A stretch of 58,071 nt of DNA from a virus (lineage: Duplodnaviria > Caudoviricetes). The notes under the pieces were generated by a model. That model was not told where the DNA came from. It saw only the letters and a program-made list of their open reading frames with translations, and made no database searches. Below are positions 1 to 58,071 of this stretch, in pieces. The stretch spans positions 1 through 58,071 of IMG/VR virus record IMGVR_UViG_3300040946_000134; one strand, written 5' to 3'. How positions within the stretch are numbered: the first letter of the stretch is position 1; each line of letters begins with the position of its first letter. The position numbers and the translations under genes are program-made.

Positions 1-234
1 GCGAACATAGGGAGCGATCTGCGCAGAAACCGTAATCGGCAGCAAGAACAGAAAAAGGGGCACGTTGAGCAAACGCTTAGGACGCCTTGAGCCGATTTGG
101 CTGAAGAGCGCACGAAAGATCTTGAGCATCTTAGTTACTCCAGCAGAAATATTCCCGGTACTGGTCGAATTGGTCAGAGTGAACACGTAGGACCCAGGCC
201 CTGACCCCGTGCGCGTATAGGGTGAAAGCGGCAT
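1..234 (-). CDS. Partial ORF running off the window edge, hypothetical tail-region protein (start at 234 or 129)
   Basis: Open frame from ATG 234 through ATG 129 (MLKIFRALF...LFLFLLPITVSAQ), hydrophobic signal-like segment. Confidence 0.45.
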   Translation of the reverse strand, partial: MPLSPYTRTGSGPGSYVFTLTNSTSTGNISAGVTKMLKIFRALFSQIGSRRPKRLLNVPLFLFLLPITVSAQIAPYVR

Positions 235-237
235 TGC

Positions 238-1131
238 TTACGGAGTGCCCCATTTAGTGGAGCAATAGGTGTGAATGTTGGCCAAAAGCGTTGTTAATGC
301 GCCGCCGGTTGGAATCGAACCGGCATAAACCTGGGCCTCCCCAATGTCGGATTCAAAAACTTGGCCGTCCCCCCAGCAATCACTCGCCAGAACGAAAGTG
401 CACCCAGCCGTGAGGCTGATTGAATTTGTCCCATTACCGGCGGCAGACCCGTCAATATAATATGCATATGTGGAGGATGTAACAACCAGGACATATGTAT
501 GCCAGGTTCCCTCAGACATTGTTGTTGTGCTTGAAGGGCCTCCGACCTCCGCGCTCTTATTGTAATATACCGCCCCAACCCCTCCCGATATGTTAATGCC
601 AAACGATAGACCGCCTTGATTGCTGGAGCCCAACAGGCCCCCGTTAACGGTAGGAATTTCAGTGACGCCGACAAGGATATAGGGGAAGGTGCTGGCCGAA
701 TATCCGCCGGTGTTCGGAGCGAAGCTTGTTGAGCCGGTCCCGACAAAAACATTCTGGCTATTCTGCACGTTCGTCGAATAGGTCAGCGGGGCTACATTTA
801 CGGAATTCGTAAGCGAATAGGAATGCCCCGGAGCGTTGTCATATATTGGGGTTGTACCGGAAATGCCGACATTCGCCCCATTCGTGAAATTCCCGGAGTA
901 GGTCCCTCCGCCCGCCGTTGTGGCCGTGCTGGCGTCGTACCAGGAAACGAGGGACGCCTCGCTTGCCGGAGTCCATCCGCCGCCCGGAATAGTAAAACCG
1001 TTAATCGCCGATACCTGAAAGCCGTTGATGTAGCTGGTGGTATTTACCGTAAATCCGTTGAGCTTGCTGACCTGCGCAGAAGACGACAGGGCAAGCCCAA
1101 GGGCCGCTATCAATGCCAAGATTTGTTTCAC
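238..1131 (-). CDS. LamG/concanavalin-A-like domain protein with N-terminal signal peptide
   Basis: MKQILALIAALGLALSSSAQ signal; LVSWYDAS, GTWHTYVLVV...YYIDG, IGEAQVY motifs typical of LamG folds. Confidence 0.7.
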   Translation of the reverse strand: MKQILALIAALGLALSSSAQVSKLNGFTVNTTSYINGFQVSAINGFTIPGGGWTPASEASLVSWYDASTATTAGGGTYSGNFTNGANVGISGTTPIYDNAPGHSYSLTNSVNVAPLTYSTNVQNSQNVFVGTGSTSFAPNTGGYSASTFPYILVGVTEIPTVNGGLLGSSNQGGLSFGINISGGVGAVYYNKSAEVGGPSSTTTMSEGTWHTYVLVVTSSTYAYYIDGSAAGNGTNSISLTAGCTFVLASDCWGDGQVFESDIGEAQVYAGSIPTGGALTTLLANIHTYCSTKWGTP

Positions 1132-1132
1132 G

Positions 1133-2641
1133 TCAGGAGTGGGTCACGTACTCGTTCGTGAAGTTGAAAAGCACGGTCGTGGCCGATAGGGCGGTCCCAA
1201 CCTGCTGGATGATGTTGCCCGACCCGCTTGGCGCCGTCTGAGTCAGGCCCCCGGCGGTCGACAGATAGATTATGCCCCCGACCGTCCAGGACCAGCCCGA
1301 TTTGGTCAGCACTCCGTTGGTCAGCACCACCGCCGGCGTGCTCGCTCCCCCGGCGTTCGAGACGACAACCCCGCGGGCGACCGTGGGCGTCGTGCAGTCG
1401 GCGGCCACCCAGTTGCCGGAACTGTTGTATGTCACGGCCTCGCCAAGCGAAAGCGAGGACCCACCGGCATTCAGGTACGTGACCTTTATCCCCTGGCCTA
1501 CGCCGCTTGCTGGCGCGGCACTGATGGTTACCACGCTCTGGGCAAACGCATCGGTCGCAACATCCGTGCTGGTATCGCCTATCGCCTGGGTCGCGGCCGT
1601 CACGCCGTTGCCCAGCGCCGCGGTGCCGTGCGTGGTCGGCCCAAACGTGACACTGGGCGTGCTTCCGTTCGTCGCCACCAAGAAATTCTCGTAGGCCGTT
1701 CCAGTCGTGTAGTAGTAGCCCATGTCCCAAGTGTGGGCGTTGGTCGTATCTCCCGTGATGGCCTGTCCGTTCGCGACCACGAAGCCGCTGTTGAAGGTAG
1801 AGGTACCAGTAACCGTGAACGAGCCCACCGTCAGCGCCACGATCCCCGTCAGCGTGCCAGCACCGTCCGTCGTGATGGCCGAGTCGATGTAGGAATCGGC
1901 ACCTCCGTTGCCCATCATTATGTGATACGGGGTCAAGGCGCCGGCCGTGTGCGTGACCGTGCCGGAGCCACCAGCCGCCCACTTGACTCCATAGGTCTGC
2001 GATGAATCGGCCGTAACCACGTAGCCGTCTGCCCCTACGCCCAGCTTGTTCAGAGTATTCGTTCCTCCAACAAGGATATCGCCCTTAGTGTAAGTCGATT
2101 GCCCTGTGCCACCATAACCAGCGGCCACCGCCGTTCCCTGCCAGACGCCAGTCCCAATCGTTCCGACCGTGACAATCGAAGAATCCCCGGCCACCGGAGC
2201 ATATCCAGGAATGGTCAGGCCGCTTGGAAGGGTCGTCGATTCACTCGCAACGCCGCTGCTATTTGTCACGACCACGGCGCTGTTCACCGGGCCTATGCCA
2301 CCGAATGACCCCGAGGAATTGATCTGGACTGAGTTATAGCTACCGCCCGGAGATCCCCCGCCTCCACCTCCGCTCAGGATGAGGCCGCCGCCGGAGTCCA
2401 CGTGAAGGAAAGCGAAGTTGTTGCTCGGGTCGAGCGCCACCCCGGTTTCACCTCCGGGCGTTATGGCTGCCAGTCCTCGGCCGGAACCGGCCACCAATAT
2501 CTGCCCAAGGGAGTTCACCTGGAGGAATGCCAGATTGCCGCTCGGGTCCACGGCTATGCCCAGGCTTCCCCCGGGCGTCGGCTGCGCGAAGGCCGGAAGG
2601 ACTAGCGCCAGGAAAAGAATCGACTGAACCAGTTTTTTCAT
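1133..2641 (-). CDS. Gly/Thr-rich tail fibre-like protein with signal peptide
   Basis: MKKLVQSILFLALVLPAFAQ; GTIGTGVWQGT, GYGGTG, KGDILVG...LGVGADGYVVTADS fibre repeats; C-terminal YLSTAGGLTQTAP...QQVGTALSAT domain. Confidence 0.65.
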   Translation of the reverse strand: MKKLVQSILFLALVLPAFAQPTPGGSLGIAVDPSGNLAFLQVNSLGQILVAGSGRGLAAITPGGETGVALDPSNNFAFLHVDSGGGLILSGGGGGGSPGGSYNSVQINSSGSFGGIGPVNSAVVVTNSSGVASESTTLPSGLTIPGYAPVAGDSSIVTVGTIGTGVWQGTAVAAGYGGTGQSTYTKGDILVGGTNTLNKLGVGADGYVVTADSSQTYGVKWAAGGSGTVTHTAGALTPYHIMMGNGGADSYIDSAITTDGAGTLTGIVALTVGSFTVTGTSTFNSGFVVANGQAITGDTTNAHTWDMGYYYTTGTAYENFLVATNGSTPSVTFGPTTHGTAALGNGVTAATQAIGDTSTDVATDAFAQSVVTISAAPASGVGQGIKVTYLNAGGSSLSLGEAVTYNSSGNWVAADCTTPTVARGVVVSNAGGASTPAVVLTNGVLTKSGWSWTVGGIIYLSTAGGLTQTAPSGSGNIIQQVGTALSATTVLFNFTNEYVTHS

Positions 2642-2667
2642 CGAAGAAGTCCGGTTTTGTTGGGAGA

Positions 2668-3486
2668 TTAGGAAGAGACCGATGGAATGGCAAACAATGT
2701 TAATACCCACTGTCCCTGGGTGTTGCTGTAAACGAAATCCGCCGTTGCCGATCGGTTGGTTCCGTTCGTCGTCAGAGACTTGACCACAGGCCCGGAAAGG
2801 CTGCCGCTCACCAGGTCTATGACTATGCCGGAGACGGTCGGCAGGAGAAGGAGCAGGCGGATTGTGTTCCCGTTCACGGCCCCGGCCTGAGACAGGATTC
2901 CATAGCTAGTTCGGGCCGTTCCCTCAACGGTCACTATCTCCGTGTGAACTTGGGCTCCTGGCGCGACCGTGAAATTCCCGGAGGCGTTTGTCTGCTCGTT
3001 CTCGTCCACGGAAAGCGGGGCCTCGACTGGAAGTCCCGGGTTGTAGATGACGATTGGACCGGCCCCGTAGGTCAGGACGTTACCATCAACCGTGATCCCT
3101 TGGAACACGCCCCAATAGGACTGCTCCGTGCCGCCTCCGCAGCTCTGGTCCGTGTCCGCCGGAGTCAGCTCGAACGTGGCGTTCTGGTCCGTGCCATTCA
3201 GCCAACCCTCTGAGGTTACCACCTGCTCGAACTCGTCCGCCGTCAGGGTAGAAACCACTAAGGCGTTCGGAGAGGAGGAGGACTGCATCAGGGTGAACTG
3301 CAGTGACTCTATGTTCGCAAGGTCCACCGGGTTTCCGTTCTGGTCGAAGACCGCGACCTGTATGGCAACGGACTGCGATCTCCAAAAGCGAGGCGCGTTT
3401 CCCGTGTTTGCGTCCACCGGGGTTTCGGGAGGCGAAGAGACGGTGCTCAGCGCCACCCGGATTGGAATTTGTTCGTAGGAGCCCAT
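2668..3486 (-). CDS. Hypothetical tail/baseplate-associated protein
   Basis: Long ORF in tail module, beta-rich composition. Confidence 0.55.
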   Translation of the reverse strand: MGSYEQIPIRVALSTVSSPPETPVDANTGNAPRFWRSQSVAIQVAVFDQNGNPVDLANIESLQFTLMQSSSSPNALVVSTLTADEFEQVVTSEGWLNGTDQNATFELTPADTDQSCGGGTEQSYWGVFQGITVDGNVLTYGAGPIVIYNPGLPVEAPLSVDENEQTNASGNFTVAPGAQVHTEIVTVEGTARTSYGILSQAGAVNGNTIRLLLLLPTVSGIVIDLVSGSLSGPVVKSLTTNGTNRSATADFVYSNTQGQWVLTLFAIPSVSS

Positions 3487-3490
3487 GTTT

Positions 3491-4312
3491 TTAGAAGAAC
3501 ATCACGCTGAGCATTTGAGGATTGACCAGGCCTTCGGAGGAGCCTCCCGCCAACACCGGACCAGCGTACCAGGCATAGACGGATGCCTGAGCGCCGGTCT
3601 TTATGATTGCGCTCGTTCCTACCCCGGCGCAGATCGTGCAGTTGTCTCCATTACCCGGGATGGCTCCGTTGGGAGTTCCTGACGCCCCGGCCAGTCCATA
3701 GATCCCGTTCCCGCTTCCGTCCGTAGGCAGTGGATTTTGGAAGTTCACCAAGTAGCTCCCCGTGCCCGTCTTGGTCACGCTGCTCACGTTGAAACTTTGG
3801 AACACGTTGCAGGTGGGGCCCGTTGTCCCGTCGAAGACCACGGAGGCCTTGATCAGGTTTGGGCCCTGAAGGGAAGCCGCTAGCGTGATCCAGTTGTTCG
3901 TGTCAACAAGAGGATCCGAGTTTATCCCGTTCCCGATGCAGACGTAAATGGTGGCGTTGGCCACGGACGGGTTGGGCCCGCGCCGGCACACGTCCCCGAA
4001 ATTGTACGTGGTCAGGGAAACCCCGGGAGCGGACACGTTAGAGTCCCACTCCGGGATTCCGCGGGCGGAAAGATAGGAGACCAGCCACGTGACGGTGAGC
4101 CTGAACCCGTTCTCATCCTGCCAGAACGGAGACTGCCCGTTCACTAGCGAACCCAGGATTCCAAGGAGCCACTGTGGAGTTTGTATGGCCTGCGGGTCGC
4201 CGCTCCAGGACTGAGAGCCGCCGGCAGCCGAACCGAAGGTTTCTATGTTACCCGTCGGAGCGAGGGAGCTTCCGAAGATGTAGGCGGTTTTTCTTGCTAG
4301 TCCTGATGGCAT
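3491..4312 (-). CDS. Tail fibre protein
   Basis: N-terminal YLSARGIPEWD baseplate-attachment motif; C-terminal ASVVFDGT...SFNVSSVTKTGTGSYLVNF fibre tip domain. Confidence 0.75.
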   Translation of the reverse strand: MPSGLARKTAYIFGSSLAPTGNIETFGSAAGGSQSWSGDPQAIQTPQWLLGILGSLVNGQSPFWQDENGFRLTVTWLVSYLSARGIPEWDSNVSAPGVSLTTYNFGDVCRRGPNPSVANATIYVCIGNGINSDPLVDTNNWITLAASLQGPNLIKASVVFDGTTGPTCNVFQSFNVSSVTKTGTGSYLVNFQNPLPTDGSGNGIYGLAGASGTPNGAIPGNGDNCTICAGVGTSAIIKTGAQASVYAWYAGPVLAGGSSEGLVNPQMLSVMFF

Positions 4313-4335
4313 TTTGTGTTCCTCGGTTTATCGTA

Positions 4336-5532
4336 TCACGTGAATATGGTGGAGGGCTCGTTGTTCACTATTGGGTTTATCCCCGCGGCGGAGACGCCTA
4401 TACCCTGACGCTCGATCTTATTGGTGGGGCAACCCTTGTCTATCTGAAGGGCTATCTGGCTTCCGTAAATCGTGTTTTCATCCTCCACGAACGAGCTTGC
4501 ATTGCCGTTGGTTATCAGAACCACGGGAAGATCGTACCCGCAGTACATCTTGCTCTTCGCCACCCTGATCCCGGTGCATCCGCTCAGGCGTAGCATCGGA
4601 GCGCTGTTGTTGCTTCCGGACTGCATCCAGCCTCCGTCGATCTTTATGTCCGATCCATACTCCACGTCTATCCCTCCCTGGTAGAAGTCCCCGGAATATC
4701 CGTTGTCGAGCATGTAGTCGTTCACGCTGCATCCGGCCAGGCCGTTCGGGAACTGAGACTGGGTTCCGATCATCTTGAACAGAGAACCCATCCCAACCCC
4801 GCGGATCTTCGTGAACATCAGTCCCTGGCAATCGGTGAGACCGTTCCCCGCATTTCCAAGCAGGATCGGAAGGTTCCACTGCGCCAGCGTTATGTTGTCG
4901 TACTGCCCGTTCACGCAGGATAGGAACTGCATCGCGTTCCCGGATCCAGGCCCGGAGGTGGGCACCGTCTCGGTCGCAAGATTTCCCGCTCCATAAATGA
5001 ATAGGTCTTCGAGGGTCAAGTGGCAGCAAACATTGAAGCGCGGCCCTCCGGTCCATCCGGCCCCAAGAGTTACTTGGGCATATTCGCCCTTCAGAAGAAC
5101 TCCGATGGAAACGCCCTTGACCGAGCACCCGCGGTTGGTCTCCGCGGCCGTTCCATTCGCCGTCCCGTAGTCCAGGTTGATCGGCAGTCCGCAGGCGGCT
5201 CCGGCCATTATCCCGAGGTCCCGGATCTCCATTGCGTTCAGGAACGGATAGGGCCCAACGGATAGGCCGAAATCAAACCCGTTCGTTGGATTCTTGAAAA
5301 GGAACTCCGTGGCCGTTGCCCCATCTCCAAAGATCGCCCCGCGGCCTCCGGACCAACCCGCCGGAGGAGAGAACGCGGTTTCAGAGATATACTGTCCTGC
5401 CGGGAAGTGCAGGGAAGCAGGGCCGGAAGCAAGCTCATTGCAGAAGGCGTCCATGGCCGCAGCCAAGGCGGACGTGTCGTCCGTCTTTCCGTCTCCCTTG
5501 GCCGAGAACGATGCTGCTTCCAGATTGGTCAC
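4336..5532 (-). CDS. Pectate-lyase-like beta-helix protein (tailspike/depolymerase candidate)
   Basis: FSAKGDGKTDDTSALAAA...LHFPAGQY motif; GTG start overlaps upstream stop (GTGA). Confidence 0.75.
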   Translation of the reverse strand: MTNLEAASFSAKGDGKTDDTSALAAAMDAFCNELASGPASLHFPAGQYISETAFSPPAGWSGGRGAIFGDGATATEFLFKNPTNGFDFGLSVGPYPFLNAMEIRDLGIMAGAACGLPINLDYGTANGTAAETNRGCSVKGVSIGVLLKGEYAQVTLGAGWTGGPRFNVCCHLTLEDLFIYGAGNLATETVPTSGPGSGNAMQFLSCVNGQYDNITLAQWNLPILLGNAGNGLTDCQGLMFTKIRGVGMGSLFKMIGTQSQFPNGLAGCSVNDYMLDNGYSGDFYQGGIDVEYGSDIKIDGGWMQSGSNNSAPMLRLSGCTGIRVAKSKMYCGYDLPVVLITNGNASSFVEDENTIYGSQIALQIDKGCPTNKIERQGIGVSAAGINPIVNNEPSTIFT

Positions 5533-7775
5533 GGGAAATAGGTTGGGGTTGCCGCGTGGGTCGGGGGGTTGCTCGTCCCGGTGAAATACCCGTTTCCGCC
5601 TCCGTAAATCACCGTGGAGCTGGTCACACCGCCATTCAAGATGTTGGTCACCGCCGTCTGTCCCCAGGCCATGTTCCCGGAGAACCCAAGGGCGTTCAGG
5701 GCCACGCTGTTGGAGCTGCCGTCGATCGTTATGGCGTATTGCGGAACGTACGTGGTGTATGAGACTCCATTCCACCAGGTCGATCCCATTGCGCAGTTCT
5801 GGATCTCGCACCCGTCCGAGATTATGCTTGAGTCCGAATAGATGTAGATCCAGGTCGAGTTAGTCGTGCCGATGTTAAGGGCCGTGGATTGCAGACCATG
5901 GACCTTCACGCCCGGGGCCTTACTGATCCAGACCCCACCAAGCCCCGTGTACGTGTTGTTGCTCAGGATCTGCCCGCCCGTGAACTCTATACGCCCGGTG
6001 TTAAGGGTAGATCCGTTTGTTCCTCCTCCAAGGATCAAGGCCCCAACCTTCCCCCAGTCATAGTAGCATCCGGTGAATTGCTCGCCCACGTCCCCGTTCG
6101 ATACCCCGGAGCTGTTCTGGGTGCCGTCTATGAAAACTCCAGCCGATAGCGGGTCCGAAGGATACCCTCCGCTCGGTCCCTCGAACATGACGTTTGAAAT
6201 CTGGGACTGGCTAACGTCTCCCGCTATGACCAAGCATCCGGGGACGGTCTCAACCACGCCAGTTCCAATCGTGCAAGTTCCGGAACTTGGTATTGCGCAG
6301 AATGGCGGACCGATTGGCGTTAGCCCGAGGTACGTGTTAGCCGCCACCGTGGTTGCCCTATAAAACCCGTTGTAGGCCGTGGTGGTCATTCCACTCAAGA
6401 CCACCCACGTTCCAGGGTTTATTCCGGTCGTGTTGGACATGTCCACCGTGATGAAGGAGCCGTTCGACCCTATGCTAGAAACCGTGGAGGAATTATAGCT
6501 ATACTGCGGGCCTCCGCCCTGTATCTCACAGTTCGCAATCTGCGTGCCTCCGGATGAGGTTCCGACCTGTAGCATCGCCGGCCGTCCGTTGCTCGTGTTG
6601 TTGAAGTCGCAGTTCGTGAAGTTTCCAGAGCTGAACTGAACCACGCACCCGCCGGGGCTCAGCGTCTTGCTGTTCACGTTGTTCATCTCCAGGAACCCGG
6701 TCGAAGATCCGAAAACCCACGCATCCCCCGTGCAGCGGGTCTGCACGTTGCTTATCGTTATGGACCTGGAGGCCCCGGCTATCGAGATGAGCGGGTAGCC
6801 GTAGGCCCGGCTGTTGACCGACTGGAAGTTCAGGTTGGTTATCGAGACGTTCCCGGCCGTAGACTGAAAGATTGGAGCCGTGGTCGATTGAGTCTCGATC
6901 AAGGTGGTGCTGTCCGCGTCTCCGGTCAGTGCTATGTCCGCCGTTGTCGCGCTTAACCCGTCCACGCGGTAATAGTCACCGGACCCGGTTCCCGAAGGCG
7001 GGAAGTAGAAGACGGACCCTGCCGGAGCCGCGGCGATGATCGAGTTCAGTGAGCTGGACCAATCCGTCGATCCGTCCGGGACTATCCCGTAATCCGCCAC
7101 GTTGTACACTGGTCCATTCACCCACGCAGGAGCGGCGCTAGAAGACCCGGTGCCCTTCTGGGAAAGATATTGCCGGCGCGTCCCCGTGTTTCCCGGTAGC
7201 CTGTACGTGCTCTCGTTCGGGTTGGTTCCCCCAACGTAGAACGTGTCCCCAAGGGTCTCATATGCGTTCGTCGCTCCAAGCACGATGCCGAGATTGGTGT
7301 CCGATCCGGAAGCGGATAAAAGGACCTGATTGCCGGAGCTGGCTATCGTGACGTTGCCGCCCGACGCGATGTAGAGGAACCCGGTGCCGTTACCGAGCAA
7401 CTCCAGCCCTCCGTTCGTCACCCCTGTGGTCAGCCGTGCCTCTCCGCCTCCGAGCGGGCTCATGATGAGTTCCGGGCTTTGGATAGTCAGGTCCCCCGGC
7501 ATATACCATATCGGGCTTCCGGTCACGTCCGTGATGAATGATCCACCGTCGGTCCACGCAAGCTGGCCGTAAACCGAAACCTGCCCTCCGAAATGGAAGG
7601 GCTGAAGGCTGCTCACGTACAGCGTTCCTCCGCTGGCCGTTATCGTCGTGCCTCCGGGTAGCGTCAGCGTCTGCTGGACGTTCAGGTTATTGTAGCTGGC
7701 CGTGCCCTGAGCCATGGCGCTCAAGGCCGTAATGCCGGCCACTGCGATCGCGGAGAGGAATTTCAGGATTCTCAT
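5529..7775 (-). CDS. Beta-helix (pectate-lyase-like) tailspike-type protein with signal peptide
   Basis: VYNVADYGIVPDGSTD...VFYFPP motif, parallel beta-helix composition; N-terminal MRILKFLSAIAVAGITALSAMAQ. Confidence 0.7.
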   Translation of the reverse strand: MRILKFLSAIAVAGITALSAMAQGTASYNNLNVQQTLTLPGGTTITASGGTLYVSSLQPFHFGGQVSVYGQLAWTDGGSFITDVTGSPIWYMPGDLTIQSPELIMSPLGGGEARLTTGVTNGGLELLGNGTGFLYIASGGNVTIASSGNQVLLSASGSDTNLGIVLGATNAYETLGDTFYVGGTNPNESTYRLPGNTGTRRQYLSQKGTGSSSAAPAWVNGPVYNVADYGIVPDGSTDWSSSLNSIIAAAPAGSVFYFPPSGTGSGDYYRVDGLSATTADIALTGDADSTTLIETQSTTAPIFQSTAGNVSITNLNFQSVNSRAYGYPLISIAGASRSITISNVQTRCTGDAWVFGSSTGFLEMNNVNSKTLSPGGCVVQFSSGNFTNCDFNNTSNGRPAMLQVGTSSGGTQIANCEIQGGGPQYSYNSSTVSSIGSNGSFITVDMSNTTGINPGTWVVLSGMTTTAYNGFYRATTVAANTYLGLTPIGPPFCAIPSSGTCTIGTGVVETVPGCLVIAGDVSQSQISNVMFEGPSGGYPSDPLSAGVFIDGTQNSSGVSNGDVGEQFTGCYYDWGKVGALILGGGTNGSTLNTGRIEFTGGQILSNNTYTGLGGVWISKAPGVKVHGLQSTALNIGTTNSTWIYIYSDSSIISDGCEIQNCAMGSTWWNGVSYTTYVPQYAITIDGSSNSVALNALGFSGNMAWGQTAVTNILNGGVTSSTVIYGGGNGYFTGTSNPPTHAATPTYFP

Positions 7776-8146
7776 GGTAAGGCTTCCCAGTAAACTTTGT
7801 GGTTCGTGTCCCCGACCGGGCCGGAGATTTCAAGGGCGAAGCTGGTTGCGTTCCATCCTCCAACCACCCAGGCGTCGTAAAGGACCGCGGCGGAGCTGGG
7901 GATCATCTTGGTCAGGCGCAGGGCGGAAGGCTCTACCTCCAGCGGCCCTCCGCTGGCGTTGAAGTTTATCGTGAACAACGTGGCGGTGGCGCTCGGTATG
8001 GTGAACGTCCCCCAGGCAAGAGGCCAGCGGAGCGCGGAGAGCGGAAACTGACCGCTGCCAAGAGACGCCGATTGCAGCTCCGCGGAGGCGTCCAGATCCG
8101 GCTGGGTCACCGACCGCGGGATTTCAAGAATTGTGGCGTTGGCCAT
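7772..8146 (-). CDS. Hypothetical tail protein
   Basis: ORF coupled to the downstream gene by start/stop overlap. Confidence 0.6.
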   Translation of the reverse strand: MANATILEIPRSVTQPDLDASAELQSASLGSGQFPLSALRWPLAWGTFTIPSATATLFTINFNASGGPLEVEPSALRLTKMIPSSAAVLYDAWVVGGWNATSFALEISGPVGDTNHKVYWEALP

Positions 8147-8150
8147 GATT

Positions 8151-8849
8151 TCAGGCTGTTATTCGCACCGTTGATCCATCCGATAGGTCTCGAATAGTCG
8201 AGTTGTCCGAGAGGATGCGAGTGAACGTCGATGCCGTTGTGTTTATGTTGATACCAACGCCCATGGGCCTTGGCAAGAAATTGACTAAAACCGCGTTTGA
8301 GATGGGGAGCCCGGCCGGCACGTTGTAGGTCAGGGTCATGTTCAAGTTGTCCGTGCAGGTGATCTGACCGGGGAAGAACTCCTCCAGGAAGGATTGGATG
8401 TAGGAGAATGTTCCATCGAAGTGGTTCAGGGCTATTTGAAGCTGTAGAACGAAGAGGAACTGCACGTCCGTGAACGCCGTGGTCGGGAAGTCGATCTCGT
8501 TCACGCTGTCGTACACATACCCGTTCAGGGTGGAAGACCCCACGGAGTTGAACCCCTGGAACGGTCCTCCGCCCAACGCGTTGGCGTAGCTGAAAAGGAG
8601 AACTGAGGCCGGGATGTTCGAGTTTCGGTTCACCCCGATGTACTTTGCCAGTATGTCTAGCTGGTTCCCCTCCGCCGTTTCTAAGTCAAAGCAGACGGCC
8701 AACTGCGAGGCCATGAAATCCGCGAGCGCCTGCTTGACCAGGATGTTCATCGTCGCGGTCGCCTTCGGCAAGCCCCGGAACTGAATCGGCAGGAGCGCCG
8801 AGTAGTACTGGATCAGACCGGCCAGCGTGAACGTATCGTAAGTGGGCAT
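8151..8849 (-). CDS. Baseplate wedge protein (DUF2612-like)
   Basis: YSALLPIQF, FDLETAEGNQLDILAKYIGVNR, LPRPMGV motifs; directly after baseplate J. Confidence 0.8.
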   Translation of the reverse strand: MPTYDTFTLAGLIQYYSALLPIQFRGLPKATATMNILVKQALADFMASQLAVCFDLETAEGNQLDILAKYIGVNRNSNIPASVLLFSYANALGGGPFQGFNSVGSSTLNGYVYDSVNEIDFPTTAFTDVQFLFVLQLQIALNHFDGTFSYIQSFLEEFFPGQITCTDNLNMTLTYNVPAGLPISNAVLVNFLPRPMGVGININTTASTFTRILSDNSTIRDLSDGSTVRITA

Positions 8850-8850
8850 C

Positions 8851-10068
8851 TTAGGCGGTGATGCTTATGTAGCTGCTCCCGGTGAACGCGAATTGATCAT
8901 TCACCGCGGCCGGGGTTATCAGCGGGTACCAGTTCGTTCCGTTGAGCGAAACGCCCTCCCCGGTCACGTAGCAGTTCGGATACAGCGTCTTTATGAACGC
9001 CACTATCGAGCTGGCGTCCGCTGCTTGGTTGATCCCGTAGGAACTTCCGAAGGTGGACAGGATCTGGGAGGCGATGTACGCCAGGTCCACGTTTCCGGTT
9101 ATGGGAGCAACCTGAGCCTCGAACCAGATCGGAACCTTGGTGGCCAGGTCGAAAAGGATGTCCACCGGAGGCCCGGCGGGCTGAGCTATTGGTATCGAGA
9201 CCGAACCCTTCATCCCGCACCCCGCATTCCGGTCTATGTTTATCACCTCCGCGATCTCGTTCTCGACCGTTGCCACGTCGGAGGCCCCTATGGTCACCAG
9301 GCACCAGATGGAGTGCCCCGGTATTCCGTTCACGTCCGTGGCGTTCGCCTTGTTCTCCAAGACCAGGGCGTTGGTCACGCCGTCTATGTCCAGAAGCGCC
9401 GCGTAAAGGCCCTGATACCACCCCTGTGACGGAAGGGCCACAGAGTTCGCGCGCCTGATCCTCAGGGCAACGTCCGTCTCCTCGTTCACCCCCACCGTGG
9501 ACGGACCGGTCGGGTTGTTCACCGCCGTGACGTTGGGAAGTATGGTGACCGGGACCGTTATCGTGTTCGGAGCTGAAGTCACGGGCCCCAGGTTCACCCC
9601 CTGGAAGAGAAGCGTCTGTGTTCCTGGGGAAAGAAATGAGTAGGTGGTGACCAGCACGTACTGGTTCCCCTGACCGTCCTGAACCGTGAACGCGCTCGCC
9701 GGAGGGTTCAGGTCCAGGCCGGGAAGCGTCAGCGCCGCGGTGGTCGTGACGGAAACGTATTGCTGCGTGTAAGTCCCTTGCTCCCTGAAGACTCCGTTTA
9801 TCGCGCAGCGCTGATCCAGGACTGTTCCGGTGGCCTGATCTGGGTCCATCGAGTCGTAGATGTTCTGGAGCTGCTGAAGCGTGTCCAGCTTCGCTTGGGC
9901 ATAAATGTCCACCATCTCCATGTCCGGGCTGTTCGGGTTCAGGGAGAGACCAGGGCCATAGATCTGGAGCAATCCCGGATAGCCGTCCGCCCCGTTCAGC
10001 AGCTCGTTCACTATGTCGCTGAATCCCTGAATGGTTAGCCCACCCGGGCCTATGGAGTTGGTTGACAT
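8851..10068 (-). CDS. Baseplate J-like protein
   Basis: DPDQATGTVLD, GVNEETDVALRIRR, IDGVTNALVLEN, GIPGHSI motifs. Confidence 0.9.
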   Translation of the reverse strand: MSTNSIGPGGLTIQGFSDIVNELLNGADGYPGLLQIYGPGLSLNPNSPDMEMVDIYAQAKLDTLQQLQNIYDSMDPDQATGTVLDQRCAINGVFREQGTYTQQYVSVTTTAALTLPGLDLNPPASAFTVQDGQGNQYVLVTTYSFLSPGTQTLLFQGVNLGPVTSAPNTITVPVTILPNVTAVNNPTGPSTVGVNEETDVALRIRRANSVALPSQGWYQGLYAALLDIDGVTNALVLENKANATDVNGIPGHSIWCLVTIGASDVATVENEIAEVINIDRNAGCGMKGSVSIPIAQPAGPPVDILFDLATKVPIWFEAQVAPITGNVDLAYIASQILSTFGSSYGINQAADASSIVAFIKTLYPNCYVTGEGVSLNGTNWYPLITPAAVNDQFAFTGSSYISITA

Positions 10069-10069
10069 G

Positions 10070-10480
10070 TCAGGTTCCTTGGTTGGTCGGGACCGTCACG
10101 GCGTCCGTGAAGCTGGTTGAAAAGATTGTGTTTATGTTGTATTCCAACAGAAGGTTCCGGGTCCGCACGTCCTCGTAGGCGTTCAGGGAGTTTATGGAAA
10201 GCACCCCATATGGAGAATATCCGGCGACCTCCGTTATGAGCATCTGCCTGGTCTGCAGGATCAGGCCGTTTTGCGCCGCCGGATTCTTGGATCCGCACAG
10301 GTTCCAATAGTCTATCCCAAAGTCCATGGCCGCAAACCAATCGTTCAAGAAAAAGAGAAGTCGCGTTTGAACGTCCTGTGCCACGCACGCTTGGCCTGAA
10401 ACGAAGCTGTTAAGCCCCTGCCCCCAGGACCAATCGCCCTCCGCGTCGATCGCCCTTATGATCATGGTCAGCTGGCTCAT
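10070..10480 (-). CDS. Baseplate wedge / sheath initiator protein (gp25-like)
   Basis: IRAIDAEGDWSWGQG, VAQDVQTRLLFFLNDWF..GIDY motifs; position before baseplate J. Confidence 0.75.
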   Translation of the reverse strand: MSQLTMIIRAIDAEGDWSWGQGLNSFVSGQACVAQDVQTRLLFFLNDWFAAMDFGIDYWNLCGSKNPAAQNGLILQTRQMLITEVAGYSPYGVLSINSLNAYEDVRTRNLLLEYNINTIFSTSFTDAVTVPTNQGT

Positions 10481-10845
10481 GGAAGCGGGGGAATTGTTGG
10501 TAAAACTGGTGGGACTATCTTGCAGTTCATCGCGTTGATCTTAGCTGTAATCGCTGAGATCAGCTTGGTGTAGGCTGCCACCAAAGCTATCTCCGCTGCG
10601 ATGGCTTGGGCATACTGAGCCTCATAGAAGGCGATCTGAGCCGTGATAAAGTTAATGCAGTCCTGAAGGGTCTTAGGTATTGTAACGAGGGGTACTAATG
10701 CGGCGATCTGTCTCTCATAGGCGAGCAATTGGGCATTTAGCTCGGCTGCCACCAAGTTGATGAGATCCTGCAGCGTGGAGCAGTCAGGGCACGAGTTGAT
10801 CTGCTCCGTTATATTGTCGATCCATTCTGTATTTATGGCGGACAT
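10477..10845 (-). CDS. Hypothetical helical protein in baseplate module
   Basis: ORF tightly packed between spike and wedge genes. Confidence 0.6.
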   Translation of the reverse strand: MSAINTEWIDNITEQINSCPDCSTLQDLINLVAAELNAQLLAYERQIAALVPLVTIPKTLQDCINFITAQIAFYEAQYAQAIAAEIALVAAYTKLISAITAKINAMNCKIVPPVLPTIPPLP

Positions 10846-10846
10846 T

Positions 10847-11425
10847 TCAGCGTGCTATGTTGATGATTATCCCATTGACCACGGTGACCGTGGCCCCGTC
10901 TGCAGACGTAAACACATCACTGGCACCGGTGGACACATTTAAATTACCATTAACCGTGATGCCCAAGCTCAAGTAGTCGGCGAAGGCGCTCGCGATCGCA
11001 CTGATTCCGACCAAGGCTATTCCATCAGCCATGCTGTGCATCCTGAGGGTGTTCGGAGGAGCCCCCGTGGTACCGTTTGTTAGCCAAGGGTCTAAATCCC
11101 GGTCATTGAACAGAACTAAGCAGGTGTCCCCTTGAGAAACCGGCATCCCAATGAAAGTGGAGCCTCCACGTAAAACGAATACCGGCACATCCTGCAAGAT
11201 GGGATATGGTATGAGGGATGGGGCTTGAGGAACCGTTCCCTTCACCAAACCCTTATTAAATACCTGCGCTGTATTTACTAGTTGGATGGATGCCGTCTGG
11301 GTATCAGCATTGAAGCTCACCACGGTCCCCACCCGCACGCAGTTCAGCCCCGAGTAGGAGTTGTCGCGCTCCTGGTCCAGGATCACCCGGAGGTCCGGAT
11401 TGACTAGGAAGGACTGGTTGTTCAT
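10847..11425 (-). CDS. Baseplate central spike (Gp138/gpV-like)
   Basis: VGTVVSFN, ILQDVPV, PVSQGDTCLVLFNDRDLDPW, RMHSMADGIALVG; C-terminal TVVNGII. Confidence 0.85.
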   Translation of the reverse strand: MNNQSFLVNPDLRVILDQERDNSYSGLNCVRVGTVVSFNADTQTASIQLVNTAQVFNKGLVKGTVPQAPSLIPYPILQDVPVFVLRGGSTFIGMPVSQGDTCLVLFNDRDLDPWLTNGTTGAPPNTLRMHSMADGIALVGISAIASAFADYLSLGITVNGNLNVSTGASDVFTSADGATVTVVNGIIINIAR

Positions 11426-12333
11426 TGCGGCTGCGAGATCAGAATGTTGCTCAGGGTGGGGCTAGTCACGGAAACCGTGTTCGGGAACCAAAGGAAACTT
11501 CCGGTGGTAGTGTTCGGGATCGCGGTTGGCGCGTTTATCGCCCCGCGGTGCTCGAAGGCCACTATCTTGTGGAGTCCGTTCCACTGCGGGTTGAACGTGC
11601 TCTCCAAGTCTATGGTCTGGAAGAGATTCAGGCGCGGCTCGAAAACCATGTCTAGCTCCACCATGGCTCCGCTCCTGCGCGGAACGCCGAGCAACCCCGT
11701 GTCCGCGGAGACCAACGGGGCGGAGGCCGTTGGAAGGCCCTCGTTTGGATTGAGGCAGAAGAGCTGGCCGTTCGATATGGCCGCGTTCCCGCCGGACTTG
11801 TCCAGGATGATCCCCCAGGTGTTCCCGGCCAGAACCTCCGTCCGCATGTTCACCGTGGGGAAGAATCCGACCGTGGGCTTTCCTATTATCCCGGGCATCT
11901 GCGCCCCGAACTGAACGATCACCGCGTCCGCCCTGGTCTGCGGGGGAACGGTCGTTGAGACGAACCCGTTGGTCATCGGGAACCCTCCGTCGAAGGCATC
12001 TATCACGGTAACAGTGTCCGTGTTGCCCTCCTTCTCCGAGTAGGCCTTCAGGATGGTGCCGTTGAAGATCAGGGGCGTGAAGTTTTGGTAACCGGCCGCG
12101 AAGGTGACCGTCCGCAAGACGGTCCAGTCGAACTGATCCTTGTAGAGCTTCCTGCGGTCCTCCTTCCCCAAGCCATAGACCCTGAACTGCGCCGTCTGCG
12201 TGGAGGCCATTGCCTTCCTGGTTATCGTGAACTTTATCGTCAGCCCTGCCGGAGGCGTGAAAAGCTGCGTGGCCCCCGTGGAATCCGGGGCGGTCTGAAC
12301 CGTCAGCGTGCCTTGTGGTAGGAACTTGGGCAT
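11422..12333 (-). CDS. Baseplate hub protein
   Basis: IKFTITRK, AQFRVYGL, FAAGY...IFNGTI, DTGLLGVP, FEPRL motifs. Confidence 0.8.
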   Translation of the reverse strand: MPKFLPQGTLTVQTAPDSTGATQLFTPPAGLTIKFTITRKAMASTQTAQFRVYGLGKEDRRKLYKDQFDWTVLRTVTFAAGYQNFTPLIFNGTILKAYSEKEGNTDTVTVIDAFDGGFPMTNGFVSTTVPPQTRADAVIVQFGAQMPGIIGKPTVGFFPTVNMRTEVLAGNTWGIILDKSGGNAAISNGQLFCLNPNEGLPTASAPLVSADTGLLGVPRRSGAMVELDMVFEPRLNLFQTIDLESTFNPQWNGLHKIVAFEHRGAINAPTAIPNTTTGSFLWFPNTVSVTSPTLSNILISQPQ

Positions 12334-12336
12334 GGT

Positions 12337-12699
12337 TCACGGGAGTCCGGGGAAGTACGTGGATTCGATCGTCGCAACGTCCGACGCGTTCAAGAGGATC
12401 ATCGTGCAATTACCGTTCACGAAATCCTCCTGGCTCGTCGGGTCCTGGCCGTTCAGGGTTCCGACCGTTAGGCCGAACGGTATCACGTTCTTCCACTGTC
12501 TGAGAATGTTGGGGTTCGCCACCAGCTGCATTCCGTTCAGTTGCCAGGGAGGGCTTTGCCCGTCCCAGGAAAGGTCGTAATACCAGCCGTTCTGCTGGGG
12601 CCAGTACTCTAGATCCATGGTCACGGTCGACCCGTCCGGGAGAGTTATCGGGTACTCCTGGTTGGGATCATCCGTCAAGCCTGTTAGAATCGCAGCCAT
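12337..12699 (-). CDS. Small baseplate (plug-type) protein
   Basis: DDPNQEYPITL...WYYDL...PNILRQW; position between Dit-like and hub genes. Confidence 0.7.
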   Translation of the reverse strand: MAAILTGLTDDPNQEYPITLPDGSTVTMDLEYWPQQNGWYYDLSWDGQSPPWQLNGMQLVANPNILRQWKNVIPFGLTVGTLNGQDPTSQEDFVNGNCTMILLNASDVATIESTYFPGLP

Positions 12700-12704
12700 G
12701 GGGT

Positions 12705-13550
12705 TCAGTTCGTCGAGGTATAGTGGTACGGGGATATGGCCGTCTGAAGGCTTGTGCCGACTGGAATGGGCGTTTGCCCGGCGTTCCCGGTTTGAGTCTT
12801 GGGAGAGGTTTGCTGCTGATTGCGGCCGGCAACCGATCCTATCGTCACCGTGGCTTCTCCGGCGAACCGCATCTCCTGAAACGTGATCGTGAAGTCCGTC
12901 ATGTACTTGGTCTTGGAGTCCTGCATGGGGCGGATCTCCAGGATGGCGCAGTTCTTCCATATCCCCCACGGAGTCTGGACGGACATGAGCTGCTGACCGG
13001 CCCAAAGCTCTCGGAAATAGAGAAAAGCGTTGGTCTGCCTGGTTATGGATCCGGAGGCGCTTCCGGCGTCCCACATCGAATAAAGGTTCTGTGAGGTTCC
13101 GGAGGCAGCCGCGGCGTCAGACCCCGCCGTGGATTGCTGTTGCGCGGACTCTTGGGCCGCTTCGAAGTCCTGTTGCTGCTGCTCGGTCATCGGAGGCATC
13201 ATCCCGGGGACCAGCGGCAGCGGATTGGCGGCTTGGGATGACGGAGGAGCGAGGACCGTGGACCCGGCGAGTTCGGCGACTATCCCGCGGAGAGTTATGG
13301 TTGGAGGCTCCAGCGCGATGTTGTCCTGAACCGGGGTGTTGTTCTCCAGGTAGTAGTTCGTTATCTGTGAACGCAATCTCACCTCTTCGTCCCCGGGAAT
13401 ATCGAAAAGGAACCCACCGATGCCCGGCGGGAGCGGGCTGGGCGAAACGATTGCCAGGTACGCGGTGGGGTTCGAAGTCTGCAGCGTGGCGAGGGCCTGA
13501 TAGATGCTCTCGTTGTCCGGAGGGACTATGTTTTGCCCTTGTTGGATCAT
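12705..13550 (-). CDS. Baseplate/tail tube initiator (Dit-like) protein
   Basis: SQITNYYLENNTPVQDNIALEPPTITLRG, VQTPWGIWKN, FTITFQEMR motifs. Confidence 0.75.
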   Translation of the reverse strand: MIQQGQNIVPPDNESIYQALATLQTSNPTAYLAIVSPSPLPPGIGGFLFDIPGDEEVRLRSQITNYYLENNTPVQDNIALEPPTITLRGIVAELAGSTVLAPPSSQAANPLPLVPGMMPPMTEQQQQDFEAAQESAQQQSTAGSDAAAASGTSQNLYSMWDAGSASGSITRQTNAFLYFRELWAGQQLMSVQTPWGIWKNCAILEIRPMQDSKTKYMTDFTITFQEMRFAGEATVTIGSVAGRNQQQTSPKTQTGNAGQTPIPVGTSLQTAISPYHYTSTN

Positions 13551-14965
13551 CTCATCGGGGCAGCCGCCCCATACGCCGCCTGGTTGGAGTAATTAAGAAG
13601 GATGTCCTTTATGGCCTGCGCAGCGACGTTCTCCCGGCCTGCAGCCGCCTGAACCGCTATCTCCACCTGCTGATGGACCGTCGTGTTCGAGGAAGTGCTC
13701 GGCGAGGACGGAAGCGGGAAGTGAACCCCGGCCCCCAGCGCCGAAGCCGCCGTGATCACGCCGTTGTACCCGGTGACTGGGGGAACCACGTAGCCCCTGG
13801 CCGTCAGGGACCTGCTCAGTCCAACGACGGGATACTTGCTGTCCGGCTTGAGGTAGTTGGCCAGCATCATGGCCCCGATGAACACTGCCGACGCGGCTGC
13901 GATCGCGGCCATGGTCCCAAGCAGCGGGAGAAGCGCCACGTTCAGAGCCCCGGAGGCTATGGTCGCCACCCCCATGGCCGCGGCGAACCAGCTCAGGGCC
14001 AGGGCGGCAACCCCTATTCCGGCCGCAACGTCGACGATCAAGAATTTGACGACCTTCGCTGAGGTGCTTCCGCGGTCGAGCCATTGAACAAACTCGCTCA
14101 ACCACCCGGCCACCGTGGTGAGGGCGTTGGCCAGAACCATAAGTGCGGGCGTGAACTCCGAGACTAGCGCGGCCGTGGAGGATGAAACCCCAGTCTTCAG
14201 GTTTGCCCAGGCGGAGTTCAGGGCGTTCATCGCCGGAAGGTTCTTGTCGATCACGTCGAACATGGCCTGCCAGTCTGAAGCCCGAAACTCAGGATTTCTC
14301 AGCGCGGCGAACATGTTGTCCGGGATTCCCGCTCCCTCCGCCCAGAACCGCGCCCACGGAACCTGATCCGCCCTGAGCCCCATCAACCCCCGGTGCAGGT
14401 CCGCAACCAGCTTCCTCGGGTCCTCCCCGGGATTGACTGGGATGCCTATCAGGTTGGAAAGCATTTGCCACTGCATCGCTCCGGCCCCCGTCAGCATCAT
14501 CTGCCGCGAGGCCGTCTGCATGGAGATCAGGAACCGAGCCATGTCCTCCGGGCCAAGACCCACCCTGGCCCCCATCCCCTGGAATCCCTGCAAGATCCCG
14601 GGAGCTATCCCAGACGTGAGCGTCAGCCGCTCCAGGGCAGCGGCACCCTTCATGGCTAGATCCACCACGTAGAGCAGGGAGCCTGCGAGAACGTCCACCT
14701 TCACGGCCGACTTCGCAGCCCAGCCCTCCAGCTCCTTGAATTGCTGGTTCAGGGTTTTAGTCTGGTCCGCCGCGTCCTTCGCCTGCTTGCCCGATTTCTC
14801 CGTGGCCTTCCCGGTCTTTTCCAGGACGGGAGGAACTCCGGCCATGGCCATGCCGGCACTTTTCGCTGATACTGCTGAGGCCTTCAGGCTGGAATCTGCC
14901 TGCTTTAGCTTCTCAGCCCCTTCCACCCTGACGCCGAGCTTGATGAACAATTCCGCGACGGTCAT
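13547..14965 (-). CDS. Tape measure protein
   Basis: MTVAELFIKLG start, Ala-rich helical protein with hydrophobic segments, directly after tail chaperones. Confidence 0.8.
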   Translation of the reverse strand: MTVAELFIKLGVRVEGAEKLKQADSSLKASAVSAKSAGMAMAGVPPVLEKTGKATEKSGKQAKDAADQTKTLNQQFKELEGWAAKSAVKVDVLAGSLLYVVDLAMKGAAALERLTLTSGIAPGILQGFQGMGARVGLGPEDMARFLISMQTASRQMMLTGAGAMQWQMLSNLIGIPVNPGEDPRKLVADLHRGLMGLRADQVPWARFWAEGAGIPDNMFAALRNPEFRASDWQAMFDVIDKNLPAMNALNSAWANLKTGVSSSTAALVSEFTPALMVLANALTTVAGWLSEFVQWLDRGSTSAKVVKFLIVDVAAGIGVAALALSWFAAAMGVATIASGALNVALLPLLGTMAAIAAASAVFIGAMMLANYLKPDSKYPVVGLSRSLTARGYVVPPVTGYNGVITAASALGAGVHFPLPSSPSTSSNTTVHQQVEIAVQAAAGRENVAAQAIKDILLNYSNQAAYGAAAPMR

Positions 14966-15153
14966 TTCTTCGCGTCCTCCTGCCTGAGCGCCTGCATGGT
15001 GGTCAGATACTGCTGCTCGAAATCAACGTAGTGCGTCATCCCGATCACGGTCCCTACCGGCATGGAAAGAACCTTGTCCGGGTCCCCACCACCAAACCCC
15101 TTCGCGGCCAGGCCTATCGCGGTGAGCGTTTCGTCATCCATGGTCTGCTTCAC
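14962..15153 (-). CDS. Tail assembly chaperone, downstream (frameshift) ORF
   Basis: Small ORF before TMP, in the -1 frame of the upstream chaperone; frame open from slippery site 15210-15216. Confidence 0.65.
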   Translation of the reverse strand: MKQTMDDETLTAIGLAAKGFGGGDPDKVLSMPVGTVIGMTHYVDFEQQYLTTMQALRQEDAKK

Positions 15154-15599
15154 TTCGGGTTTTCGTCCTTCTTCTTTTCTGGGGTTGACGACGGCAATCC
15201 CAGGTTGCTGAAAAAAGGGAGCAGGGCCTCCCTCGCCACCTCCACCGAGAGCGGGATAAGGTCCCCCCTCAGTTCATCGTCCTCGAAGACTTCATTTGTC
15301 ACTGGCCTACCGGCCAAGACCCATTTCTTGCAGCAGTCGAAGACCAGGCCTTCCAGTTCCTCCGAGGCAAGTAGGACGAGAAGAACCTCCTTCAGGGTGT
15401 TAACTTCCGTCCCGCTCAGGGAGGCCGTTATGTTGTTCACGTCCCTAGTCAAGAGGGCCGGGATTATGGACTCCGAGAACTGCACGTTCACCTTGAGCAG
15501 TTCCCGGGCGATTGCGCGCCGGAGCGCGGATGCCGCCGCGAACGAGACGTGGTTTATAACCAGGTCGTGTCCGCTCGGCAGGGTGGTTTTCTTTTGCAT
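15150..15599 (-). CDS. Tail assembly chaperone
   Basis: Between tube and TMP; ends LLPFFSNL with T TTT TTC slippery heptamer. Confidence 0.7.
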   Translation of the reverse strand: MQKKTTLPSGHDLVINHVSFAAASALRRAIARELLKVNVQFSESIIPALLTRDVNNITASLSGTEVNTLKEVLLVLLASEELEGLVFDCCKKWVLAGRPVTNEVFEDDELRGDLIPLSVEVAREALLPFFSNLGLPSSTPEKKKDENPK

Positions 15600-15657
15600 A
15601 GAGTCTGGGGCGGTCCGGCCCTACTGGGGGCAGGCCGTCGCGTTATGCGTTGCTCGG

Positions 15658-16143
15658 TTATCCGATCGTGCGCGGGCTGTTGTTCGGGTTGCAGATTCCG
15701 GTGTAAGGGTGGATTGCTAGGGCCTGATCCGTGTCCCCGCTCACGTTCTCCTTCATGTTCACGTGGCGTTTCGGCGTGACGAAGTTGATCACGTACGTGT
15801 CCCGGATGATGCCCCCGGAGCCATCGCCGACCATCTTCGTGGCCGTTATCGTTGGGCAGATGAAGGCCGGAGGGTCCTGAAGGTAGAGGGCTTCGTCCTG
15901 GTTGAGCATCACGTCGTCGTCCGAGGCGCGCAGAACCTTGATAACAACGTCCGCCAGGTCCCCCTCCGCGTTGCGGGCGTTGATCACGTTCCCGTTCTTC
16001 CCGACCTTCGTGGTCGAGATGTCCGCGCCCCAGTCTATGGTGAGCACGTCTCCGTCGCCGAAGTCCGTCAGGGGAACCCCGCCGGGATTGTCAGCATCGG
16101 TGAAGATGATGCTGTCGTTTCCAGTGAAAGATATTGATGGCAT
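15658..16143 (-). CDS. Tail tube protein
   Basis: DFGDGD, KVGKNGNVI, KMVGDGSG motifs; follows sheath. Confidence 0.75.
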   Translation of the reverse strand: MPSISFTGNDSIIFTDADNPGGVPLTDFGDGDVLTIDWGADISTTKVGKNGNVINARNAEGDLADVVIKVLRASDDDVMLNQDEALYLQDPPAFICPTITATKMVGDGSGGIIRDTYVINFVTPKRHVNMKENVSGDTDQALAIHPYTGICNPNNSPRTIG

Positions 16144-16164
16144 GTTGTTGTTCCTTTTCGGATG

Positions 16165-17307
16165 TTACGGCTGAATATTGACGATGATGTTAGCGGAATG
16201 AACCGCACCGGCTTCCTTGCCTGCGATCTGCATCGGCGGAGCTGCGCGCTGGGCCCTGCTGCTCTGAGGCTGCGTGGCTATCGGGCTCGTGTAGACGTAG
16301 AAGCCGCTCTGGGTTATGTTCTGCTCGAACGTGGACGGATCTCCGAACGGGATCTCGTCGTTCCAGGTTCCGGGGGCCAGGTAACCATTGGCGACGGCCT
16401 GGAGGCAAACATTCATGGCCGCGGCCCGGAGGACCGCCATGCCCTGCTCCGTCTGCGGGATCTTCGTGTTCGTCGTGGCGAGCGCTTGGAACACCGCCAC
16501 CTGGATCGCGTTGGCGAACCACTCCAGGTTGTAAACCGCGTCGAAGAAGTTGGCGTTCGGTCCCCCGTAGGAGAGAACTTTGGCCACGTTCTGGATGTTG
16601 GCATACACGTTCACGCCTAGGGTCTTGCAGGTGCTCAGGATCGTCGGCGTGATTCCGGAGTCCGGAGAGATGTTGGCCAGGTCCTTCAGGTTCAAGGTGG
16701 AGGTGGTGTCGTTCCCCTCGAAGTCCGTGCTCATCCCAACGGACATCAGGGCGGCGAGGGCTTCACGGGCTCCCGTAGCTGAACCGGCCTGCGTGTACAG
16801 GAACATGATCGCGTCCGCGTCGTCCGCCCCGGAGAGGGTTGCGAAGATTCCGGATCCGTAAAGGTCGCTCGTCTGGTAGGACGTGACCCCGATCATCTTG
16901 TTCACGGACTCCGCCGTGGCTACCCCGGCCAGGAGTTCCGTCTTGCTCGGAGTGTACCCGGCGTTGATGTAAGCCCCGACGAAGATGAGGGCCTCCACGT
17001 CACCGATCGCGCTCGTGAGCGTGTCGGTGGATTGCATCTGGTACACGATCAGCTGTCCGCCTCCGGAGAGGATGTTCGGGCGCTGGGCGAATATGTTCGC
17101 CGCCTGAACGTAGGTCTCCGAGGTGGAGCCCCAGTCCGCCTCCACGTCCGTGGAGTTCTGATAGACGAAGTACCCCGCCTGAGGAACCGGGTTGATCGGA
17201 ACCTCCTTGGACAGGATGCACAGGTTGTTGACCTGCGGAACGGAGAGCCCCGACTCCGGCGTTTCGACCGTGACGGTTACGACCGTGGTGATTGGAAGTG
17301 TGGACAT
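16165..17307 (-). CDS. Tail sheath protein (DUF3383-like)
   Basis: DVEADWGSTSETY, IFAQRPNILSGGG, TKIPQTEQG, GYLAPGTW, QRAAPPMQIAGKEAGAVH motifs. Confidence 0.9.
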   Translation of the reverse strand: MSTLPITTVVTVTVETPESGLSVPQVNNLCILSKEVPINPVPQAGYFVYQNSTDVEADWGSTSETYVQAANIFAQRPNILSGGGQLIVYQMQSTDTLTSAIGDVEALIFVGAYINAGYTPSKTELLAGVATAESVNKMIGVTSYQTSDLYGSGIFATLSGADDADAIMFLYTQAGSATGAREALAALMSVGMSTDFEGNDTTSTLNLKDLANISPDSGITPTILSTCKTLGVNVYANIQNVAKVLSYGGPNANFFDAVYNLEWFANAIQVAVFQALATTNTKIPQTEQGMAVLRAAAMNVCLQAVANGYLAPGTWNDEIPFGDPSTFEQNITQSGFYVYTSPIATQPQSSRAQRAAPPMQIAGKEAGAVHSANIIVNIQP

Positions 17308-17319
17308 GTTGTTTCTCGA

Positions 17320-17859
17320 TTATGGTTGGATCACGGGTTCGCCGACCTCTATGCTGTCAAAATAGTCGACCGGCTTGGTGACGCCCTGGGCGTAAAGCAC
17401 GTTGAAGGTTATCGCGTATCGGTAAAGGTAGGCCGTCCCCATGGCTTCCGAAACGTCCGCGAAGGACGTGGGGACCTGCCCTATGCTGAAGCCGTACTGC
17501 TCCATTTTCTGCTCCGCGTAGGTGGAGTGCAGGGCGAACATCACTTCGTTCCGGCGGACCCGGGCAGTATCCCCGTACCCGGTGACGTGAACTGAGATCA
17601 TGTCCGCCGTGTTTATGGACTGCTCCTCGTTCAGGACCGTCGTTACCGTCTGATCCGAGGGGTTCAGGAACGACTGGGAGCTGTAACCCCGGTTCACCCC
17701 GTAGGGCTTGGATCCGAGAAGGTGAAGGGAGACGTACACGCGGCTGTCGTTCGGGATGATCCACCGCTGATTGTAGATGACCACCTGGTCCGCCTTCAGG
17801 CACATCTCCCGGCGGATTATGTCGACCAGAACCTGGAGGATTTCAGGACTTGATGGCAT
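17320..17859 (-). CDS. Neck/tail completion protein
   Basis: Position before sheath; size and composition typical of tail terminators. Confidence 0.65.
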   Translation of the reverse strand: MPSSPEILQVLVDIIRREMCLKADQVVIYNQRWIIPNDSRVYVSLHLLGSKPYGVNRGYSSQSFLNPSDQTVTTVLNEEQSINTADMISVHVTGYGDTARVRRNEVMFALHSTYAEQKMEQYGFSIGQVPTSFADVSEAMGTAYLYRYAITFNVLYAQGVTKPVDYFDSIEVGEPVIQP

Positions 17860-18268
17860 TGTAGTCCTCCGTAAGCTCGTAACGCTTTATGCCGTAGTCC
17901 TCTATGGGCAGCGGGCCCATGACCCGGTACGGCACGCCCTTCCTGATCACGACGTCGTTGGGCTTCAGCTCGATCTCCCGGCCCACGTAAAGAACGAACC
18001 ACCTGAAAGTCCTGTCTCCCTCCGGCTTGAGCAAGACTTCCCGCGGCTTCATCGGGTTGAAGAACCCGGCCGTGTTGAACGGCCTCCGGATCTCCTTGGC
18101 CAACCCGTCCACGATGGTTGTGGTTATCCGCTCCGCCTGCAGCGGCCGGAACCAATTGATGATGGCCCCGCGCATGTTCGGCACGGTCAGGGCGCTCTCC
18201 GATATTTCCCGCGTTCCCGCTCCTATGATCGGTCCCGGGTTCTCCACGTTGGATGCGATCGTGTTCAC
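17843..18268 (-). CDS. Head closure / head-tail joining protein
   Basis: LKPEGDRTFRW, LKPNDVVIRKGVPYRVM, YGIKRYEL motifs; GTG start overlaps upstream stop. Confidence 0.65.
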   Translation of the reverse strand: MNTIASNVENPGPIIGAGTREISESALTVPNMRGAIINWFRPLQAERITTTIVDGLAKEIRRPFNTAGFFNPMKPREVLLKPEGDRTFRWFVLYVGREIELKPNDVVIRKGVPYRVMGPLPIEDYGIKRYELTEDYNAIKS

Positions 18269-18810
18269 GGCAGCGGAGCAACCGGGGTTTGCGGCGAGCC
18301 CTTCAGGACCACCGCGTAGGTGATAGAACGCTGGAGCTGGCCGGTGTCTATCAGGATGTCCGAGTTCTTTTTCCGGGCGATGGTCCGGGGCTTCAGTTTC
18401 TCCCAGAACCCGAACCCTCCCGTGTGGAAAGCGTCCGCGATCAGACCGATACACTCGTTCCCGACCATGTCCAGAAGATGGATGAATCCGTGTTTAACAA
18501 TTATGTCCTTCCACTGCTCCGGGCTGGCCATGCTCTTCAGCTTGTCCCCCAGGTGGAGAAGGATGGGCATCCGCAGGAAAGAACGCTCCGGAAGATGGCT
18601 CTTCTGTAAACCGAACTCGTGCCAAAAGCCCAGCTGCGGGTTGGTCAGGTCGGAGTCCTTGCGCTTGGTCCCCGTCTCGTCCGGGGTGCGGCCGGCATAG
18701 TCGCCGAGGATTCCGACCTTCAGGTAGGCGTTCTCCGCCGCGTCCAGGTTCTGGATCATGCCCTCAAGCGGGGCCGCGTTAAGCTGTATGTCGTATCGGT
18801 CCACGGTCAA
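18265..18810 (-). CDS. Neck / virion morphogenesis protein (HK97 gp10-like)
   Basis: LKVGILG, HEFG...LPERSFLR, LKPRTIARK...ILIDTGQLQRSITY motifs. Confidence 0.8.
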   Translation of the reverse strand: MTVDRYDIQLNAAPLEGMIQNLDAAENAYLKVGILGDYAGRTPDETGTKRKDSDLTNPQLGFWHEFGLQKSHLPERSFLRMPILLHLGDKLKSMASPEQWKDIIVKHGFIHLLDMVGNECIGLIADAFHTGGFGFWEKLKPRTIARKKNSDILIDTGQLQRSITYAVVLKGSPQTPVAPLP

Positions 18811-19487
18811 ACGGGGTTGGTCTCCCTGAGGAGCGTTGCGACGTGACCGACCGTGTAAGGCATCGTTATCTGGAGATACCGGGCCCCATAGCGCGTGGTC
18901 GAAAGAAGGGAAAGGAACGGGTCGTCCTTAACGCGATCCGGAACGGCGAAGCTCTGGCTCACGCCGTCCACGCTCTTGGACGCGGTAAGCCAGGAGAACT
19001 GGCTAGCAAGGCCCTCCACGGAGGCGAGAAGGTTCTCGACCAGGCAGTGAGCGGCCAGGAACAGGAAGGCCCGCGTGAAGATCTGCTGGTTCGGGAAAAG
19101 CCCCTGGTCCATGTTGTCCGAAGCGTCCGAGATGGCCCCGTTTATGTCAGTGTCCGTCACCAGTCCCTGGTTCGTGTTGTCTCCTCCGGAGGCTGTGGCC
19201 TGGGCGTTGGAGGAATAGCCCGCGCCCCCGTTCTCGATCGCGCAGGAGATTAGGGAGCCTGCGGTGAATGTCCCGTTAATCACCGCACCCGTGCCGCTCA
19301 CGTCGGTGATGACCAAAGGCGTGGTCCCGGTCGGGTAGTTGTAACCCCCGGCCTGAGGAACCGCCGCCGTTATGACCCCGCCCGCGACCGTCAGGGCTAC
19401 AACCGCCCCGTAACCCGGCACCGCATAGCGAAAATCCCTTATAAATTGGGCCTTAAAGTCGTTCGATGTTGGAATGTTAAATCCCAT
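18807..19487 (-). CDS. Head-tail adaptor (DUF4054-like) with inserted Gly-rich beta domain
   Basis: FKAQFIRDF, AFLFLAAH, SKSVDGVSQSF, TTRYGARYL motifs. Confidence 0.8.
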   Translation of the reverse strand: MGFNIPTSNDFKAQFIRDFRYAVPGYGAVVALTVAGGVITAAVPQAGGYNYPTGTTPLVITDVSGTGAVINGTFTAGSLISCAIENGGAGYSSNAQATASGGDNTNQGLVTDTDINGAISDASDNMDQGLFPNQQIFTRAFLFLAAHCLVENLLASVEGLASQFSWLTASKSVDGVSQSFAVPDRVKDDPFLSLLSTTRYGARYLQITMPYTVGHVATLLRETNPV

Positions 19488-20235
19488 TCGCGGCCTCCCA
19501 TTTATCCGACTTCTTCAGGTTGTCCGATTTCCAAAGAGGTTGGAGATTCGTGTAATGGAAACAGCACCGCTGCTGCGCAGCGTCTAAAAGGTCAAACGAA
19601 GCGCATGGCCTGATATGATCGATATGCCATTCGCTCCTGTTTTCCCATGTCATGCCCGGCAGGAATAGAGATTCTATATGATTACGAAGCTGTTCTTTGG
19701 AGCATCCCGTTAAACCCATCGTCGTAGATGCCCGTTGTTTTCCGTGAAGGGCACCGTACATACGCGTCCTTAAACGGTTTTTAAGAGCCCCCTCTGGAGT
19801 CTTTAATACCGCCTGGGAATACTCTCTAAAATATGTCGGATTGGACTCTTTAAACCTCCTCATCTTTTGGCGTTTAACTTCGCTAGGCATCGCCGCCCGA
19901 AGCGCGTTTTGCCTCTGGCGCTCTTTCTCTACCCAAATTGGATCGGCTAGCTTTGAAAGCCTCCATTTTCGGGTGCGCTCAATTCTATGCGCCCTTTGTT
20001 CCGGTGTTTCTGGAGGCTGCTTTGCTTTCCACGCAAGCATGTACGCCTTCCTTTTCTCCCTGCGATCTTCATCGCTGGAATAAACCAAGGGCTTCTTAGG
20101 CCACAGAATCCTCCATTCCGGAGAGTCCGTGCCCTTTCCTTGCCGCTTTAGCAGATTAAGGGCACGTTGATATTCCCGGAAATATCTCCTTCCGTCCTCC
20201 GGGTCTTTCCAATTGATTGGCGAGATAGGGCCCAC
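19477..20235 (-). CDS. Free-standing HNH homing-type endonuclease
   Basis: LTGCSKEQLRNHIESLFLPGMTWEN..WHIDHIRPCASFDL...CFHYTNLQPLWKSDNLKK; visibly lower GC; start uncertain. Confidence 0.85.
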   Translation of the reverse strand: MGPISPINWKDPEDGRRYFREYQRALNLLKRQGKGTDSPEWRILWPKKPLVYSSDEDRREKRKAYMLAWKAKQPPETPEQRAHRIERTRKWRLSKLADPIWVEKERQRQNALRAAMPSEVKRQKMRRFKESNPTYFREYSQAVLKTPEGALKNRLRTRMYGALHGKQRASTTMGLTGCSKEQLRNHIESLFLPGMTWENRSEWHIDHIRPCASFDLLDAAQQRCCFHYTNLQPLWKSDNLKKSDKWEAANGI

Positions 20236-20240
20236 ATCAA

Positions 20241-20588
20241 TTATTTCGGTCGGCTCTTGTCTTCGAGCTTCGAGAGTCGAGCCTGGAGATCCTTGACCGT
20301 CTGGGCAAGCTGGGCCGTCTTCAGCTTCTCTTCCGCGAGGAGCTGCTGCGCGTTGTTCATGCGCTGCGTCTGGTCGATGGACGTGCTGACGGCCCCCTGC
20401 GAAACCGCCGCCCAATTGTCGGCAACTTCCTTGGGGACGACTCCGCTCTCCCCTGGCTTGACGACGGTGACCACCCCGGTCTTCTTGTCCTTGTGCTTGT
20501 AGACGGCCGGGGAACGGTTGTAGACGAGAGCGGTGGCGGGCACGGGGCTAGCCTCCGCTGGTGTTTTACTGGCGTTTTGTTCTGGCAT
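20241..20588 (-). CDS. Hypothetical head-associated protein with C-terminal coiled coil
   Basis: ORF right after the major capsid gene. Confidence 0.6.
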   Translation of the reverse strand: MPEQNASKTPAEASPVPATALVYNRSPAVYKHKDKKTGVVTVVKPGESGVVPKEVADNWAAVSQGAVSTSIDQTQRMNNAQQLLAEEKLKTAQLAQTVKDLQARLSKLEDKSRPK

Positions 20589-20597
20589 AAAATGGGT

Positions 20598-20618
20598 GCC
20601 CCGGTTTCGGCCCGGGGC
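20598..20618 (-). terminator. GC-rich hairpin after major capsid gene (terminator or stabiliser)
   Basis: GCCCCGG-GCCGAAA-CCGGGGC followed by ACCCATTTT. Confidence 0.4.
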
Positions 20619-20644
20619 TCGCCGTTTCGCTACTGGCTTTGGGC

Positions 20645-21814
20645 TCAGTACGTGAACCTCAGGACTTCCAGGTTCTTGAGCACCGTGACTCCGGTGATCT
20701 GGCCATAGGCCGCGTCCTGGAACTGGAGGTTGTTGATCGTGCCGGCCTGCGTGACCGTGTAGTCCACCGGGATGTTCATCCGGAGGGTCCGGGCATCGTT
20801 CCGATAGAGCATGTAGTAGTGGCTGCCGGCCGGGTTATTGGCCGCGTCACAGTACGCGCTCGGGACGATGTTGAACTCCGCCTCCTTCTGCCTGACGGCT
20901 GCCTTGAAGGCGTCCTCCAGGTAGCGGATCATCGGGACCGGGTACGTGCCGACGGTTCCCGGGACGAGCGTCTGCAGGCCCAGGTAGTCGGTATACGGGA
21001 TCACGAACGTGTTCGGCAGGGCCGTGCTGTTCGTGTTCGTCCAGTAGTCCGCGATCAGGTCTTGGAGGAACGTGGTGAACCCGGAGGCGCTCAGGGCGCT
21101 GATCGGGCCTGTGATGAAGCCGGTGGTCGTGTTGATGTTCGTGTTTGTCAGGAGGCCCGGCATGCGGGTGTCCGTGGCGGAACCGATCATCGCGATCTTC
21201 TGGACCAGGAGATCCCAGTTGGTCTTCCGGGCCATGTGCAGCTCGGAGATGAGATCCCAGTTGTTTGCGCGGAGCGCCTGCTCCACGTCGATCAGGGAGT
21301 ACGCGACCCCCTTGATCCAGTTCGCGATGTAGGTCGTCACGCCGTCCACCGCAACGTCCACCATCGAGAGGCGCTGCTCGCCGCCGCCGTCCCGAACGAA
21401 GCCCGACTCCGGGTCATCCGCGAGGGAATACGTGCGGTTGGTTAGCAAGGCGCGGGAGAAGGCACCTTCCCCGATGCGGATCGGGATGTGGGCCCCAACG
21501 TTCTCCAGGTAGAAGCTCTGCCTGGTGATCTCCTTGATGATGTAGGTCAGGGTGTCCGTCTGGATCTGGTACCCCGTTGCCGTGTCCGCCGTGTCTCCCA
21601 CGGCGTTGAGGCGGAGGTCCGGACCGTTGTTGCGGTCCCCGCGGGAGAAGATGGACCGGCCCTGAAGGTCGATGTCCTCTAGGAACTCCGGGACGTAAAT
21701 CTCGTTGTTCCTGATGATGCAGCAGGGATGAATGTTCTTCTCGGCGTCGCGGAGTTCCGTTCTGCCGTTTCCAACCACCACCTTGCCCGTTGGCCTGTAG
21801 AATACGCTCTTCAT
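20645..21814 (-). CDS. Major capsid protein (DUF2184-like, HK97 fold)
   Basis: GVAYSLIDVEQA, QKIAMIG...MPGLLTN, PNTFVIP, YMLYRND..LRMNIP motifs; position after protease and decoration genes. Confidence 0.85.
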   Translation of the reverse strand: MKSVFYRPTGKVVVGNGRTELRDAEKNIHPCCIIRNNEIYVPEFLEDIDLQGRSIFSRGDRNNGPDLRLNAVGDTADTATGYQIQTDTLTYIIKEITRQSFYLENVGAHIPIRIGEGAFSRALLTNRTYSLADDPESGFVRDGGGEQRLSMVDVAVDGVTTYIANWIKGVAYSLIDVEQALRANNWDLISELHMARKTNWDLLVQKIAMIGSATDTRMPGLLTNTNINTTTGFITGPISALSASGFTTFLQDLIADYWTNTNSTALPNTFVIPYTDYLGLQTLVPGTVGTYPVPMIRYLEDAFKAAVRQKEAEFNIVPSAYCDAANNPAGSHYYMLYRNDARTLRMNIPVDYTVTQAGTINNLQFQDAAYGQITGVTVLKNLEVLRFTY

Positions 21815-21831
21815 TGTAGGTGTCTCCTTGG

Positions 21832-22347
21832 TTACGGGGCGATGGTGACCGTGCTTGCTCCGTTAAGACCCGGATCAATCGCGATCCGGATGAGTCCCGC
21901 GGCGGAGTTCTGTCCGACCGCGTAACCGAGAGTGTAGTCCCCGCTCGTGGCGTCCGTTGCCACCGTCGGGTCGTTGGCCGTCGAAGCCGGGTTCGTGACC
22001 GAGACCCGCGCCCCGCGGTTGACCGCGGCGGAGCTGGCCAGGTGGATGATGTTGCCCTTGGTGGCAACGTTCATCTGGTCGCCCGGAACATACACGTTCT
22101 TTTGTTTCGAATACTCGACCACGCCGTACACCGGGCCGTCCGAAGGGGAAAGCGTGGCGTCGACTATGATCTGGGGTCCCACGAAGGCGACCAGCTTGAC
22201 CGCCACTCCAGCGGTCATCAGGCCGGTGCCCAGGGAGGACGACGGATTGAATTGCACCGGGATGGTTGCCGGTTGCGGGTCCATCGTCAGCTGACCGATG
22301 ACGGCCGACTGCGTGAACTGGTTTTGGTTCAGGCTGAGGTGTGACAT
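21832..22347 (-). CDS. Capsid decoration/cement protein
   Basis: Small beta-rich ORF between protease and MCP. Confidence 0.7.
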   Translation of the reverse strand: MSHLSLNQNQFTQSAVIGQLTMDPQPATIPVQFNPSSSLGTGLMTAGVAVKLVAFVGPQIIVDATLSPSDGPVYGVVEYSKQKNVYVPGDQMNVATKGNIIHLASSAAVNRGARVSVTNPASTANDPTVATDATSGDYTLGYAVGQNSAAGLIRIAIDPGLNGASTVTIAP

Positions 22348-22374
22348 GATTGTGTCTCTGGTTGAAGTTCCGGG

Positions 22375-23475
22375 TTAGTTGCGGCCAACTCCCGCCCGGG
22401 AACCGACCGGCTTCCCGTAGCGTTCGCGTCCAAGGGCCACGCCGTCGTCGAGGCTTCCGGACATCCCCGTGGAATAGTCCGGCGTCTCCCGCTGCGTCCC
22501 CTTCTTCTGTGCCTCCTGGAGAATCCGGAAGGACTCCTGCCCGCGTTTCTTCGCGTTCTCGCGCTCTTGCTCTTCGCGCGCCGCCTTCTCTTGGGCAATC
22601 CGGTCCGCGATGGCCTTGTCCGCCACCGCCTTCTCGTCCGCGAGCTTCTTGTCGGCCGCGGCCTGGGCGTTCTGGCGCTCCTGGTCCTCACGGGCCTTCT
22701 TCTGCTCCGGCGTCTCCGCGCCCTTATCATTGCAGCGCATCGCGTTCGCGCGGAAATGGTCGATTAGTGTCTTGGCGTGATACCGGATTCCCTCGTGCTC
22801 GATGTAGTCGTCTGGGGCGATCACGTGAACGGCGTTCGCCCGCTCCGCGTCGATCATTTCCTGGATCGTGGCGGTTCTGCCCTCTCCCAGGTCGATCTTG
22901 GCGTCGAGGGGAAGCTCGTGCGCTTCCTCCGTCGGCTTGTCACCGACGATCTTGGTCTTGATCCACTTTGCAATGTTCATTGGCTTTTTCGCGTTGAGTC
23001 TGATGTCGGCCTCCTCGATTCGCGGGTTTTCCACGAGGGCGAGGTGATGAAATTCGATTCTTGTGTCCTCCTGCGTGTATGGGATCTGCCCCCAGGTACC
23101 AGGTCCGGCGGACTCTAGGACGGTGAAGCCGCAAGAGGTTCCGTAACCCTCATTTATCCGCTCACGCGCCGCGTCCGTCTCAACGGTTCCCTCCGCGACG
23201 TAGAAGCCAGAGGCCTCGTCGTAACCGACCTTGTCCACCCGGCCGTGCGCTACGTCCGTCCAGTTTCGTGAAACGATTATCTCTTTGGACGGGTGCCCTA
23301 TCGTGAGAACCGCCCCGACCATGGAGTTCAAGCAGAGGTCGATGGTCTGCTTCTTCACCAGGTCCACGCCGCCCCTCTGGTCGCGGTAGGAGATCAGGCC
23401 CGGGACGATGAAATGGCTCTTGAACCTCTTGCCGGACGGAGCGATGTTGATGCGCTCGACCTTGCACTCCACCAA
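22375..23475 (-). CDS. Capsid maturation protease/scaffold (DUF2213-like)
   Basis: LTIGHP, TSCGF, FHHLALVENPR protease motifs; charged helical scaffold C-terminus. Confidence 0.85.
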   Translation of the reverse strand: MVECKVERINIAPSGKRFKSHFIVPGLISYRDQRGGVDLVKKQTIDLCLNSMVGAVLTIGHPSKEIIVSRNWTDVAHGRVDKVGYDEASGFYVAEGTVETDAARERINEGYGTSCGFTVLESAGPGTWGQIPYTQEDTRIEFHHLALVENPRIEEADIRLNAKKPMNIAKWIKTKIVGDKPTEEAHELPLDAKIDLGEGRTATIQEMIDAERANAVHVIAPDDYIEHEGIRYHAKTLIDHFRANAMRCNDKGAETPEQKKAREDQERQNAQAAADKKLADEKAVADKAIADRIAQEKAAREEQERENAKKRGQESFRILQEAQKKGTQRETPDYSTGMSGSLDDGVALGRERYGKPVGSRAGVGRN

Positions 23476-23521
23476 GCGTGGTTCCGCGGCCTCGGTCTTC
23501 TGAACGGGAGGATCTAGGACT

Positions 23522-23737
23522 TCAGCCGGCAGTCATCGTGGGAGCGGGCTGAAGCGGAGCCGCAAGGGCAGCCTGGGCTTCCAGCCGAGCAAGTGTTCTT
23601 TTCCGCGATTCAATGGCCTGTGTAATACCCACCTTCTTCTCCTCTATGCAAGAAATTTCTTTGCGCAGCCTGTCGATGCGCTCCTTAAGTTGCGCTGGGG
23701 TAGCGGTATCCCGCAGATAGACGACCCTGTACGCCAC
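23522..23737 (-). CDS. Hypothetical coiled-coil protein
   Basis: Fills gap in operon. Confidence 0.45.
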   Translation of the reverse strand: MAYRVVYLRDTATPAQLKERIDRLRKEISCIEEKKVGITQAIESRKRTLARLEAQAALAAPLQPAPTMTAG

Positions 23738-23740
23738 CGG

Positions 23741-24049
23741 CTACTTTCTCCCTTCCGGCCAGAGTCGGTTGTCAACCGATAGGACCAATTCCTTCGCCTG
23801 ACCCTCGGAAATTATCCCGCGTGAATACGCCTGAATGATCAGCTGCTTCGAGAAGCTGGCGAATGAGGTTAATGAAAGTTTAATAAACCTCCTTTGCAGA
23901 AAGGTTTGTTGGGACATGAAGCGTTTATCTTCCGATTCCCACCCCTTTTTCCGCGCCTCCGCGCTCTCTGCGATGGCCCGTTGCTCTTTCTGCCGGCCGT
24001 CTTTCACGGCCGCGGATGCCTCTGCTGCTTTCAGTTTTCTGACGCTCAT
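23741..24049 (-). CDS. Hypothetical protein
   Basis: ATGA overlap with upstream gene. Confidence 0.55.
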   Translation of the reverse strand: MSVRKLKAAEASAAVKDGRQKEQRAIAESAEARKKGWESEDKRFMSQQTFLQRRFIKLSLTSFASFSKQLIIQAYSRGIISEGQAKELVLSVDNRLWPEGRK

Positions 24050-25113
24050 GCGGCCCTCCTTTCATGTTCCATCGCTACCTCGATGATCGGCCTAGCGAAG
24101 CATCGGCAGTTGAACGCCTCTCCCGGATTGTGATGCTCTCCTGTCCGCGGATTATCTACGGGCGGCTGATCCCAGTTTTGCCGCGTGCCATTGAGCGCCT
24201 GGTGTCCCGGGCGAACCCTATTGTCGTGGCGGCAATACCACACATACGAAGTTGAACCGGCGTTCTTCGCTCTCTCCATTCGGAACTTGGCCGTGAGCAG
24301 ACTCGTCTCTTGGGAGGCCAGGAAATTCGCCTTTCTCTTCGCCACCCCGAACTGCGCCTCTATCATCCGGGAGAGCTTGTCCAGACGCGCCCCGGACATA
24401 AGGTTGGCCTCGGCCATCTTCCTCAGCTCCAGAACTTGATCAGCGGAGAAGTTCTTGACCGATAGCTCTAGGTTCTGCGTGAGGGTCTTCACCAGCGCCT
24501 CGCGCACCGCAGGCTGAAGCTCTGGCGCGACCGTTATCGCCTCCAGCCCCTTCACGGACTTGTTGAACTGGGAGTTCAGGTCGATGAGGATTCTCGTTAT
24601 GGGCTGGGAAAGGTCCAGGCCGACTGGAGCCTGTGCCATGTTCCCGGCTATCTGAGTCAGCGTAGTTATGACCGCCCTATGCGCCGCCTCCGCCTGAGCC
24701 TGTGCCGTGGAAAGAGCGCCCCGGAGCTGGAATGGGATGGACGCCTCTTCGATCTTGTACACGCCCTTCTCCGAGTCATACCGAGCCCCAAGCGCCCTTA
24801 ATTCCCTGCTGACTTCTGAACCGAATCCCTGATCACTGCCGAAAACCCCGTCCGCGTACCAAACCCGGCCGGTGGCCAAGGCCTCCTCCAGGGCTGATCT
24901 CCCCGCGTTCTGCCTCTCCTCCCGGTTCAGTTTTTCCTTCCCGCTCTCGTCGAACTTTATGGCCTGATCCTTCGGGTTCAAGATCACCCCGGCTTCTATC
25001 AGGACGTCGAAGAGGGGCCTGAAAACCGCGTCTTTGAAGTAGGCCAGAAGCTCGCGTTCGACAAGCTGTCCGTACCCCTCTCGCCAGATAACGGGCTGGA
25101 GTATGCGCTGCAT
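24046..25113 (-). CDS. Head morphogenesis protein (SPP1 gp7 / Mu F-like)
   Basis: KANFLASQET, YVWYCRHDNRVRPGHQALNG, NPGEAFNCRCFARP motifs. Confidence 0.9.
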   Translation of the reverse strand: MQRILQPVIWREGYGQLVERELLAYFKDAVFRPLFDVLIEAGVILNPKDQAIKFDESGKEKLNREERQNAGRSALEEALATGRVWYADGVFGSDQGFGSEVSRELRALGARYDSEKGVYKIEEASIPFQLRGALSTAQAQAEAAHRAVITTLTQIAGNMAQAPVGLDLSQPITRILIDLNSQFNKSVKGLEAITVAPELQPAVREALVKTLTQNLELSVKNFSADQVLELRKMAEANLMSGARLDKLSRMIEAQFGVAKRKANFLASQETSLLTAKFRMERAKNAGSTSYVWYCRHDNRVRPGHQALNGTRQNWDQPPVDNPRTGEHHNPGEAFNCRCFARPIIEVAMEHERRAA

Positions 25114-25176
25114 CTTTGCTCTCCCTCTTGACATCAGGCTTGGCAATGGCAAGAAATCTTGCCTCTAAGAATTACC

Positions 25177-25953
25177 ATGAGCGAACTAAATGACCCGCTG
25201 GTTAACGCAGCTCTAGCCGGCGAGGGAACCATACCGAAGGCGCGGAACCCGAAAAAGATTTTCATGGGCTCCGCCATGCAGGACTCCATGCGCAAGGAAA
25301 CCTCTAATTTCTGGTCCAGCATCCGAGCCGGAATGATCCCCGACTACAAGTTCGTCACACTTCGCCTGAGCGGGTACGGGCTTCCCAAGTGTAGGAACGT
25401 CCTCACCTGGGTGGCGCGGCAGACGGACTGCGGCCGCATCATGATGGTGGACTCCGACATGAACCCAAGGCTAGAGGACGTGGTCAGGCTCCTGAGCCAC
25501 GACGTCGAGCTGGTCTCCGGCTGCTACCCGCAGAAGCGGTTCGACAAGCTCTCCTGGGTTGGTAACTTCTCCGGACCGGCCGGGCCCAACGGTCTAGCAC
25601 CGGCATATGACTTCGGTGGCGGCTTCTGCTCCATAAGCCTGGATTTCATTGACAAGATGGTCGAGCACTACCCGGAGACGGCCTTCGAGTCCGAGGATGA
25701 TCCCTGGCGCGGGAAGATCATGCATGATCTCTGGAGCAACGGACCCGTGACGGACGAATGGCATGGGAGGAAGTATTCTCGCTATCTGACCGAGGACTAT
25801 TACCTATGCTACCGGGCGCGCAAGATGGGCGTTACACCATGGATGGACTCCGGCTGTCAGGTCGGGCACGTTGGAAGCATCGACTACCTGCAGTTATGGA
25901 TGGGCGTGAAGGTTCTTGAGAACCAGTCGATCTTCCGGGCCCCAACGGATTAA
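25177..25953 (+). CDS. GT-A fold glycosyltransferase-like protein (only credible plus-strand gene)
   Basis: LPKCRN, IMMVDSD (DxD), VSGCYPQK, GGGF, YLTEDYYLCYRARKMG...VGHVG motifs; TTGACA at 25129-25134 upstream. Confidence 0.8.
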   Translation: MSELNDPLVNAALAGEGTIPKARNPKKIFMGSAMQDSMRKETSNFWSSIRAGMIPDYKFVTLRLSGYGLPKCRNVLTWVARQTDCGRIMMVDSDMNPRLEDVVRLLSHDVELVSGCYPQKRFDKLSWVGNFSGPAGPNGLAPAYDFGGGFCSISLDFIDKMVEHYPETAFESEDDPWRGKIMHDLWSNGPVTDEWHGRKYSRYLTEDYYLCYRARKMGVTPWMDSGCQVGHVGSIDYLQLWMGVKVLENQSIFRAPTD

Positions 25954-26582
25954 GTCATCAGGAACGGAGTCCAGTGAGGATGCTTGGCCTCCCGTATGGC
26001 GAAGGTCATTGGAACGGACGGTGGCGCTTTCGGGGCGCGCAGAAGCTGGAGACCGGCCTCCCGGTTCAGCCTGTTACCCTTCCGGCTATTGATCTCCACG
26101 TGGGACAGAACCAGGTTCTCCCAGGTGTCACGGCCTCCAAGATCCCGCGGAAGAACGTGGTCTATGTTTCCCTCGCTCGGCTTGAGCCTGCGGCCGGTGT
26201 ACTGGCAGACCCCTTGGTCACGCTCCCAGATCCCACGCCGGCAGAGACGCGGGCGCTTCATCGGGATCTTGTCGTAATTCTGCTGGATGATCACGGTCGG
26301 TGCGCGGATGCCGCCGTTCACGGTAGCGATAGCAAGGTCGTGTTCCCGGACCGGAAGCTGAATCCAGTCCTCCCATGGAACGGGCGAGGCGTTGGTCAAC
26401 TGGCCCATGTCCAGGCTTCCGTCCTCTCTACGCATAAAGTCCACGTCCATCCCGAACGCCGGGTGCCCTCCGCTGAGTCCTCCGGCCATCGCTATGACGG
26501 CCTCCCCCACGGTGAGCATTCCTATAGGCCTCCAGCTCCTGTTGAGGGAGAGGCAGATGGTTTTGTCGAGGACTCCTGTCAT
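25950..26582 (-). CDS. HNH endonuclease immediately downstream of the tRNA array
   Basis: LSLNRSWRPI, PTVII, IWERDQGVCQYTG, NIDHVLPRDLGGRDTWENLV...NSRKGN. Confidence 0.9.
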   Translation of the reverse strand: MTGVLDKTICLSLNRSWRPIGMLTVGEAVIAMAGGLSGGHPAFGMDVDFMRREDGSLDMGQLTNASPVPWEDWIQLPVREHDLAIATVNGGIRAPTVIIQQNYDKIPMKRPRLCRRGIWERDQGVCQYTGRRLKPSEGNIDHVLPRDLGGRDTWENLVLSHVEINSRKGNRLNREAGLQLLRAPKAPPSVPMTFAIREAKHPHWTPFLMT

Positions 26583-26595
26583 GGGAAAGGCTGCG

Positions 26596-26610
26596 CGTTC
26601 TTTTCGCAAA
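26596..26610. repeat. Inverted-repeat arm A of array-bracketing pair (CGTTCTTTTCGCAAA)
   Basis: Exact reverse complement of 29722-29736. Confidence 0.85.
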
Positions 26611-26612
26611 AG

Positions 26613-26699
26613 TGGCGGAAGGCATCCCTGCTGCCGAGAATCCCCTTCGGGACGATCCGGTTAGCAACCGGTCACGCGGGCTGCCGCGTTTTACCTTCC
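26613..26699 (-). tRNA. tRNA-Ser(GCT)
   Basis: Loop TTGCTAA, long variable arm, G73, CCA. Confidence 0.8.
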
Positions 26700-26703
26700 A
26701 AGA

Positions 26704-26795
26704 TGGCGGTGAGTTGAGGACCTGCCCCCCAGCCCATTTCTGGACGCCTGGTTTTCGAGACCAGTCGGCGCTCTATTGCACCTGCTTAACTCACC
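26704..26795 (-). tRNA. tRNA-Ser(CGA)
   Basis: CTGGT-CTCGAAA-ACCAG, long variable arm, G73, CCA. Confidence 0.85.
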
Positions 26796-26796
26796 A

Positions 26797-26871
26797 TGGT
26801 TTTCCCGCGGGGACTCCCACCCCGATCATACGTTTAGGAAACGTAGGCCCTGTGTCTTGGACGACGGGAAA
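26797..26871 (-). tRNA. tRNA-Arg(CCT)
   Basis: TACGT-TTCCTAA-ACGTA, CCA. Confidence 0.85.
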
Positions 26872-26872
26872 G

Positions 26873-26949
26873 TGGTGCCTCACCAGGGACTTCAACCCGT
26901 GATTTCGCGGTCCGTAGCCGCGTGTCCTGTGCATTTGGACGAATGAGGC
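26873..26949 (-). tRNA. tRNA-Arg(ACG)
   Basis: CGCGG-CTACGGA-CCGCG, CCA. Confidence 0.85.
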
Positions 26950-26953
26950 GAAA

Positions 26954-27029
26954 TGGCATCGGCGGCAGGAGTTGCACCCGCATATAGCGGCTTAGAAGAC
27001 CGCGGCCTTTCTGTTCGAGCCACGCCGAC
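26954..27029 (-). tRNA. tRNA-Arg(TCT)
   Basis: GCGGT-CTTCTAA-GCCGC, CCA. Confidence 0.85.
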
Positions 27030-27030
27030 G

Positions 27031-27105
27031 TGGTGCCTCCCGCCGGACTCTCACCGGCATCGCAGCCTTCGGAGGGCTGAATCCTATATCTTGGATGAGG
27101 GAGGC
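27031..27105 (-). tRNA. tRNA-Arg(CCG)
   Basis: CAGCC-CTCCGAA-GGCTG, CCA. Confidence 0.85.
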
Positions 27106-27112
27106 CTGAAAT

Positions 27113-27190
27113 TGGGGTGGTCAACGGGAACTGCCCCCGTCCCCTCGCCTTCACAGGGCGATGTGCTTGCCTATCCACACTCTGACCACC
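27113..27190 (-). tRNA. tRNA-His(GTG)
   Basis: TCGCC-CTGTGAA-GGCGA, encoded G-1 and C73, CCA. Confidence 0.9.
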
Positions 27191-27191
27191 A

Positions 27192-27262
27192 TGGGGCCTT
27201 CGTTCGGTTCCGCCCCGAATTGGCCGCGCTACAAGGGCGGCTTCCCGACTACGGACGAAGGC
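27192..27262 (-). tRNA. tRNA-Thr(TGT), atypical (short D-arm, C-C mismatch closing anticodon loop)
   Basis: GCCTTCG/CGAAGGC acceptor, loop CTTGTAG, CCA. Confidence 0.6.
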
Positions 27263-27267
27263 GAAGC

Positions 27268-27342
27268 TGGATCTCCGCTCCGGGCTTGCGCCGGACTCCC
27301 CAGTTTACGGGACTGGCGCGTCGCTGCCTACGCTTGCGGAGA
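27268..27342 (-). tRNA. tRNA-Thr(CGT), C33
   Basis: CCAGT-CCCGTAA-ACTGG, CCA. Confidence 0.8.
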
Positions 27343-27343
27343 A

Positions 27344-27436
27344 TGGTGCTCCCGTCTGGTGCTGCCCCAGAACCCGGCGCTGATCTAGCGCGATTCCGCT
27401 TATAAGGCGGACGGTTCGACTGCGAACTGCGGGAGC
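27344..27436 (-). tRNA. tRNA-Ile(TAT) with long variable arm
   Basis: TCCGC-CTTATAA-GCGGA, variable hairpin GCGCT...AGCGC, A73, CCA. Confidence 0.75.
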
Positions 27437-27437
27437 G

Positions 27438-27510
27438 TGCCCAGGGTCGGACTCGCACCGACAACCTTCCGGTTTTAAGGCGGACGGCTCTTCTGTTGGC
27501 CTACCCGGGC
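27438..27510 (-). tRNA. tRNA-Leu(TAA), short variable loop, no encoded CCA
   Basis: TCCGC-CTTAAAA-CCGGA, A73. Confidence 0.7.
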
Positions 27511-27514
27511 AAGA

Positions 27515-27589
27515 TGGTGCGCGCGAAGGGATTTGCACCCATAGGACGGTGGGTTTGAGCCACCGATGTCTTCATTGCATCACACGCGC
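27515..27589 (-). tRNA. tRNA-Leu(CAA), short variable loop
   Basis: GGTGG-CTCAAAC-CCACC, A73, CCA. Confidence 0.8.
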
Positions 27590-27590
27590 A

Positions 27591-27665
27591 TGGTAGCCCA
27601 TCCGGGTGCCGCCCCCGGTTCTGAAGTTCGAGAAACTTCTGACTTAGCTGATGGTCGAATGGGCC
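27591..27665 (-). tRNA. tRNA-Glu(CTC)
   Basis: GAAGT-TTCTCGA-ACTTC, CCA. Confidence 0.85.
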
Positions 27666-27675
27666 ATACTGAAAT

Positions 27676-27760
27676 TGGTGGGCACGGCAGGACTCGCACC
27701 TGCAAAGGTCGCCGGTCTGAACGGCGTGGCTGTACTGATTCGCTCTGATCCCACGTGCCC
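27676..27760 (-). tRNA. tRNA-Leu(CAG), short variable loop, enlarged D region
   Basis: CGCCG-TTCAGAC-CGGCG, A73, CCA. Confidence 0.75.
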
Positions 27761-27769
27761 GTAGGAAAT

Positions 27770-27846
27770 TGGTGCCGGCGATAGGATTCGCACCTACACT
27801 TGCCACCTTCTCAGGATGGTGCCTCTTCTAGTTGGGCTACGTCGGC
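27770..27846 (-). tRNA. tRNA-Leu(GAG), short variable loop
   Basis: CCATC-CTGAGAA-GGTGG, A73, CCA. Confidence 0.8.
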
Positions 27847-27847
27847 A

Positions 27848-27923
27848 TGGATCTGGTTGCGGGAATTACACCCGCCATCACTCGCTTACCAAGCGAGGTC
27901 CGCGTTGTCTCGGAGTAACCAGA
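27848..27923 (-). tRNA. tRNA-Thr(GGT)
   Basis: CTCGC-TTGGTAA-GCGAG, CCA. Confidence 0.8.
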
Positions 27924-27924
27924 G

Positions 27925-27999
27925 TGGTGGGGACGTGGCGACTTGCACGCCTCTCTTCCGGGTAAGGGCCGGAGTCATCGCTTTCTATGAGTCATCCCC
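27925..27999 (-). tRNA. tRNA-Lys(CTT), C33
   Basis: TCCGG-CCCTTAC-CCGGA, CCA. Confidence 0.8.
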
Positions 28000-28000
28000 G

Positions 28001-28075
28001 TGGCAGTCCCCGAAGGATTCGCACCTTCACCTCAGCGGTTCAAAGCCGCGTGCGCTGCTGTTACGCTAGAGGACC
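28001..28075 (-). tRNA. tRNA-Gln(TTG)
   Basis: GCGG-CTTTGAA-CCGC, G73, CCA. Confidence 0.85.
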
Positions 28076-28079
28076 AAAG

Positions 28080-28154
28080 TGGTCGGAGCGGTGAGAGTCG
28101 GACTCACTTGGTCTTGTTCCCGAAACAAGTGCCTGGCCGTTAGGCTACGCTCCG
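28080..28154 (-). tRNA. tRNA-Pro(CGG)
   Basis: CTTGT-TTCGGGA-ACAAG, C1-G72, A73, CCA. Confidence 0.9.
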
Positions 28155-28155
28155 C

Positions 28156-28229
28156 TGGTTCTCACGGCCGGTAACGCTCCGGCTTCCCTTGCATGTCGAG
28201 CAAGTGCTCTGCTTCTGAGCTACGCGAGA
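28156..28229 (-). tRNA. tRNA-Val(GAC), C33
   Basis: CTTGC-TCGACAT-GCAAG, CCA. Confidence 0.8.
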
Positions 28230-28230
28230 A

Positions 28231-28304
28231 TGGCTCTCCAGGATGGTACTGCCCCACCTTCACACGGGTCAGAGCCGTGGGTAATGCTTCTATACGACTG
28301 GAGA
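28231..28304 (-). tRNA. tRNA-Gln(CTG)
   Basis: CACGG-CTCTGAC-CCGTG, U1-A72, G73, CCA. Confidence 0.85.
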
Positions 28305-28308
28305 ATAA

Positions 28309-28485
28309 TTCCCAGGTGGGATTGTATACCCACCGTGGCCGTGATAGGCGTGTTGGTGACGACGCCTCGTTACTTCTACCGTGCGGCCTAACCATACTCA
28401 TCTCGGCCGCTACACCCGCTCCGTATCGCTACACCGGGTATGCTCTCAAGGCCCTGATTAACGCCCGACCTGACGTGGCTGGAAA
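28309..28485 (-). ncRNA. Unassigned ~177-nt structured RNA inside the tRNA array
   Basis: Ends pair (TTTCCAG/CTGGGAA); internal helices GCGGCC/GGCCGC, AGGCGT/ACGCCT, GGTGGG/CCCACC; the only large non-tRNA gap in the array. Confidence 0.6.
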
Positions 28486-28560
28486 TGGCTGCTAGGGCAA
28501 GACTCGCACTTGCATAATACCGCTTAACAGGCGGGCGCACGACTATTGTGCTACCTAGCA
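28486..28560 (-). tRNA. tRNA-Asn(GTT)
   Basis: CCGC-CTGTTAA-GCGG, U1-A72, G73, CCA. Confidence 0.9.
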
Positions 28561-28564
28561 AAAG

Positions 28565-28638
28565 TGGTGGGGAATGAACGTGCTGCCCGCTCGACTCCTG
28601 AGTGTGGATCAGGTATGATTCTGTTTCAACAATCCCCC
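28565..28638 (-). tRNA. tRNA-Val(CAC), C33
   Basis: CCTGA-TCCACAC-TCAGG, CCA. Confidence 0.8.
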
Positions 28639-28639
28639 G

Positions 28640-28716
28640 TGGCGGTCCCAAGGAATGCTGCCTTCCTCTCTCCCGCGTGACGGGCGGGCGCTTTCAGCTA
28701 GGTAAGCTATGAGACC
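28640..28716 (-). tRNA. tRNA-Asp(GTC), C33
   Basis: CCCGC-CCGTCAC-GCGGG, G73, CCA. Confidence 0.85.
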
Positions 28717-28723
28717 GTGAAAG

Positions 28724-28798
28724 TGGTATAGACGGGGAGAATCGGACTCCCTTAATCTCGGTCCCAAGCCGAGCGATCAACCAATGACCCACGTCTGT
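28724..28798 (-). tRNA. tRNA-Pro(TGG)
   Basis: CTCGG-CTTGGGA-CCGAG, CCA. Confidence 0.8.
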
Positions 28799-28799
28799 G

Positions 28800-28875
28800 T
28801 GGTGGAGGCTCCCGGTGCCGCCCCGGGTTATCCGGTTCTTCAGACCGGCGCAATGACTGCACTTGCTCAACCTCC
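28800..28875 (-). tRNA. tRNA-Phe(GAA)
   Basis: CCGGT-CTGAAGA-ACCGG, CCA. Confidence 0.85.
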
Positions 28876-28882
28876 ATGAAAG

Positions 28883-28958
28883 TGGCATGCCCGGTAGGTA
28901 CTGCCCCTACATGAACCGGATTTGGAGTTCGGCGCCTTCCTTGTCGAGCCACGGGCAT
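28883..28958 (-). tRNA. tRNA-Trp(CCA)
   Basis: CCGAA-CTCCAAA-TCCGG, G73, CCA. Confidence 0.85.
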
Positions 28959-28964
28959 AAAAGA

Positions 28965-29038
28965 TGGGAGCAGGGGTGGGAGTCGCACCCACGACAGCCG
29001 CGGTTATGAGCCGAGCCAGAACGCTGGTTCTCCCTGCC
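28965..29038 (-). tRNA. tRNA-Met(CAT) (initiator vs elongator unresolved)
   Basis: CTCGG-CTCATAA-CCGCG, CCA. Confidence 0.75.
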
Positions 29039-29042
29039 AAGG

Positions 29043-29116
29043 TGGTGGTCAAGCACGGTGCTGCCCCGTAGTCTGACGGTTATCGACCGTCTGCTCTGCT
29101 GTTGAGCTACATGACC
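29043..29116 (-). tRNA. tRNA-Ile(GAT), C33
   Basis: GACGG-TCGATAA-CCGTC, CCA. Confidence 0.85.
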
Positions 29117-29117
29117 G

Positions 29118-29202
29118 TGGTCCAGGCGGTAGGACTCGCACCTACGAAGTCCGGAGACAACCGGGTTACGGCCGGTCGCGTTTGCTACTCTGCCACGCCT
29201 GG
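29118..29202 (-). tRNA. tRNA-Tyr(GTA), C33, C1-G72
   Basis: ACCGG-CCGTAAC-CCGGT, variable hairpin, acceptor CCAGGCG/CGCCTGG, A73, CCA. Confidence 0.8.
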
Positions 29203-29203
29203 A

Positions 29204-29278
29204 TGGTGCCCCAGTCCGGTAACGCTCCGGATCAGCCTGTTTGGAAGACAGGTGCGCATCTGTAAACGCTTCTGAGGC
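29204..29278 (-). tRNA. tRNA-Gly(TCC)
   Basis: CCTGT-CTTCCAA-ACAGG, A73, CCA. Confidence 0.85.
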
Positions 29279-29283
29279 GAAAT

Positions 29284-29358
29284 TGGTGGATCGTGTCGGT
29301 AACCCTCCGACTCCTCCCGGGTGCGGACCGGGTGTGCTTGTTTTACCACTAACGACCC
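29284..29358 (-). tRNA. tRNA-Ala(CGC), C33
   Basis: CCCGG-TCCGCAC-CCGGG, G3-U70 present, CCA. Confidence 0.85.
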
Positions 29359-29362
29359 AAGG

Positions 29363-29437
29363 TGGACGCGCATCCGGGTAATGCTCCCGGCCGTTCTGTT
29401 TTGCGGACAGACCCTCACTCTTGTCAGGCAATGCGCG
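29363..29437 (-). tRNA. tRNA-Cys(GCA), C33
   Basis: TCTGT-CCGCAAA-ACAGA, U73, CCA. Confidence 0.85.
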
Positions 29438-29444
29438 CTGAAAT

Positions 29445-29520
29445 TGGTGGCCCCGTCGGGTATCCCTCCCGCTTCATCTGCTTAAAAGGCAGCTGCTCAT
29501 GTGGCTAAAGCTTCGGAGCC
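29445..29520 (-). tRNA. tRNA-Lys(TTT)
   Basis: CTGC-CTTTTAA-GCAG, CCA. Confidence 0.8.
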
Positions 29521-29521
29521 G

Positions 29522-29595
29522 TGGTGCGGGCGCGGGGAGTCGCACCCCGGCCGAGTCGTTGGCAACGACCCATTCTGCTGCTGAACTACGCCCGC
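29522..29595 (-). tRNA. tRNA-Gly(GCC)
   Basis: GTCG-TTGCCAA-CGAC, A73, CCA. Confidence 0.9.
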
Positions 29596-29600
29596 GAAAA

Positions 29601-29675
29601 TGGTACCCCGTGAGAGTGCTACCCTCTCTTTTCCGGCTTGAAAGGCCAGTGAACTAGTTGGTATTCGAACGGGGC
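29601..29675 (-). tRNA. tRNA-Glu(TTC)
   Basis: GGC-CTTTCAA-GCC, CCA; first tRNA of the transcript. Confidence 0.85.
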
Positions 29676-29721
29676 TCGAAAGCCGGTTACGCCTAGCGGC
29701 GATCGGACCGGCTATCTTTGA

Positions 29722-29736
29722 TTTGCGAAAAGAACG
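29722..29736 (-). promoter_or_regulatory. boxA-like element / inverted-repeat arm B (RNA: CGUUCUUUUCGCAAA)
   Basis: GTTCTTT core resembles rrn boxA; perfectly complementary to 26596-26610. Confidence 0.6.
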
Positions 29737-29824
29737 TGACCTGGGCTCTGGTTAGGAAATCCTCCTCTGGTTTTTGAGGCGTTCGCTCGTTCGATTGAGC
29801 CGAGCTTAGAGGCTCCTGGTGATT

Positions 29825-29858
29825 AAAAAGGCCCGGGTCTTTCTGGGACCGCGGGCCT
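29825..29858 (-). terminator. Intrinsic terminator (attenuator) upstream of tRNA array
   Basis: AGGCCCG-C-GGTC-CCAGAAA-GACC-CGGGCCT followed by TTTT. Confidence 0.8.
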
Positions 29859-29894
29859 AAAGTGGGTGAACTGTTTCGCTCGCTTCAGGCGCGC
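29851..29894 (-). promoter_or_regulatory. Antiterminator hairpin overlapping the terminator 5' arm
   Basis: GCGCGCCTGAAG (29894-29883) pairs with CTTTAGGCCCGC (29862-29851) at 11 of 12 positions. Confidence 0.7.
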
Positions 29895-29905
29895 ATTCCT
29901 TTGGG

Positions 29906-29983
29906 TTAATTATCGGCCGTATGCCCTGCCCATAGGCAGCGGCTTGACCGATAACCGGATTCAATTGTGAAGGTTGGCTGCAT
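29906..29983 (-). CDS. Putative attenuator leader peptide MQPTFTIESGYRSSRCLWAGHTADN (25 aa)
   Basis: ATG ~20 nt after the -10; 25 different codons, 18 amino acids; stop 11 nt before the antiterminator. Confidence 0.7.
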   Translation of the reverse strand: MQPTFTIESGYRSSRCLWAGHTADN

Positions 29984-30003
29984 GGATTTCTGAAGAGGGG
30001 GAC

Positions 30004-30033
30004 AGTAAAAGCACTGCGACACGACCTTGTAAA
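30004..30033 (-). promoter_or_regulatory. Sigma70-like promoter for leader/tRNA array
   Basis: TTTACA-18 nt-TTTACT with upstream AAAAATAG; overlapped by direct repeat AGTGCTTT(T)AC. Confidence 0.55.
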
Positions 30034-30043
30034 GCACTATTTT

Positions 30044-30271
30044 TCAGACCAGGACCGCGATTATGTCCAGGACGGATTCCGCCCCGTCGTCCTGATAGCG
30101 CCCGTCCACGCCCCAAAGTTCCATGTACTCGATGTTGCCGGGAGGACCGCGCCAGCCCCGGTATGGGAAGACGTTGTATGGGTAGCCATCCTTGGTTGCG
30201 ATCGCATCCACCAGCGCAACCTCTCCGTTGCGGAGTCTGGCCTTGAAGGGTACTTTGGGCGGGAGGGTCAT
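30044..30271 (-). CDS. Hypothetical protein
   Basis: ATGA-coupled ORF; ARLRNG...WGVDGRY...LDII pattern common in small phage proteins. Confidence 0.6.
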   Translation of the reverse strand: MTLPPKVPFKARLRNGEVALVDAIATKDGYPYNVFPYRGWRGPPGNIEYMELWGVDGRYQDDGAESVLDIIAVLV

Positions 30272-32523
30272 TTTGTCGCAGGCTCTATCCTGACCGTGAC
30301 CTTCGGACCGACCACCGGCTCAGCGACGCAGGCCACGCTCATCTTGTTCTTGCGCTCCTCGAAGAAGGCGCGGGCCAGCTTTCTATTGTAGGCTCCGCCG
30401 GCATTCTCCTGACGGGCCACCTTCCAGTGGGAATCGTGGGGCTCGTGCCAGCAAACGTCGTCCGTGTAGGCGCGGCTCCTCCACCAGTCTTCCGGCTGGA
30501 TCGTCATGTACGAATGCGGCGCTCCGCCGTCCGCCCATTCTTCCGCGAGGGTCCGCATGCAAAGGTCCCAGGCTTCCCGGCCGGTCAGCATGTCAGGCAT
30601 CTTCTCCCGGTGCGCGGCCCACCAAGCCGGGCTCATCGCTATCACGTCCATCCCGCCATCGACCTTGCAGTTCTTCACGCTGCGGTAGGCCCTCCCAGGC
30701 TCGGGGCAGGTCAGCACGCGCCTTGGGCATATGGTAACCCCTTTTCCTCGTTCCACGCCCGCCACGAGCCTTTGCGCGGCCTCCGTGGTCAATCCTATGT
30801 CCTCATTGATGTAAACGATAATGTCTTCCGGCAAGGCTGTTTTGGCCCCGGCGTCCAGGAGATCCCGGATGTACGGCGTCCCGTGCTCGTCCCCCACGTC
30901 CCGGCCGGTCCGCGCGATCTCGGATTCGCAGACGGCCCGCTCCAGCATCTGGAATTGCCCGAAGAGGAAGCGCCAGGTCGCGTGGGCGTTCGCCATCCGC
31001 CTGCTTTCCTCTTTGTCCTTTGGCTGATATGGAGCGTGAACGAGAATCAGCTGCGGAGGCGGCGTTATCCCCTTCCGCATGATCGCTTGGGTCCGCGCCC
31101 TGTCGTAGCCACGGGTCAGCGGCCGAAGGTCCCCGGACTTCTCAGCACGGACGGTCCCGGAGCCCATGTGCGAGCCGTAGTACGACAAGAGCTTGTCCAC
31201 GTACAGCCAGGTCGGGAAGGCCTGGATGGTCCGCAGGTAAACCATGATTTCCGTCCCCAGCAGCATCCCGGGACGCTCCAGGCATTCGTTGTGGACCAAG
31301 GTCGCCGCGGCCTCCTTGCAAGCGTGGATCAGGACCGATCTGTTGAGGACCGAAACCACCGGGGAAAGAGAGAGCGTCCCGAAGCGGGCCACGAGCCCCT
31401 GGAGTTCTTTCGACTGCATGACCCGCGTCCCCCCTTGCCAGTATTCCGTTGGGCGAATGGATCCGTCCTCGTTCTTCACGTGGCCGCGCCAGGAAGCGAA
31501 CCCCACCCCGGAGTCCAGGATCGGGCTGATGATCTTGCAGTAGGTTTCCCCAAACTCTGGCAGAAGTTCGTCATCGTCGTGGAAGAGGATGATTCTCTCC
31601 GTCCGGCTGCCGTATGCAGCGAGGATCCACGTGTCGTTGCAGCCAACGTCGTGGGGAGTTCGGTTCACGTCGTAGGAAAGCCAGCCCTGCCGGTTCCAGT
31701 CTATCGTGAACTCCGTTCCCGAGCACGGGTCGGAAGCGCCTATCGAGACCCGGCGGATGCCGGCCGCTCGGATGGACTTCAGGGCGCGGTCCAGGTATTC
31801 CGGGCGTCGGTAGCTGGTTATGCACACCGTCAGGTTCTCCAGGATTGGATTGCTGACCACCTCCACCGCCTTGACCTCGCTTGCCGGCCAGTGAACGTAA
31901 AGGGAATCCGATCCCAGGTTCATCCTCTCCGCGTAGCCGTGGTCAGAGAACCACTTCTTTATATCCGTGAGAGATCCGGCCCCTTCATAGTGCCCGTGCT
32001 CGACGGTCTCGTCCGTCTCCAGGAAGATCAGTTTGGGGCGAAGGTCTCCGAGGCCCTGGAGCACCGCCAGCTCCGCGCCTTGCACGTCCACGTGCAACAG
32101 ATCAATGGACGCAATCCCCGCGCCGCAGCAGAAGGAGTCTAGCCGGACGGCTTCCACCTTGTACGGCTCCCGGAACTTAAGGTGCGGAGCGTCTTTCGCC
32201 AGCGTCTCCGTGGGCTTCAGTATGGAGCCGCTCATCCCTAGCTTCAGGTTCAGGTGCTCGTCCGAGTTGGAATGGAACTCCACTTCTCCATCTCGGTCGC
32301 AGACCGCCGCGTGGTGGACTTCTATCCCCGCCCGCGCCGCTTCTCCTGCTGCGAGGATCGCCGCGTGGTTGTCCTTGTCCGCCTCGAATGCTATGACCCG
32401 CGCCCCGGGGTGCGCCTCCTTGAACATGATCGCGTCCTTCGCGTCATAGGTCCCAACGTCCAGGATGACGGCTGGGGCTTCGCCGAGGTTGGATTCGATC
32501 CATTCAGTCTTAAGTTGGGTCAT
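30268..32523 (-). CDS. Multidomain FkbM-family methyltransferase / GT2 glycosyltransferase fusion
   Basis: VILDVG, RVIAFEA, IDLLHVDVQGAELAVLQG (FkbM); VCITSYRRPEYLDRALKSI, ILFHDDD (GT2); third GT-like domain with YINED. Confidence 0.85.
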   Translation of the reverse strand: MTQLKTEWIESNLGEAPAVILDVGTYDAKDAIMFKEAHPGARVIAFEADKDNHAAILAAGEAARAGIEVHHAAVCDRDGEVEFHSNSDEHLNLKLGMSGSILKPTETLAKDAPHLKFREPYKVEAVRLDSFCCGAGIASIDLLHVDVQGAELAVLQGLGDLRPKLIFLETDETVEHGHYEGAGSLTDIKKWFSDHGYAERMNLGSDSLYVHWPASEVKAVEVVSNPILENLTVCITSYRRPEYLDRALKSIRAAGIRRVSIGASDPCSGTEFTIDWNRQGWLSYDVNRTPHDVGCNDTWILAAYGSRTERIILFHDDDELLPEFGETYCKIISPILDSGVGFASWRGHVKNEDGSIRPTEYWQGGTRVMQSKELQGLVARFGTLSLSPVVSVLNRSVLIHACKEAAATLVHNECLERPGMLLGTEIMVYLRTIQAFPTWLYVDKLLSYYGSHMGSGTVRAEKSGDLRPLTRGYDRARTQAIMRKGITPPPQLILVHAPYQPKDKEESRRMANAHATWRFLFGQFQMLERAVCESEIARTGRDVGDEHGTPYIRDLLDAGAKTALPEDIIVYINEDIGLTTEAAQRLVAGVERGKGVTICPRRVLTCPEPGRAYRSVKNCKVDGGMDVIAMSPAWWAAHREKMPDMLTGREAWDLCMRTLAEEWADGGAPHSYMTIQPEDWWRSRAYTDDVCWHEPHDSHWKVARQENAGGAYNRKLARAFFEERKNKMSVACVAEPVVGPKVTVRIEPATK

Positions 32524-33314
32524 TTTCTAAGTCTCCAAAGCGCGTGTGGGTGATAGGAAAGCCCAATGTACTCCTCGGCCACCAGCGTGTAGTAGGCGTC
32601 CAGGAGCGGCCGGAAATTCTGGTGCGGCGTGAAGGAGTCTGCCGGGGTGTTCCAGGTGAAGTAGGCGTCGTGGTTCTTCTCCGTTCCATGGACCACGGTG
32701 AAGAGATACGGCACCTTCAGGTCCTTCAGAACGTCCAGCCAGCGGCGGATCTGCTCCAGGGAGCATTCTGACCAGGAGTGGACATTCACGGCCAGGTCGA
32801 ACTTCCGGTCCTCCGCCGTCTCCGCGAACTGGTCCAGGTCCAGGACCGATACTGATGGGGCGAAGCGGTGGCAATAATGCCGGCAGATTTGGGTCGATAT
32901 GGGAACCGGGTCCACGCAGGTGACGGTGGTCATCATTGGAGCCAGCGCAACCGCCAGCCTCCCGTACCCGGCCCCTATGTCCAGAACGTCACGGAAGCGA
33001 AGAGCGCTGGATATGTTCCTGCGAATGAAGTCGATCTCCACGCAGGAGTCCAGCCACATGCGGGTCACCTGTCCAAAGTCCTCCGTGTAAACTAAACGTG
33101 CCCCATACTCTCGGTCCCTGGTTCGTGCCGCTAGATCGTTCCAATACGGAAGCGATTTAATCCCCCTTGCAACCCTCCTGAACTCTTCTTCTGGTATGGA
33201 TTCCTGGTCCACGTAAATCTTGTCCGCGCAGAAGTTCGGGAGCGCGTCCTTCACCTTCTGTTGCCAGGTCTCCCAGAAGGAGAGTTCTCGCAAGCCTTCG
33301 AGGTCAATGGTCAT
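32520..33314 (-). CDS. Class I SAM-dependent (sugar O-) methyltransferase
   Basis: VLDIGAGYGRLA, FDLAVNVHSWSEC motifs. Confidence 0.85.
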   Translation of the reverse strand: MTIDLEGLRELSFWETWQQKVKDALPNFCADKIYVDQESIPEEEFRRVARGIKSLPYWNDLAARTRDREYGARLVYTEDFGQVTRMWLDSCVEIDFIRRNISSALRFRDVLDIGAGYGRLAVALAPMMTTVTCVDPVPISTQICRHYCHRFAPSVSVLDLDQFAETAEDRKFDLAVNVHSWSECSLEQIRRWLDVLKDLKVPYLFTVVHGTEKNHDAYFTWNTPADSFTPHQNFRPLLDAYYTLVAEEYIGLSYHPHALWRLRK

Positions 33315-34006
33315 CAGCAGAACACCCTGTCCGGGTTTCCAATCTTCTCGCAGAACCCCACGGCCAGCCGGACGTTCTCCAGCTGCTCCGCGCAGTCCTT
33401 CTCTCCTATCCACTGCGGCTTGTGTGGCTCATGCCAGCACACCCCGTCCGTCACAGCTTGTGATTTCAGAAGCGCCTCGGTGCTCCTATCTAGCGGCTCC
33501 TTTTCCGGCTTCCCGTCCGCCCATACTTGAGCGATCAGCGTGAAGATCATGTCCCAACCTCCGCGCCCAACGTACATCGGCGGCATCTTGCGGCCGGGAT
33601 TATTCCACCATTCCCGTGAACAGGCTACCAGGTCTATGCCGGCGTCCATCTCCCACGCTGAAAGGTCGTCGTACAGAACGTCCGGCCGCGGAACCACGGA
33701 TCTCCGAGGGCATACCGTGACGCCATGGCCCCTGGCTATCCCGCGGGATATCAGCTGGAGCGCGTTCTTGGTCAGCCCCGCGTCCGAATTAGCATAGGCT
33801 ATGATGTCGGTGTCATCCGCCGCGTGGCAGGCGGCGTCCAGAAGTTCCGTTATCCGCAGGTGGCGATGGGGAGGCTGCGCAAGTGGCATGAAGGCCAGCT
33901 GCGGCCCGTCGTCTGGAAGGTCCATCCATGAACGCTCCGCACGCTTCCTCCGGCGCTCATCGTCCGAGTTCTGGTATGGATAGACTGCGTGGGTCAGGTA
34001 GATCAT
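33314..34006 (-). CDS. Glycosyltransferase-like protein, paralogous to the C-terminal domain of 30268-32523
   Basis: DIIAYANSD, GVTVCPRR, GIDLVA, VCWHEPH shared with the neighbour. Confidence 0.65.
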   Translation of the reverse strand: MIYLTHAVYPYQNSDDERRRKRAERSWMDLPDDGPQLAFMPLAQPPHRHLRITELLDAACHAADDTDIIAYANSDAGLTKNALQLISRGIARGHGVTVCPRRSVVPRPDVLYDDLSAWEMDAGIDLVACSREWWNNPGRKMPPMYVGRGGWDMIFTLIAQVWADGKPEKEPLDRSTEALLKSQAVTDGVCWHEPHKPQWIGEKDCAEQLENVRLAVGFCEKIGNPDRVFC

Positions 34007-34233
34007 TGGGCCGGTGCTGGCAACTGTCCGCCGTGCTCCCGCATGAACCTAGCGTTCTTTATACGGAGCCTCCGCGCAGACTTCCCCTTGACCTTCTGGA
34101 CCGCGTTTATCCGCTGTCCATTGGGCATTAGGTAGTGCCTCTTTCCGTCGGAATACTTTAGGACCGGGATGTTCCGCGGGCCTGCGAGCTTCCGCGCTGC
34201 GGCGACGTCATGCATCTTGACTTGGATGCTCAT
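34003..34233 (-). CDS. Hypothetical protein
   Basis: Coupled ORF. Confidence 0.5.
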   Translation of the reverse strand: MSIQVKMHDVAAARKLAGPRNIPVLKYSDGKRHYLMPNGQRINAVQKVKGKSARRLRIKNARFMREHGGQLPAPAQ

Positions 34234-34436
34234 GTGATGGGGATTGGTTGCACCATCGTTTCCCTTGGAAGCGCGATAACCTCGTTGCCCATCTCGATCA
34301 GCGTTCCGGTCTCTTCATCAATAATTATACTCCGCGCCCAATTATGAGATTCCTTAAGATCGCTCGATTCTCGATGGCCGATTAAGGCAAATGCCTCCTC
34401 TTCGGTTATCTTCTGCCATGCTTTGCCGGTTCTCAT
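34230..34436 (-). CDS. Hypothetical protein
   Basis: Coupled ORF. Confidence 0.5.
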   Translation of the reverse strand: MRTGKAWQKITEEEAFALIGHRESSDLKESHNWARSIIIDEETGTLIEMGNEVIALPRETMVQPIPIT

Positions 34437-34551
34437 GGTGAGAAGTGCTTGGCTATGGACTCAAGGGCAGTGGCGATGCGCATCAGGTTTCCGAGAAACG
34501 CGATAGAGTATAACCCGATAATCGCTCCCAGGATTGTATAGATACTGACTT

Positions 34552-34845
34552 TCATGGTTCGTTTATGGTTCCGTCCCGCTTCCACTTCTCAATCAGGGCC
34601 TCGATCTCCATCTCGTGCGGTTCCATCCCTTCAGCCGTTTCGGAGAAGGATTGCGGGAACAGCTCTGCCACCAAGGACCGAGCGTGGTTACGCTCCCTGA
34701 CTAGCTGCCGAATGATCATGTGAATCCCGTAAAGATCCCCGGAGCACTTAACGTCCGCCGTGGATGGGTTTCCCTCGCAGAGTGCACGTAGGGTTTGTAT
34801 TTCCTTCTCTTCCGGGGCGCTCATGGTTTCTCCCCTCTCGTCCAC
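34552..34845 (-). CDS. Hypothetical protein
   Basis: ORF in run of small genes; start may be the second ATG. Confidence 0.5.
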   Translation of the reverse strand: MDERGETMSAPEEKEIQTLRALCEGNPSTADVKCSGDLYGIHMIIRQLVRERNHARSLVAELFPQSFSETAEGMEPHEMEIEALIEKWKRDGTINEP

Positions 34846-35123
34846 ATGGGGTATTTAAGTGGGGCCCCAGTCTTAGGATCATATCCGAAGTTGCCCTTCC
34901 CGTCATATCCCGGTCCTGGGCTTACGTTAACAATCGCCCCATGCGTGCGAATTTCCCCTAATTCCTTGGGGTTCATCTTCGCGGCATCTATGATCACCTG
35001 GGTAACCGCATACGCGGACTCGATGATGAAAGCCGCCTGCTGGGAAACGCTACGCTTATTCGCCTTCGCGTCCTTCCGGAGAAGCGCCCCCGTCTTAGGA
35101 TTTAATCGTATGTGGAAGTCCAC
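34821..35123 (-). CDS. Hypothetical protein, possible ribbon-helix-helix (Arc-like) N-terminus
   Basis: FHIRLNPK...LRKDAKANKRSVSQQAAFIIE; TTTACA promoter-like motif near 35153. Confidence 0.5.
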   Translation of the reverse strand: MDFHIRLNPKTGALLRKDAKANKRSVSQQAAFIIESAYAVTQVIIDAAKMNPKELGEIRTHGAIVNVSPGPGYDGKGNFGYDPKTGAPLKYPMWTRGEKP

Positions 35124-35171
35124 TTTCCCCAGTTAGGGGAAGCAGACGCCCGTGTAAAGAGCGAATTAGCG

Positions 35172-36806
35172 TTATTCCTCGCCGGCCGCTCTGCTTCCCT
35201 GGGTCGAGCCTGGGGCCTTGTTTCCCGGGCCGTCTCCTGCCGCGCTCTCTCCAGCTACGGCCAATTTGTCGCGCTCCAGTTGGTCATCCATGAGCATGGA
35301 CGGCATAACCTGCCGCGTGCCGTTCATGATTTCCGTGTCCTCAGTCAGGACTCCATCCTTGCGGGCCTGCTCCGACGCCTCCTTGCCCGTGAGCAGACCG
35401 CTCTGGAACCAGGAAAGCGCCCTTGCGCTCCTCTGGGTCAGGACCGTCTCCTGATCCGTTCCGCTCATCTCCCGGAGCGGACGCCACTTGACTTCCAGGC
35501 TATCGGGTACGAACCCGAAGAGCTGCTGGCAACGGAGTTCCCCGACGCCTATGACGATGGGCTCGATCTCGTCCCGGAATGTCTGGACCTGGGCGTTGTA
35601 GTTCTCCAGGGCGTCCTGCCCTCCACCGAACCCGGTTGCTGAGTCTCCGAAGAGTTTGTTCAGCGGGAAGCGCAGCGCCGCGGCCAGGTCCAACCGACCC
35701 TGTTGCCTGATCTCCGCCAGTCCACCGAACGTCAGCTGCTTCTGCTGGTAATCATCCTTCTCATCCAGCACGATCGCGTTGTGGTAGTTCTTGACCTGGT
35801 TCACCACCTCCATCGTCCGGAGCACCTTCTCGTTGGCTCCCCGTGCGAGCTTGGTTGAGGCGAAGTTGGCCAGCTTGTAAACGTCCACCTTGGCCTGGTC
35901 CAGAAGCTCGAAGATCAGATTCTCGAACTTCAGGAAAGCATTTATCGGCCTAATGCAATGCTCCACCTCGCTCATCCCCCAGCCCTGTAGCCTAAGCCTG
36001 ATGAAGCTCGGGGCCTCATTCCACAGGAACTTCATCACCCGGCTTCCGTTCAGCGGGTAGCCGTAATAATTGAATGGGCAGGGGAGGTTGTCCGCGAATA
36101 TGTTCGTGGATCCCAGGGTCAGCTCCCAGCGGTCCGCGGGTATGAACTCTAAGGGAGTCCCTTCGTTGATCCCCTCGACGTCCAGCTCTTTGCGGAAGTC
36201 TTGATCGACGTTGATTATGGCCCCGGAACCGCCGAAGAGCCGCCCCCAGTAACCGACGTGTTTTATGGCAGACATGTCGGAACGCTGAAGATCGTTTCCC
36301 GCGTTGTATTGGACCTTGGCCCCGATGGAGAGCCGCGACGCCTTCACCTCGCTCCTTCGGCGCTGCCGCTTCATCACCCGCATCAGGAGTTTCAGGTCGT
36401 CCGAGTCCAACTCCTTTCCGGCCGTGAACTCGAAGCCTCCGTGGAAAGCGTCGTCCACGGGCTCCTTAACCACCGTCCGTAGGAATCCCTGGGTCATGTA
36501 GGCGTAGCTGAGCAGTATCCGGTTCAGCGAAATCGGTACGTAATTGTTCGCTACCGAAAGGGTGATCGGCCCGGAAACCGTGGAGCTGTTGTACGGGACC
36601 GCCGGGAATTGGTCGAAGAGCGCCGCCGTGTTGAAGTACGAGCCGGACGAGTTCGCCCTCTCCTTGTTCTCCCGCTCCGCCTCGGCAAGCTCCCGCCTCA
36701 GGTCTCCGAGGAGCATCCGGCCTAGCCGCAGGGTCTTGCCGGCCTCATCCTCAGCGGGCCTACCGCGCCCGTCCAGAAGTTCTATTTCGCGTGAGTTAGA
36801 TCGCAA
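35172..36806 (-). CDS. Portal protein (DUF1073-like)
   Basis: VVKEPVDDA, WGRLFGGSG, QGWGMSEVE, LDEKDDY, PLNKLFG.SATGF, ALENYN motifs; follows terminase. Confidence 0.9.
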   Translation of the reverse strand: MRSNSREIELLDGRGRPAEDEAGKTLRLGRMLLGDLRRELAEAERENKERANSSGSYFNTAALFDQFPAVPYNSSTVSGPITLSVANNYVPISLNRILLSYAYMTQGFLRTVVKEPVDDAFHGGFEFTAGKELDSDDLKLLMRVMKRQRRRSEVKASRLSIGAKVQYNAGNDLQRSDMSAIKHVGYWGRLFGGSGAIINVDQDFRKELDVEGINEGTPLEFIPADRWELTLGSTNIFADNLPCPFNYYGYPLNGSRVMKFLWNEAPSFIRLRLQGWGMSEVEHCIRPINAFLKFENLIFELLDQAKVDVYKLANFASTKLARGANEKVLRTMEVVNQVKNYHNAIVLDEKDDYQQKQLTFGGLAEIRQQGRLDLAAALRFPLNKLFGDSATGFGGGQDALENYNAQVQTFRDEIEPIVIGVGELRCQQLFGFVPDSLEVKWRPLREMSGTDQETVLTQRSARALSWFQSGLLTGKEASEQARKDGVLTEDTEIMNGTRQVMPSMLMDDQLERDKLAVAGESAAGDGPGNKAPGSTQGSRAAGEE

Positions 36807-36810
36807 TTCA

Positions 36811-37110
36811 TTACGGCATCGAGCGGAGCCGATTAAGGTGCTCCGTTGTCCGCGCTGCGTTGTCCGCGTGCATGTGTCCTGCGAAGGCGCTCCGGGTGGC
36901 TCCTCCCGATCCCATGGGGCCCTTCATTGGATCCAAGGGCATCTGAGACTGCTCATTCGTTCCGTCCAAGGGTCCGCCGGGCTCGTCGTTCTTCCGGTCC
37001 GCGTTACTTAGGGCTGCCGCAACTGAAACCTTCTGCGGATGCCCTGCCTTGACCATTTCCTCAATGTTGTGTCCTATAACCTCGCGGCTTGAGCCCGGTT
37101 CGAGTGGCAT
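36811..37110 (-). CDS. Small head-associated hypothetical protein
   Basis: [34 protein letters not shown] motif seen in phage head modules; TTGACA promoter-like site at ~37141. Confidence 0.6.
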
Positions 37111-37155
37111 GGAAGTGTGATTTAGACCGCCTCAGGGCGCTGTCAAGATCTGCGT

Positions 37156-38367
37156 TCAGCCGTAAAGGGACAGGATGCCGCCCACGCCCGTCCGGGCCTT
37201 CTGCCTTGCGAGGGCGAGCGCGCACACCCCATCGTCATTATAGCCCTGGGGGGCCGTGTAGCGAACTCCGGTCCTCGTGTACTCATATTCGAAGCATTCC
37301 AGCTCCGCCCTCAGCCGCGGGTCCGAGTATCGAAACGCCCGCTGGTGCAAATCCGCCGCCAGCCCCTCCATGATCTGCTGCTTGGACTGGGCCGTGAATT
37401 TGAACCCCTCCACCTCAGTCAGCTGCTTCTGCAAGTCCTCCACGATTGGGTCTCCCACCCCGGTAGAGTCTATCAGGGCCGGTTTGTTCCCGATCATCTC
37501 CACGAGGCGATTCTTGGTCACGTCCCACGGCCCCTGCCATCGCTCCGATACTGACGCCCTGTTCTCCTCATCCAGCCCTATGACCCAGGTCCAGTCCACG
37601 GACTTGGCCAGGTCCACCCCGAAGATCATCGGCTCCGTTCCTGGAGACTGAGGCAAGAAGCAGTCCTCGATAGCCTTCATCCCAAATGGGTTTCCGCCGT
37701 CATCCGCGGGCTCCGCCAGGTACAGCTCCTTGAAGACTTCCGGCGGCAGCTTGCTCTTGGCGTCCGCTATCTCGTCCGCGGAAAGGATGCCGGCCGCAAC
37801 CGCGTCCGCCGCTATGAGCTTGGAGTATTTCATCCCAGGCTCCCCGGCCTCCGCTTTCCGGCAAAGGGCGAAAAACCAGTTTCGCCTCCCCTTCACGTTC
37901 CCGATCATCCTGATCGGTCCCCGCGTGGCCGTCAGCGTTGTGCGGATGGCATACCAAGATGCCTCTCGAACCCTCGACGCCTCGTCGATAACGCAAGCAT
38001 ACACGTCCTCCCCGTACAGGGAGTCTGGATCATCCGCGCTCTTGAACCAAATGACCGCCTTGTTCGGAAGGGTGATGGTCAGGTTGCTCTTGTTTGTTAT
38101 CCGGTAGGCCAGGGGAATCCCAGCGCTCATCCTTCGAAACGCTATGTCTGCCTGGGGGAAGATTGGGGCCACCCACCAGAAATTCCGGTTGGGCTTGGAT
38201 TTCATGGCCTGCTCCGCAAGCCAGCAAATCCCCGAGACGGTCTTGCCGGATTTGGTCGATGCCTCTATGCATCCAAACCGCTCCTCGTGGAACATAGCCT
38301 CCAGCTGCTTGGGATACAACCAGGGGCGTCTGTAAGTGATGTTCTTACCCGCCTGCTGTTGGTTCAT
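37156..38367 (-). CDS. terL: Terminase large subunit
   Basis: Walker A STKSGKT, WWVAPIFPQA, Walker B CVIDEA, FGVDLAKSVDWT nuclease, DSTGVGDP, DDGVCALALA. Confidence 0.95.
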   Translation of the reverse strand: MNQQQAGKNITYRRPWLYPKQLEAMFHEERFGCIEASTKSGKTVSGICWLAEQAMKSKPNRNFWWVAPIFPQADIAFRRMSAGIPLAYRITNKSNLTITLPNKAVIWFKSADDPDSLYGEDVYACVIDEASRVREASWYAIRTTLTATRGPIRMIGNVKGRRNWFFALCRKAEAGEPGMKYSKLIAADAVAAGILSADEIADAKSKLPPEVFKELYLAEPADDGGNPFGMKAIEDCFLPQSPGTEPMIFGVDLAKSVDWTWVIGLDEENRASVSERWQGPWDVTKNRLVEMIGNKPALIDSTGVGDPIVEDLQKQLTEVEGFKFTAQSKQQIMEGLAADLHQRAFRYSDPRLRAELECFEYEYTRTGVRYTAPQGYNDDGVCALALARQKARTGVGGILSLYG

Positions 38368-38632
38368 CCGAGGTCACCCGGTCCAACAGAATCGTGAACG
38401 TGGCCGGACCCTCTCCGCCCTCTCCAGAGAATACCACCGGGGCCTTCCCCCAGGCTCGGTTGAGCAAAACCTCCGCGGCCTTCACCTTCGATTGATCCCG
38501 GGCTGATGGGTCGCTTAATATCCGCTTGAGTTCACGGATGCACAAAGGCGTCAGCTTGCGGGCCTCCATGGTCACGTCGTTCAGGCCTTTAGGCCGTCCG
38601 CCGGGATTTCCTGATATGCCTTTGACGAACAT
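38345..38632 (-). CDS. terS: Terminase small subunit (DUF5681-like)
   Basis: FVKGISGNPGGRPKG, AAEVLLNRAWGK; directly upstream of TerL. Confidence 0.75.
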   Translation of the reverse strand: MFVKGISGNPGGRPKGLNDVTMEARKLTPLCIRELKRILSDPSARDQSKVKAAEVLLNRAWGKAPVVFSGEGGEGPATFTILLDRVTSDEPTAGG

Positions 38633-38706
38633 TGAGGGTTTTTGTTTTCAGCGACTCGCTAGGCTGGTTTTCTTGTTAAACGGATACCCCTCCACGATGC
38701 CTCCTG

Positions 38707-39006
38707 TCAAGATTCCTTTGTGTGGTTTCGGTTTAGATAAGCTATGAGGGCCTTCCGGTCATAGAATACCAAGGAGGGCACGGTTTGCTTCGGATCTAGG
38801 TAAACATCTATCGAGCCTGAGTCCTCGTTTCCCCTTTTCATTTCGGCCGCCGTGCGCTCTTGAACCGATTGTGATACATCCGGACGGCAGACTATTCCGA
38901 CTATCGGTTTAACATTAAATCCGCGCAGTTTCTCGCATAGGTAAATGAGGGACTTCCAGTCGATTTCTGTAACCGCCAAGGGTTGTGTGTTCATCTGTCT
39001 CTCCAC
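38707..39006 (-). CDS. Hypothetical protein
   Basis: ORF track. Confidence 0.5.
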   Translation of the reverse strand: MERQMNTQPLAVTEIDWKSLIYLCEKLRGFNVKPIVGIVCRPDVSQSVQERTAAEMKRGNEDSGSIDVYLDPKQTVPSLVFYDRKALIAYLNRNHTKES

Positions 39007-39022
39007 TCCTTGCCAGATATGG

Positions 39023-39475
39023 TTATCGTTTTGGCTTAATCCCGAAGATGTTCTTTCCGTCTAGATGGTCCGTTTCGTGTTGGAAGATCCGGGCATTCAG
39101 GCCGCGCATTTCCCGCTCGATTTGATTTCCGTTCACGTCCGTGTACCGGACCGTGATGCGCTCCGCCCGCTCCACGCTCCTGGTTCTTCCGGGGAAGCTG
39201 AGGCAGCCCTCTATCCCGTCCTTGTATTTGTCTGCTTGGATTATGGAGGGGTTGATGACCACGGTTAGGTGCTCTGGGCGCAGTCCATAGATGAAGAAGC
39301 GTAGAGGTATTCCTACTTGGGGGGCAGCTAGACCTATCCCGCGGGCGTGGTTGGGGGCGCGCATTAGGGCCTTCATGGGTTCGATGTCTGGCAAGATGCC
39401 GTCGATTTCCTTCACGGCTGCGCATACCTCCCAGAGAAGGTACCAGTCTGGATCTGTTGGGGCGAGGATCTTCAT
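39023..39475 (-). CDS. def: Peptide deformylase
   Basis: GIGLAAPQVG, EGCLS, QHETDHLDG signature motifs. Confidence 0.95.
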   Translation of the reverse strand: MKILAPTDPDWYLLWEVCAAVKEIDGILPDIEPMKALMRAPNHARGIGLAAPQVGIPLRFFIYGLRPEHLTVVINPSIIQADKYKDGIEGCLSFPGRTRSVERAERITVRYTDVNGNQIEREMRGLNARIFQHETDHLDGKNIFGIKPKR

Positions 39476-39538
39476 CCTTATCGTTTAACACTTCCGGCTA
39501 CCAGCCTGCGGGTGCGGCGGCGATGGTGAGGAGGGGTG

Positions 39539-40051
39539 TCATACAACCTCCCTTAATGTTCGGGCGGTTAGGTCGAACGCCTTTGGGTTTGTGGCGATCA
39601 GTTCTCCGTAAAGGTCAATGACCTCGGGCGCGAACCGGGCACCTATGGCGCGCAATCCGGCCACGTCGGAATGAGTGCAAAACAGCGCCACATCGCCGCG
39701 AATGTCCCCATAAAACTCGTCGGCAGCGCCAAACAAAAAAGAGACGTTCTTCGGCTTCTTTTCCAGCAAGACATTGGCGAATACCCAGGACCACATTGGG
39801 TTTGCCTCGATGCAGTAAACCCTCTTGGCAATCAGCCCAAGGTGCATCGCCAAGAGTCCGATACCGCCGCCTATCTCGACGACGGTTTTCCCGGCAACGC
39901 GCTCAGCAAGGTATTCAGCGACCAAGTTGGCGCGTTCATCGTCATAAACGGTAAGCACCGCAGCAGAGTCAATGCCGTGCCGCTGTGAATAAGCCTCTAC
40001 TTGTGGCGCACCGTCCATTGCTTCATACACTTTGTTGAGAATTGCGTTCAT
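39539..40051 (-). CDS. Class I SAM-dependent methyltransferase
   Basis: GKTVVEIGGGIGLLA...VYCIEANP. Confidence 0.8.
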   Translation of the reverse strand: MNAILNKVYEAMDGAPQVEAYSQRHGIDSAAVLTVYDDERANLVAEYLAERVAGKTVVEIGGGIGLLAMHLGLIAKRVYCIEANPMWSWVFANVLLEKKPKNVSFLFGAADEFYGDIRGDVALFCTHSDVAGLRAIGARFAPEVIDLYGELIATNPKAFDLTARTLREVV

Positions 40052-40341
40052 GGCTTGCCCCTCCCGGCGAGTCCGAGGCTGCGCAGGACGGCGCGGCCAA
40101 TTGAAGTTTTCGTTTGCGGCGTAAGTTCTACTCCAATGCAACGCGGGTGCGCACAAAGGGCGTTGATGACCTGCTCCACCATCCGTTCCACAGATTCGCG
40201 GTCGGTCGGCAGCACGGCTTCCCTTGCCACTCGCCAAACATGGCCCTGACTCAGAACCTCTCCCCGCGAGCGCCCCACGGCGACAATGCAATCCTTGTCG
40301 TCGTGGCCGATCCAGAGTCGTCTCGCCTTAATCGCCTTCAC
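40048..40341 (-). CDS. Hypothetical protein
   Basis: Coupled ORF. Confidence 0.5.
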   Translation of the reverse strand: MKAIKARRLWIGHDDKDCIVAVGRSRGEVLSQGHVWRVAREAVLPTDRESVERMVEQVINALCAHPRCIGVELTPQTKTSIGRAVLRSLGLAGRGKP

Positions 40342-40955
40342 GTTGCCCTTTCTCCCGGCTCGACGGCGTGGGACTTTCCCGCCGCTCCGAGGAGGGCGAG
40401 TAGCACTTCCTCTATCTTTGCGAATTGTTCCAGCGATTCAGGACTAAGCTTGTCGCCCCAAACCATCGTCCACGACTTCGCCAATAGCAGCAGGTCGGTC
40501 ACCTTCTCCAGCACGCCGCGGTCGATCACGGCGAGGTTGGAATAGGATGCGGAGGTGATCACGTTGGGCGGTTTGGCCCACGGCTTACCCTCGGCTGTTT
40601 CGAGAGCAATAAATTCATCCGTGGTCTTGCGAATGTCCACGTGATCCTTTTCGCCCCCCAATTCTTCCTGTGCCGTTTGTCGCCGTTGCAAGAAATCCCA
40701 ACGGTTTTTGTCCTCCCTCAGCGCCACCACCTCCGCCTTCCCCGCGTCCCGCTCGCCCTGCGCCTTTTCTAGTTCGGCGCGGAGGGTGGCGGTGTGCTTG
40801 TCGAGCACTTCGTTGATTATCTTCATGCGCTCGTCGATGTCCTTAGACACCATCGTCATAATGCGACCCTTAAAGAGCCGTTGAAAAATAGCCGTGGCGG
40901 GATCGCTGTAGGGTTCAGCCGCATCCCTCGCGGCGGGTGGGGTTTCGTTGCTCAT
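40338..40955 (-). CDS. Hypothetical protein (coiled coil)
   Basis: Coupled ORF; LREDKNRWDFL motif common in small phage proteins. Confidence 0.55.
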   Translation of the reverse strand: MSNETPPAARDAAEPYSDPATAIFQRLFKGRIMTMVSKDIDERMKIINEVLDKHTATLRAELEKAQGERDAGKAEVVALREDKNRWDFLQRRQTAQEELGGEKDHVDIRKTTDEFIALETAEGKPWAKPPNVITSASYSNLAVIDRGVLEKVTDLLLLAKSWTMVWGDKLSPESLEQFAKIEEVLLALLGAAGKSHAVEPGERAT

Positions 40956-41127
40956 GGTTGAAATGCCTCCTCGGAAAAAGGATGTGGTGCGCTGTCCATC
41001 TCCTCAGAAATGGCATCGGACGCTTCGCCTCGGGTCATGTCGGCATCGTATGGGATGTGTAATTCGTCCATCAATGACTCCTGCCTGTCAGTATGCGGAA
41101 GTGACCGCCAACGGTCATTCTTTGGTT

Positions 41128-41502
41128 TCATATCTTGCTCCCTTTCTCGCCGCGTTGGGCGGCGTCTTTTAGCTGGTGGTCAAGAAGCTGCCGATAGTTG
41201 TCACAAAATCTTTCATCTCTTTGGTTGTGACGGTCATGCCAGTATTTTTCATCAAAGAGTTCAACGATGCACCCATTTGTCCAATGGCGTAGGCTGACAT
41301 GCCTGTGAGCCTCCAGCCAATCCAACCTCTCGCTGTCCTTCCGCGCCTCCGCAAGCTGCGCGGTGAGGGAGGTGATGTGCTGGCGAAGATCGGCGGTATC
41401 CTTGCCGTTAAGGACGCGTTCCTCGCGCATCAGCGTGTCAATCTCCTCAAGTCTTGCCGCCGCTAGCGGCTGTGGGTCGGGGGTCATGGGTTCTTGTTTC
41501 AC
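41128..41502 (-). CDS. Hypothetical protein
   Basis: ARKDSERLDWLE motif. Confidence 0.55.
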   Translation of the reverse strand: MKQEPMTPDPQPLAAARLEEIDTLMREERVLNGKDTADLRQHITSLTAQLAEARKDSERLDWLEAHRHVSLRHWTNGCIVELFDEKYWHDRHNQRDERFCDNYRQLLDHQLKDAAQRGEKGSKI

Positions 41503-42092
41503 GGTAAGGCTTGTTTCTTGGAATCCCTTTCTTGTTCCCGCTTTTTGGCGTCCGCTATTATCTTCGCTAGTTTTTCGTCCGCCTCTCGGTCTTCCCGTTT
41601 CATATCTTCAGCGGTAACTGCGGCGGTCATTTGGGTGCGAACCATTTGTTCTACTCCGACGGCCTCCTCCTGGGGTGAATATGAGAATCTTGTGACCATC
41701 GATCCATAAGGCCCCTCCGGGTCATGGAGCCAACGCTGTTCGCATTCGATCCGTAGGGCGTCTATCTCCTCGACGGTATAAGCTCTCTGGTGTGCCTGAA
41801 CCGCGGCTTTCAGCGCATCCGGGAAGGCGATCTGCACCATCTTCCAGAAAGCGACTCCTGCTTCATCGGGCTTCGCTCCGTCCTGGTACGTCACCGATCC
41901 GTCCTTCAAGGAAATCTGGACTGAGCCCCTTCCGCAGGCGAAGACCAGGTTAAGGTCCTGTGTTAAGGATGAGGAAATTATGCCCGTTCCATCCGTAGTT
42001 ATCTGTAGGTCTGTTGGGCCCGCGGGCGTCTTGCCAGTCTGGGCCGCAAGAGCGATAGCGGTTAGTGGAAAGAGAAGGGATATGATTTTCAT
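41499..42092 (-). CDS. Putative secreted hypothetical protein
   Basis: Signal-like MKIISLLFPLTAIALAAQ. Confidence 0.55.
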   Translation of the reverse strand: MKIISLLFPLTAIALAAQTGKTPAGPTDLQITTDGTGIISSSLTQDLNLVFACGRGSVQISLKDGSVTYQDGAKPDEAGVAFWKMVQIAFPDALKAAVQAHQRAYTVEEIDALRIECEQRWLHDPEGPYGSMVTRFSYSPQEEAVGVEQMVRTQMTAAVTAEDMKREDREADEKLAKIIADAKKREQERDSKKQALP

Positions 42093-42736
42093 TTGCGCGA
42101 TAAGTTAGCTAGCTTGAACCCGATTCTGTGGCCTAACCTGGAGACGGCCAGGATAACGGCGATTGCTCCAGACAGAAGTTCGGCTGTCTCCGCGTCGTCC
42201 GGGATAGATACGACCGTGGGCATCGTCTTGCGGCAAATCTCCGGCGTGGATTGGGTCCAAGCATATGGTTCATCTATGCCCGGGCTGTAAAGGTATGAAC
42301 CGGCCGGGCCGTAGGAAATCCAGCCATGTTCCGCCCCATCGGCGCTTTCTGCCTGTGGCTGGTAGTTCATTCCGCCGGGTGGCTGGATTTCATGAGCCGC
42401 GGTCGCTCCTTCTTCCCGTTCCAGGAATCCCGTGGGGCCATCGTCCGTTGGCTGGTCGTCCTGCGCTCCCGCCTCTACCGAGAAGGGTTCCACCTGGAGA
42501 TCCGAAACTGTTATCTGGTCCCATCCGTCCGCTGCTACCTCCGGGGAGATGGAAGGCGTCCCCGTCGTCGTTCCGCTGGATCCATGAACCGCGGCGGGTT
42601 TCGCGGTCTGCTTCACGTGTGGCTTCTCCGGCGCGTGATAGGTTGGGTGGTATCGCAGGTGGTTGAAATAGAGCGAGCCGCCCAAGAGAAGAAGAATTAC
42701 CAGCAGGATGATGATGCGCCTTCCGTTCATGTTCAT
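42089..42736 (-). CDS. Membrane-anchored protein with VPDSG/PEP-CTERM-like C-terminus
   Basis: N-terminal TM; C-terminal SIPDDAETAELLSGAIAVILAVSR. Confidence 0.55.
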   Translation of the reverse strand: MNMNGRRIIILLVILLLLGGSLYFNHLRYHPTYHAPEKPHVKQTAKPAAVHGSSGTTTGTPSISPEVAADGWDQITVSDLQVEPFSVEAGAQDDQPTDDGPTGFLEREEGATAAHEIQPPGGMNYQPQAESADGAEHGWISYGPAGSYLYSPGIDEPYAWTQSTPEICRKTMPTVVSIPDDAETAELLSGAIAVILAVSRLGHRIGFKLANLSRK

Positions 42737-42753
42737 GGGTGGAAATCTTCGGT

Positions 42754-43071
42754 CTATTTCGGAATAGGCTCCGCGCCCTTCCGCTCATCTGCAAGGCGCG
42801 TGCTGTGGGCGAAGGTGGGCCCGATGGCGGCCGTGCTTTTAAGCACCGTTTCTCGCAGGGTTTCCGGGGCAGACGCGAACACTTGAGCCGTTTCTTTGGT
42901 CCTCTTGCGGTCTGCGCCCCACATCACCAAGACGTTCGCCTCGCTCATTCCGTTCTCCTTGGCGTCGGTCTGGATTTGCTCCAGCAGTTCCGCGGGGAGC
43001 CTGAAGGCCCGGAAGATCCGCGCTTTCCCGGTCTTCGGCCTGCCTAGCTTCTTTTTTTCTGGTTCGCTCAT
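42754..43071 (-). CDS. Putative ribbon-helix-helix DNA-binding protein
   Basis: GRPKTG...FRLPAELLEQIQTDAKENGMSEANVL; TTGACA at ~43102. Confidence 0.6.
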   Translation of the reverse strand: MSEPEKKKLGRPKTGKARIFRAFRLPAELLEQIQTDAKENGMSEANVLVMWGADRKRTKETAQVFASAPETLRETVLKSTAAIGPTFAHSTRLADERKGAEPIPK

Positions 43072-43133
43072 GGCCCCCAGCTAGAACATATCGTTTAATA
43101 CTGTCAAACGCAAATTAGAGAATATGTGTAACC

Positions 43134-43526
43134 TTATTCAAACTCCTGCCGCCTTTTCGCCATCTCGCAAAGTTCCTGGTTGGTGTAGCCTCCGATCGCA
43201 ACCTCTCCGTGGGGCCCCACCGTGACCGGTGGCGACGTGACGTTGGGAAGTCGAATTTTAAAGTCCTCCGCGTGCTCCCCGTTGGCGTCCGTCACCACCC
43301 GGCCTATGGAAAGGATCTGGCCCTTCGGACGGTGTTCCCAGCGGTCCAGCATGACGGCCTCGATCCGCTTCTGGGCATCATCGTAGGCCTTCCGGCGTTT
43401 CGCCTCCTGAATCCTGGCCCGTCTCATGTACAACTTGTCGTGCCCGTAGAAGAACAGGAGCGCGAAGGAGGCTAGGACTATGCCGGCCACAGCCGCGGCC
43501 AGGATGAGTTGAACCCAGTGGCTCAT
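43134..43526 (-). CDS. Hypothetical membrane protein
   Basis: N-terminal hydrophobic helix. Confidence 0.55.
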   Translation of the reverse strand: MSHWVQLILAAAVAGIVLASFALLFFYGHDKLYMRRARIQEAKRRKAYDDAQKRIEAVMLDRWEHRPKGQILSIGRVVTDANGEHAEDFKIRLPNVTSPPVTVGPHGEVAIGGYTNQELCEMAKRRQEFE

Positions 43527-43575
43527 TATTTGGGCATTTTAGGCTGGTTTTGGTCTGAGTAAAGGACGTTTGGGG

Positions 43576-43956
43576 TCAGAACAGACCGAGTTGTTCCGCC
43601 GGAGGTTGTTTGCAGGCTGTTTTAGGCCCCTTGCTGGCTCGTTCACGCAAAGTGGAGGGCGGAGATACCCTTTCCGGCTCCCAGGCCTTGGATGGGCTGA
43701 AATCCGGCTTTTCGCTAGATCCGCTTGGGTCCGGACTGTTCGGGTCTGCTCTCCGTGCGTTCTGCCATCCCGTTCGGTATTTCCTGCCGTGCTCACTCTC
43801 CGTGTCGTTGTACAGGCGGTCGTCCCTCTTTCCGGCCGAGTAGTCTGCCGCGCCCTTGGCCGCGTAGTCGTACTGGATCTCGTTCACGTTTCTATGGGGA
43901 TGTCCAGTTCCCAATATGAGCGGTGCCAAAGGTTGACGGTTTTGCAACCCTGACAT
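43576..43956 (-). CDS. Hypothetical protein
   Basis: ORF track; start uncertain. Confidence 0.4.
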   Translation of the reverse strand: MSGLQNRQPLAPLILGTGHPHRNVNEIQYDYAAKGAADYSAGKRDDRLYNDTESEHGRKYRTGWQNARRADPNSPDPSGSSEKPDFSPSKAWEPERVSPPSTLRERASKGPKTACKQPPAEQLGLF

Positions 43957-44099
43957 CTTACCGGGATCATCCAGAACCTTTGGGCTTTACGAGCCATAAA
44001 GCCTATCTGTGGGCCTCGCGGGAAGTTAAGCCTGTTAATGGTTGTTCCCCGCAGGCGCGTCCCGACCGGGATTTCATCTGGAAGCTCAGTGGTTCTCAT
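43884..44099 (-). CDS. Hypothetical protein with CxxC
   Basis: Coupled ORF. Confidence 0.45.
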   Translation of the reverse strand: MRTTELPDEIPVGTRLRGTTINRLNFPRGPQIGFMARKAQRFWMIPVRCQGCKTVNLWHRSYWELDIPIET

Positions 44100-44554
44100 G
44101 CTACCACCTCCGTCTCACATGGATGCCATACCTTGCGCTCTCGGTCTGACCATTCTTCATTGTTCAGCTTTGCCCATGGCACTAGCGGGTAATTCCCGAT
44201 GCTCATTCCTGCTGGCATTAAGCCTGTGATGCGAAACGTGTCAGGATAACCCCTTATCCGTAACCATTCCGCCTCCACTGGCACGTCCTCGGGCTTCTCC
44301 CATGGACGGGTTTCTTTAGGACGACAGGTGGGGGCGATCCGGTAAATATATTTCTCCCAATTGAGCCCCCCGTGACAAATCTGCTCCCACTTATAGCTGT
44401 TCGGGAAGCCCGTGCGTTCAGCCCGCTCGATTTGTGCTACGCCCGTGTAGCTGCCAAGGATTTCTATGGCTGCTGCGTATTCCCATGTGGCTTGATAGGA
44501 AAATACATTCACGTGGAGCAGTGCGTGCTTGTTAAGAATTTCTGAAATCGTCAT
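44096..44554 (-). CDS. Hypothetical protein
   Basis: LNWEKYIYRIAP motif common in small phage proteins. Confidence 0.55.
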   Translation of the reverse strand: MTISEILNKHALLHVNVFSYQATWEYAAAIEILGSYTGVAQIERAERTGFPNSYKWEQICHGGLNWEKYIYRIAPTCRPKETRPWEKPEDVPVEAEWLRIRGYPDTFRITGLMPAGMSIGNYPLVPWAKLNNEEWSDRERKVWHPCETEVVA

Positions 44555-44559
44555 TTGAA

Positions 44560-44967
44560 TTATGGGTTCAAGTCGTACAGGTTTCTGACCCTCTGGCTGC
44601 TGTCTGGAATCTTCCCCTGCCGAATGAGCCTGGAGCCTTGGGAGAAGCCGAACCTCCAGCAGGTGGCCGTGTTCTCTGGGGTTATGGGAAGGTTCCGCTC
44701 CGTCAGCTTCAGGATCAGCCACGCGACGTGCTCTCGGGCCACCTTCTCCGCGTAGGAGCGGAACTGCGGCTCCGCTGACAGCTCGAATGGAACCCCGCGG
44801 GCGTGCTGGTTCCAGGTTGCGCGCTTGAACTGCCAGATGGTCCGCTCCCCCTTCGCCCCGATCTTCTTCCAGTCATTCTCCGATTCCACCTGGGCAATGG
44901 CGTCCAAGAACTTGGGGACCCAGAGCGGGGTGACTCGGAAGACTATCGCTGGAGGGGTTGGGATCAT
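44560..44967 (-). CDS. Lysozyme-like/transglycosylase-fold protein
   Basis: FLDAIAQVES...GAKGERTIWQFKRATW catalytic-Glu motif. Confidence 0.7.
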   Translation of the reverse strand: MIPTPPAIVFRVTPLWVPKFLDAIAQVESENDWKKIGAKGERTIWQFKRATWNQHARGVPFELSAEPQFRSYAEKVAREHVAWLILKLTERNLPITPENTATCWRFGFSQGSRLIRQGKIPDSSQRVRNLYDLNP

Positions 44968-45057
44968 TTGTGGAAGCAGCCGGAGATGAAGCTGATCAGG
45001 ATCAGGATGAGAACCCAGTCCAGCTTGTTGTCCAGGTCGCGCAGCTTCCTTTTAATA

Positions 45058-45375
45058 TCATCGTCCATAGGTGTAGGGCCCACGCGGGCCGCGTTTCTTG
45101 TCTCCCCGGTCCTTCCGGGTCAGCTTGTAGACAGTGGCGCAGCTCCATCCAGTGGTCTCCGCGATCTGCTGAACGGTCTGCCCGGCGTGGAATAGATTCA
45201 ACACCCGGCTTTTTTGCAGGGGCGTTATGGCCGGGTGTCCGCATTCGTCCCTCTGAAGGCCCCCTCCTCCGACTTTCATGAGCCTGAGGCATCCTCTTTC
45301 GATCATTTCGAGGAAGCCGCCGATCTCGTTCCCGTTTCGGCAGGTGGACCGGCAGGAGACGTATTGCCCGCTCAT
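45058..45375 (-). CDS. HTH-domain protein
   Basis: VLNLFHAGQTVQQIAETTGWSCATVYK. Confidence 0.6.
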   Translation of the reverse strand: MSGQYVSCRSTCRNGNEIGGFLEMIERGCLRLMKVGGGGLQRDECGHPAITPLQKSRVLNLFHAGQTVQQIAETTGWSCATVYKLTRKDRGDKKRGPRGPYTYGR

Positions 45376-45989
45376 TTCAAGCCCTCCTCGTTCCAAAGGG
45401 GGATTCCGGCGTTGCAAGCGAAGTCCGCTATCGCGTCAAGCTCCGTATCTCCAGATCCGATCTCCCTTTCATTATAGCAGGCTGAGTCCGGGTTGTCCTT
45501 CTTGATGCGGCACACCCAAGCCGGTATCGCTTCCCCGGTTTCCGGAGATTCCACCCCGGGTCCACCTCCACGCACCTTCTCGGTTTCGACGTTGTGGCGC
45601 TTCATCCACTCCAAGCGCGGGGAATTGACGCTGACGCTCTCGACTGGGAAAAGTTCATCCATTGGAGCGAAGTCTCCTTTTGCGTGTTTCTCTACGTCCG
45701 TCACGTCCAGCGTGAATGGGGAGTCCTGCCGCGCAGTCCTCAGTCTGGCCAGGACCACTTGGCATGAATAGATGGAGCTATTGTGGTCCGCGAACCCGAA
45801 GGCCCTTGAAAGCTCCGGGTGGCTGGCTCCGCTCATCTTCCGGGAGACGTAGATAGCCACGTGCCGGGCCCACGCGATTCTCGGATACCGGCGCTTGCCC
45901 TCCAGCTCCGCCATGGTCACCCGCATGACGGCGCAGGCCGCTTCTTTCGCCGCCCTTATGATGGCTGCCTTTGTGTGTGTTTTCTTCAT
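45372..45989 (-). CDS. Protein with DnaA C-terminal (domain IV) HTH
   Basis: ELEGKRRYPRIAWARHVAIYVSRKMSGASHPELSRAFGFADHNSSIY. Confidence 0.8.
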   Translation of the reverse strand: MKKTHTKAAIIRAAKEAACAVMRVTMAELEGKRRYPRIAWARHVAIYVSRKMSGASHPELSRAFGFADHNSSIYSCQVVLARLRTARQDSPFTLDVTDVEKHAKGDFAPMDELFPVESVSVNSPRLEWMKRHNVETEKVRGGGPGVESPETGEAIPAWVCRIKKDNPDSACYNEREIGSGDTELDAIADFACNAGIPLWNEEGLK

Positions 45990-46471
45990 AGTCCTTCCCT
46001 TTCCTTGAACGCCAGAGCCCGTCCCACAGCCTCCCTCGCCGCAGCCCTGTTCTCCGGCTTGTTGTAGAATCAGTTCACCCCGGACGGGTGGGAGAGTATC
46101 ACGTATGTGGCCGCGCTTAGGCTACCGATTCTGAAAGGGACCCATTTCAGTCCGAAGCACCTCGTCACGTTGCGGCCCAGCAGGACGACGAGGTCGCCCG
46201 GCCTCACCCGCGCTCGCAGGCTCTTGGCCTGTTCCATTCCTTCCTGTATGTCGAAGGCGTCGCCCTTCCCCGCCTTCCCGGGAAACCGGGCGTTCATGTT
46301 CTCCCGGCGGCACATCAGGAACCGTTCGAATCTGATTCCAAGGATTTTGCAGAGCCTCCGGCCGGCGACTCCGGACAGAGGACCGAGATCCAGCGGGGGC
46401 GGAGCGCCTGGGATCTCCGTCTGTTCCGAACGCTTCGGGTGGCCCGGGGCTTGTCCGACGAATATGATCAT
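45986..46471 (-). pseudogene. Uracil-DNA-glycosylase-like gene with in-frame TGA at 46070-46072
   Basis: IFVGQAPG, VVLLGR, HPSGVN*FYNKPEN; frame continues 27 codons to a TGA overlapping the next ATG. Confidence 0.6.
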
Positions 46472-47541
46472 GGCGCGGCCTCCTTCTTCGGCATCAGCTT
46501 CTGGTCGCGGAAAACGCTGTAATCGACGTGATGCTGCCAGCGGTTCCACTTCCGCGTTATCCGGACGATGTCTGGGTGCTGGTCCCGTAGAGATTCCGCC
46601 ATCTTCAGGCGTCCGTCCCCTGCGTACAGCTCATCCGTGTTCCCACCTTTCATGGACATGGTTGGCATCTTCTTGGCCAATATCGCGTTGAATAGTGCCG
46701 TGCAAAGGCCTGATTTCAAGACTCGGATAGATAGGTCGGTGTCCTCATTGTATCGGCCGCGCCAGCGGAAGGGTAGATCGTTCCGGATCAGGATGCATGA
46801 GTACACCCGCGTGTTTAAAACGAACGGCGGCTGCTGGGCCCTGCGGTCCGCGAAGAACTCGTAATTCATCCCGGAAATGGCCAGGTTCTCGTAACGGTCC
46901 GAGAACTCCTCCACGGGCGTGAACGGGTTGAAGTCTATGACCTTAACCTTCAGGTTGTTGTTCAGGCGATAGAATCCGTCGATGTTGTCGTCCAGGATCC
47001 AATGCCTGAAGGCCCCGCGCTTCGCGGCGTCCTCCCAGACCCAATTGCGCGCCGGTATGGAGCCTTGCCCGAGATTTGAGAAAGGAAGCGTCAAAATGCT
47101 GGATGGGCCCGCCACGGTCTCGTAGGCCGCGGCTTCCTGGGGCTCCACCACTAACCAGAAGTCGATCCCGAGCTTCTGGAGCGCCCGAATGGTCAACGGA
47201 GTCTCCCAGCGGCCTTTGGAGATTATGTACACCGGATATTTGTTCCCTGGAACTTTCACCGGCGCGGCACCGCGAACGCTTTGGGATAGGTATTCCATGG
47301 GCGGGAACCAGATGGACTTGCGCCGGGCCGGATGCTCTCCGAGTAACGCCAGGAATGACTGCCTGTCCTCCTCGTTCCTGAATTGCACGTTTATCGAGTC
47401 GTATGGTTTCCGGTCCTTCTGCTCGAACTCCGGCATCCCGTCCCATTCCTTCTTCCAGTCCGGCGGGACTTCCAGAAGCGTCATCTGTCCTGGGTTATCG
47501 GGCAGGCGCGGCTCTGGTTGGGTGCGTGTTTCTTCGGTCAC
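46468..47541 (-). CDS. TAGT/GREB1-like glycosyltransferase (possible DNA base modification)
   Basis: YPVYIISKGRW, RNWVW, HWILDDNI, NTRVYSCILI, WRGRYNEDTDLS, KGGNTDELY motifs. Confidence 0.75.
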   Translation of the reverse strand: MTEETRTQPEPRLPDNPGQMTLLEVPPDWKKEWDGMPEFEQKDRKPYDSINVQFRNEEDRQSFLALLGEHPARRKSIWFPPMEYLSQSVRGAAPVKVPGNKYPVYIISKGRWETPLTIRALQKLGIDFWLVVEPQEAAAYETVAGPSSILTLPFSNLGQGSIPARNWVWEDAAKRGAFRHWILDDNIDGFYRLNNNLKVKVIDFNPFTPVEEFSDRYENLAISGMNYEFFADRRAQQPPFVLNTRVYSCILIRNDLPFRWRGRYNEDTDLSIRVLKSGLCTALFNAILAKKMPTMSMKGGNTDELYAGDGRLKMAESLRDQHPDIVRITRKWNRWQHHVDYSVFRDQKLMPKKEAAP

Positions 47542-47789
47542 GTGCGTTCCTTTACTCTCCCGCAGACCGGGTAGATGATCGTGAAGAAATTGCGCCCGGC
47601 GTGACACCTGACCACGATCTCTTTGTGTCCGCGCTGAAGCGGAAGGTCCCCAATGACCGTGATCCTCTCCTTTCCTTCATACCCCACCTTGCGCCCCGGC
47701 CTAAGCTTCGCGGTTCGGTTTCCAACAACCTTCTGTGTTTCCGCGTCCAGAAGGGTCTCGAAATAGCCGTGTTTTTCGAACTCTAGCAT
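47538..47789 (-). CDS. Hypothetical protein
   Basis: Coupled ORF. Confidence 0.5.
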   Translation of the reverse strand: MLEFEKHGYFETLLDAETQKVVGNRTAKLRPGRKVGYEGKERITVIGDLPLQRGHKEIVVRCHAGRNFFTIIYPVCGRVKERT

Positions 47790-48109
47790 GCCTTTGCCTC
47801 CAGAACGAAACCGAACTCCGCCTGCGGCTTCCGCGGGTCTTCTCTCAGAGACACCGTTCTAACGATCCGCCCTGTTATTGGGTCGCGCTTGTTTCCCGTC
47901 TTCTCCACCACGCCCCGCTCGATCAGCTCCGTGATCCTGGGTCGGACGGCGTTCATGTCCTTGAACTCCAGGGCCAGCATTATCTCCCGGTCAGTTAAGT
48001 CCCGTGCGTAGCGAAGCGACTGGAGCACCTTCAGCTCCCGCTCCCCGAAAAGCCCCTCCTGCCCTTGGTAATAGGCGAGCAGGCTATTATCTACGACGTG
48101 CTTTTTCAT
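47783..48109 (-). CDS. Winged-helix DNA-binding protein
   Basis: LTDREIMLALEFKDMNAVRPRITELIERGVV. Confidence 0.7.
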   Translation of the reverse strand: MKKHVVDNSLLAYYQGQEGLFGERELKVLQSLRYARDLTDREIMLALEFKDMNAVRPRITELIERGVVEKTGNKRDPITGRIVRTVSLREDPRKPQAEFGFVLEAKAC

Positions 48110-48115
48110 GGCGCG

Positions 48116-48994
48116 TCAGGCTATCTTCTTCCCGAGCTTATTGCACTCGTGGAGAACTGTTCCCTTACGGAATGCGATTTTATGGGGGTGTTGCCCATTG
48201 GGCCAAAGATAAAGGTCCGACACATTCACCTCGATTGCGACATACCTATCCCCGCGCAAGGATCGGAACTCATCGCAGAAGTATGGCCTGGAACACGCGT
48301 GGAATTTACCGGGTCCGCATTCATCATCCTTTGGAGACCATGCCTTATGTTCTAGGGTGGATCCCACCGCCCATAGCGTCTCATTGGTCTGGCCCTCCTG
48401 AGTCTTGAAGTCCGCACTGACCCGCTTGAACAGGATGGCCTTTTTACCGTCCACTGACACGGCCTCGTTCTCGAACCACCCCTCTAGGCCCTCCGGGGCT
48501 ACCGGCGTGATGGTCTGGCATTTCTTTCCGTGAGTCTTAACCTTGCACTTGGCTATCAGCCAAGCGACCGAGAAGGCAAAAAGCTCCAGTGAGCAGTAAG
48601 GGCTCTGGACGTGAACCCCTACGTTTCCCCGCGCCACGACGGAGGAGTTTCCCCACGCCTCGACGGAGGAGTTTTCCCGCGCCACGACGGAGGAGTTTTC
48701 CCGCGCCTCGACGGAGGAGTTTTCCCGCGCCACGACGGAGGAGTTTTCCCACGCCACGACGGAGGAGTTTCCCCACGCATCGACGGAGGAGTTTTCCCGC
48801 GCCACGACGGAGGAGTTTTCCCGCGCCACGACGGAGGAGTTTTCCCGCGCCACGACGGAGGAGTTTTCCCACGCCTTCTTAACTATGATTCGGTCGCCGG
48901 GAACGCCGCCGTAAATTTCGATCCTGGTGTACTCTTGGAATCCGTCCGGGAGGGCATCTAGCTCCGTCTGCGTTTTTATGGTAATGATGTTCAT
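48116..48994 (-). CDS. Octapeptide-repeat (beta-solenoid) phage protein
   Basis: Ten (E/G)NSSV(V/E/D)A(R/W) units plus C-terminal ECGPGKFHAC...KIAFRK domain. Confidence 0.75.
   Translation of the reverse strand: MNIITIKTQTELDALPDGFQEYTRIEIYGGVPGDRIIVKKAWENSSVVARENSSVVARENSSVVARENSSVDAWGNSSVVAWENSSVVARENSSVEARENSSVVARENSSVEAWGNSSVVARGNVGVHVQSPYCSLELFAFSVAWLIAKCKVKTHGKKCQTITPVAPEGLEGWFENEAVSVDGKKAILFKRVSADFKTQEGQTNETLWAVGSTLEHKAWSPKDDECGPGKFHACSRPYFCDEFRSLRGDRYVAIEVNVSDLYLWPNGQHPHKIAFRKGTVLHECNKLGKKIA
48623..48875. repeat. 24-bp tandem repeat, ~10 copies, coding
   Basis: GAGTTTTCCCGCGCCACGACGGAG units. Confidence 0.95.
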
Positions 48995-49034
48995 ATTTTT
49001 AGGTTTATGGGTCTGTCTATGGTCCCAAGATAGG

Positions 49035-49072
49035 ACTTTTTCTCAGGGATTGTGGAGCACTTTTTCTCAGGG
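49035..49072. repeat. 14-bp direct repeat ACTTTTTCTCAGGG x2 (24-bp period), intergenic
   Basis: 49035-49048 and 49059-49072. Confidence 0.8.
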
Positions 49073-49084
49073 TTTCTTAACTGT

Positions 49085-49525
49085 TTAACAGTTAATATCT
49101 AGAGCCCTAAGATTGTTTCGTATAGTCAGCTCTATTTCCGTGCGCTCCTCCGAGAAGTGCGCAACTCGGACCTGCTCTGTTTGGAGCCTGATGCTCCAAA
49201 GCTCGTCCCCAGGTATAAGGCCAGCGTGTCGTAGGCCGTCGATGAGATCCTTACAACTTCCGGCAAAATTATCGATGTCGAGCGGCTGGACGCGGAATCC
49301 GATAAAGCGGACAAGAGGGCGAGCATCGCCTTGCGCTTTTCCTTTTGCCAGACGGCCCAGTGTTGCCGGCGCGTGCGGTTTAGGCTTGGGGTCCGGTACT
49401 TCACGATCAGGTGTATGGTCATTGGTGTCTTTCCGGCCGTAGCCTAGCTGCTCCGCTGCCTCCTCTTGCGCCTTCCGTCCCAGCTTGGAGATTTGATCCA
49501 GCGTGAAGCGCGGAGAGCGTCCCAT
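49085..49525 (-). CDS. RusA-like Holliday junction resolvase
   Basis: DIDNFAGSCKDLIDGLRHAGLIPGD catalytic motif. Confidence 0.7.
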   Translation of the reverse strand: MGRSPRFTLDQISKLGRKAQEEAAEQLGYGRKDTNDHTPDREVPDPKPKPHAPATLGRLAKGKAQGDARPLVRFIGFRVQPLDIDNFAGSCKDLIDGLRHAGLIPGDELWSIRLQTEQVRVAHFSEERTEIELTIRNNLRALDINC

Positions 49526-49983
49526 CAGAAGTCCTCCAGGAATCCGTTTGCGCGGGCCCAGGCTTTGTTGTCTTCGATTCGTCGGTGGTTCTTCGAGCAG
49601 ACGGCGAGCCACTTGGTTTCATCGTTTAACCGCGCTCCGCGGCGCTTGTCTTTATGGTGAACCTGAGTCGAGCGCGGGGCATTGAATACGTTGACTAAGC
49701 GGTTTGTTGTAGCCAATGGGAACGTCTCTTCATCGAGCCTATAATACCATCCAGCCTCGGGCCAAGATTCTTTCCATCCATTCTCTTTTAGCCAGACCTG
49801 GCAGATTTGATGGTCCTCAAGAAATCTCTTCGCTCGCGGACCATAGATCCGAAGCTGTCCGCGCCTCTTGTCGCTCACGCGCTTCATGGGCTTATGCTTC
49901 TTTTCCGGCAGAGCCTTCTGCCCCACATGTAGGAACTCCCGGACTTGCTGGATTGGGGTGCGCTCTTTTTTCTTAGGCAGCAT
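49525..49983 (-). CDS. HNH-like protein
   Basis: ICQV...QVHHKDKRRG..LND..WLAVCSKNHRRIE. Confidence 0.65.
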   Translation of the reverse strand: MLPKKKERTPIQQVREFLHVGQKALPEKKHKPMKRVSDKRRGQLRIYGPRAKRFLEDHQICQVWLKENGWKESWPEAGWYYRLDEETFPLATTNRLVNVFNAPRSTQVHHKDKRRGARLNDETKWLAVCSKNHRRIEDNKAWARANGFLEDF

Positions 49984-50362
49984 GGTTTCCCGCGTTGAAT
50001 GCACGGGCTTTCTCCTGTTTTATGACCGCGGCTATCACGTCGTCCGTGAACCTCCGCCGGGCCGCGATGATGTGAAAGCAGCGCAGGCTGTCTTCCGGTC
50101 CGTTCTGCCACGGCTTGAACTCTTTCGGCACCAGCCCCATCTCGTAGGCCTGCTCCCCGGTCAGCCCCTTCTTCAGAAGCGGCTCCATCCGCGTGGCGCA
50201 GTCCATGCAGCTGCAAACACCGTTTCCTCCATAGGCATCTATCTCGACCGTATGCGTGAATCCTTTTCGCTTCCGGCTGGGGACTTGGTAGCGAAGGTTG
50301 CCGGCCGGCCGGGGAACCGATACCGGCGTGCTGGGCTCAGGAGGTATCCAGGGGGCGCTCAT
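49973..50362 (-). CDS. SWIM zinc-finger-like protein
   Basis: YQVPS...CSCMD...CFHIIAA. Confidence 0.6.
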   Translation of the reverse strand: MSAPWIPPEPSTPVSVPRPAGNLRYQVPSRKRKGFTHTVEIDAYGGNGVCSCMDCATRMEPLLKKGLTGEQAYEMGLVPKEFKPWQNGPEDSLRCFHIIAARRRFTDDVIAAVIKQEKARAFNAGNHAA

Positions 50363-50934
50363 GCCTTCTTCACCTCCACGTTCACCTTACCTCCGGCTAT
50401 GGACGCGCAGGCCCTCCAGATGGTGCCGATTGCCTGCACGTTCGAAAGCGCGTCCGGCTCCTTGGTTGCCACCAGCAGCTTGTAGTCCTCGTCGGTCCTG
50501 ACCCAGACCTCGATCCTGTGGTGAACCGCCCCATCCGCAGTCGGTCCGCACCTGCGGGTTTCCACCCGGAATTGGGAGACTCCAAGCGCCTCCAGCGTGT
50601 CCTCCAGGATCTTGACCAGGCCCTCCGGGTCGAAATCCGGGTTCACCTTCTTGTCCGACCACGGGCGCTTGGGGCCCTCCCTTGGGTCGTCGAACGCGAG
50701 GACGTGGACCACGCCTGCGAAGTCTCCGAACCCCCGGACTAGGTGTTGCAGCGCCCGGACGTGCCGGCCTCCGCTACCGATCAGATATGGGCCCGCCACC
50801 GACGACGGGGTTGCCGTCCACTTCACGTATTCCCCGTTGTCCCTCATCCGAAGCTCCATTGGGTCCTCTTCCAGGGACAGGAGGCGGCAGAGGGTACGCA
50901 AAACGTGCTCGGTTGCTTCTTGGGTCTCGTTCAT
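50359..50934 (-). CDS. KH-domain (KhpA-like) RNA-binding protein
   Basis: AGPYLIGSGGRHVRALQHLV GxxG loop; degenerate second KH-like half. Confidence 0.65.
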   Translation of the reverse strand: MNETQEATEHVLRTLCRLLSLEEDPMELRMRDNGEYVKWTATPSSVAGPYLIGSGGRHVRALQHLVRGFGDFAGVVHVLAFDDPREGPKRPWSDKKVNPDFDPEGLVKILEDTLEALGVSQFRVETRRCGPTADGAVHHRIEVWVRTDEDYKLLVATKEPDALSNVQAIGTIWRACASIAGGKVNVEVKKA

Positions 50935-51431
50935 CAGAATGGTACTTCCTCATCCAGCCGGATCTCCTCCAGCCTTGCCGGGTCCAGGGTGGGTGTCAAG
51001 ACGGGAGGCGGCTCGGGCGGTTCAGGAGGGCGGTCATCTATGACTTGCGCGCTAACGATTTTCTTCGGCGCTTCGGAGAATGGAGCGGTGAACCGCACCT
51101 GGGCTGGCTTTTCTTCCGGCATGGGCTGGGCCTTCCCTTTAAGCGCCTCGGCGAACTGCTCCTTCCTCTCCGGAGTCCAGTCTGCCGTCTTCCGGTCAAA
51201 CAGGCGGGCGACGGCCCCCTCCCACGCCAGCTCCACCCGGCCCCAGTCCTGTGGGTTAGCTAGGAATTTTATGGCCTCCAGGGACTCTGCATGAACGCAT
51301 CCAATTAACGAATATGTAGATTGGTCGTCACGCTTGCTGACGCTCCGGCATAGTCTCCAGAAGGGCGCTTCCAGAGAGTGAATGGAGGAGCACTCCGGGC
51401 AAGCCGGAAATATGAAGGTTGGCGTGCTCAC
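50934..51431 (-). CDS. Hypothetical protein with CxxC and acidic EEVPF tail
   Basis: Coupled ORF; SSB-like C-terminal motif. Confidence 0.5.
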   Translation of the reverse strand: MSTPTFIFPACPECSSIHSLEAPFWRLCRSVSKRDDQSTYSLIGCVHAESLEAIKFLANPQDWGRVELAWEGAVARLFDRKTADWTPERKEQFAEALKGKAQPMPEEKPAQVRFTAPFSEAPKKIVSAQVIDDRPPEPPEPPPVLTPTLDPARLEEIRLDEEVPF

Positions 51432-52030
51432 GGCTTTTTACGAAGCGCGTAATCTCCGCACCGGAGCGACACGAAACGATTTTCGTCGCGGATCATCCGC
51501 GATGCCACCCGGTTGTCTATCCGCTCGGAAACCTCCGCCGCGGTCAGGTTGGTCGTCCAGACCGTCCAACGTCCAAGCCTGCTGGCCGCTAGCCGGTAAA
51601 CCGCCTCGGCGATGAAGTCTGTTTTATCCCGGTCCGTCCCAAGGTCGTCGAAAACCAGGAGGAAATCCGGGGCATAAGACTCCGGCAGGTTATATTCCCC
51701 TTCACGCATCCTCGTTGCGAAGCGGGCCGCGTCTAGCCAGATGCAATATGGGCGTCGATCTTCATCCCTTAAAACCCCAGAAGCCCCCGGAGGAACCCAG
51801 AGAGAATGACGCCCGGGGTTGTGCTTTTTGGCCTCCTCGAATATCTGTTTTGCCAGCATCGTCTTTCCAGTCCCAGGAATCCCAGAGAATGTCAGCCAAT
51901 AAGGAGGAAGGCCCGCGGCCATACTGGAGATGAAAAATGACGCCTGTTCCGCCGCCGTCTTTATATCCGGGTGATAGGCGTCTATCGTAGGGGCCCAATG
52001 CGTATCAGAGCTTATTAACGACGTGTTCAT
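51428..52030 (-). CDS. DnaC/IstB-like ATPase (helicase loader)
   Basis: GIPGTGKT, LLVFDDLG, TVWTTNL, RVASRM motifs. Confidence 0.85.
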   Translation of the reverse strand: MNTSLISSDTHWAPTIDAYHPDIKTAAEQASFFISSMAAGLPPYWLTFSGIPGTGKTMLAKQIFEEAKKHNPGRHSLWVPPGASGVLRDEDRRPYCIWLDAARFATRMREGEYNLPESYAPDFLLVFDDLGTDRDKTDFIAEAVYRLAASRLGRWTVWTTNLTAAEVSERIDNRVASRMIRDENRFVSLRCGDYALRKKP

Positions 52031-52772
52031 AGCTCTGACTTTGCTCAAAACCCCTGCTGTTGCCTTTCCTAGTGTTTGCATTTTGGATTCGTTTCCAAGT
52101 TTCTGGATCGTCATCATAGCTTGCCCGATTGAACCAGGTTGCCGGATATGGGATGAAAGTTCTGTCCTGCGCGGGCCATCTGCTAACGGCCTCTGCATAT
52201 GCCATGGTCCTTTCGAGGAGTCTTTCGGCTGATACTGTGACCAGGGCCGTGTGTATGGCTTTCAGGGCGGAGGCTCTAGCAGTATGTCTGGGGTATGCTT
52301 CATAGATGGCGATCGGCTGTATATCTAGCTTCTGGCTTCTAGCTTCTGGCTTCTCCCCAGTTACATCATCGTTACCTAACAGTAACCCTTGCGTTTCCGG
52401 AGGCGTTTCATTTTCCGGACCCATTGGGGAGCCATGCCTTTCTCTATATCTAGCAACGCGTTTGCGCGTAAGCTCCCAATTTCTTCCCTCCCGTTTCATG
52501 CGCCGGCATACTATCGTTACGTCGTCGTTACTCTCCATCACCATGTCGCAAACCCTGGCCTTGCCTAGCTCCCGAATTATCCTTCCGGCGTCCTCTCCGG
52601 TGCAGCCCATTATCCGGGCCCACTGTTCCACGGAGCAGCTTAGTTGGCCGCGTGGCTCCGCCGAATGAAGCGCCCCCAATATCTCGATCCACCCCCCTTT
52701 AGCCACGAGCGTCAACATTTTCGTGTCTCGGCTCCAGTCATCGGGAAACCATTTAATCCAGGGCATTCTCAC
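52005..52772 (-). CDS. Phage replication initiator protein
   Basis: PWIKWFPDDWSRDT N-terminus, RKRVARYRER, YEAYPRH, FIPYPATWFN C-terminus; upstream of DnaC-like gene. Confidence 0.8.
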   Translation of the reverse strand: MRMPWIKWFPDDWSRDTKMLTLVAKGGWIEILGALHSAEPRGQLSCSVEQWARIMGCTGEDAGRIIRELGKARVCDMVMESNDDVTIVCRRMKREGRNWELTRKRVARYRERHGSPMGPENETPPETQGLLLGNDDVTGEKPEARSQKLDIQPIAIYEAYPRHTARASALKAIHTALVTVSAERLLERTMAYAEAVSRWPAQDRTFIPYPATWFNRASYDDDPETWKRIQNANTRKGNSRGFEQSQSYEHVVNKL

Positions 52773-52958
52773 TTATGTTTTCGTTGCCCGCTCCCGCGCC
52801 CGTGAAAAGGTGAGCCCCGCCCTGAAGGGCAGGCAATCCACGGCCGGGAGACGGACAACGCCTCTTTTGGAGGAATCTTATTTCAGCGAGGTTTCGCATC
52901 GGGCTCACTCCGACATGCTGAGAAAGGAATAGGCGCGGGCCTATGTAAAGACATAATT

Positions 52959-54140
52959 TCAGTCCTTGTATGGGTCGAAGGTGTCCCTACCGGCCATTGC
53001 CACGCCGATTGGTTTCAGAATCTCCAGGATTCGAATAGTGCTGGAATGGGCGGCGAGAACGGAGTCGAGGCGCTTATAGGCCTGCGGGGATTCGTCTAGT
53101 CCTCCGCCGCGCAGCTCCACGTGGGCCCGGCCCACTACCCAGTCGTCCATCATTTCCTGGGTGATTTTCCCTTCCGAGATATGTACTTTCTCTCCGTTCT
53201 TCCAGCGGACCTTGCCGGCCGCTTCCGTCCGAGACATCGCGCGCCCGGCTCCGTGAACGGTGGAATAGAGGGATAGCTTGGCGTCGGGATGTTCTACGCC
53301 TTCTAGGATCACGGAGTTCTCGCCCATCGTCCCTCCGACAAACCCCTTCTGGCCGGGAAAGGCCGGGGTCGCTCCCTTGCGAACCACCCAAAGCCTCTCG
53401 CCGTCATGCGTCTCTTCCCAGGCGAAATTGTGATGGTTGTGAATCTCCGCTAAAACGCCCGCCCCGATTATCTGCGCCACCTTGGAGCAAACCCAATCTC
53501 GTCCAGCATAGGCGAAGCGGCCCGCCAGGTTCATGCAGGCCAGGTATTCCCGTCCGAGGTCCGTGTCCGTCTTCAGGACACACGGGTCCACGTTTATGCC
53601 GTCTTTGCCTCCAGCCGCTTTTATGTAATGGGTTGCCAGCTTATGGCCCAGTCCGCGGGACCCGAAGTGAACCCCGACCCAAATAAATCCGTTCGGGTCC
53701 TTGAATATGTCAACGTAATGATTCCCGGAGCCCACGGTGCCCAGCTGCTCCCGCGCCAGGTCCTTAAGAGAGGCAGCGGCTGGTATCTCCCAGGCTGGGT
53801 CGTCGAATAGCGGATGGTCGACCGTTTCCTTGTTCTTCCGTCCGACTCCGAAGCTGATGGTGTTCCAAACGTCATCCATTATCAGGGAAATTCTCGGCCA
53901 TACGTCCGCGGCCATTGCATTAAGCATCACGGCCTTGTTCCCGCAGGCTATATCGTAGCCTACCCCCGACGGACTAATCGCCCCTTGGTACGCCACCACG
54001 CCGCCAACAGGCACCGCATAGCCCTGATGATGGTCCGCCATGAGCGCAACCCTGTAGGCAGTCTTCAGGCAGTTTCGCGCCTGGACCAGCGCGTTTTCCA
54101 GGGGCTCACCCCAGACCGGGATTCCGTCTATGATTTTCAT
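52959..54140 (-). CDS. rtcB: RtcB family RNA ligase
   Basis: MADHHQGY, GVGYDIACG, LGTVGSGNHY, HFGSRG, HNHHN, RKGATPA, HGAGR, DESPQAYK motifs. Confidence 0.95.
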   Translation of the reverse strand: MKIIDGIPVWGEPLENALVQARNCLKTAYRVALMADHHQGYAVPVGGVVAYQGAISPSGVGYDIACGNKAVMLNAMAADVWPRISLIMDDVWNTISFGVGRKNKETVDHPLFDDPAWEIPAAASLKDLAREQLGTVGSGNHYVDIFKDPNGFIWVGVHFGSRGLGHKLATHYIKAAGGKDGINVDPCVLKTDTDLGREYLACMNLAGRFAYAGRDWVCSKVAQIIGAGVLAEIHNHHNFAWEETHDGERLWVVRKGATPAFPGQKGFVGGTMGENSVILEGVEHPDAKLSLYSTVHGAGRAMSRTEAAGKVRWKNGEKVHISEGKITQEMMDDWVVGRAHVELRGGGLDESPQAYKRLDSVLAAHSSTIRILEILKPIGVAMAGRDTFDPYKD

Positions 54141-54149
54141 GGTAGTAGG

Positions 54150-54323
54150 TTAATCGCACTGGTACTTTTCCATCAACCGGGCGACGACTTCCTTCTGCCT
54201 GTCTGTGAACTCCGTCCGGCGAAGGTTGCTCGTGATGAACTCGTATTCCCATTCTGTTAGGGCTGGCTCATCCTTCAGTTCATCCATTACCCGCCGGCAC
54301 TGGTCGTTGTTCGGGAGGATCAT
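54150..54323 (-). CDS. Hypothetical protein
   Basis: LTEWEYEFI...FTDRQ small conserved-looking motif. Confidence 0.5.
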   Translation of the reverse strand: MILPNNDQCRRVMDELKDEPALTEWEYEFITSNLRRTEFTDRQKEVVARLMEKYQCD

Positions 54324-54429
54324 ATTAAGAAAAGCGCCGCAACCGCCGCGATGCCAAGCCCAGCAGCCACGCCCAACCAAAAGGAGTACCAGGAGAAACG
54401 CCTTGGAGGGTAAGGGGTGGAAACAAGCT

Positions 54430-54672
54430 CTAGGAAGTGGGAGGGGTGCATGGGGGAATTTCTTTCGAGACCGAAGGAATGTAGAGTATGGTCATGAGTT
54501 CAGCGATTTTCCGCGCCCCTAATTCGCTTTTTATTGCGAGAGCGCCATCTGCTTCTCCCCAGGAATAGGTAACGCAGTCGCTATCAAACTGGAGAGACTT
54601 TAGCCAGCGGCCTTTTAAATCGCAGATTCCGAAGCGGGGAATGTTCATTTGAACAGGAGCCACGCGGACCAA
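54430..54672 (-). CDS. Hypothetical protein
   Basis: ORF track. Confidence 0.4.
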   Translation of the reverse strand: MVRVAPVQMNIPRFGICDLKGRWLKSLQFDSDCVTYSWGEADGALAIKSELGARKIAELMTILYIPSVSKEIPPCTPPTS

Positions 54673-54827
54673 GCGGCGAAGGCCATGTAACCGACCGCTT
54701 TCGCCGCATCATCCCAAGAGTTCACCGGAGTCCTTTCTCGCGGATAGCGCCCCATCGCTAAAAGAGCCAAGACTGCGGCCAGGCCGAGCAAGTTAAGTAT
54801 GAAGCAGGTCCAGAGAAAGGCGTTCAT
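54645..54827 (-). CDS. Small two-TM membrane protein
   Basis: Two hydrophobic segments. Confidence 0.5.
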   Translation of the reverse strand: MNAFLWTCFILNLLGLAAVLALLAMGRYPRERTPVNSWDDAAKAVGYMAFAAWSAWLLFK

Positions 54828-54965
54828 GTTTATGTTTAAGAGTTGTTGCCGGCCTGCCCCATTTTCCGCTTTATCATGACCCCCGCGGTTTCCCGAGTCG
54901 GACCGGCGCGACCCCGTACTGCCGCTGAAACTGTTCTTAGGAAGCTGCTCCTGGGTTGTAAAGAA

Positions 54966-55826
54966 CTATTGGGCCTCGAACTGGCGGACCTTCCAGGACG
55001 GGAGGCTGACCGGACGCATGACGTCCGGCTCCCCGGGCCACATCCCCGTCTCGAAGCAGCGGGTCAGCGTGGAGAGATCCCGCATGATTTCCTTCCACCC
55101 GATCTCCATGGACTGGGTATCCGGGACGCGCAAGACCGCCTGGAACGGCTCATTCTTTTCCACCACGAGGAAGAGCATCTGAGGCTCCATCCTCTCTAGC
55201 CCAAGAACCTTGGCCATCACCGCTCGGTAGAAGGCCGCGCCCCGGTAGTAATCGAACTTGCTGAACTGCTGGTCGAAGTTCGCCAGGTGGTCGATGGTCT
55301 TCACGTTCACGTCCATGGGTGGACCGCCGCCCGGCGGCTTCTCCAGAAACCAGTCGGACCGGCATTGCAGCTTGTAGAAGGGCATCTGCGCCCTGAACGT
55401 CACCTCCGGCCGTCCCAGACTTGGGTTCAGAATCTCGCAGATTCCCGGCTTCTCCCGGATGGCCTCCACCATCCTCCAGGCCAGCTTGCAGTCGTCCTCA
55501 GTGACGATCTCCTTGCCGGAGTACTGCTTGACGAACTCGTCCCAGGCTGCGATCGCGGCTTTGGTTTTCCCCTCCGCTTCCCTTGGGAGAACGGCGAAGT
55601 TCGCTTTCGTCGCGTCTTCCCCCTCCAGGGCCAGCGAATGGAAATACCGACCGAAAGCCTTCGCCTTGCTGTCCGATTCGTCCTTTATGGATTTTGAGAT
55701 GAATTTCTTGTAGAAGAGGAGTGGGTGCGGGTACAGGTAATAGAGATCGTGGACGCCGAAGGCGGTGCTGCGGTTATGGTACTCATCCATCGTCTCATCG
55801 AAGAGGACTCCGAGGCGGTCACTCAT
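54966..55826 (-). CDS. RecE/exonuclease VIII-like PD-(D/E)XK nuclease (DUF3799-like)
   Basis: FGRYFHSLALE, PEVTF, QCRSDW, DVNVKT, YYRGAAFY, FLVVEKNEPF, CFETGMWPG. Confidence 0.85.
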   Translation of the reverse strand: MSDRLGVLFDETMDEYHNRSTAFGVHDLYYLYPHPLLFYKKFISKSIKDESDSKAKAFGRYFHSLALEGEDATKANFAVLPREAEGKTKAAIAAWDEFVKQYSGKEIVTEDDCKLAWRMVEAIREKPGICEILNPSLGRPEVTFRAQMPFYKLQCRSDWFLEKPPGGGPPMDVNVKTIDHLANFDQQFSKFDYYRGAAFYRAVMAKVLGLERMEPQMLFLVVEKNEPFQAVLRVPDTQSMEIGWKEIMRDLSTLTRCFETGMWPGEPDVMRPVSLPSWKVRQFEAQ

Positions 55827-56011
55827 AGCGCGGCTCCTTTCGCATAGTAATTCTCCATGGTCTTCTTCATCTCCTCAGCGCTGATTCCCAGAGAGGCCGA
55901 GAACGCTCCTTCCAGGTAGATTCCAACGAGCAGGCGTCCTATGCCCTTCTTTTCCAGGGTCGCGTACCACGCCTGAAGCGACAGAAGTTCTTCCTTGGTC
56001 GGGGCGCTCAT
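55823..56011 (-). CDS. Hypothetical protein
   Basis: Coupled ORF. Confidence 0.5.
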   Translation of the reverse strand: MSAPTKEELLSLQAWYATLEKKGIGRLLVGIYLEGAFSASLGISAEEMKKTMENYYAKGAAL

Positions 56012-56709
56012 TTCGCGGCCCCCTCCCCGGCGCACGCTTCATCGAGGCTGTGCGTCACGTTCTTCGGTTCCTCAGGAATGTCCCGGATCTCCTCCACGGT
56101 GTAGATGCCCCGCATTATGTCCGGGCAGAGATCCCGGAAGGCGTAGGTTCGCGCCCGCATGAAAAGCATCCGGCCCGGGTTGGTTATCCAGGGCGTGTCC
56201 TCGCCGTTCGATCCGCGCTTCTGCCAGATCTTCGCCGTCTTCGCGTCGTCCACCGTGTAGGTTCGTATGATCGGGTCAGCCCTGTCCTTCCGCTTCACGG
56301 TGATCTTCCAGCCCCAGGAGTCCTTTCCCTTCTCTCCAATCTCCTCATCCTTGTAGGACTCGATGACTTTGGCGCAGACTCCGGGGACCGCATCACCCCA
56401 AAGGGACGGTCGGCCACGGACCACGTACACGGAGTTCAGGGCAGAGAGTGGCGGCAGGCCTAGCTCCATGCCGTACTGTATTGCCACCAGGACGGCCTCC
56501 GGCGTCTTGAACGCCGACGGAGCGAGTCCGGAAGTCATCACCGCCTTTGCGAATATGAGGGCCTGCTCGACGTTCGTGAGAACAACGCCCCGGCCCTCCA
56601 TTTGCATCAGGGCGGACTTGCTTGGTGCCCCGGCCGCGGGCGCGGCTGCTGGAGCTGGTGCGGCAGACGGTTGCGTGGCCGCGTCTAATTCAGTTTGGGT
56701 TCCGTTCAT
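56008..56709 (-). CDS. RecT-like single-strand annealing recombinase
   Basis: SGLAP, GMELGLPPLSALNSVYVVRGRPSLWGD, PWITNPGRMLFMRA, RDLCPDIMRGIYTVEE. Confidence 0.85.
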   Translation of the reverse strand: MNGTQTELDAATQPSAAPAPAAAPAAGAPSKSALMQMEGRGVVLTNVEQALIFAKAVMTSGLAPSAFKTPEAVLVAIQYGMELGLPPLSALNSVYVVRGRPSLWGDAVPGVCAKVIESYKDEEIGEKGKDSWGWKITVKRKDRADPIIRTYTVDDAKTAKIWQKRGSNGEDTPWITNPGRMLFMRARTYAFRDLCPDIMRGIYTVEEIRDIPEEPKNVTHSLDEACAGEGAAK

Positions 56710-56751
56710 GGGTTTATTTTAGGTTCAGGGTTATGCTCTAAAGTAAGGGAC

Positions 56752-57006
56752 TTAGGCGGCTGTCTGTCTAGAGTGAAGAGCGGCCATTCTGCGCTTGGCC
56801 CGGTTGCCGCTGCCGTAGGCCTCCGCGCTTTGCATCGCCGCCTCGAAAGCCACCTTCACGGCCCAGGTCCTCGGCCAGAGTTGGTTCGCTAGGCCGTCTC
56901 GATAGGCCCGCAAGATCTCGCACAAAACCGGCTCTCGCTCCAGCTCATAGATGCGGTAGTCGTGGAGGATGGTTCCGAGTTCAAGGGAGGCAGGGAAGGT
57001 TCTCAT
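56752..57006 (-). CDS. Hypothetical protein
   Basis: Coupled ORF. Confidence 0.45.
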   Translation of the reverse strand: MRTFPASLELGTILHDYRIYELEREPVLCEILRAYRDGLANQLWPRTWAVKVAFEAAMQSAEAYGSGNRAKRRMAALHSRQTAA

Positions 57007-57284
57007 GCAGTCCTCCCTTCGTTAGCCAAGACTTCCTTTCGCTGTTCTGGGGTCTTGGCATAGTCGGGAATAGCATTGAGGTAAACTACCCCATTTTCGT
57101 GATAGCAGCTTGGTACTCTCACCTTGCGGTAAGCCTCATGAATCCACATTGGGACGTTTGAATAGAGCTTGAATTTCGTAACCATCCTGGCAGTCGGCAG
57201 AGACCAGCAACGCTTCACACCGTAGGGGTTGTTGTCGTTGTAAAAGTTGTTGTAACAGCCGGAGCAATGGGAGCAGTCTTTCAT
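57003..57284 (-). CDS. Cys-rich hypothetical protein
   Basis: CSHCSGCYNNFYN...CWS...VPSCY. Confidence 0.55.
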   Translation of the reverse strand: MKDCSHCSGCYNNFYNDNNPYGVKRCWSLPTARMVTKFKLYSNVPMWIHEAYRKVRVPSCYHENGVVYLNAIPDYAKTPEQRKEVLANEGRTA

Positions 57285-57487
57285 GGGTCTTTCATTGGGT
57301 TCTTCGACCACGCAAGAAGCTCGGCGGCGATTAGCTCGGCGTCTTGTGCGCTTAATTGAATGTATCTCCAGGTTCCATCGCATTGCTGCGTAAGTTGGAT
57401 GCATGCGCCACGCCCCGCACCCCCAAAGAAGCGCGTGAGGGATATAGGAGTAAAGGAGGTTTCAATGCGTTTTAGCTCGGTGCTCAT
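57281..57487 (-). CDS. Hypothetical protein
   Basis: LTRFFGGAGRGACIQLTQ motif; coupled. Confidence 0.55.
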   Translation of the reverse strand: MSTELKRIETSFTPISLTRFFGGAGRGACIQLTQQCDGTWRYIQLSAQDAELIAAELLAWSKNPMKDP

Positions 57488-57491
57488 GGCA

Positions 57492-57752
57492 TCAGTCTCC
57501 CGTGAACTCTCGCTCCGCATACCAGCGCCCCAGTTCATCCCCGGCTGGAGTCCCAGGCTGCGGGAAGTTCTCCGGCTCCGGCGCTACCGAGAACTTGTGC
57601 ATCACCTCTCCAAACTCCTCCCAGGATAGCCTCTTGATGGGTCCGGAGAAGATGTTTCGCGGCTTGATAGGCTGTCTATTCGCTGGCCACTCCACCGCGT
57701 CTAGTGCGGCGTCGGCGGGTATCGTGGTGCGGTTGTCGGGTGTGGGGATCAT
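57492..57752 (-). CDS. Hypothetical protein
   Basis: ATG overlapping upstream TGA. Confidence 0.45.
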   Translation of the reverse strand: MIPTPDNRTTIPADAALDAVEWPANRQPIKPRNIFSGPIKRLSWEEFGEVMHKFSVAPEPENFPQPGTPAGDELGRWYAEREFTGD

Positions 57753-58071
57753 TTGTCGGCCTTTATTGATTGTTTCGACGCAAGCCGCGCCTGAATCCAC
57801 GCCTCGCATTTGGTTTTAATTTCTTTTTTTGAGGCGGCGGAGGAGGCGTAGGCGGCGGCGGAGGAGGCGGCGGCGGAGGAGGCGGCGTCGGAGGCGTAGG
57901 CGGCGGCGGAGGAGGCGGCGGCGGAGGAGGCGGCGTCGGAGGCGTAGGCGGAGGCGTAGGCGGCGTCGGAGGCGGCGTCGGAGGCGTAGGCGGCGGCGGC
58001 GGCGTAGGCGGCGGCGGCGTCGGAGGCGTAGGCGGCGGAGGAGGCGTAGGCGGCGGCGGCGTCGGAGGCGT
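57749..58071 (-). CDS. Partial ORF with Ala-rich repeats (AAYAS/DAASS), 5' end outside window
   Basis: GCC-rich low-complexity run 57831-58071 in frame with ...SKKEIKTKCEAWIQARLASKQSIKADK*. Confidence 0.65.
   Translation of the reverse strand, partial: ASDAAAAYASSAAYASDAAAAYAAAAAYASDAASDAAYASAYASDAASSAAASSAAAYASDAASSAAASSAAAYASSAASKKEIKTKCEAWIQARLASKQSIKADK

What the first reader, a model, noticed from the sequence alone, without database searches (positions are those of the whole stretch)
26613..29675. All 36 tRNAs have a rewired elbow: no TTC T-loop, with compensatory D-loop changes
Seen: T-loops read TGCGAGT, GGCAGCA, AGCGTTA, TGGGAGT, TGAGAGT, TCCGACT etc., never TTCRA. Most have G55 with D-loop A18 instead of G18, and positions 19/56 covary. 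Arg(CCT) D-loop AC goes with G55G56, Arg(CCG) AT with G55A56, Arg(ACG) GC with U55G56, Thr(GGT) and Glu(TTC) AA with G55U56. Both Pro tRNAs keep GG with C55C56. Position 54/58 is mostly T-A, A-T or G-G. Covariation argues for selection, not decay. Established: G18-Psi55 and G19-C56 are near-universal and are read by TrmA/TruB, RNase P, T-boxes and the ribosome. Inference: these tRNAs fold without host T-loop modifications or evade elbow-recognising nucleases/sensors; standard scanners may under-call them.
Basis: partly seen in the sequence, partly recalled or inferred. Interest (0 to 1): 0.8.

Follow-up and report, generated by a model that had tools for sequence, protein, structure and literature searches.

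The report
Phage tRNA set with rewired elbow
A peat-soil phage carries 36 tRNA genes in which the near-universal contact between the two tRNA loops (G18 with pseudouridine-55) is replaced by an adenine-guanine contact, and the same alternative design turns up in many other uncultured phages and mobile tRNA gene arrays that standard gene finders largely miss.

Summary
On the minus strand of 26613-29675 lie 36 tightly packed tRNA genes covering all 20 amino acids. None has a UUC T-loop: 33 have G55, the two Pro tRNAs C55, Arg(ACG) U55. The D-loop co-varies: A18 with G55, G18 with U55 or C55, and 19:56 stays Watson-Crick through seven swaps. 29 of 32 regular tRNAs obey both rules, against a mean of 16.1 in shuffles (0 of 100000 reach 29). 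ARAGORN and Rfam each call only 13 of 36.

It is not unique. A two-T-arm pattern found at least 116 loci with such tRNAs in viral contigs and genomes, many labelled Verrucomicrobiota. Across 1372 parsed tRNAs, 737 of 767 G55 tRNAs have an AG D-loop and 514 of 522 U55 tRNAs have GG.

Structurally this is the generic T-loop solution of riboswitches and rRNA (YGNRA or GGNRG with an intercalating adenosine).

The module matches the published 'L-arrays': the downstream HNH gene is homologous to the one beside the Nostoc L-array, and the phage encodes RtcB. In one Verrucomicrobiaceae genome the array sits beside Ro60, RtcB and HNH, while 30 of 30 dispersed tRNAs are canonical.

Why the elbow was rewired (escape from elbow-reading enzymes, or neutral descent) is untested. 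My searches found no description in print.

The parts
26613..29675 (-). Array of 36 tRNA genes (all 20 amino acids), 71-93 bases each, gaps of 0-10 bases, apart from one 181-base element
29601..29675 (-). tRNA-Glu(UUC); T-loop G54 G55 U56 G58; 18-19 = AA (19:56 A-U)
29522..29595 (-). tRNA-Gly(GCC); U54 G55 C56; 18-19 = AG
29445..29520 (-). tRNA-Lys(UUU); A54 G55 G56 A58; 18-19 = AC (19:56 C-G); A8 with U14
29363..29437 (-). tRNA-Cys(GCA); A54 G55 C56 U58; AG; C33; U73
29284..29358 (-). tRNA-Ala(CGC); A54 G55 G56 U58; AC (19:56 C-G); G3:U70 present; C33
29204..29278 (-). tRNA-Gly(UCC); A54 G55 C56 U58; AG; A8 with U14
29118..29202 (-). tRNA-Tyr(GUA), long variable arm; U54 G55 C56; AG; C33
29043..29116 (-). 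tRNA-Ile(GAU); G54 G55 C56 G58; AG; C33
28965..29038 (-). tRNA with anticodon CAU (Met; alternative register AAC); U54 G55 C56; irregular D-arm without a clear 18-19
28883..28958 (-). tRNA-Trp(CCA); G54 G55 C56; AG
28800..28875 (-). tRNA-Phe(GAA); G54 G55 C56; AG
28724..28798 (-). tRNA-Pro(UGG); U54 C55 C56; 18-19 = GG
28640..28716 (-). tRNA-Asp(GUC); G54 G55 C56; AG; C33
28565..28638 (-). tRNA-Val(CAC); G54 G55 C56; AG; C33
28486..28560 (-). tRNA-Asn(GUU); U54 G55 C56; AG
28305..28485 (-). 181-base element inside the array with no tRNA reading; predicted to be strongly folded; about 117 bases are 79% identical to an unannotated stretch of Klebsiella phage phi1_146050
   Evidence: no Rfam family
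28231..28304 (-). tRNA-Gln(CUG); G54 G55 C56; AG
28156..28229 (-). tRNA-Val(GAC); A54 G55 C56 U58; AG; C33
28080..28154 (-). tRNA-Pro(CGG); U54 C55 C56; GG
28001..28075 (-). tRNA-Gln(UUG); U54 G55 C56; AG
27925..27999 (-). tRNA-Lys(CUU); U54 G55 C56; AG; C33
27848..27923 (-). tRNA-Thr(GGU); U54 G55 U56; AA (19:56 A-U)
27770..27846 (-). tRNA-Leu(GAG), short variable loop; U54 G55 C56; AG
27676..27760 (-). tRNA-Leu(CAG); oversized D region, short variable loop; U54 G55 C56
27591..27665 (-). tRNA-Glu(CUC); G54 G55 C56; AG
27515..27589 (-). tRNA-Leu(CAA), short variable loop; U54 G55 C56; AG next to a 3-pair D-stem
27437..27510 (-). tRNA-Leu(UAA), short variable loop; U54 G55 C56; AG; CCA not fully encoded (abuts the next gene)
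27344..27436 (-). tRNA with anticodon UAU, a 23-base variable arm and A73; G54 G55 C56; AG
27268..27342 (-). tRNA-Thr(CGU); C54 G55 C56 A58; AG; C33
27192..27262 (-). tRNA-Thr(UGU), 71 bases, reduced D-arm; G54 G55 C56 G58
27113..27190 (-). tRNA-His(GUG) with encoded G-1 (27190) and C73; G54 G55 C56; AG
27031..27105 (-). tRNA-Arg(CCG); U54 G55 A56; AU (19:56 U-A)
26954..27029 (-). tRNA-Arg(UCU); U54 G55 C56; AG
26873..26949 (-). tRNA-Arg(ACG); U54 U55 G56; 18-19 = GC (G18 with U55; 19:56 C-G); T-stem only 3 of 5 pairs
26797..26871 (-). tRNA-Arg(CCU); U54 G55 G56; AC (19:56 C-G)
26704..26795 (-). tRNA-Ser(CGA), long variable arm, G73, unusual D-arm; G54 G55 C56 G58; homologous to an unannotated Ser-like gene in Mycobacterium phage LeBron
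26613..26699 (-). tRNA-Ser(GCU), long variable arm, G73; G54 G55 C56 G58
25950..26609 (-). HNH nuclease (about 210-219 aa) directly downstream of the array on the same strand. Its family is a recurrent neighbour of such arrays and is homologous to the HNH gene beside the Nostoc PCC 7120 L-array
52959..54140 (-). RtcB RNA ligase (393 aa), 23 kb from the array; RtcB genes lie beside such arrays in other loci

Best explanation
WHAT IT IS. An operon-like array of 36 working tRNA genes of the mobile 'L-array' kind. An all8564-like HNH nuclease gene follows it, and an RtcB repair ligase is encoded elsewhere in the genome. The carrier is a tailed phage with a contractile tail, found in peat and wetland samples; its host is probably a member of the Verrucomicrobiota.

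HOW THE tRNAs FOLD. They keep the cloverleaf, the encoded CCA end and the synthetase identity marks, but they dock D-loop to T-loop differently. In place of tRNA's own U54-pseudoU55-C56 loop with intercalating G18, they use the generic T-loop of riboswitches, introns and rRNA. That loop reads Y-G-N-R-A or G-G-N-R-G. An adenine, here A18, slides between positions 57 and 58 and bonds to G55. The outer 19:56 pair stays Watson-Crick, whichever bases form it.

SHOWN. The genes, the covariation, their wide occurrence, and the contrast with canonical host tRNAs.

INFERRED FROM SOLVED NON-tRNA T-LOOPS. The A18-G55 geometry.

DIRECT CONSEQUENCE. These tRNAs cannot carry pseudouridine-55. 33 of 36 cannot carry Gm18, and 19 of 36 cannot carry m5U54.

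INFERRED ROLE (least certain). A spare tRNA set that keeps translation running when ordinary tRNAs are attacked or depleted during infection or stress, and that does not depend on, or is not seen by, proteins reading the canonical T-Psi-C/G18 elbow.
For: GENES. 36 cloverleaves with 7 of 7 acceptor pairs where checked. CCA is fully encoded in 35 of 36. Ala has G3:U70 and His has G-1 with C73. Ser and Tyr have long variable arms.

COVARIATION IN THE WINDOW. 29 of 32 obey both rules; 0 of 100000 shuffles reach that.

COVARIATION ELSEWHERE. In 1372 unique tRNAs from 239 loci: G55C56 n=767, with AG in 737 and GG in 45; U55C56 n=522, with GG in 514 and AG in 34; U55U56 has GA in 17 of 17.

ORTHOLOGUES. 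In 17 gapless nearest-neighbour pairs, 117 of 128 changed stem pairs stay paired, 92 of them through double changes. There are coordinated 18:55 or 19:56 switches in the UUU, UGG, CGG, CCU, UUC and CCG pairs.

HOST CONTRAST. In one Verrucomicrobiaceae genome, 30 of 30 dispersed tRNAs are UUC with GG, while 15 of 16 array tRNAs have G55.

PARSER CONTROLS ON CULTURED PHAGES. GAP31 18 of 18, LeBron 7 of 7, CcrRogue 16 of 16 canonical.

STRUCTURAL PRECEDENT. Passages of bioRxiv 10.1101/2022.12.26.521914: T-loops UGNRA 88.7% and CGNRA 10.9%; an adenosine intercalates between positions 4 and 5 with two hydrogen bonds to the sugar edge of the G at position 2; an rRNA T-loop reads GGAAG.

MODULE. The HNH gene is homologous to the one beside the Nostoc L-array (35.7% over 112 aa, E 1e-16). 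HNH homologues lie in 40 of the 239 loci, RtcB in 13 and Ro60/TROVE in 13. The phage RtcB matches Pfam PF01139 at 4.5e-66. L-arrays are induced under translational stress and co-regulated with rtcB (PMC8421152, passages).

USE. The array's anticodons can read 13006 of 15013 codons of 59 crude phage ORFs.
Against: No direct evidence of expression, processing, charging or use in translation. Contigs from four RNA libraries cover array and flanking genes alike at depth 2-8, and could be carried-over DNA.

The A18-G55 geometry is borrowed from non-tRNA T-loops. The A54/U58 class (4 genes) has no precedent in what I read.

Several genes are irregular: CAU, Thr-UGU, Leu-CAG, Ser-CGA and the UAU gene with a long arm. 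Nine have C33.

60 of 239 loci mix at least 2 G55 with at least 2 U55 tRNAs, so the rewiring is not needed for an array tRNA to persist. This argues against a strong, general evasion benefit.

The studied Nostoc L-array is canonical in 17 of 18 parsed genes, so what is known of L-array function was learnt on ordinary elbows.

The array cannot read Ala GCC/GCA/GCU, Ser UCC/UCU/UCA and a few other codons, so host tRNAs are still needed.

The parser requires paired stems, so the counts of kept pairs are partly circular.
Confidence: 0.7

Rival explanations
1. Neutral alternative fixed by descent. The A18/G55 elbow is simply an equally good fold. It arose in a lineage of mobile array tRNAs and spread with the array and its HNH homing endonuclease. 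It has no adaptive purpose; array tRNAs are merely freer than housekeeping tRNAs to drift among workable T-loop versions.
For: Mixed arrays are common: 60 of 239 loci have at least 2 of each type. G55 occurs with nearly every anticodon and with no clear pattern. Other universal positions also drift in these arrays: C33 in 105 of 804 G55 tRNAs and 29 of 550 U55 tRNAs, and A8 variants. T-loop sequence space is known to be broad in other RNAs. Full-length HNH homologues accompany nearly pure G55 arrays, as shared descent would give.
Against: Whole sets have been converted: 33 of 36 here, and 31 arrays with at least 8 tRNAs and at least 80% G55. Orthologous pairs switch in both directions with all partners changing together, which needs selection on the contact. 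In the one cell genome checked, none of 30 dispersed housekeeping tRNAs uses the design, so something keeps the two pools apart.
Confidence: 0.3
2. Not translation adaptors but decoys or ligands. The array RNAs act as sponges for tRNA-cutting toxins, or as partners of Ro60/Rsr in the manner of tRNA-like Y RNAs. The altered elbow then marks them as non-substrates for the translation or modification machinery.
For: Ro60/TROVE genes lie beside such arrays in 13 loci, and directly next to the array in the Verrucomicrobiaceae genome. Bacterial Y RNAs beside Ro60 mimic tRNA (PMC4201824, abstract and passages). The L-array paper itself raises a sponge role and saw cleavage of array tRNAs (PMC8421152, passages).
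Against: The set has anticodons for all 20 amino acids that match 87% of the phage's codons. Synthetase identity marks are kept: G3:U70, G-1/C73, long arms in Ser and Tyr. CCA is encoded. This phage has no TROVE gene. A decoy would need none of these.
Confidence: 0.1
3. Self versus host marking. The phage or island encodes or recruits a nuclease that destroys canonical tRNAs by reading the T-Psi-C/G18 elbow, and the rewired set is spared and takes over translation.
For: The set is near-complete, with no canonical elbow among its 36 genes. An HNH nuclease of unknown target always follows such arrays. A toxin that cuts within the T-loop exists (CdiA-CT E479; PMC9086364, passage).
Against: The array cannot read the common Ala GCC and Ser UCC codons, so host tRNAs must survive. 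Mixed arrays are frequent. In the Verrucomicrobiaceae genome the module co-exists with a full canonical set. The HNH domain resembles DNA-cutting HNH domains, and the published reading is a homing endonuclease.
Confidence: 0.06
4. Decaying or spurious tRNA-like sequences without function.
For: Low scores with standard tools. Several irregular members. No expression proof.
Against: Covariation at tertiary and stem pairs. Intact acceptor stems and CCA ends throughout. The same array is held in metagenome runs of 17 studies from 2017 to 2025.
Confidence: 0.02

Closest known systems
[quoted passage not shown]
   Same: A long array of tRNA genes for most amino acids. The paper says these spread by horizontal transfer, and that similar arrangements exist in bacteria and bacteriophages. 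It lists Verrucomicrobia among the phyla that hold them. A conserved HNH homing-endonuclease gene sits beside the array: the window's HNH is 35.7% identical over 112 aa to the one beside the Nostoc array. There is also a link to rtcB.
   Different: In the Nostoc array 17 of 18 parsed genes have the ordinary UUC/GG elbow; here 0 of 36 do. The paper's main text holds none of the terms T-loop, G18, U55, T54 or tertiary; its supplements were not seen. Here the HNH gene lies downstream of the array, not upstream, and the carrier is a phage.
Generic T-loop motif with intercalating adenosine (FMN and cobalamin riboswitches, introns, rRNA; bioRxiv 10.1101/2022.12.26.521914, passages)
   Same: The five-base loops U-G-N-R-A, C-G-N-R-A and G-G-N-R-G, with an adenine inserted between positions 4 and 5 and bonded to the G at position 2. 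This is exactly the sequence logic of classes U, C and G here, with A18 as the adenine.
   Different: Those are not tRNAs. That paper states that tRNA T-loops differ by having U at the second position. The extra 19:56 pair and the A54/U58 class are not part of that motif as I read it.
Canonical bacterial and phage tRNAs (Rfam RF00005)
   Same: Cloverleaf, 7-base anticodon and T-loops, CCA end, and identity elements.
   Different: G18, U55 and often U54 are replaced. C33 occurs in 9 of 36. Four Leu tRNAs have short variable loops. Only 13 of 36 reach the family's gathering score.
Animal mitochondrial tRNAs and tRNA-Pyl, which lack G18 G19 and T-Psi-C (review PMC7609411, passages)
   Same: Natural, active tRNAs without the canonical elbow nucleotides.
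   Different: In those the D-loop/T-loop contact is lost or replaced by other contacts. Here it is kept through compensating changes, across a whole set of otherwise bacterial-type tRNAs.
Phage tRNAs with anticodon-loop changes proposed to escape anticodon nucleases (eLife 2023, PMC10264068; search listing and term search)
   Same: Phage-encoded tRNAs that depart from host tRNAs at conserved positions, read as counter-defence. The C33 variants here may belong to that theme.
   Different: That work concerns the anticodon loop; its text holds none of the terms T-loop, D-loop, T-arm or elbow.

Membership tests
tRNA (Rfam RF00005) | Cloverleaf with 7-pair acceptor stem, D-, anticodon and T-arms, and a 7-base anticodon loop | tested here: met
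   32 of 36 pass a strict structure-only parser. 33 of 36 match a custom covariance model at E<0.001. The other or irregular genes have 7 of 7 acceptor pairs and 3-5 of 5 T-stem pairs. Four have irregular D-arms.
tRNA (Rfam RF00005) | Score at or above the family's gathering threshold (29 bits) | tested here: inconclusive
   13 of 36 reach it. The shortfall is what the altered conserved loops would produce.
tRNA (Rfam RF00005) | Conserved tertiary nucleotides G18, G19, U54, U55, C56, A58 | tested here: not met
   G18 in 3 of 36, U55 in 1 of 36, U54 in 17 of 36. They are replaced by co-varying alternatives.
tRNA (Rfam RF00005) | Aminoacylation and use on the ribosome | not testable with these tools
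   Only indirect signs: G3:U70 in Ala, G-1/C73 in His, encoded CCA.
L-array (PMC8421152) | Long array of tRNA genes, far longer than gene accretion would give (up to 43 genes in the paper) | tested here: met
   36 genes in 3063 bases.
L-array (PMC8421152) | Conserved HNH endonuclease gene beside the array | tested here: met
   The window HNH at 25950-26609 is homologous to the HNH at 52366-52902 of pCC7120delta (E 1e-16). Homologues lie in 40 of 239 array loci.
L-array (PMC8421152) | Link with rtcB | tested here: met
   RtcB at 52959-54140. It is 23 kb from the array here and adjacent in other loci.
L-array (PMC8421152) | Silent in normal growth, induced under translational stress | not testable with these tools
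   No expression data of that kind. Contigs from RNA libraries are uninformative.
Generic T-loop with adenosine intercalation | Loop sequence YGNRA (or the rRNA type GGAAG) in the first five loop positions | tested here: met
   28 of 36 fit: 14 read UGNRA, 1 CGNRA and 13 GGNRG. The other 8 do not fit: the 5 genes with A54, the 2 Pro tRNAs (U54 C55) and Arg-ACG (U54 U55).
Generic T-loop with adenosine intercalation | An adenine from the partner loop inserted between loop positions 4 and 5 and bonded to G at position 2 | not testable with these tools
   Sequence covariation of A18 with G55 fits it. No RNA 3D tool was on hand.

The most novel reading that the evidence does not exclude
A second, parallel design of the tRNA elbow exists in nature. 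It is carried by mobile tRNA arrays of phages and of soil and wetland bacteria. It has been selected because it makes a whole spare tRNA set orthogonal to every protein that reads the universal T-Psi-C/G18 elbow: the modification enzymes TruB, TrmA and TrmH, T-loop-cutting toxins, and defence nucleases. Together with RtcB and Ro60 it would form a portable kit that keeps translation alive under attack on tRNA.
Probability: 0.3. Interest if true: 0.9.

Novelty: new variant of a known kind. Interest (0 to 1): 0.8.

Why it matters
G18, pseudouridine-55 and the T-Psi-C loop are among the most conserved nucleotides in biology. The reviews I read treat them as hallmarks of tRNA in all three domains. 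Here whole tRNA sets for all 20 amino acids do without them, by a clean compensating change.

This opens several tests. It is a natural experiment on what pseudouridine-55, m5U54 and Gm18 are for. It offers candidate tRNAs that TruB, TrmA and T-loop nucleases may not recognise. It also explains why many phage and array tRNAs are missing from annotations: ARAGORN found 1 of 87 of the G54 G55 kind. tRNA counts in uncultured phages, and codon-usage arguments built on them, are therefore probably too low.

Finally, it ties phage tRNA arrays to the RtcB/Ro60 RNA-repair neighbourhood.

Tried and rejected
CLOSE RELATIVES OF THE PHAGE. Single-protein scans of viral contigs with the Mu-F-like head protein and with the portal found nothing. 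An alignment of portal homologues brought 80 loci at 39-82% identity. They hold only 3 tRNAs, all canonical, so they say nothing about the array.

CULTURED PHAGES WITH G55 ARRAYS. None found. DNA searches with this array and with a pure G55 array (L115) hit only canonical tRNAs or unannotated Ser-like genes. The one exception is an unannotated Ser-like gene with a G54 G55 loop in Mycobacterium phage LeBron.

ALIGNMENT. MAFFT alignments of the tRNAs misplaced gaps. I therefore built the model from 9 gapless genes. The D-loop columns of the model-made alignment are not in register, so I did not run the count of structure pairs. I used a shuffle test that applies the same flexible 18-19 rule to real and shuffled data.

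RNA EVIDENCE. Contigs of four metatranscriptome runs cover pieces of the array and of the flanking genes at depth 2-8. They show no starts or ends and cannot exclude DNA, so they are not counted as evidence either way.

PROMOTER AND TERMINATOR SCAN. No more sites than in shuffles.

THE HNH PROTEIN. The model is confident (pLDDT 91.9), but only the roughly 65-residue HNH core matches solved structures; the N-terminal domain matches nothing. Its target stays unknown. It has no similarity to the nuclease after the LeBron tRNAs or to the HNH after the Corynebacterium phage tRNA.

THE TWO METHYLTRANSFERASES upstream of the array (30268-32523, 32520-33413). I considered them as tRNA-modifying enzymes. 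They are not conserved beside other arrays (1 of 239 loci for the first), and their best family matches are FkbM and sugar O-methyltransferase types. The idea was dropped.

CHANCE MATCHES. The pattern used for the collection scans is expected to hit large collections by chance (my own estimate, about 130 for the genome collection). 32 of 119 viral loci and 53 of 120 genome loci held no parsable tRNA. These include all hits in named isolates such as Pseudomonas and Streptomyces. They are counted as misses.

CAS12a3 as an elbow reader. The paper describes contacts to the T-arm backbone, not to bases. Dropped.

LITERATURE. No description of G55/A18 tRNAs in searches, or in term searches of PMC7912444, PMC7609411, PMC10264068, PMC8421152 and PMC4201824. 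Supplements are closed; those of PMC8421152 and PMC4201824 may hold tRNA alignments that bear on this.

Full report
WHAT THE WINDOW IS. The window is a single virus record of 58071 bases, estimated 83% complete, with G+C near 0.59. Its genes mark a tailed phage: large terminase, portal, Mu-F-like head protein, major capsid protein, tail sheath, RecT-like and exonuclease genes, and a DnaC-like loader. The nearest cultured relative by portal is Bdellovibrio phage phi1422 at 39% identity. Near-identical DNA of the array region stands in metagenome runs labelled peat, wetland or metagenome, in 17 studies from 2017 to 2025.

THE OBSERVATION. ARAGORN at default finds 13 tRNA genes in 26613-29675, all on the minus strand. 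It also reports one at 11717-11790 inside an ORF, which my covariance model did not find. Rfam's tRNA model reaches its gathering score on 13.

A parser that looks only at base pairing found 32 cloverleaves. A covariance model built from nine gapless members found 33 at E<0.001. The remaining or irregular genes were verified from their CCA ends, with 7 of 7 acceptor pairs in each.

One 181-base element at 28305-28485 is not a tRNA.

No T-loop begins UUC. Position 55 is G in 33, C in the two Pro tRNAs and U in Arg(ACG). Positions 54/58 are U/A in 17, G/G in 13, A/U in 4, A/A in 1 and C/A in 1.

Seven tRNAs depart from G19:C56, each with the complementary base in the D-loop. Glu-UUC and Thr-GGU have A-U. 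Lys-UUU, Ala-CGC, Arg-CCU and Arg-ACG have C-G. Arg-CCG has U-A.

With one flexible rule for where 18-19 may lie, 29 of 32 regular tRNAs hold the dinucleotide predicted from 55 and 56. Shuffling T-loops among the tRNAs gives 16.1 on average and never 29 in 100000 trials. Two of the three misses hold AG just outside the frame I allowed; the third has an irregular D-arm.

THESE ARE tRNAs, NOT WRECKS. CCA is fully encoded in 35 of 36. Ala carries G3:U70. His has an encoded G-1 opposite C73. Ser and Tyr have long variable arms.

I compared window tRNAs with the nearest tRNA of the same anticodon and architecture in other loci, which gave 17 pairs at 60-86% identity. 128 stem pairs differ and 117 stay paired, 92 of them by changes on both sides. 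This count is partly circular, since both partners passed a pairing filter.

The same gapless comparisons show the tertiary contacts switching as units. Lys-UUU here has A18 C19 with G55 G56, and its relative has G18 G19 with U55 C56. Glu-UUC has A19:U56 where its relative has G19:C56. The UGG, CGG, CCU and CCG pairs behave likewise.

The array's anticodons can read 13006 of 15013 codons of 59 crude phage ORFs, but not Ala GCC/GCA/GCU or Ser UCC/UCU/UCA.

IT IS WIDESPREAD. A pattern of two adjacent U54-G55-C56 T-arms hit 119 stretches of viral contigs and 120 of prokaryote genome contigs.

Many hits are chance: 32 viral and 53 genome loci hold no parsable tRNA. But 60 viral and 56 genome loci hold at least two G55 tRNAs, and 31 loci have arrays of at least 8 tRNAs that are at least 80% G55.

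Among 1372 unique parsed tRNAs, G55 C56 goes with AG in 737 of 767 (GG in 45). U55 C56 goes with GG in 514 of 522 (AG in 34). U55 U56 goes with GA in 17 of 17 and C55 C56 with GG in 14 of 15. The rare 56 variants mostly carry the complementary base at 19.

Unusual 54/58 pairs (G/G, A/U, C/A) cluster with G55. The loci were chosen for G55, so these frequencies are not population estimates; the covariation is what counts.

Cultured-phage arrays parsed the same way are canonical: GAP31 18 of 18, LeBron 7 of 7, CcrRogue 16 of 16, Remus 3 of 3. So the parser does not create the effect.

ARAGORN at default finds 533 of 546 U55 C56 tRNAs but only 530 of 777 G55 C56 tRNAs. Among the latter it finds 1 of 87 with G54.

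NOT A HOST TRAIT, AND NOT ONLY A PHAGE TRAIT. By my tally, about 27 of 39 genome loci with three or more G55 tRNAs are labelled Verrucomicrobiota. The rest are mostly Myxococcota, Planctomycetota and others.

In one Verrucomicrobiaceae genome of 6.3 Mb, 30 of 30 dispersed tRNAs parsed have UUC with GG. An array on a 3.4-Mb contig has G55 in 15 of 16. That array is not in a prophage. Its flanks are cellular genes (GlgE, planctomycete-type cytochrome, ZnuA). It is followed on the same strand by a Ro60/TROVE gene, an RtcB gene and an HNH gene.

Around the 239 array loci, homologues of that HNH lie in 40, RtcB in 13 and TROVE in 13. The window has the HNH directly after the array (25950-26609) and an RtcB at 52959-54140 (Pfam PF01139, 4.5e-66), but no TROVE.

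All 12 genome loci with a full-length HNH homologue are labelled Verrucomicrobiota. The two closest to the window's protein (51% and 49% identity) are Opitutaceae. This is a weak pointer to the host.

HOW IT COMPARES WITH WHAT IS KNOWN. The gene module is the 'L-array' of Santamaria-Gomez et al. 2021 (PMC8421152; passages read). L-arrays are long tRNA arrays spread by horizontal transfer in several phyla, including Verrucomicrobia. They have a conserved HNH homing endonuclease beside them and rtcB nearby. In Anabaena they are induced under translational stress and favour survival.

I fetched that array on plasmid pCC7120delta. Its HNH is homologous to the window's (35.7% over 112 aa, E 1e-16). 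But 17 of its 18 parsed tRNAs have the ordinary elbow. The exception, a GAU gene with G54 G55 and A18 G19, is missed by ARAGORN. The paper's main text has no occurrence of T-loop, G18, U55, T54 or tertiary.

The fold has a precedent outside tRNA. In FMN and cobalamin riboswitches the T-loop reads UGNRA (88.7%) or CGNRA (10.9%). An adenosine intercalates between positions 4 and 5 and makes two hydrogen bonds to the sugar edge of the G at position 2. An rRNA T-loop reads GGAAG. The authors note that tRNA differs by having U at position 2 (bioRxiv 10.1101/2022.12.26.521914, passages).

The window's classes U, C and G with G55 (28 of 36) are those very loops, with A18 as the adenosine. The A18/G55 covariation is thus a swap of tRNA's private solution for the general one. 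This step is inference from sequence.

WHAT IT IS FOR. Shown: these tRNAs cannot be substrates for pseudouridine-55 formation, and most cannot be for Gm18; 19 lack U54. Inferred: they form a spare set that works when ordinary tRNAs are damaged or scarce.

For this reading: RtcB in the phage; RtcB and Ro60 beside such arrays; the published stress induction of L-arrays; a toxin that cuts within the T-loop (CdiA-CT E479; PMC9086364, passage); and further departures from universal positions, namely C33 in 9 of 36 here, and in 105 of 804 G55 against 29 of 550 U55 array tRNAs.

Against an adaptive reading: 60 loci mix both elbow types; G55 shows no preference for particular anticodons; and the best-studied L-array is canonical. 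A neutral origin, carried along with the array and its homing endonuclease, remains a serious rival.

The HNH protein has a confident model, but only its HNH core matches solved structures. Its target is unknown.

IN PRINT? Five full-text searches and term searches of five relevant papers and reviews found no description of G55/A18 tRNAs. So 'not described' is provisional.

VERDICT. Its structural logic is explained by a known RNA motif, and its gene context by a known kind of mobile array. Its purpose is open. I rate it a new variant of a known kind, of high interest to tRNA and phage biologists.

Noticed in passing
window 28305-28485 (-): A 181-base element interrupts the tRNA array. It has no tRNA reading, a predicted fold of -65 kcal/mol, and about 117 bases that are 79% identical to an unannotated stretch next to tRNA-Asn and tRNA-Gln in the N4-like Klebsiella phage phi1_146050 (L082 2501-2623). 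No Rfam family matches either copy. It may be a conserved phage non-coding RNA.
   Followed up: partly
window 26613-29675 (-), anticodon loops: 9 of 36 tRNAs have C33 instead of the near-universal U33: Cys, Ala, Tyr, Ile-GAU, Asp, Val-CAC, Val-GAC, Lys-CUU and Thr-CGU. In the wider set, C33 occurs in 105 of 804 G55 tRNAs and 29 of 550 U55 tRNAs. Position 8 also varies, with A8 opposite U14 in Lys-UUU and Gly-UCC.
   Followed up: partly
window 27344-27436 (-): A tRNA with anticodon UAU (codon AUA, 222 uses in crude phage ORFs) has a 23-base variable arm and A73. Those features belong to Leu/Ser/Tyr-type tRNAs rather than Ile. Which amino acid it carries is open.
   Followed up: no
window 27437-27846 (-): The Leu tRNAs with anticodons UAA, CAA and GAG have short variable loops, and Leu(CAG) has an oversized D region instead of a long variable arm. 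Mycobacterium phage LeBron also has 75-base Leu tRNAs.
   Followed up: no
L081 about 1507-1597 (Mycobacterium phage LeBron, NC_014461): An unannotated Ser(UGA)-like tRNA with a G54 G55 C56 T-loop lies right after the annotated tRNA-His. It is 77-83% identical to the window's Ser(CGA). It is shared by at least 22 Mycobacterium phage records, several of which have no annotation at that place.
   Followed up: partly
L358 4780-5910 (Caulobacter phage CcrRogue, NC_019408): An unannotated stretch between annotated tRNAs holds several Ser-like tRNA genes with unusual D-arms; one has a T-loop starting A-U-C.
   Followed up: no
L355 11164-16740 and L337 (Verrucomicrobiaceae genome G001, contig 1, about 2616000-2624700): A chromosomal island with the gene order: G55 tRNA array, Ro60/TROVE, RtcB, HNH, and an unknown 274-aa gene. 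All are on one strand, and cellular genes flank the island.
   Followed up: partly
window 30268-32523 (-) and 32520-33413 (-): Two methyltransferase genes lie directly upstream of the array. One is a 751-aa protein with an N-terminal FkbM-family domain; the other is a class I enzyme whose best match is a putative sugar O-methyltransferase family. The phage also has a glucosyltransferase-like gene at 46468-47607, which hints at modified DNA or glycan chemistry.
   Followed up: partly
L362 838-908 (Nostoc PCC 7120 plasmid pCC7120delta, 49837-49907): The last gene of the studied Anabaena tRNA operon, a GAU tRNA with a G54 G55 C56 T-loop and an A18 G19 D-loop, is not called by ARAGORN.
   Followed up: no
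window 11717-11790 (+): ARAGORN calls a tRNA-Pro(UGG) inside the ORF at 11422-12333 on the other strand. My covariance model does not find it. It is probably a false call.
   Followed up: partly

What the first reader, a model, noticed from the sequence alone, without database searches (positions are those of the whole stretch)
29825..30038. Candidate pan-tRNA translational attenuator: a leader ORF that uses each tRNA once gates a 36-tRNA array
Seen (minus strand): promoter TTTACA/TTTACT, then ATG CAG CCA ACC TTC ACA ATT GAA TCC GGT TAT CGG TCA AGC CGC TGC CTA TGG GCA GGG CAT ACG GCC GAT AAT TAA. All 25 codons differ (about 0.3% by a hand birthday-type estimate with uniform codons, not corrected for picking it out after the fact) and cover 18 amino acids. 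Repeated amino acids use codons of different isoacceptors: Thr ACC/ACA/ACG, Ser TCC/TCA/AGC, Arg CGG/CGC, Gly GGT/GGG, Ala GCA/GCC. A hairpin GGTTATCGGTC/GGCCGATAATT lies inside the ORF. An antiterminator (GCGCGCCTGAAG/CTTTAGGCCCGC, 11/12 bp) starts 11 nt after the stop and is mutually exclusive with an intrinsic terminator just before the tRNAs. Established: his/trp/thr-type attenuators use runs of one or two amino acids; this is the inverse design. Inference: a ribosome reaching the stop occludes the antiterminator and transcription terminates. A stall at any codon (tRNA cleavage by anticodon nucleases or toxins, starvation, antibiotics) allows read-through and supplies a full replacement tRNA set.
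Basis: partly seen in the sequence, partly recalled or inferred. Interest (0 to 1): 0.95.

Follow-up and report, generated by a model that had tools for sequence, protein, structure and literature searches.

The report
Leader and terminator before phage tRNAs
A 58-kb peat phage places a promoter, a short 25-codon reading frame that never repeats a codon, and a strong transcription stop signal ahead of about 36 unusual tRNA genes; this may be a switch that senses translation, but that could not be shown here.

Summary
On the minus strand there is a promoter-like pair of hexamers and a 25-codon ATG ORF (29983-29906). All 25 codons differ, they fall in 25 decoding classes and cover 18 amino acids. 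A strong hairpin lies inside the ORF. A 12-nt segment 11 nt after the stop pairs 11/12 with the 5' arm of an intrinsic terminator (29857-29825). About 36 tRNA genes follow, but only after a 150-nt spacer.

The codon diversity is rare: 1 of 266 short ATG ORFs in the window, and Markov nulls give 0.2% (codons) and about 0.01% (decoding classes). It was picked out after the fact. The -35 region is conserved in distant relatives, where it precedes the major-head gene.

The interpretation stays untested. No related array could be fetched. The ATG has no Shine-Dalgarno. A 99%-identical contig turns the stop into CAA. The leader's codons match the array's anticodons no better than chance (19/25 against 20.1 expected). 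A ribosome at UAA would barely reach the antiterminator.

My best reading is a switchable leader terminator gating the tRNA operon, with the ribosome as the most likely input (about 0.3). Rivals are bypass by antiterminated late transcription, a small-RNA gene, and factor-dependent antitermination.

The parts
30025..30041 (-). Conserved promoter-region motif AAATAGTGCTTTACAAGG, holding the -35-like TTTACA (30033-30028)
   Evidence: Relatives whose glycosyltransferase homologue is only 44-53% identical carry AAATAGTGCTTGACGG or AAATAGTTG(T)TGAC right after that gene. These are L087, L089 (= L090), L088 (= L001) and L084. In L089 the motif is followed by a ~190-nt UTR and a major-head-protein gene.
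30004..30009 (-). -10-like hexamer TTTACT, 18 nt after the -35-like hexamer
   Evidence: Read. It lacks A at position 2, is not reported by the consensus scan, and no -10 is conserved in the relatives.
30008..30038 (-). Two copies of AGTGCTTT, start-to-start spacing 23 nt, one over each hexamer
   Evidence: the repeat finder family D1. The motif AGTGCTTTWAC occurs nowhere else in the window with fewer than 2 mismatches.
29906..29983 (-). 25-codon ATG ORF (MQPTFTIESGYRSSRCLWAGHTADN) plus TAA; all codons distinct
   Evidence: No Shine-Dalgarno. No database protein shares words with the 43-aa GTG-extended form. The stop reads CAA in one contig of run X4.
29908..29956 (-). Hairpin A: an 11-bp outer stem (3 G-U pairs) with an inner 8-bp stem, entirely inside the ORF (codon 10 to the stop)
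   Evidence: Present in the MFE; -26.9 kcal/mol alone. The X4 variant T29908C turns G29956-U29908 into G-C.
29883..29894 (-). Antiterminator 5' arm GCGCGCCUGAAG, starting 11 nt after the stop codon
   Evidence: Duplex with the 3' arm is -18.7 kcal/mol against a shuffle mean of -9.7 (z -3.1; 15 of 2,000 shuffles as good).
29851..29862 (-). Antiterminator 3' arm CUUUAGGCCCGC; 29857-29851 is also the terminator's 5' arm
   Evidence: The antiterminator is in the MFE of transcripts ending at 29852-29835 and is replaced by the terminator once 29830 is reached.
29825..29857 (-). Intrinsic terminator: 10-bp G+C-rich stem with one bulge, 7-nt loop, UUUUU
   Evidence: -18.1 to -20.2 kcal/mol. Tied for most stable of the 9 minus-strand hairpin+U-tract candidates in the window. 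Pair probabilities 0.92-0.99 at equilibrium.
29676..29824 (-). 150-nt spacer between the terminator and the first tRNA; no recognised promoter; more variable than the leader in near-identical contigs
   Evidence: L083 differs from the window at 4 places here (29742, 29743, 29749, 29763) and at 0 of 219 places in 30043-29825. X4 shows the same changes plus 29775.
26705..29675 (-). Array of about 36 tRNA genes, head to tail, nearly all with an encoded CCA
   Evidence: Two compensatory double changes in the anticodon stem of tRNA-Arg(ACG) appear in contigs of runs X4 and X6.

Best explanation
The segment is the 5' leader of the phage's tRNA operon, and I read it as a transcription attenuator.

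Layout: a promoter fires into a strongly folded RNA of about 170 nt. Its -35 region is conserved in distant relatives. The RNA ends in one of the two most stable intrinsic terminators on the coding strand. The roughly 36 tRNA genes, and behind them an HNH gene, lie downstream on the same strand. No other promoter is recognisable, so they are reached only by read-through.

Switch: a 12-nt segment upstream (29894-29883) can pair with the terminator's 5' arm about as strongly as the terminator's own stem, and it is transcribed first. Termination should therefore be partial and switchable.

Input: the only sensor visible in the sequence is the 25-codon ORF. It begins about 14 nt after the predicted start site, covers hairpin A, and ends 11 nt before the antiterminator arm. 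My leading mechanism is ribosome-dependent attenuation. A ribosome that finishes the ORF on time disturbs the antiterminator and lets the terminator form. A delayed or stalled ribosome leaves the antiterminator intact, and the polymerase runs into the tRNA genes.

What is shown: the elements, their energies, their mutual exclusivity, the rarity of the codon pattern, and the conserved promoter motif.

What is inferred: the start site, translation of the ORF, any coupling to termination, and any meaning of the codon diversity.

I put about 0.5 on 'a conditional terminator with some input' and about 0.3 on the full statement with the ribosome as that input.
For: - The leader folds far better than shuffles: MFE -137.2 kcal/mol, z -3.68, 0 of 100 shuffles as good.
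- Terminator -20.2 and antiterminator -19.4 kcal/mol share 7 nt. The antiterminator is the MFE at transcript ends 29852-29835.
- The antiterminator duplex is stronger than all but 15 of 2,000 shuffles.
- The -35 region motif is conserved behind the homologous gene in four distinct relatives (L084, L087, L088, L089), and precedes the major-head gene in L089.
- No promoter-like site is found on the minus strand between the terminator and the array.
- All-distinct codon use is rare: 1 of 266 short ATG ORFs in the window; 4 of 1,328, and 0 by class, in relatives' DNA; Markov P about 2e-3, and about 1e-4 by class.
- Context: the phage also encodes an RtcB-type tRNA ligase (E 2.9e-70).
- Precedent: a bacterial tRNA array is known to be switched on by translational stress together with rtcB, though through a promoter-bound repressor (passages of PMC8421152; abstract of PMC10272220).
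- The leader is invariant in L083 (0 of 219 places). With 6 differences in 645 nt overall this is not significant.
Against: - No Shine-Dalgarno before the ATG (duplex +0.2 kcal/mol against a median of -4.25 for 58 called genes).
- The -10 hexamer lacks the key A.
- In one contig of run X4 (depth 3.3, 2 differences in 202 nt) the stop codon is CAA.
- The codon set is not matched to the array: 19 of 25 covered against 20.1 expected.
- The pairing of the 5' UTR and start codon with the antiterminator arm, which would make 'no translation' give termination, is no better than chance (101 of 2,000 shuffles as good; other upstream windows pair as well or better).
- At equilibrium the terminator wins (0.92-0.99 against 0.05-0.07).
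- By recalled ribosome footprint sizes, a ribosome at UAA stops about 2 nt short of the antiterminator arm.
- An RNA-library contig of a 92%-similar relative runs across the promoter from upstream, so transcription may also enter from the preceding genes.
- No relative with an array could be examined, so there is no covariation or ORF-conservation evidence at all.
Confidence: 0.3

Rival explanations
1. An ordinary terminator that closes the upstream unit of accessory genes (two methyltransferase/glycosyltransferase genes and a 75-aa ORF) and any local promoter activity. During the lytic cycle the tRNA array and the structural genes behind it are transcribed by terminator-resistant, or simply leaky, late transcription coming from upstream. 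The 25-codon ORF and its codon pattern are chance.
For: - The array sits inside the late/structural block: terminase 37156-38367, portal 35172-36806, then methyltransferases, leader, array, HNH, MuF 24046-25152 and the major head gene 20645-21814, all on the minus strand.
- Relatives at about 50% portal identity have no array at all: 0 of 81 loci and 0 of 17 loci. The methyltransferase-array-HNH block therefore looks like an insertion.
- An RNA-library contig of a relative bridges the upstream sequence, the promoter region and the ORF start.
- The stop codon of the ORF is not fixed.
- The codons are not matched to the array.
Against: - The promoter-region motif is conserved, which argues that transcription starts here.
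- The antiterminator complementarity is above chance.
- The codon diversity has P about 1e-4 to 2e-3 per ORF.
- No antiterminator protein was recognised among the 46 window proteins scanned, although most of them matched nothing.
Confidence: 0.3
2. A stand-alone small-RNA gene: promoter, about 170 nt of hairpins, terminator. The tRNA array is driven by a promoter of its own in the 150-nt spacer, which the consensus scan does not recognise.
For: - The anatomy is promoter + structured RNA + strong terminator.
- A 150-nt spacer separates the terminator from the first tRNA.
- The spacer evolves faster than the leader in near-identical contigs.
Against: - No promoter-like site is found in the spacer, and the conserved motif occurs only at 30041-30025.
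- No Rfam family matches the leader. The only hit up to E 10 is a 12-bit match on the other strand.
- No homologue of the RNA turned up in phage or plasmid records or in the four viral-contig and two genome-contig pattern scans, three of which used leader patterns and three tRNA patterns.
Confidence: 0.15
3. A conditional terminator whose input is not the ribosome. Either a phage protein or the leader RNA itself (hairpin A) makes the polymerase terminator-resistant, as in lambda Q at pR'-tR' or the put RNAs of HK022. Or a repressor binds the two AGTGCTTT repeats over the promoter, as in the Anabaena tRNA array.
For: - Two 8-nt direct repeats lie over the -35-like and -10-like hexamers.
- A weak Arc-like (ribbon-helix-helix) hit at 42754-43071, E 0.0012.
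- The Anabaena array is controlled by a ribbon-helix-helix repressor acting on direct repeats at the promoter.
- The terminator lies about 170 nt from the predicted start, as in lambda's 6S RNA unit (recalled).
Against: - No Q-, N- or LoaP-like protein was recognised.
- The repeat motif is absent upstream of rtcB and everywhere else in the window.
- Only the first copy of the motif is seen in relatives.
Confidence: 0.15

Closest known systems
Leader-peptide (ribosome-mediated) transcription attenuators of amino-acid operons (trp, his, thr, leu, pheA)
   Same: A short ORF in the leader, an antiterminator that shares bases with an intrinsic terminator, and regulated genes downstream on the same strand.
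   Different: - Those leaders hold runs of one or two regulatory codons; this ORF never repeats a codon.
- The regulated genes here are tRNAs, not biosynthetic enzymes.
- The anti-antiterminator pairing is not above chance.
- There is no Shine-Dalgarno.
The geometry of the known systems is recalled, not tested here.
uORFs that sense general translation stress, such as toiL upstream of topAI-yjhQ in E. coli (PMC12121999, seen only as title and start of abstract in the listing), and antibiotic-sensing leaders such as ermBL and bmrB (listing)
   Same: In concept, a short ORF whose ribosomes report on the state of translation in general rather than on one amino acid.
   Different: Those act on ribosome-targeting drugs and, for toiL, through Rho and translation (recalled). 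None gates tRNA genes, and none is described as using every codon once. My searches for 'tRNA array' with 'leader peptide' or 'attenuation' listed no paper that held 'tRNA array' among the 15 shown of 562.
The tRNA L-array (trn operon) of Anabaena sp. PCC 7120 and its TrcR regulon
   Same: A long horizontally moving tRNA array that is silent by default, is induced when translation is impaired, and is co-regulated with rtcB (passages of PMC8421152; abstract of PMC10272220). This phage has both an array and an rtcB gene.
   Different: Control there is by a ribbon-helix-helix repressor on 9-nt direct repeats over the -10 box and the start site. The words 'leader', 'attenuat' and 'terminator' occur 0 times in PMC8421152. 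Here a terminator stands between the promoter and the array.
Lambda pR'-tR' (6S RNA) with Q, and the put RNAs of HK022 (recalled, not tested)
   Same: A phage promoter followed within about 200 nt by a strong terminator, ahead of late genes.
   Different: No Q-like protein was found. The unit lies in the middle of the structural block, not ahead of the terminase.
T-box riboswitches
   Same: A leader RNA that couples tRNA status to an antiterminator/terminator choice.
   Different: No T-box or any other Rfam family matches the leader, even at E up to 10.

Membership tests
Leader-peptide transcription attenuator | Intrinsic terminator in the 5' leader, upstream of and co-oriented with the regulated genes | tested here: met
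   Stem of -18 to -20 kcal/mol plus UUUUU at 29857-29825; the array starts at 29675 on the same strand.
Leader-peptide transcription attenuator | Antiterminator that is mutually exclusive with the terminator | tested here: met
   29894-29883 pairs with 29862-29851 and shares 7 nt with the terminator stem; -19.4 against -20.2 kcal/mol; z -3.1 against shuffles.
Leader-peptide transcription attenuator | Short ORF that is translated (ribosome-binding signal, expression) | tested here: inconclusive
   The ATG ORF is present. It has no Shine-Dalgarno, but only 24 of 58 called genes have one. Translation itself cannot be tested with these tools.
Leader-peptide transcription attenuator | Regulatory codons: a run of codons for the amino acid that is sensed | tested here: not met
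25 different codons and no run.
Leader-peptide transcription attenuator | Anti-antiterminator / pause structure that the ribosome masks | tested here: inconclusive
   The 5' UTR/AUG pairs with the antiterminator arm in the full-length MFE, but 101 of 2,000 shuffles pair as well. Hairpin A could act as a pause hairpin (inference).
Leader-peptide transcription attenuator | ORF and alternative hairpins conserved in related operons | not testable with these tools
   No related array was found in IMG/VR, JGI metagenomes, GTDB genomes, phage or plasmid records. Closer relatives exist only in Logan/ENA, and the tool that fetches them is closed.
Intrinsic (Rho-independent) terminator | G+C-rich hairpin directly followed by a U tract | tested here: met
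   The simple consensus scan misses it, probably because of the bulged C (my reading).
Sigma-70-type promoter | -35 and -10 hexamers at 16-18 nt, with A2 and T6 in the -10 | tested here: not met
   TTTACA matches 5 of 6. TTTACT lacks A at position 2. Not reported by the scan. The -35 region is nevertheless conserved in relatives.
T-box riboswitch or other curated RNA family | Match to an Rfam covariance model | tested here: not met
   No hit in the leader at E up to 1. At E up to 10 there is only a 12-bit hit on the plus strand.
Lambda-type Q / pR'-tR' late control | An antiterminator protein gene in the phage | tested here: inconclusive
   None of the 46 window proteins scanned matched an antiterminator family, but most matched nothing.
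TrcR-type repressor control of a tRNA array | Tandem direct repeats over the -10 box and start site, shared with rtcB; a ribbon-helix-helix repressor | tested here: inconclusive
   Two AGTGCTTT repeats lie 23 nt apart over the two hexamers. There is no copy near rtcB. There is a weak Arc-like hit, E 0.0012.

The most novel reading that the evidence does not exclude
The ORF is a deliberately 'pan-codon' sensor. By visiting 25 different decoding classes once each, its ribosome is delayed when any of many host tRNAs is cleaved or depleted. That delay leaves the antiterminator intact and opens the phage's own set of about 36 tRNAs, which carry unusual T loops. The phage also encodes an RtcB ligase. 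This would be a transcription attenuator that senses the tRNA pool as a whole and answers tRNA-targeting defence on demand.
Probability: 0.12. Interest if true: 0.9.

Novelty: new variant of a known kind. Interest (0 to 1): 0.55.

Why it matters
Phage tRNAs are now thought to replace host tRNAs destroyed by anticodon nucleases. I saw titles and abstract starts only for PMC10264068, PMC11464382 and PMC11555353. How a phage decides when to make them is unknown. The one regulated tRNA array studied, in Anabaena, uses a repressor.

A leader terminator that reads the state of translation and gates a complete replacement tRNA set would be a new logic for attenuation: diversity of codons instead of a run of one. 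It would also be a direct link between defence-inflicted damage and the counter-measure.

Even if the ORF is chance, two things are unusual and testable. One is a strong terminator standing between a conserved promoter and about 36 tRNA genes. The other is the array itself: about 5% of a 58-kb genome, with no T loop carrying the otherwise near-universal U55.

Tried and rejected
Relatives, searched for by protein:
- Single-protein scans with the portal, MuF and the 751-aa protein found only L001, which has no array.
- A portal alignment found 80 IMG/VR loci, none with an array.
- L002 (82% portal identity) is syntenic, but the contig ends at the equivalent of window 32683.
- An alignment of the 751-aa protein found 17 JGI contigs, 0 with tRNAs. 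L083 covers the leader but is 99.07% identical.

Relatives, searched for by DNA pattern. All gave 0 hits:
- terminator;
- arms of hairpin A;
- loops of tRNA-Glu;
- the double promoter motif;
- loops of tRNA-Pro.

blastn against phage records gave 23 records, each covering at most 2% of the query and none over the leader. Against plasmids there was no match.

Protein look-ups for the leader ORF:
- The 43-aa form shares no words with any database protein.

Ideas dropped:
- T-box or another curated RNA family.
- A recognisable antiterminator protein.
- Codon-to-anticodon matching between the leader and the array.
- The 5' UTR-to-antiterminator pairing as a designed anti-antiterminator.
- Lack of a Shine-Dalgarno as a decisive argument.
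- Stop-codon read-through. The leader ORF is in frame with the 75-aa ORF across its TGA, but the X23 relative has one A fewer in the run of A's between them, so the frame is not kept.

RNA libraries:
- Contigs from two metatranscriptome runs (X21, X23) match parts of the array. One X23 contig spans 29592-29796, and another spans 29955-30043 and runs on upstream.
- No RNA-run contig covers 29797-29954.
- These are contigs, DNA can be present in such libraries, and a part without cover proves nothing. I therefore do not use them as evidence of expression, of a start near 29796 or of termination.

No supplements were opened; those of PMC8421152 (promoter mapping) may bear on the comparison.
Full report
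WHAT THE WINDOW IS

The window is a whole virus record of 58,071 bases. Nearly all ORFs lie on the minus strand. Reading down the minus strand, family searches identify:
- RecT-like and exonuclease genes, an RtcB-type tRNA ligase (52959-54140, E 2.9e-70) and a DnaC-like loader;
- the large terminase (37156-38367) and the portal (35172-36806);
- two methyltransferase/glycosyltransferase genes (32520-33413 and 30268-32523) and a 75-aa ORF (30044-30271);
- the segment in question, then the tRNA array;
- an HNH endonuclease (25950-26609), a MuF-like head protein (24046-25152), the major head protein (20645-21814) and a tail sheath (16165-17307).

The array therefore sits inside the structural block.

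The ORF at 29983-29906 has 25 sense codons. All are different. They encode 18 amino-acid kinds and fall into 25 different decoding classes when NNC and NNU are merged.

The 415-nt leader folds at -137.2 kcal/mol, z -3.68, with 0 of 100 shuffles as good. The separate elements:
- hairpin A inside the ORF (29956-29908): -26.9 kcal/mol;
- the antiterminator (29894-29883 with 29862-29851): -19.4 kcal/mol;
- the terminator (29857-29830, then UUUUU to 29825): -20.2 kcal/mol.

The last two share seven bases. Among nine hairpin-plus-U-tract candidates on the minus strand of the whole window, this terminator is tied for the most stable.

Two corrections:
- The first tRNA, a perfect cloverleaf with anticodon UUC and an encoded CCA at 29675-29601, begins 150 nt after the U tract.
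- The -10-like hexamer lacks the A at position 2, and the consensus scan reports nothing on this strand.

IS THE CODON PATTERN MORE THAN CHANCE?

Per ORF, yes.
- The uniform estimate is 0.32%.
- Markov nulls give 0.17-0.20% for distinct codons and about 0.01% for distinct decoding classes.
- In the window, this is the only one of 266 ATG ORFs of 20-35 codons with the property. Only 14 of 63,181 stop-free 25-codon windows have it, and 2 of 63,181 by class.
- In 846,529 bases of related phage DNA, 4 of 1,328 ATG ORFs of 23-27 codons have all-distinct codons. None is all-distinct by class. None of 1,367 ORFs of 25-30 codons qualifies.

The pattern was noticed after the fact by a reader looking for anything odd. 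I therefore treat it as suggestive, not as proof of design.

THE ARRAY

- ARAGORN at default finds 13 genes.
- Rfam gives 14 hits, 13 of them above the gathering score.
- A cloverleaf scan of my own finds 30 non-overlapping genes, 29 of them with CCA.
- Folds of the gaps add five that I read by hand: Met-CAU, Leu-CAG, Arg-ACG, Ser-CGA, and a Thr-UGU-like gene with a 9-nt loop. A 181-nt stretch stays unresolved.

The genes are real. Contigs of two DNA runs carry two compensatory double changes in the anticodon stem of tRNA-Arg(ACG), at window 26920 with 26908 and at 26919 with 26909.

THE PROMOTER HAS COMPARATIVE SUPPORT

The glycosyltransferase homologue of several relatives is only 44-53% identical. 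Even so, AAATAGTGCTTGACGG or a close variant follows directly after that gene in L084, L087, L088 (= L001) and L089 (= L090). The window has AAATAGTGCTTTACAAGG at the start of the leader.

In L089 the motif is followed by about 190 nt of untranslated RNA and then a major-head-protein gene (E 1.5e-37). The motif is therefore most simply the -35 region of a promoter for highly expressed late genes. No -10 is conserved.

In the window the core AGTGCTTT occurs twice, 23 nt apart, once over each hexamer. It occurs nowhere else.

WHAT COULD NOT BE DONE: THE COMPARATIVE TEST

No related array could be reached.
- Portal relatives at about 50% identity lack arrays (0 of 81 loci).
- The 17 JGI contigs found with the glycosyltransferase alignment also lack them.
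- Six pattern scans gave nothing.
- Phage and plasmid records gave no match to the leader.
- Portal homologues of 64-83% identity exist on contigs of up to 66.5 kb, but only in Logan and ENA. The tool that fetches those is closed.

Only near-identical copies of the leader were seen.
- L083 is 99.07% identical over window 30300-29656. It has 0 differences in 30043-29825, 2 in the 75-aa ORF and 4 in the spacer. With 6 differences in 645 nt, zero in 219 is not significant.
- A contig of DNA run X4 (29794-29995, depth 3.3) has two differences. One lies 5 nt before the ATG. The other turns the stop TAA into CAA.
- That second change also converts the G-U pair at the base of hairpin A into G-C. It would extend the ORF by seven codons to a UGA inside the antiterminator arm, repeating ATG, CGC and GCC.
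- So the one informative substitution keeps the RNA structure and does not keep the ORF's end or its 'each codon once' property. It would, however, leave a terminating ribosome squarely on the antiterminator.

MECHANISM

Folding transcripts of growing length gives this order:
- First the 5' UTR and start codon pair with the antiterminator arm.
- Then the antiterminator forms (transcript ends 29852-29835).
- Then the terminator forms, once 29830 is out.

At equilibrium the terminator dominates (pair probabilities 0.92-0.99 against 0.05-0.07). The two helices are nearly equal in energy and the antiterminator is made first, so partial, switchable termination is a reasonable expectation.

The antiterminator duplex is stronger than all but 15 of 2,000 shuffles. 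The 5' UTR pairing is not special: 101 of 2,000 shuffles are as good, and other upstream windows pair as well.

For the ribosome model in particular:
- The ATG has no Shine-Dalgarno, but neither do 34 of the 58 called genes.
- By recalled footprint sizes, a ribosome at UAA ends about 2 nt before the arm.
- The leader's codons do not mirror the array. 19 of 25 have a cognate tRNA there, against 20.1 expected by chance. All three Ser codons, both Ala codons and CUA have none. 14 of 35 array anticodons are never probed.

COMPARISON WITH WHAT IS KNOWN

- The architecture (ORF, antiterminator, terminator) is that of leader-peptide attenuators. The defining run of regulatory codons is absent, and conservation is untestable.
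- uORFs that sense translation stress in general are known, for example toiL (title and start of abstract).
- A bacterial tRNA array induced by translational stress is known. It is controlled by a repressor on promoter repeats, and the paper never mentions a leader, attenuation or a terminator.
- A search for 'tRNA array' with 'leader peptide' or 'attenuation' listed no paper holding the first term among the 15 shown of 562.
- No Rfam family matches the leader.

VERDICT

My estimates:
- about 0.5 that the terminator is conditional;
- about 0.3 that the ribosome on this ORF is the input;
- about 0.12 that the codon diversity is itself the design.

The main rival, at 0.3, is an ordinary terminator bypassed by late transcription, with a chance ORF. 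A small-RNA gene and a factor-dependent antitermination or repressor scheme each get 0.15.

The decisive data are the Logan/ENA contigs of the closer relatives and end-mapping of transcripts. They exist or are easy to obtain, which is why the finding keeps a middling-to-high interest score.

Noticed in passing
window 26705-29675 (-): None of the 30 tRNAs found by my cloverleaf scan has U at the second T-loop position (the near-universal U55). The loops fall into three groups: UGCRANU-like, GGCRGYA-like and AGSRUUA-like. 29 of 30 have an encoded CCA. ARAGORN at default recognises only 13, and Rfam does not report the first tRNA (Glu-UUC) even at E up to 10.
   Followed up: partly
window 27846-27773, 27589-27518, 27510-27438 (-): The Leu tRNAs (anticodons GAG, CAA, UAA) are 72-74 nt long with a 5-nt variable region, so they lack the long variable arm of bacterial tRNA-Leu. 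A Leu-CAG-like gene at about 27760-27680 instead has an enlarged D region.
   Followed up: no
window 28305-28485 (-) and 27190-27267 (-): A 181-nt stretch folds with a 7-bp acceptor-like stem and a T-arm-like hairpin around a large insert, and has no CCA. A neighbouring tRNA-like gene has a 9-nt anticodon loop, CCUUGUAGC.
   Followed up: no
window 26876-26949 (-): Contigs of DNA runs X4 and X6 carry two compensatory double substitutions in the anticodon stem of tRNA-Arg(ACG): C-G to G-C and G-C to C-G. This is evidence that the odd tRNAs are under selection for structure.
   Followed up: partly
window 52959-54140 (-); terminator-like hairpin at about 52808: An RtcB-type tRNA/RNA ligase gene (PHROG 1075, E 2.9e-70), followed by a hairpin plus UUUU. 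Together with the array it suggests a phage equipped against tRNA cleavage.
   Followed up: no
L088 11930-12130, L089 2206-2392, L084 12146-12390: In relatives, the conserved promoter motif is followed by a 190-230-nt untranslated leader before the major head gene. L088 and L089 share a hairpin with covarying arms just before the start codon: AACGAAGU/ACUUCGUU against GAACGAAA/UUUCGUUUC.
   Followed up: no
window 25950-26609 (-): An HNH endonuclease gene lies directly behind the array. This recalls the homing endonuclease SegB in the tRNA region of T4, which is cited in the reference list of PMC8421152.
   Followed up: no
window 25159-25953 (+): A 264-aa plus-strand ORF lies between HNH and MuF, antisense to the late transcription direction. 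It has a 29%-identical counterpart in L001, and similar sequence sits convergent to the glycosyltransferase gene in L086, L093 and L094.
   Followed up: no
window 30037-30046 (-): The leader ORF, in its GTG-extended 43-aa form, is in the same frame as the 75-aa ORF, separated only by TGA AAA ATA. The X23 relative has one A fewer in the run of A's there, so the frame is not kept.
   Followed up: partly
window 11717-11790 (+): ARAGORN calls a lone tRNA-Pro(tgg) on the plus strand, inside a 315-aa minus-strand ORF (11462-12409). It may be a false positive.
   Followed up: no
window 26857 and 27670 (+ strand places): Contigs of three runs (X4, X6, X21) break away from the window at 26857, and contigs of all four runs at 27670, each time into the same foreign sequence. 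The array is therefore mosaic in the population, or shares short pieces with other organisms' tRNAs.
   Followed up: no
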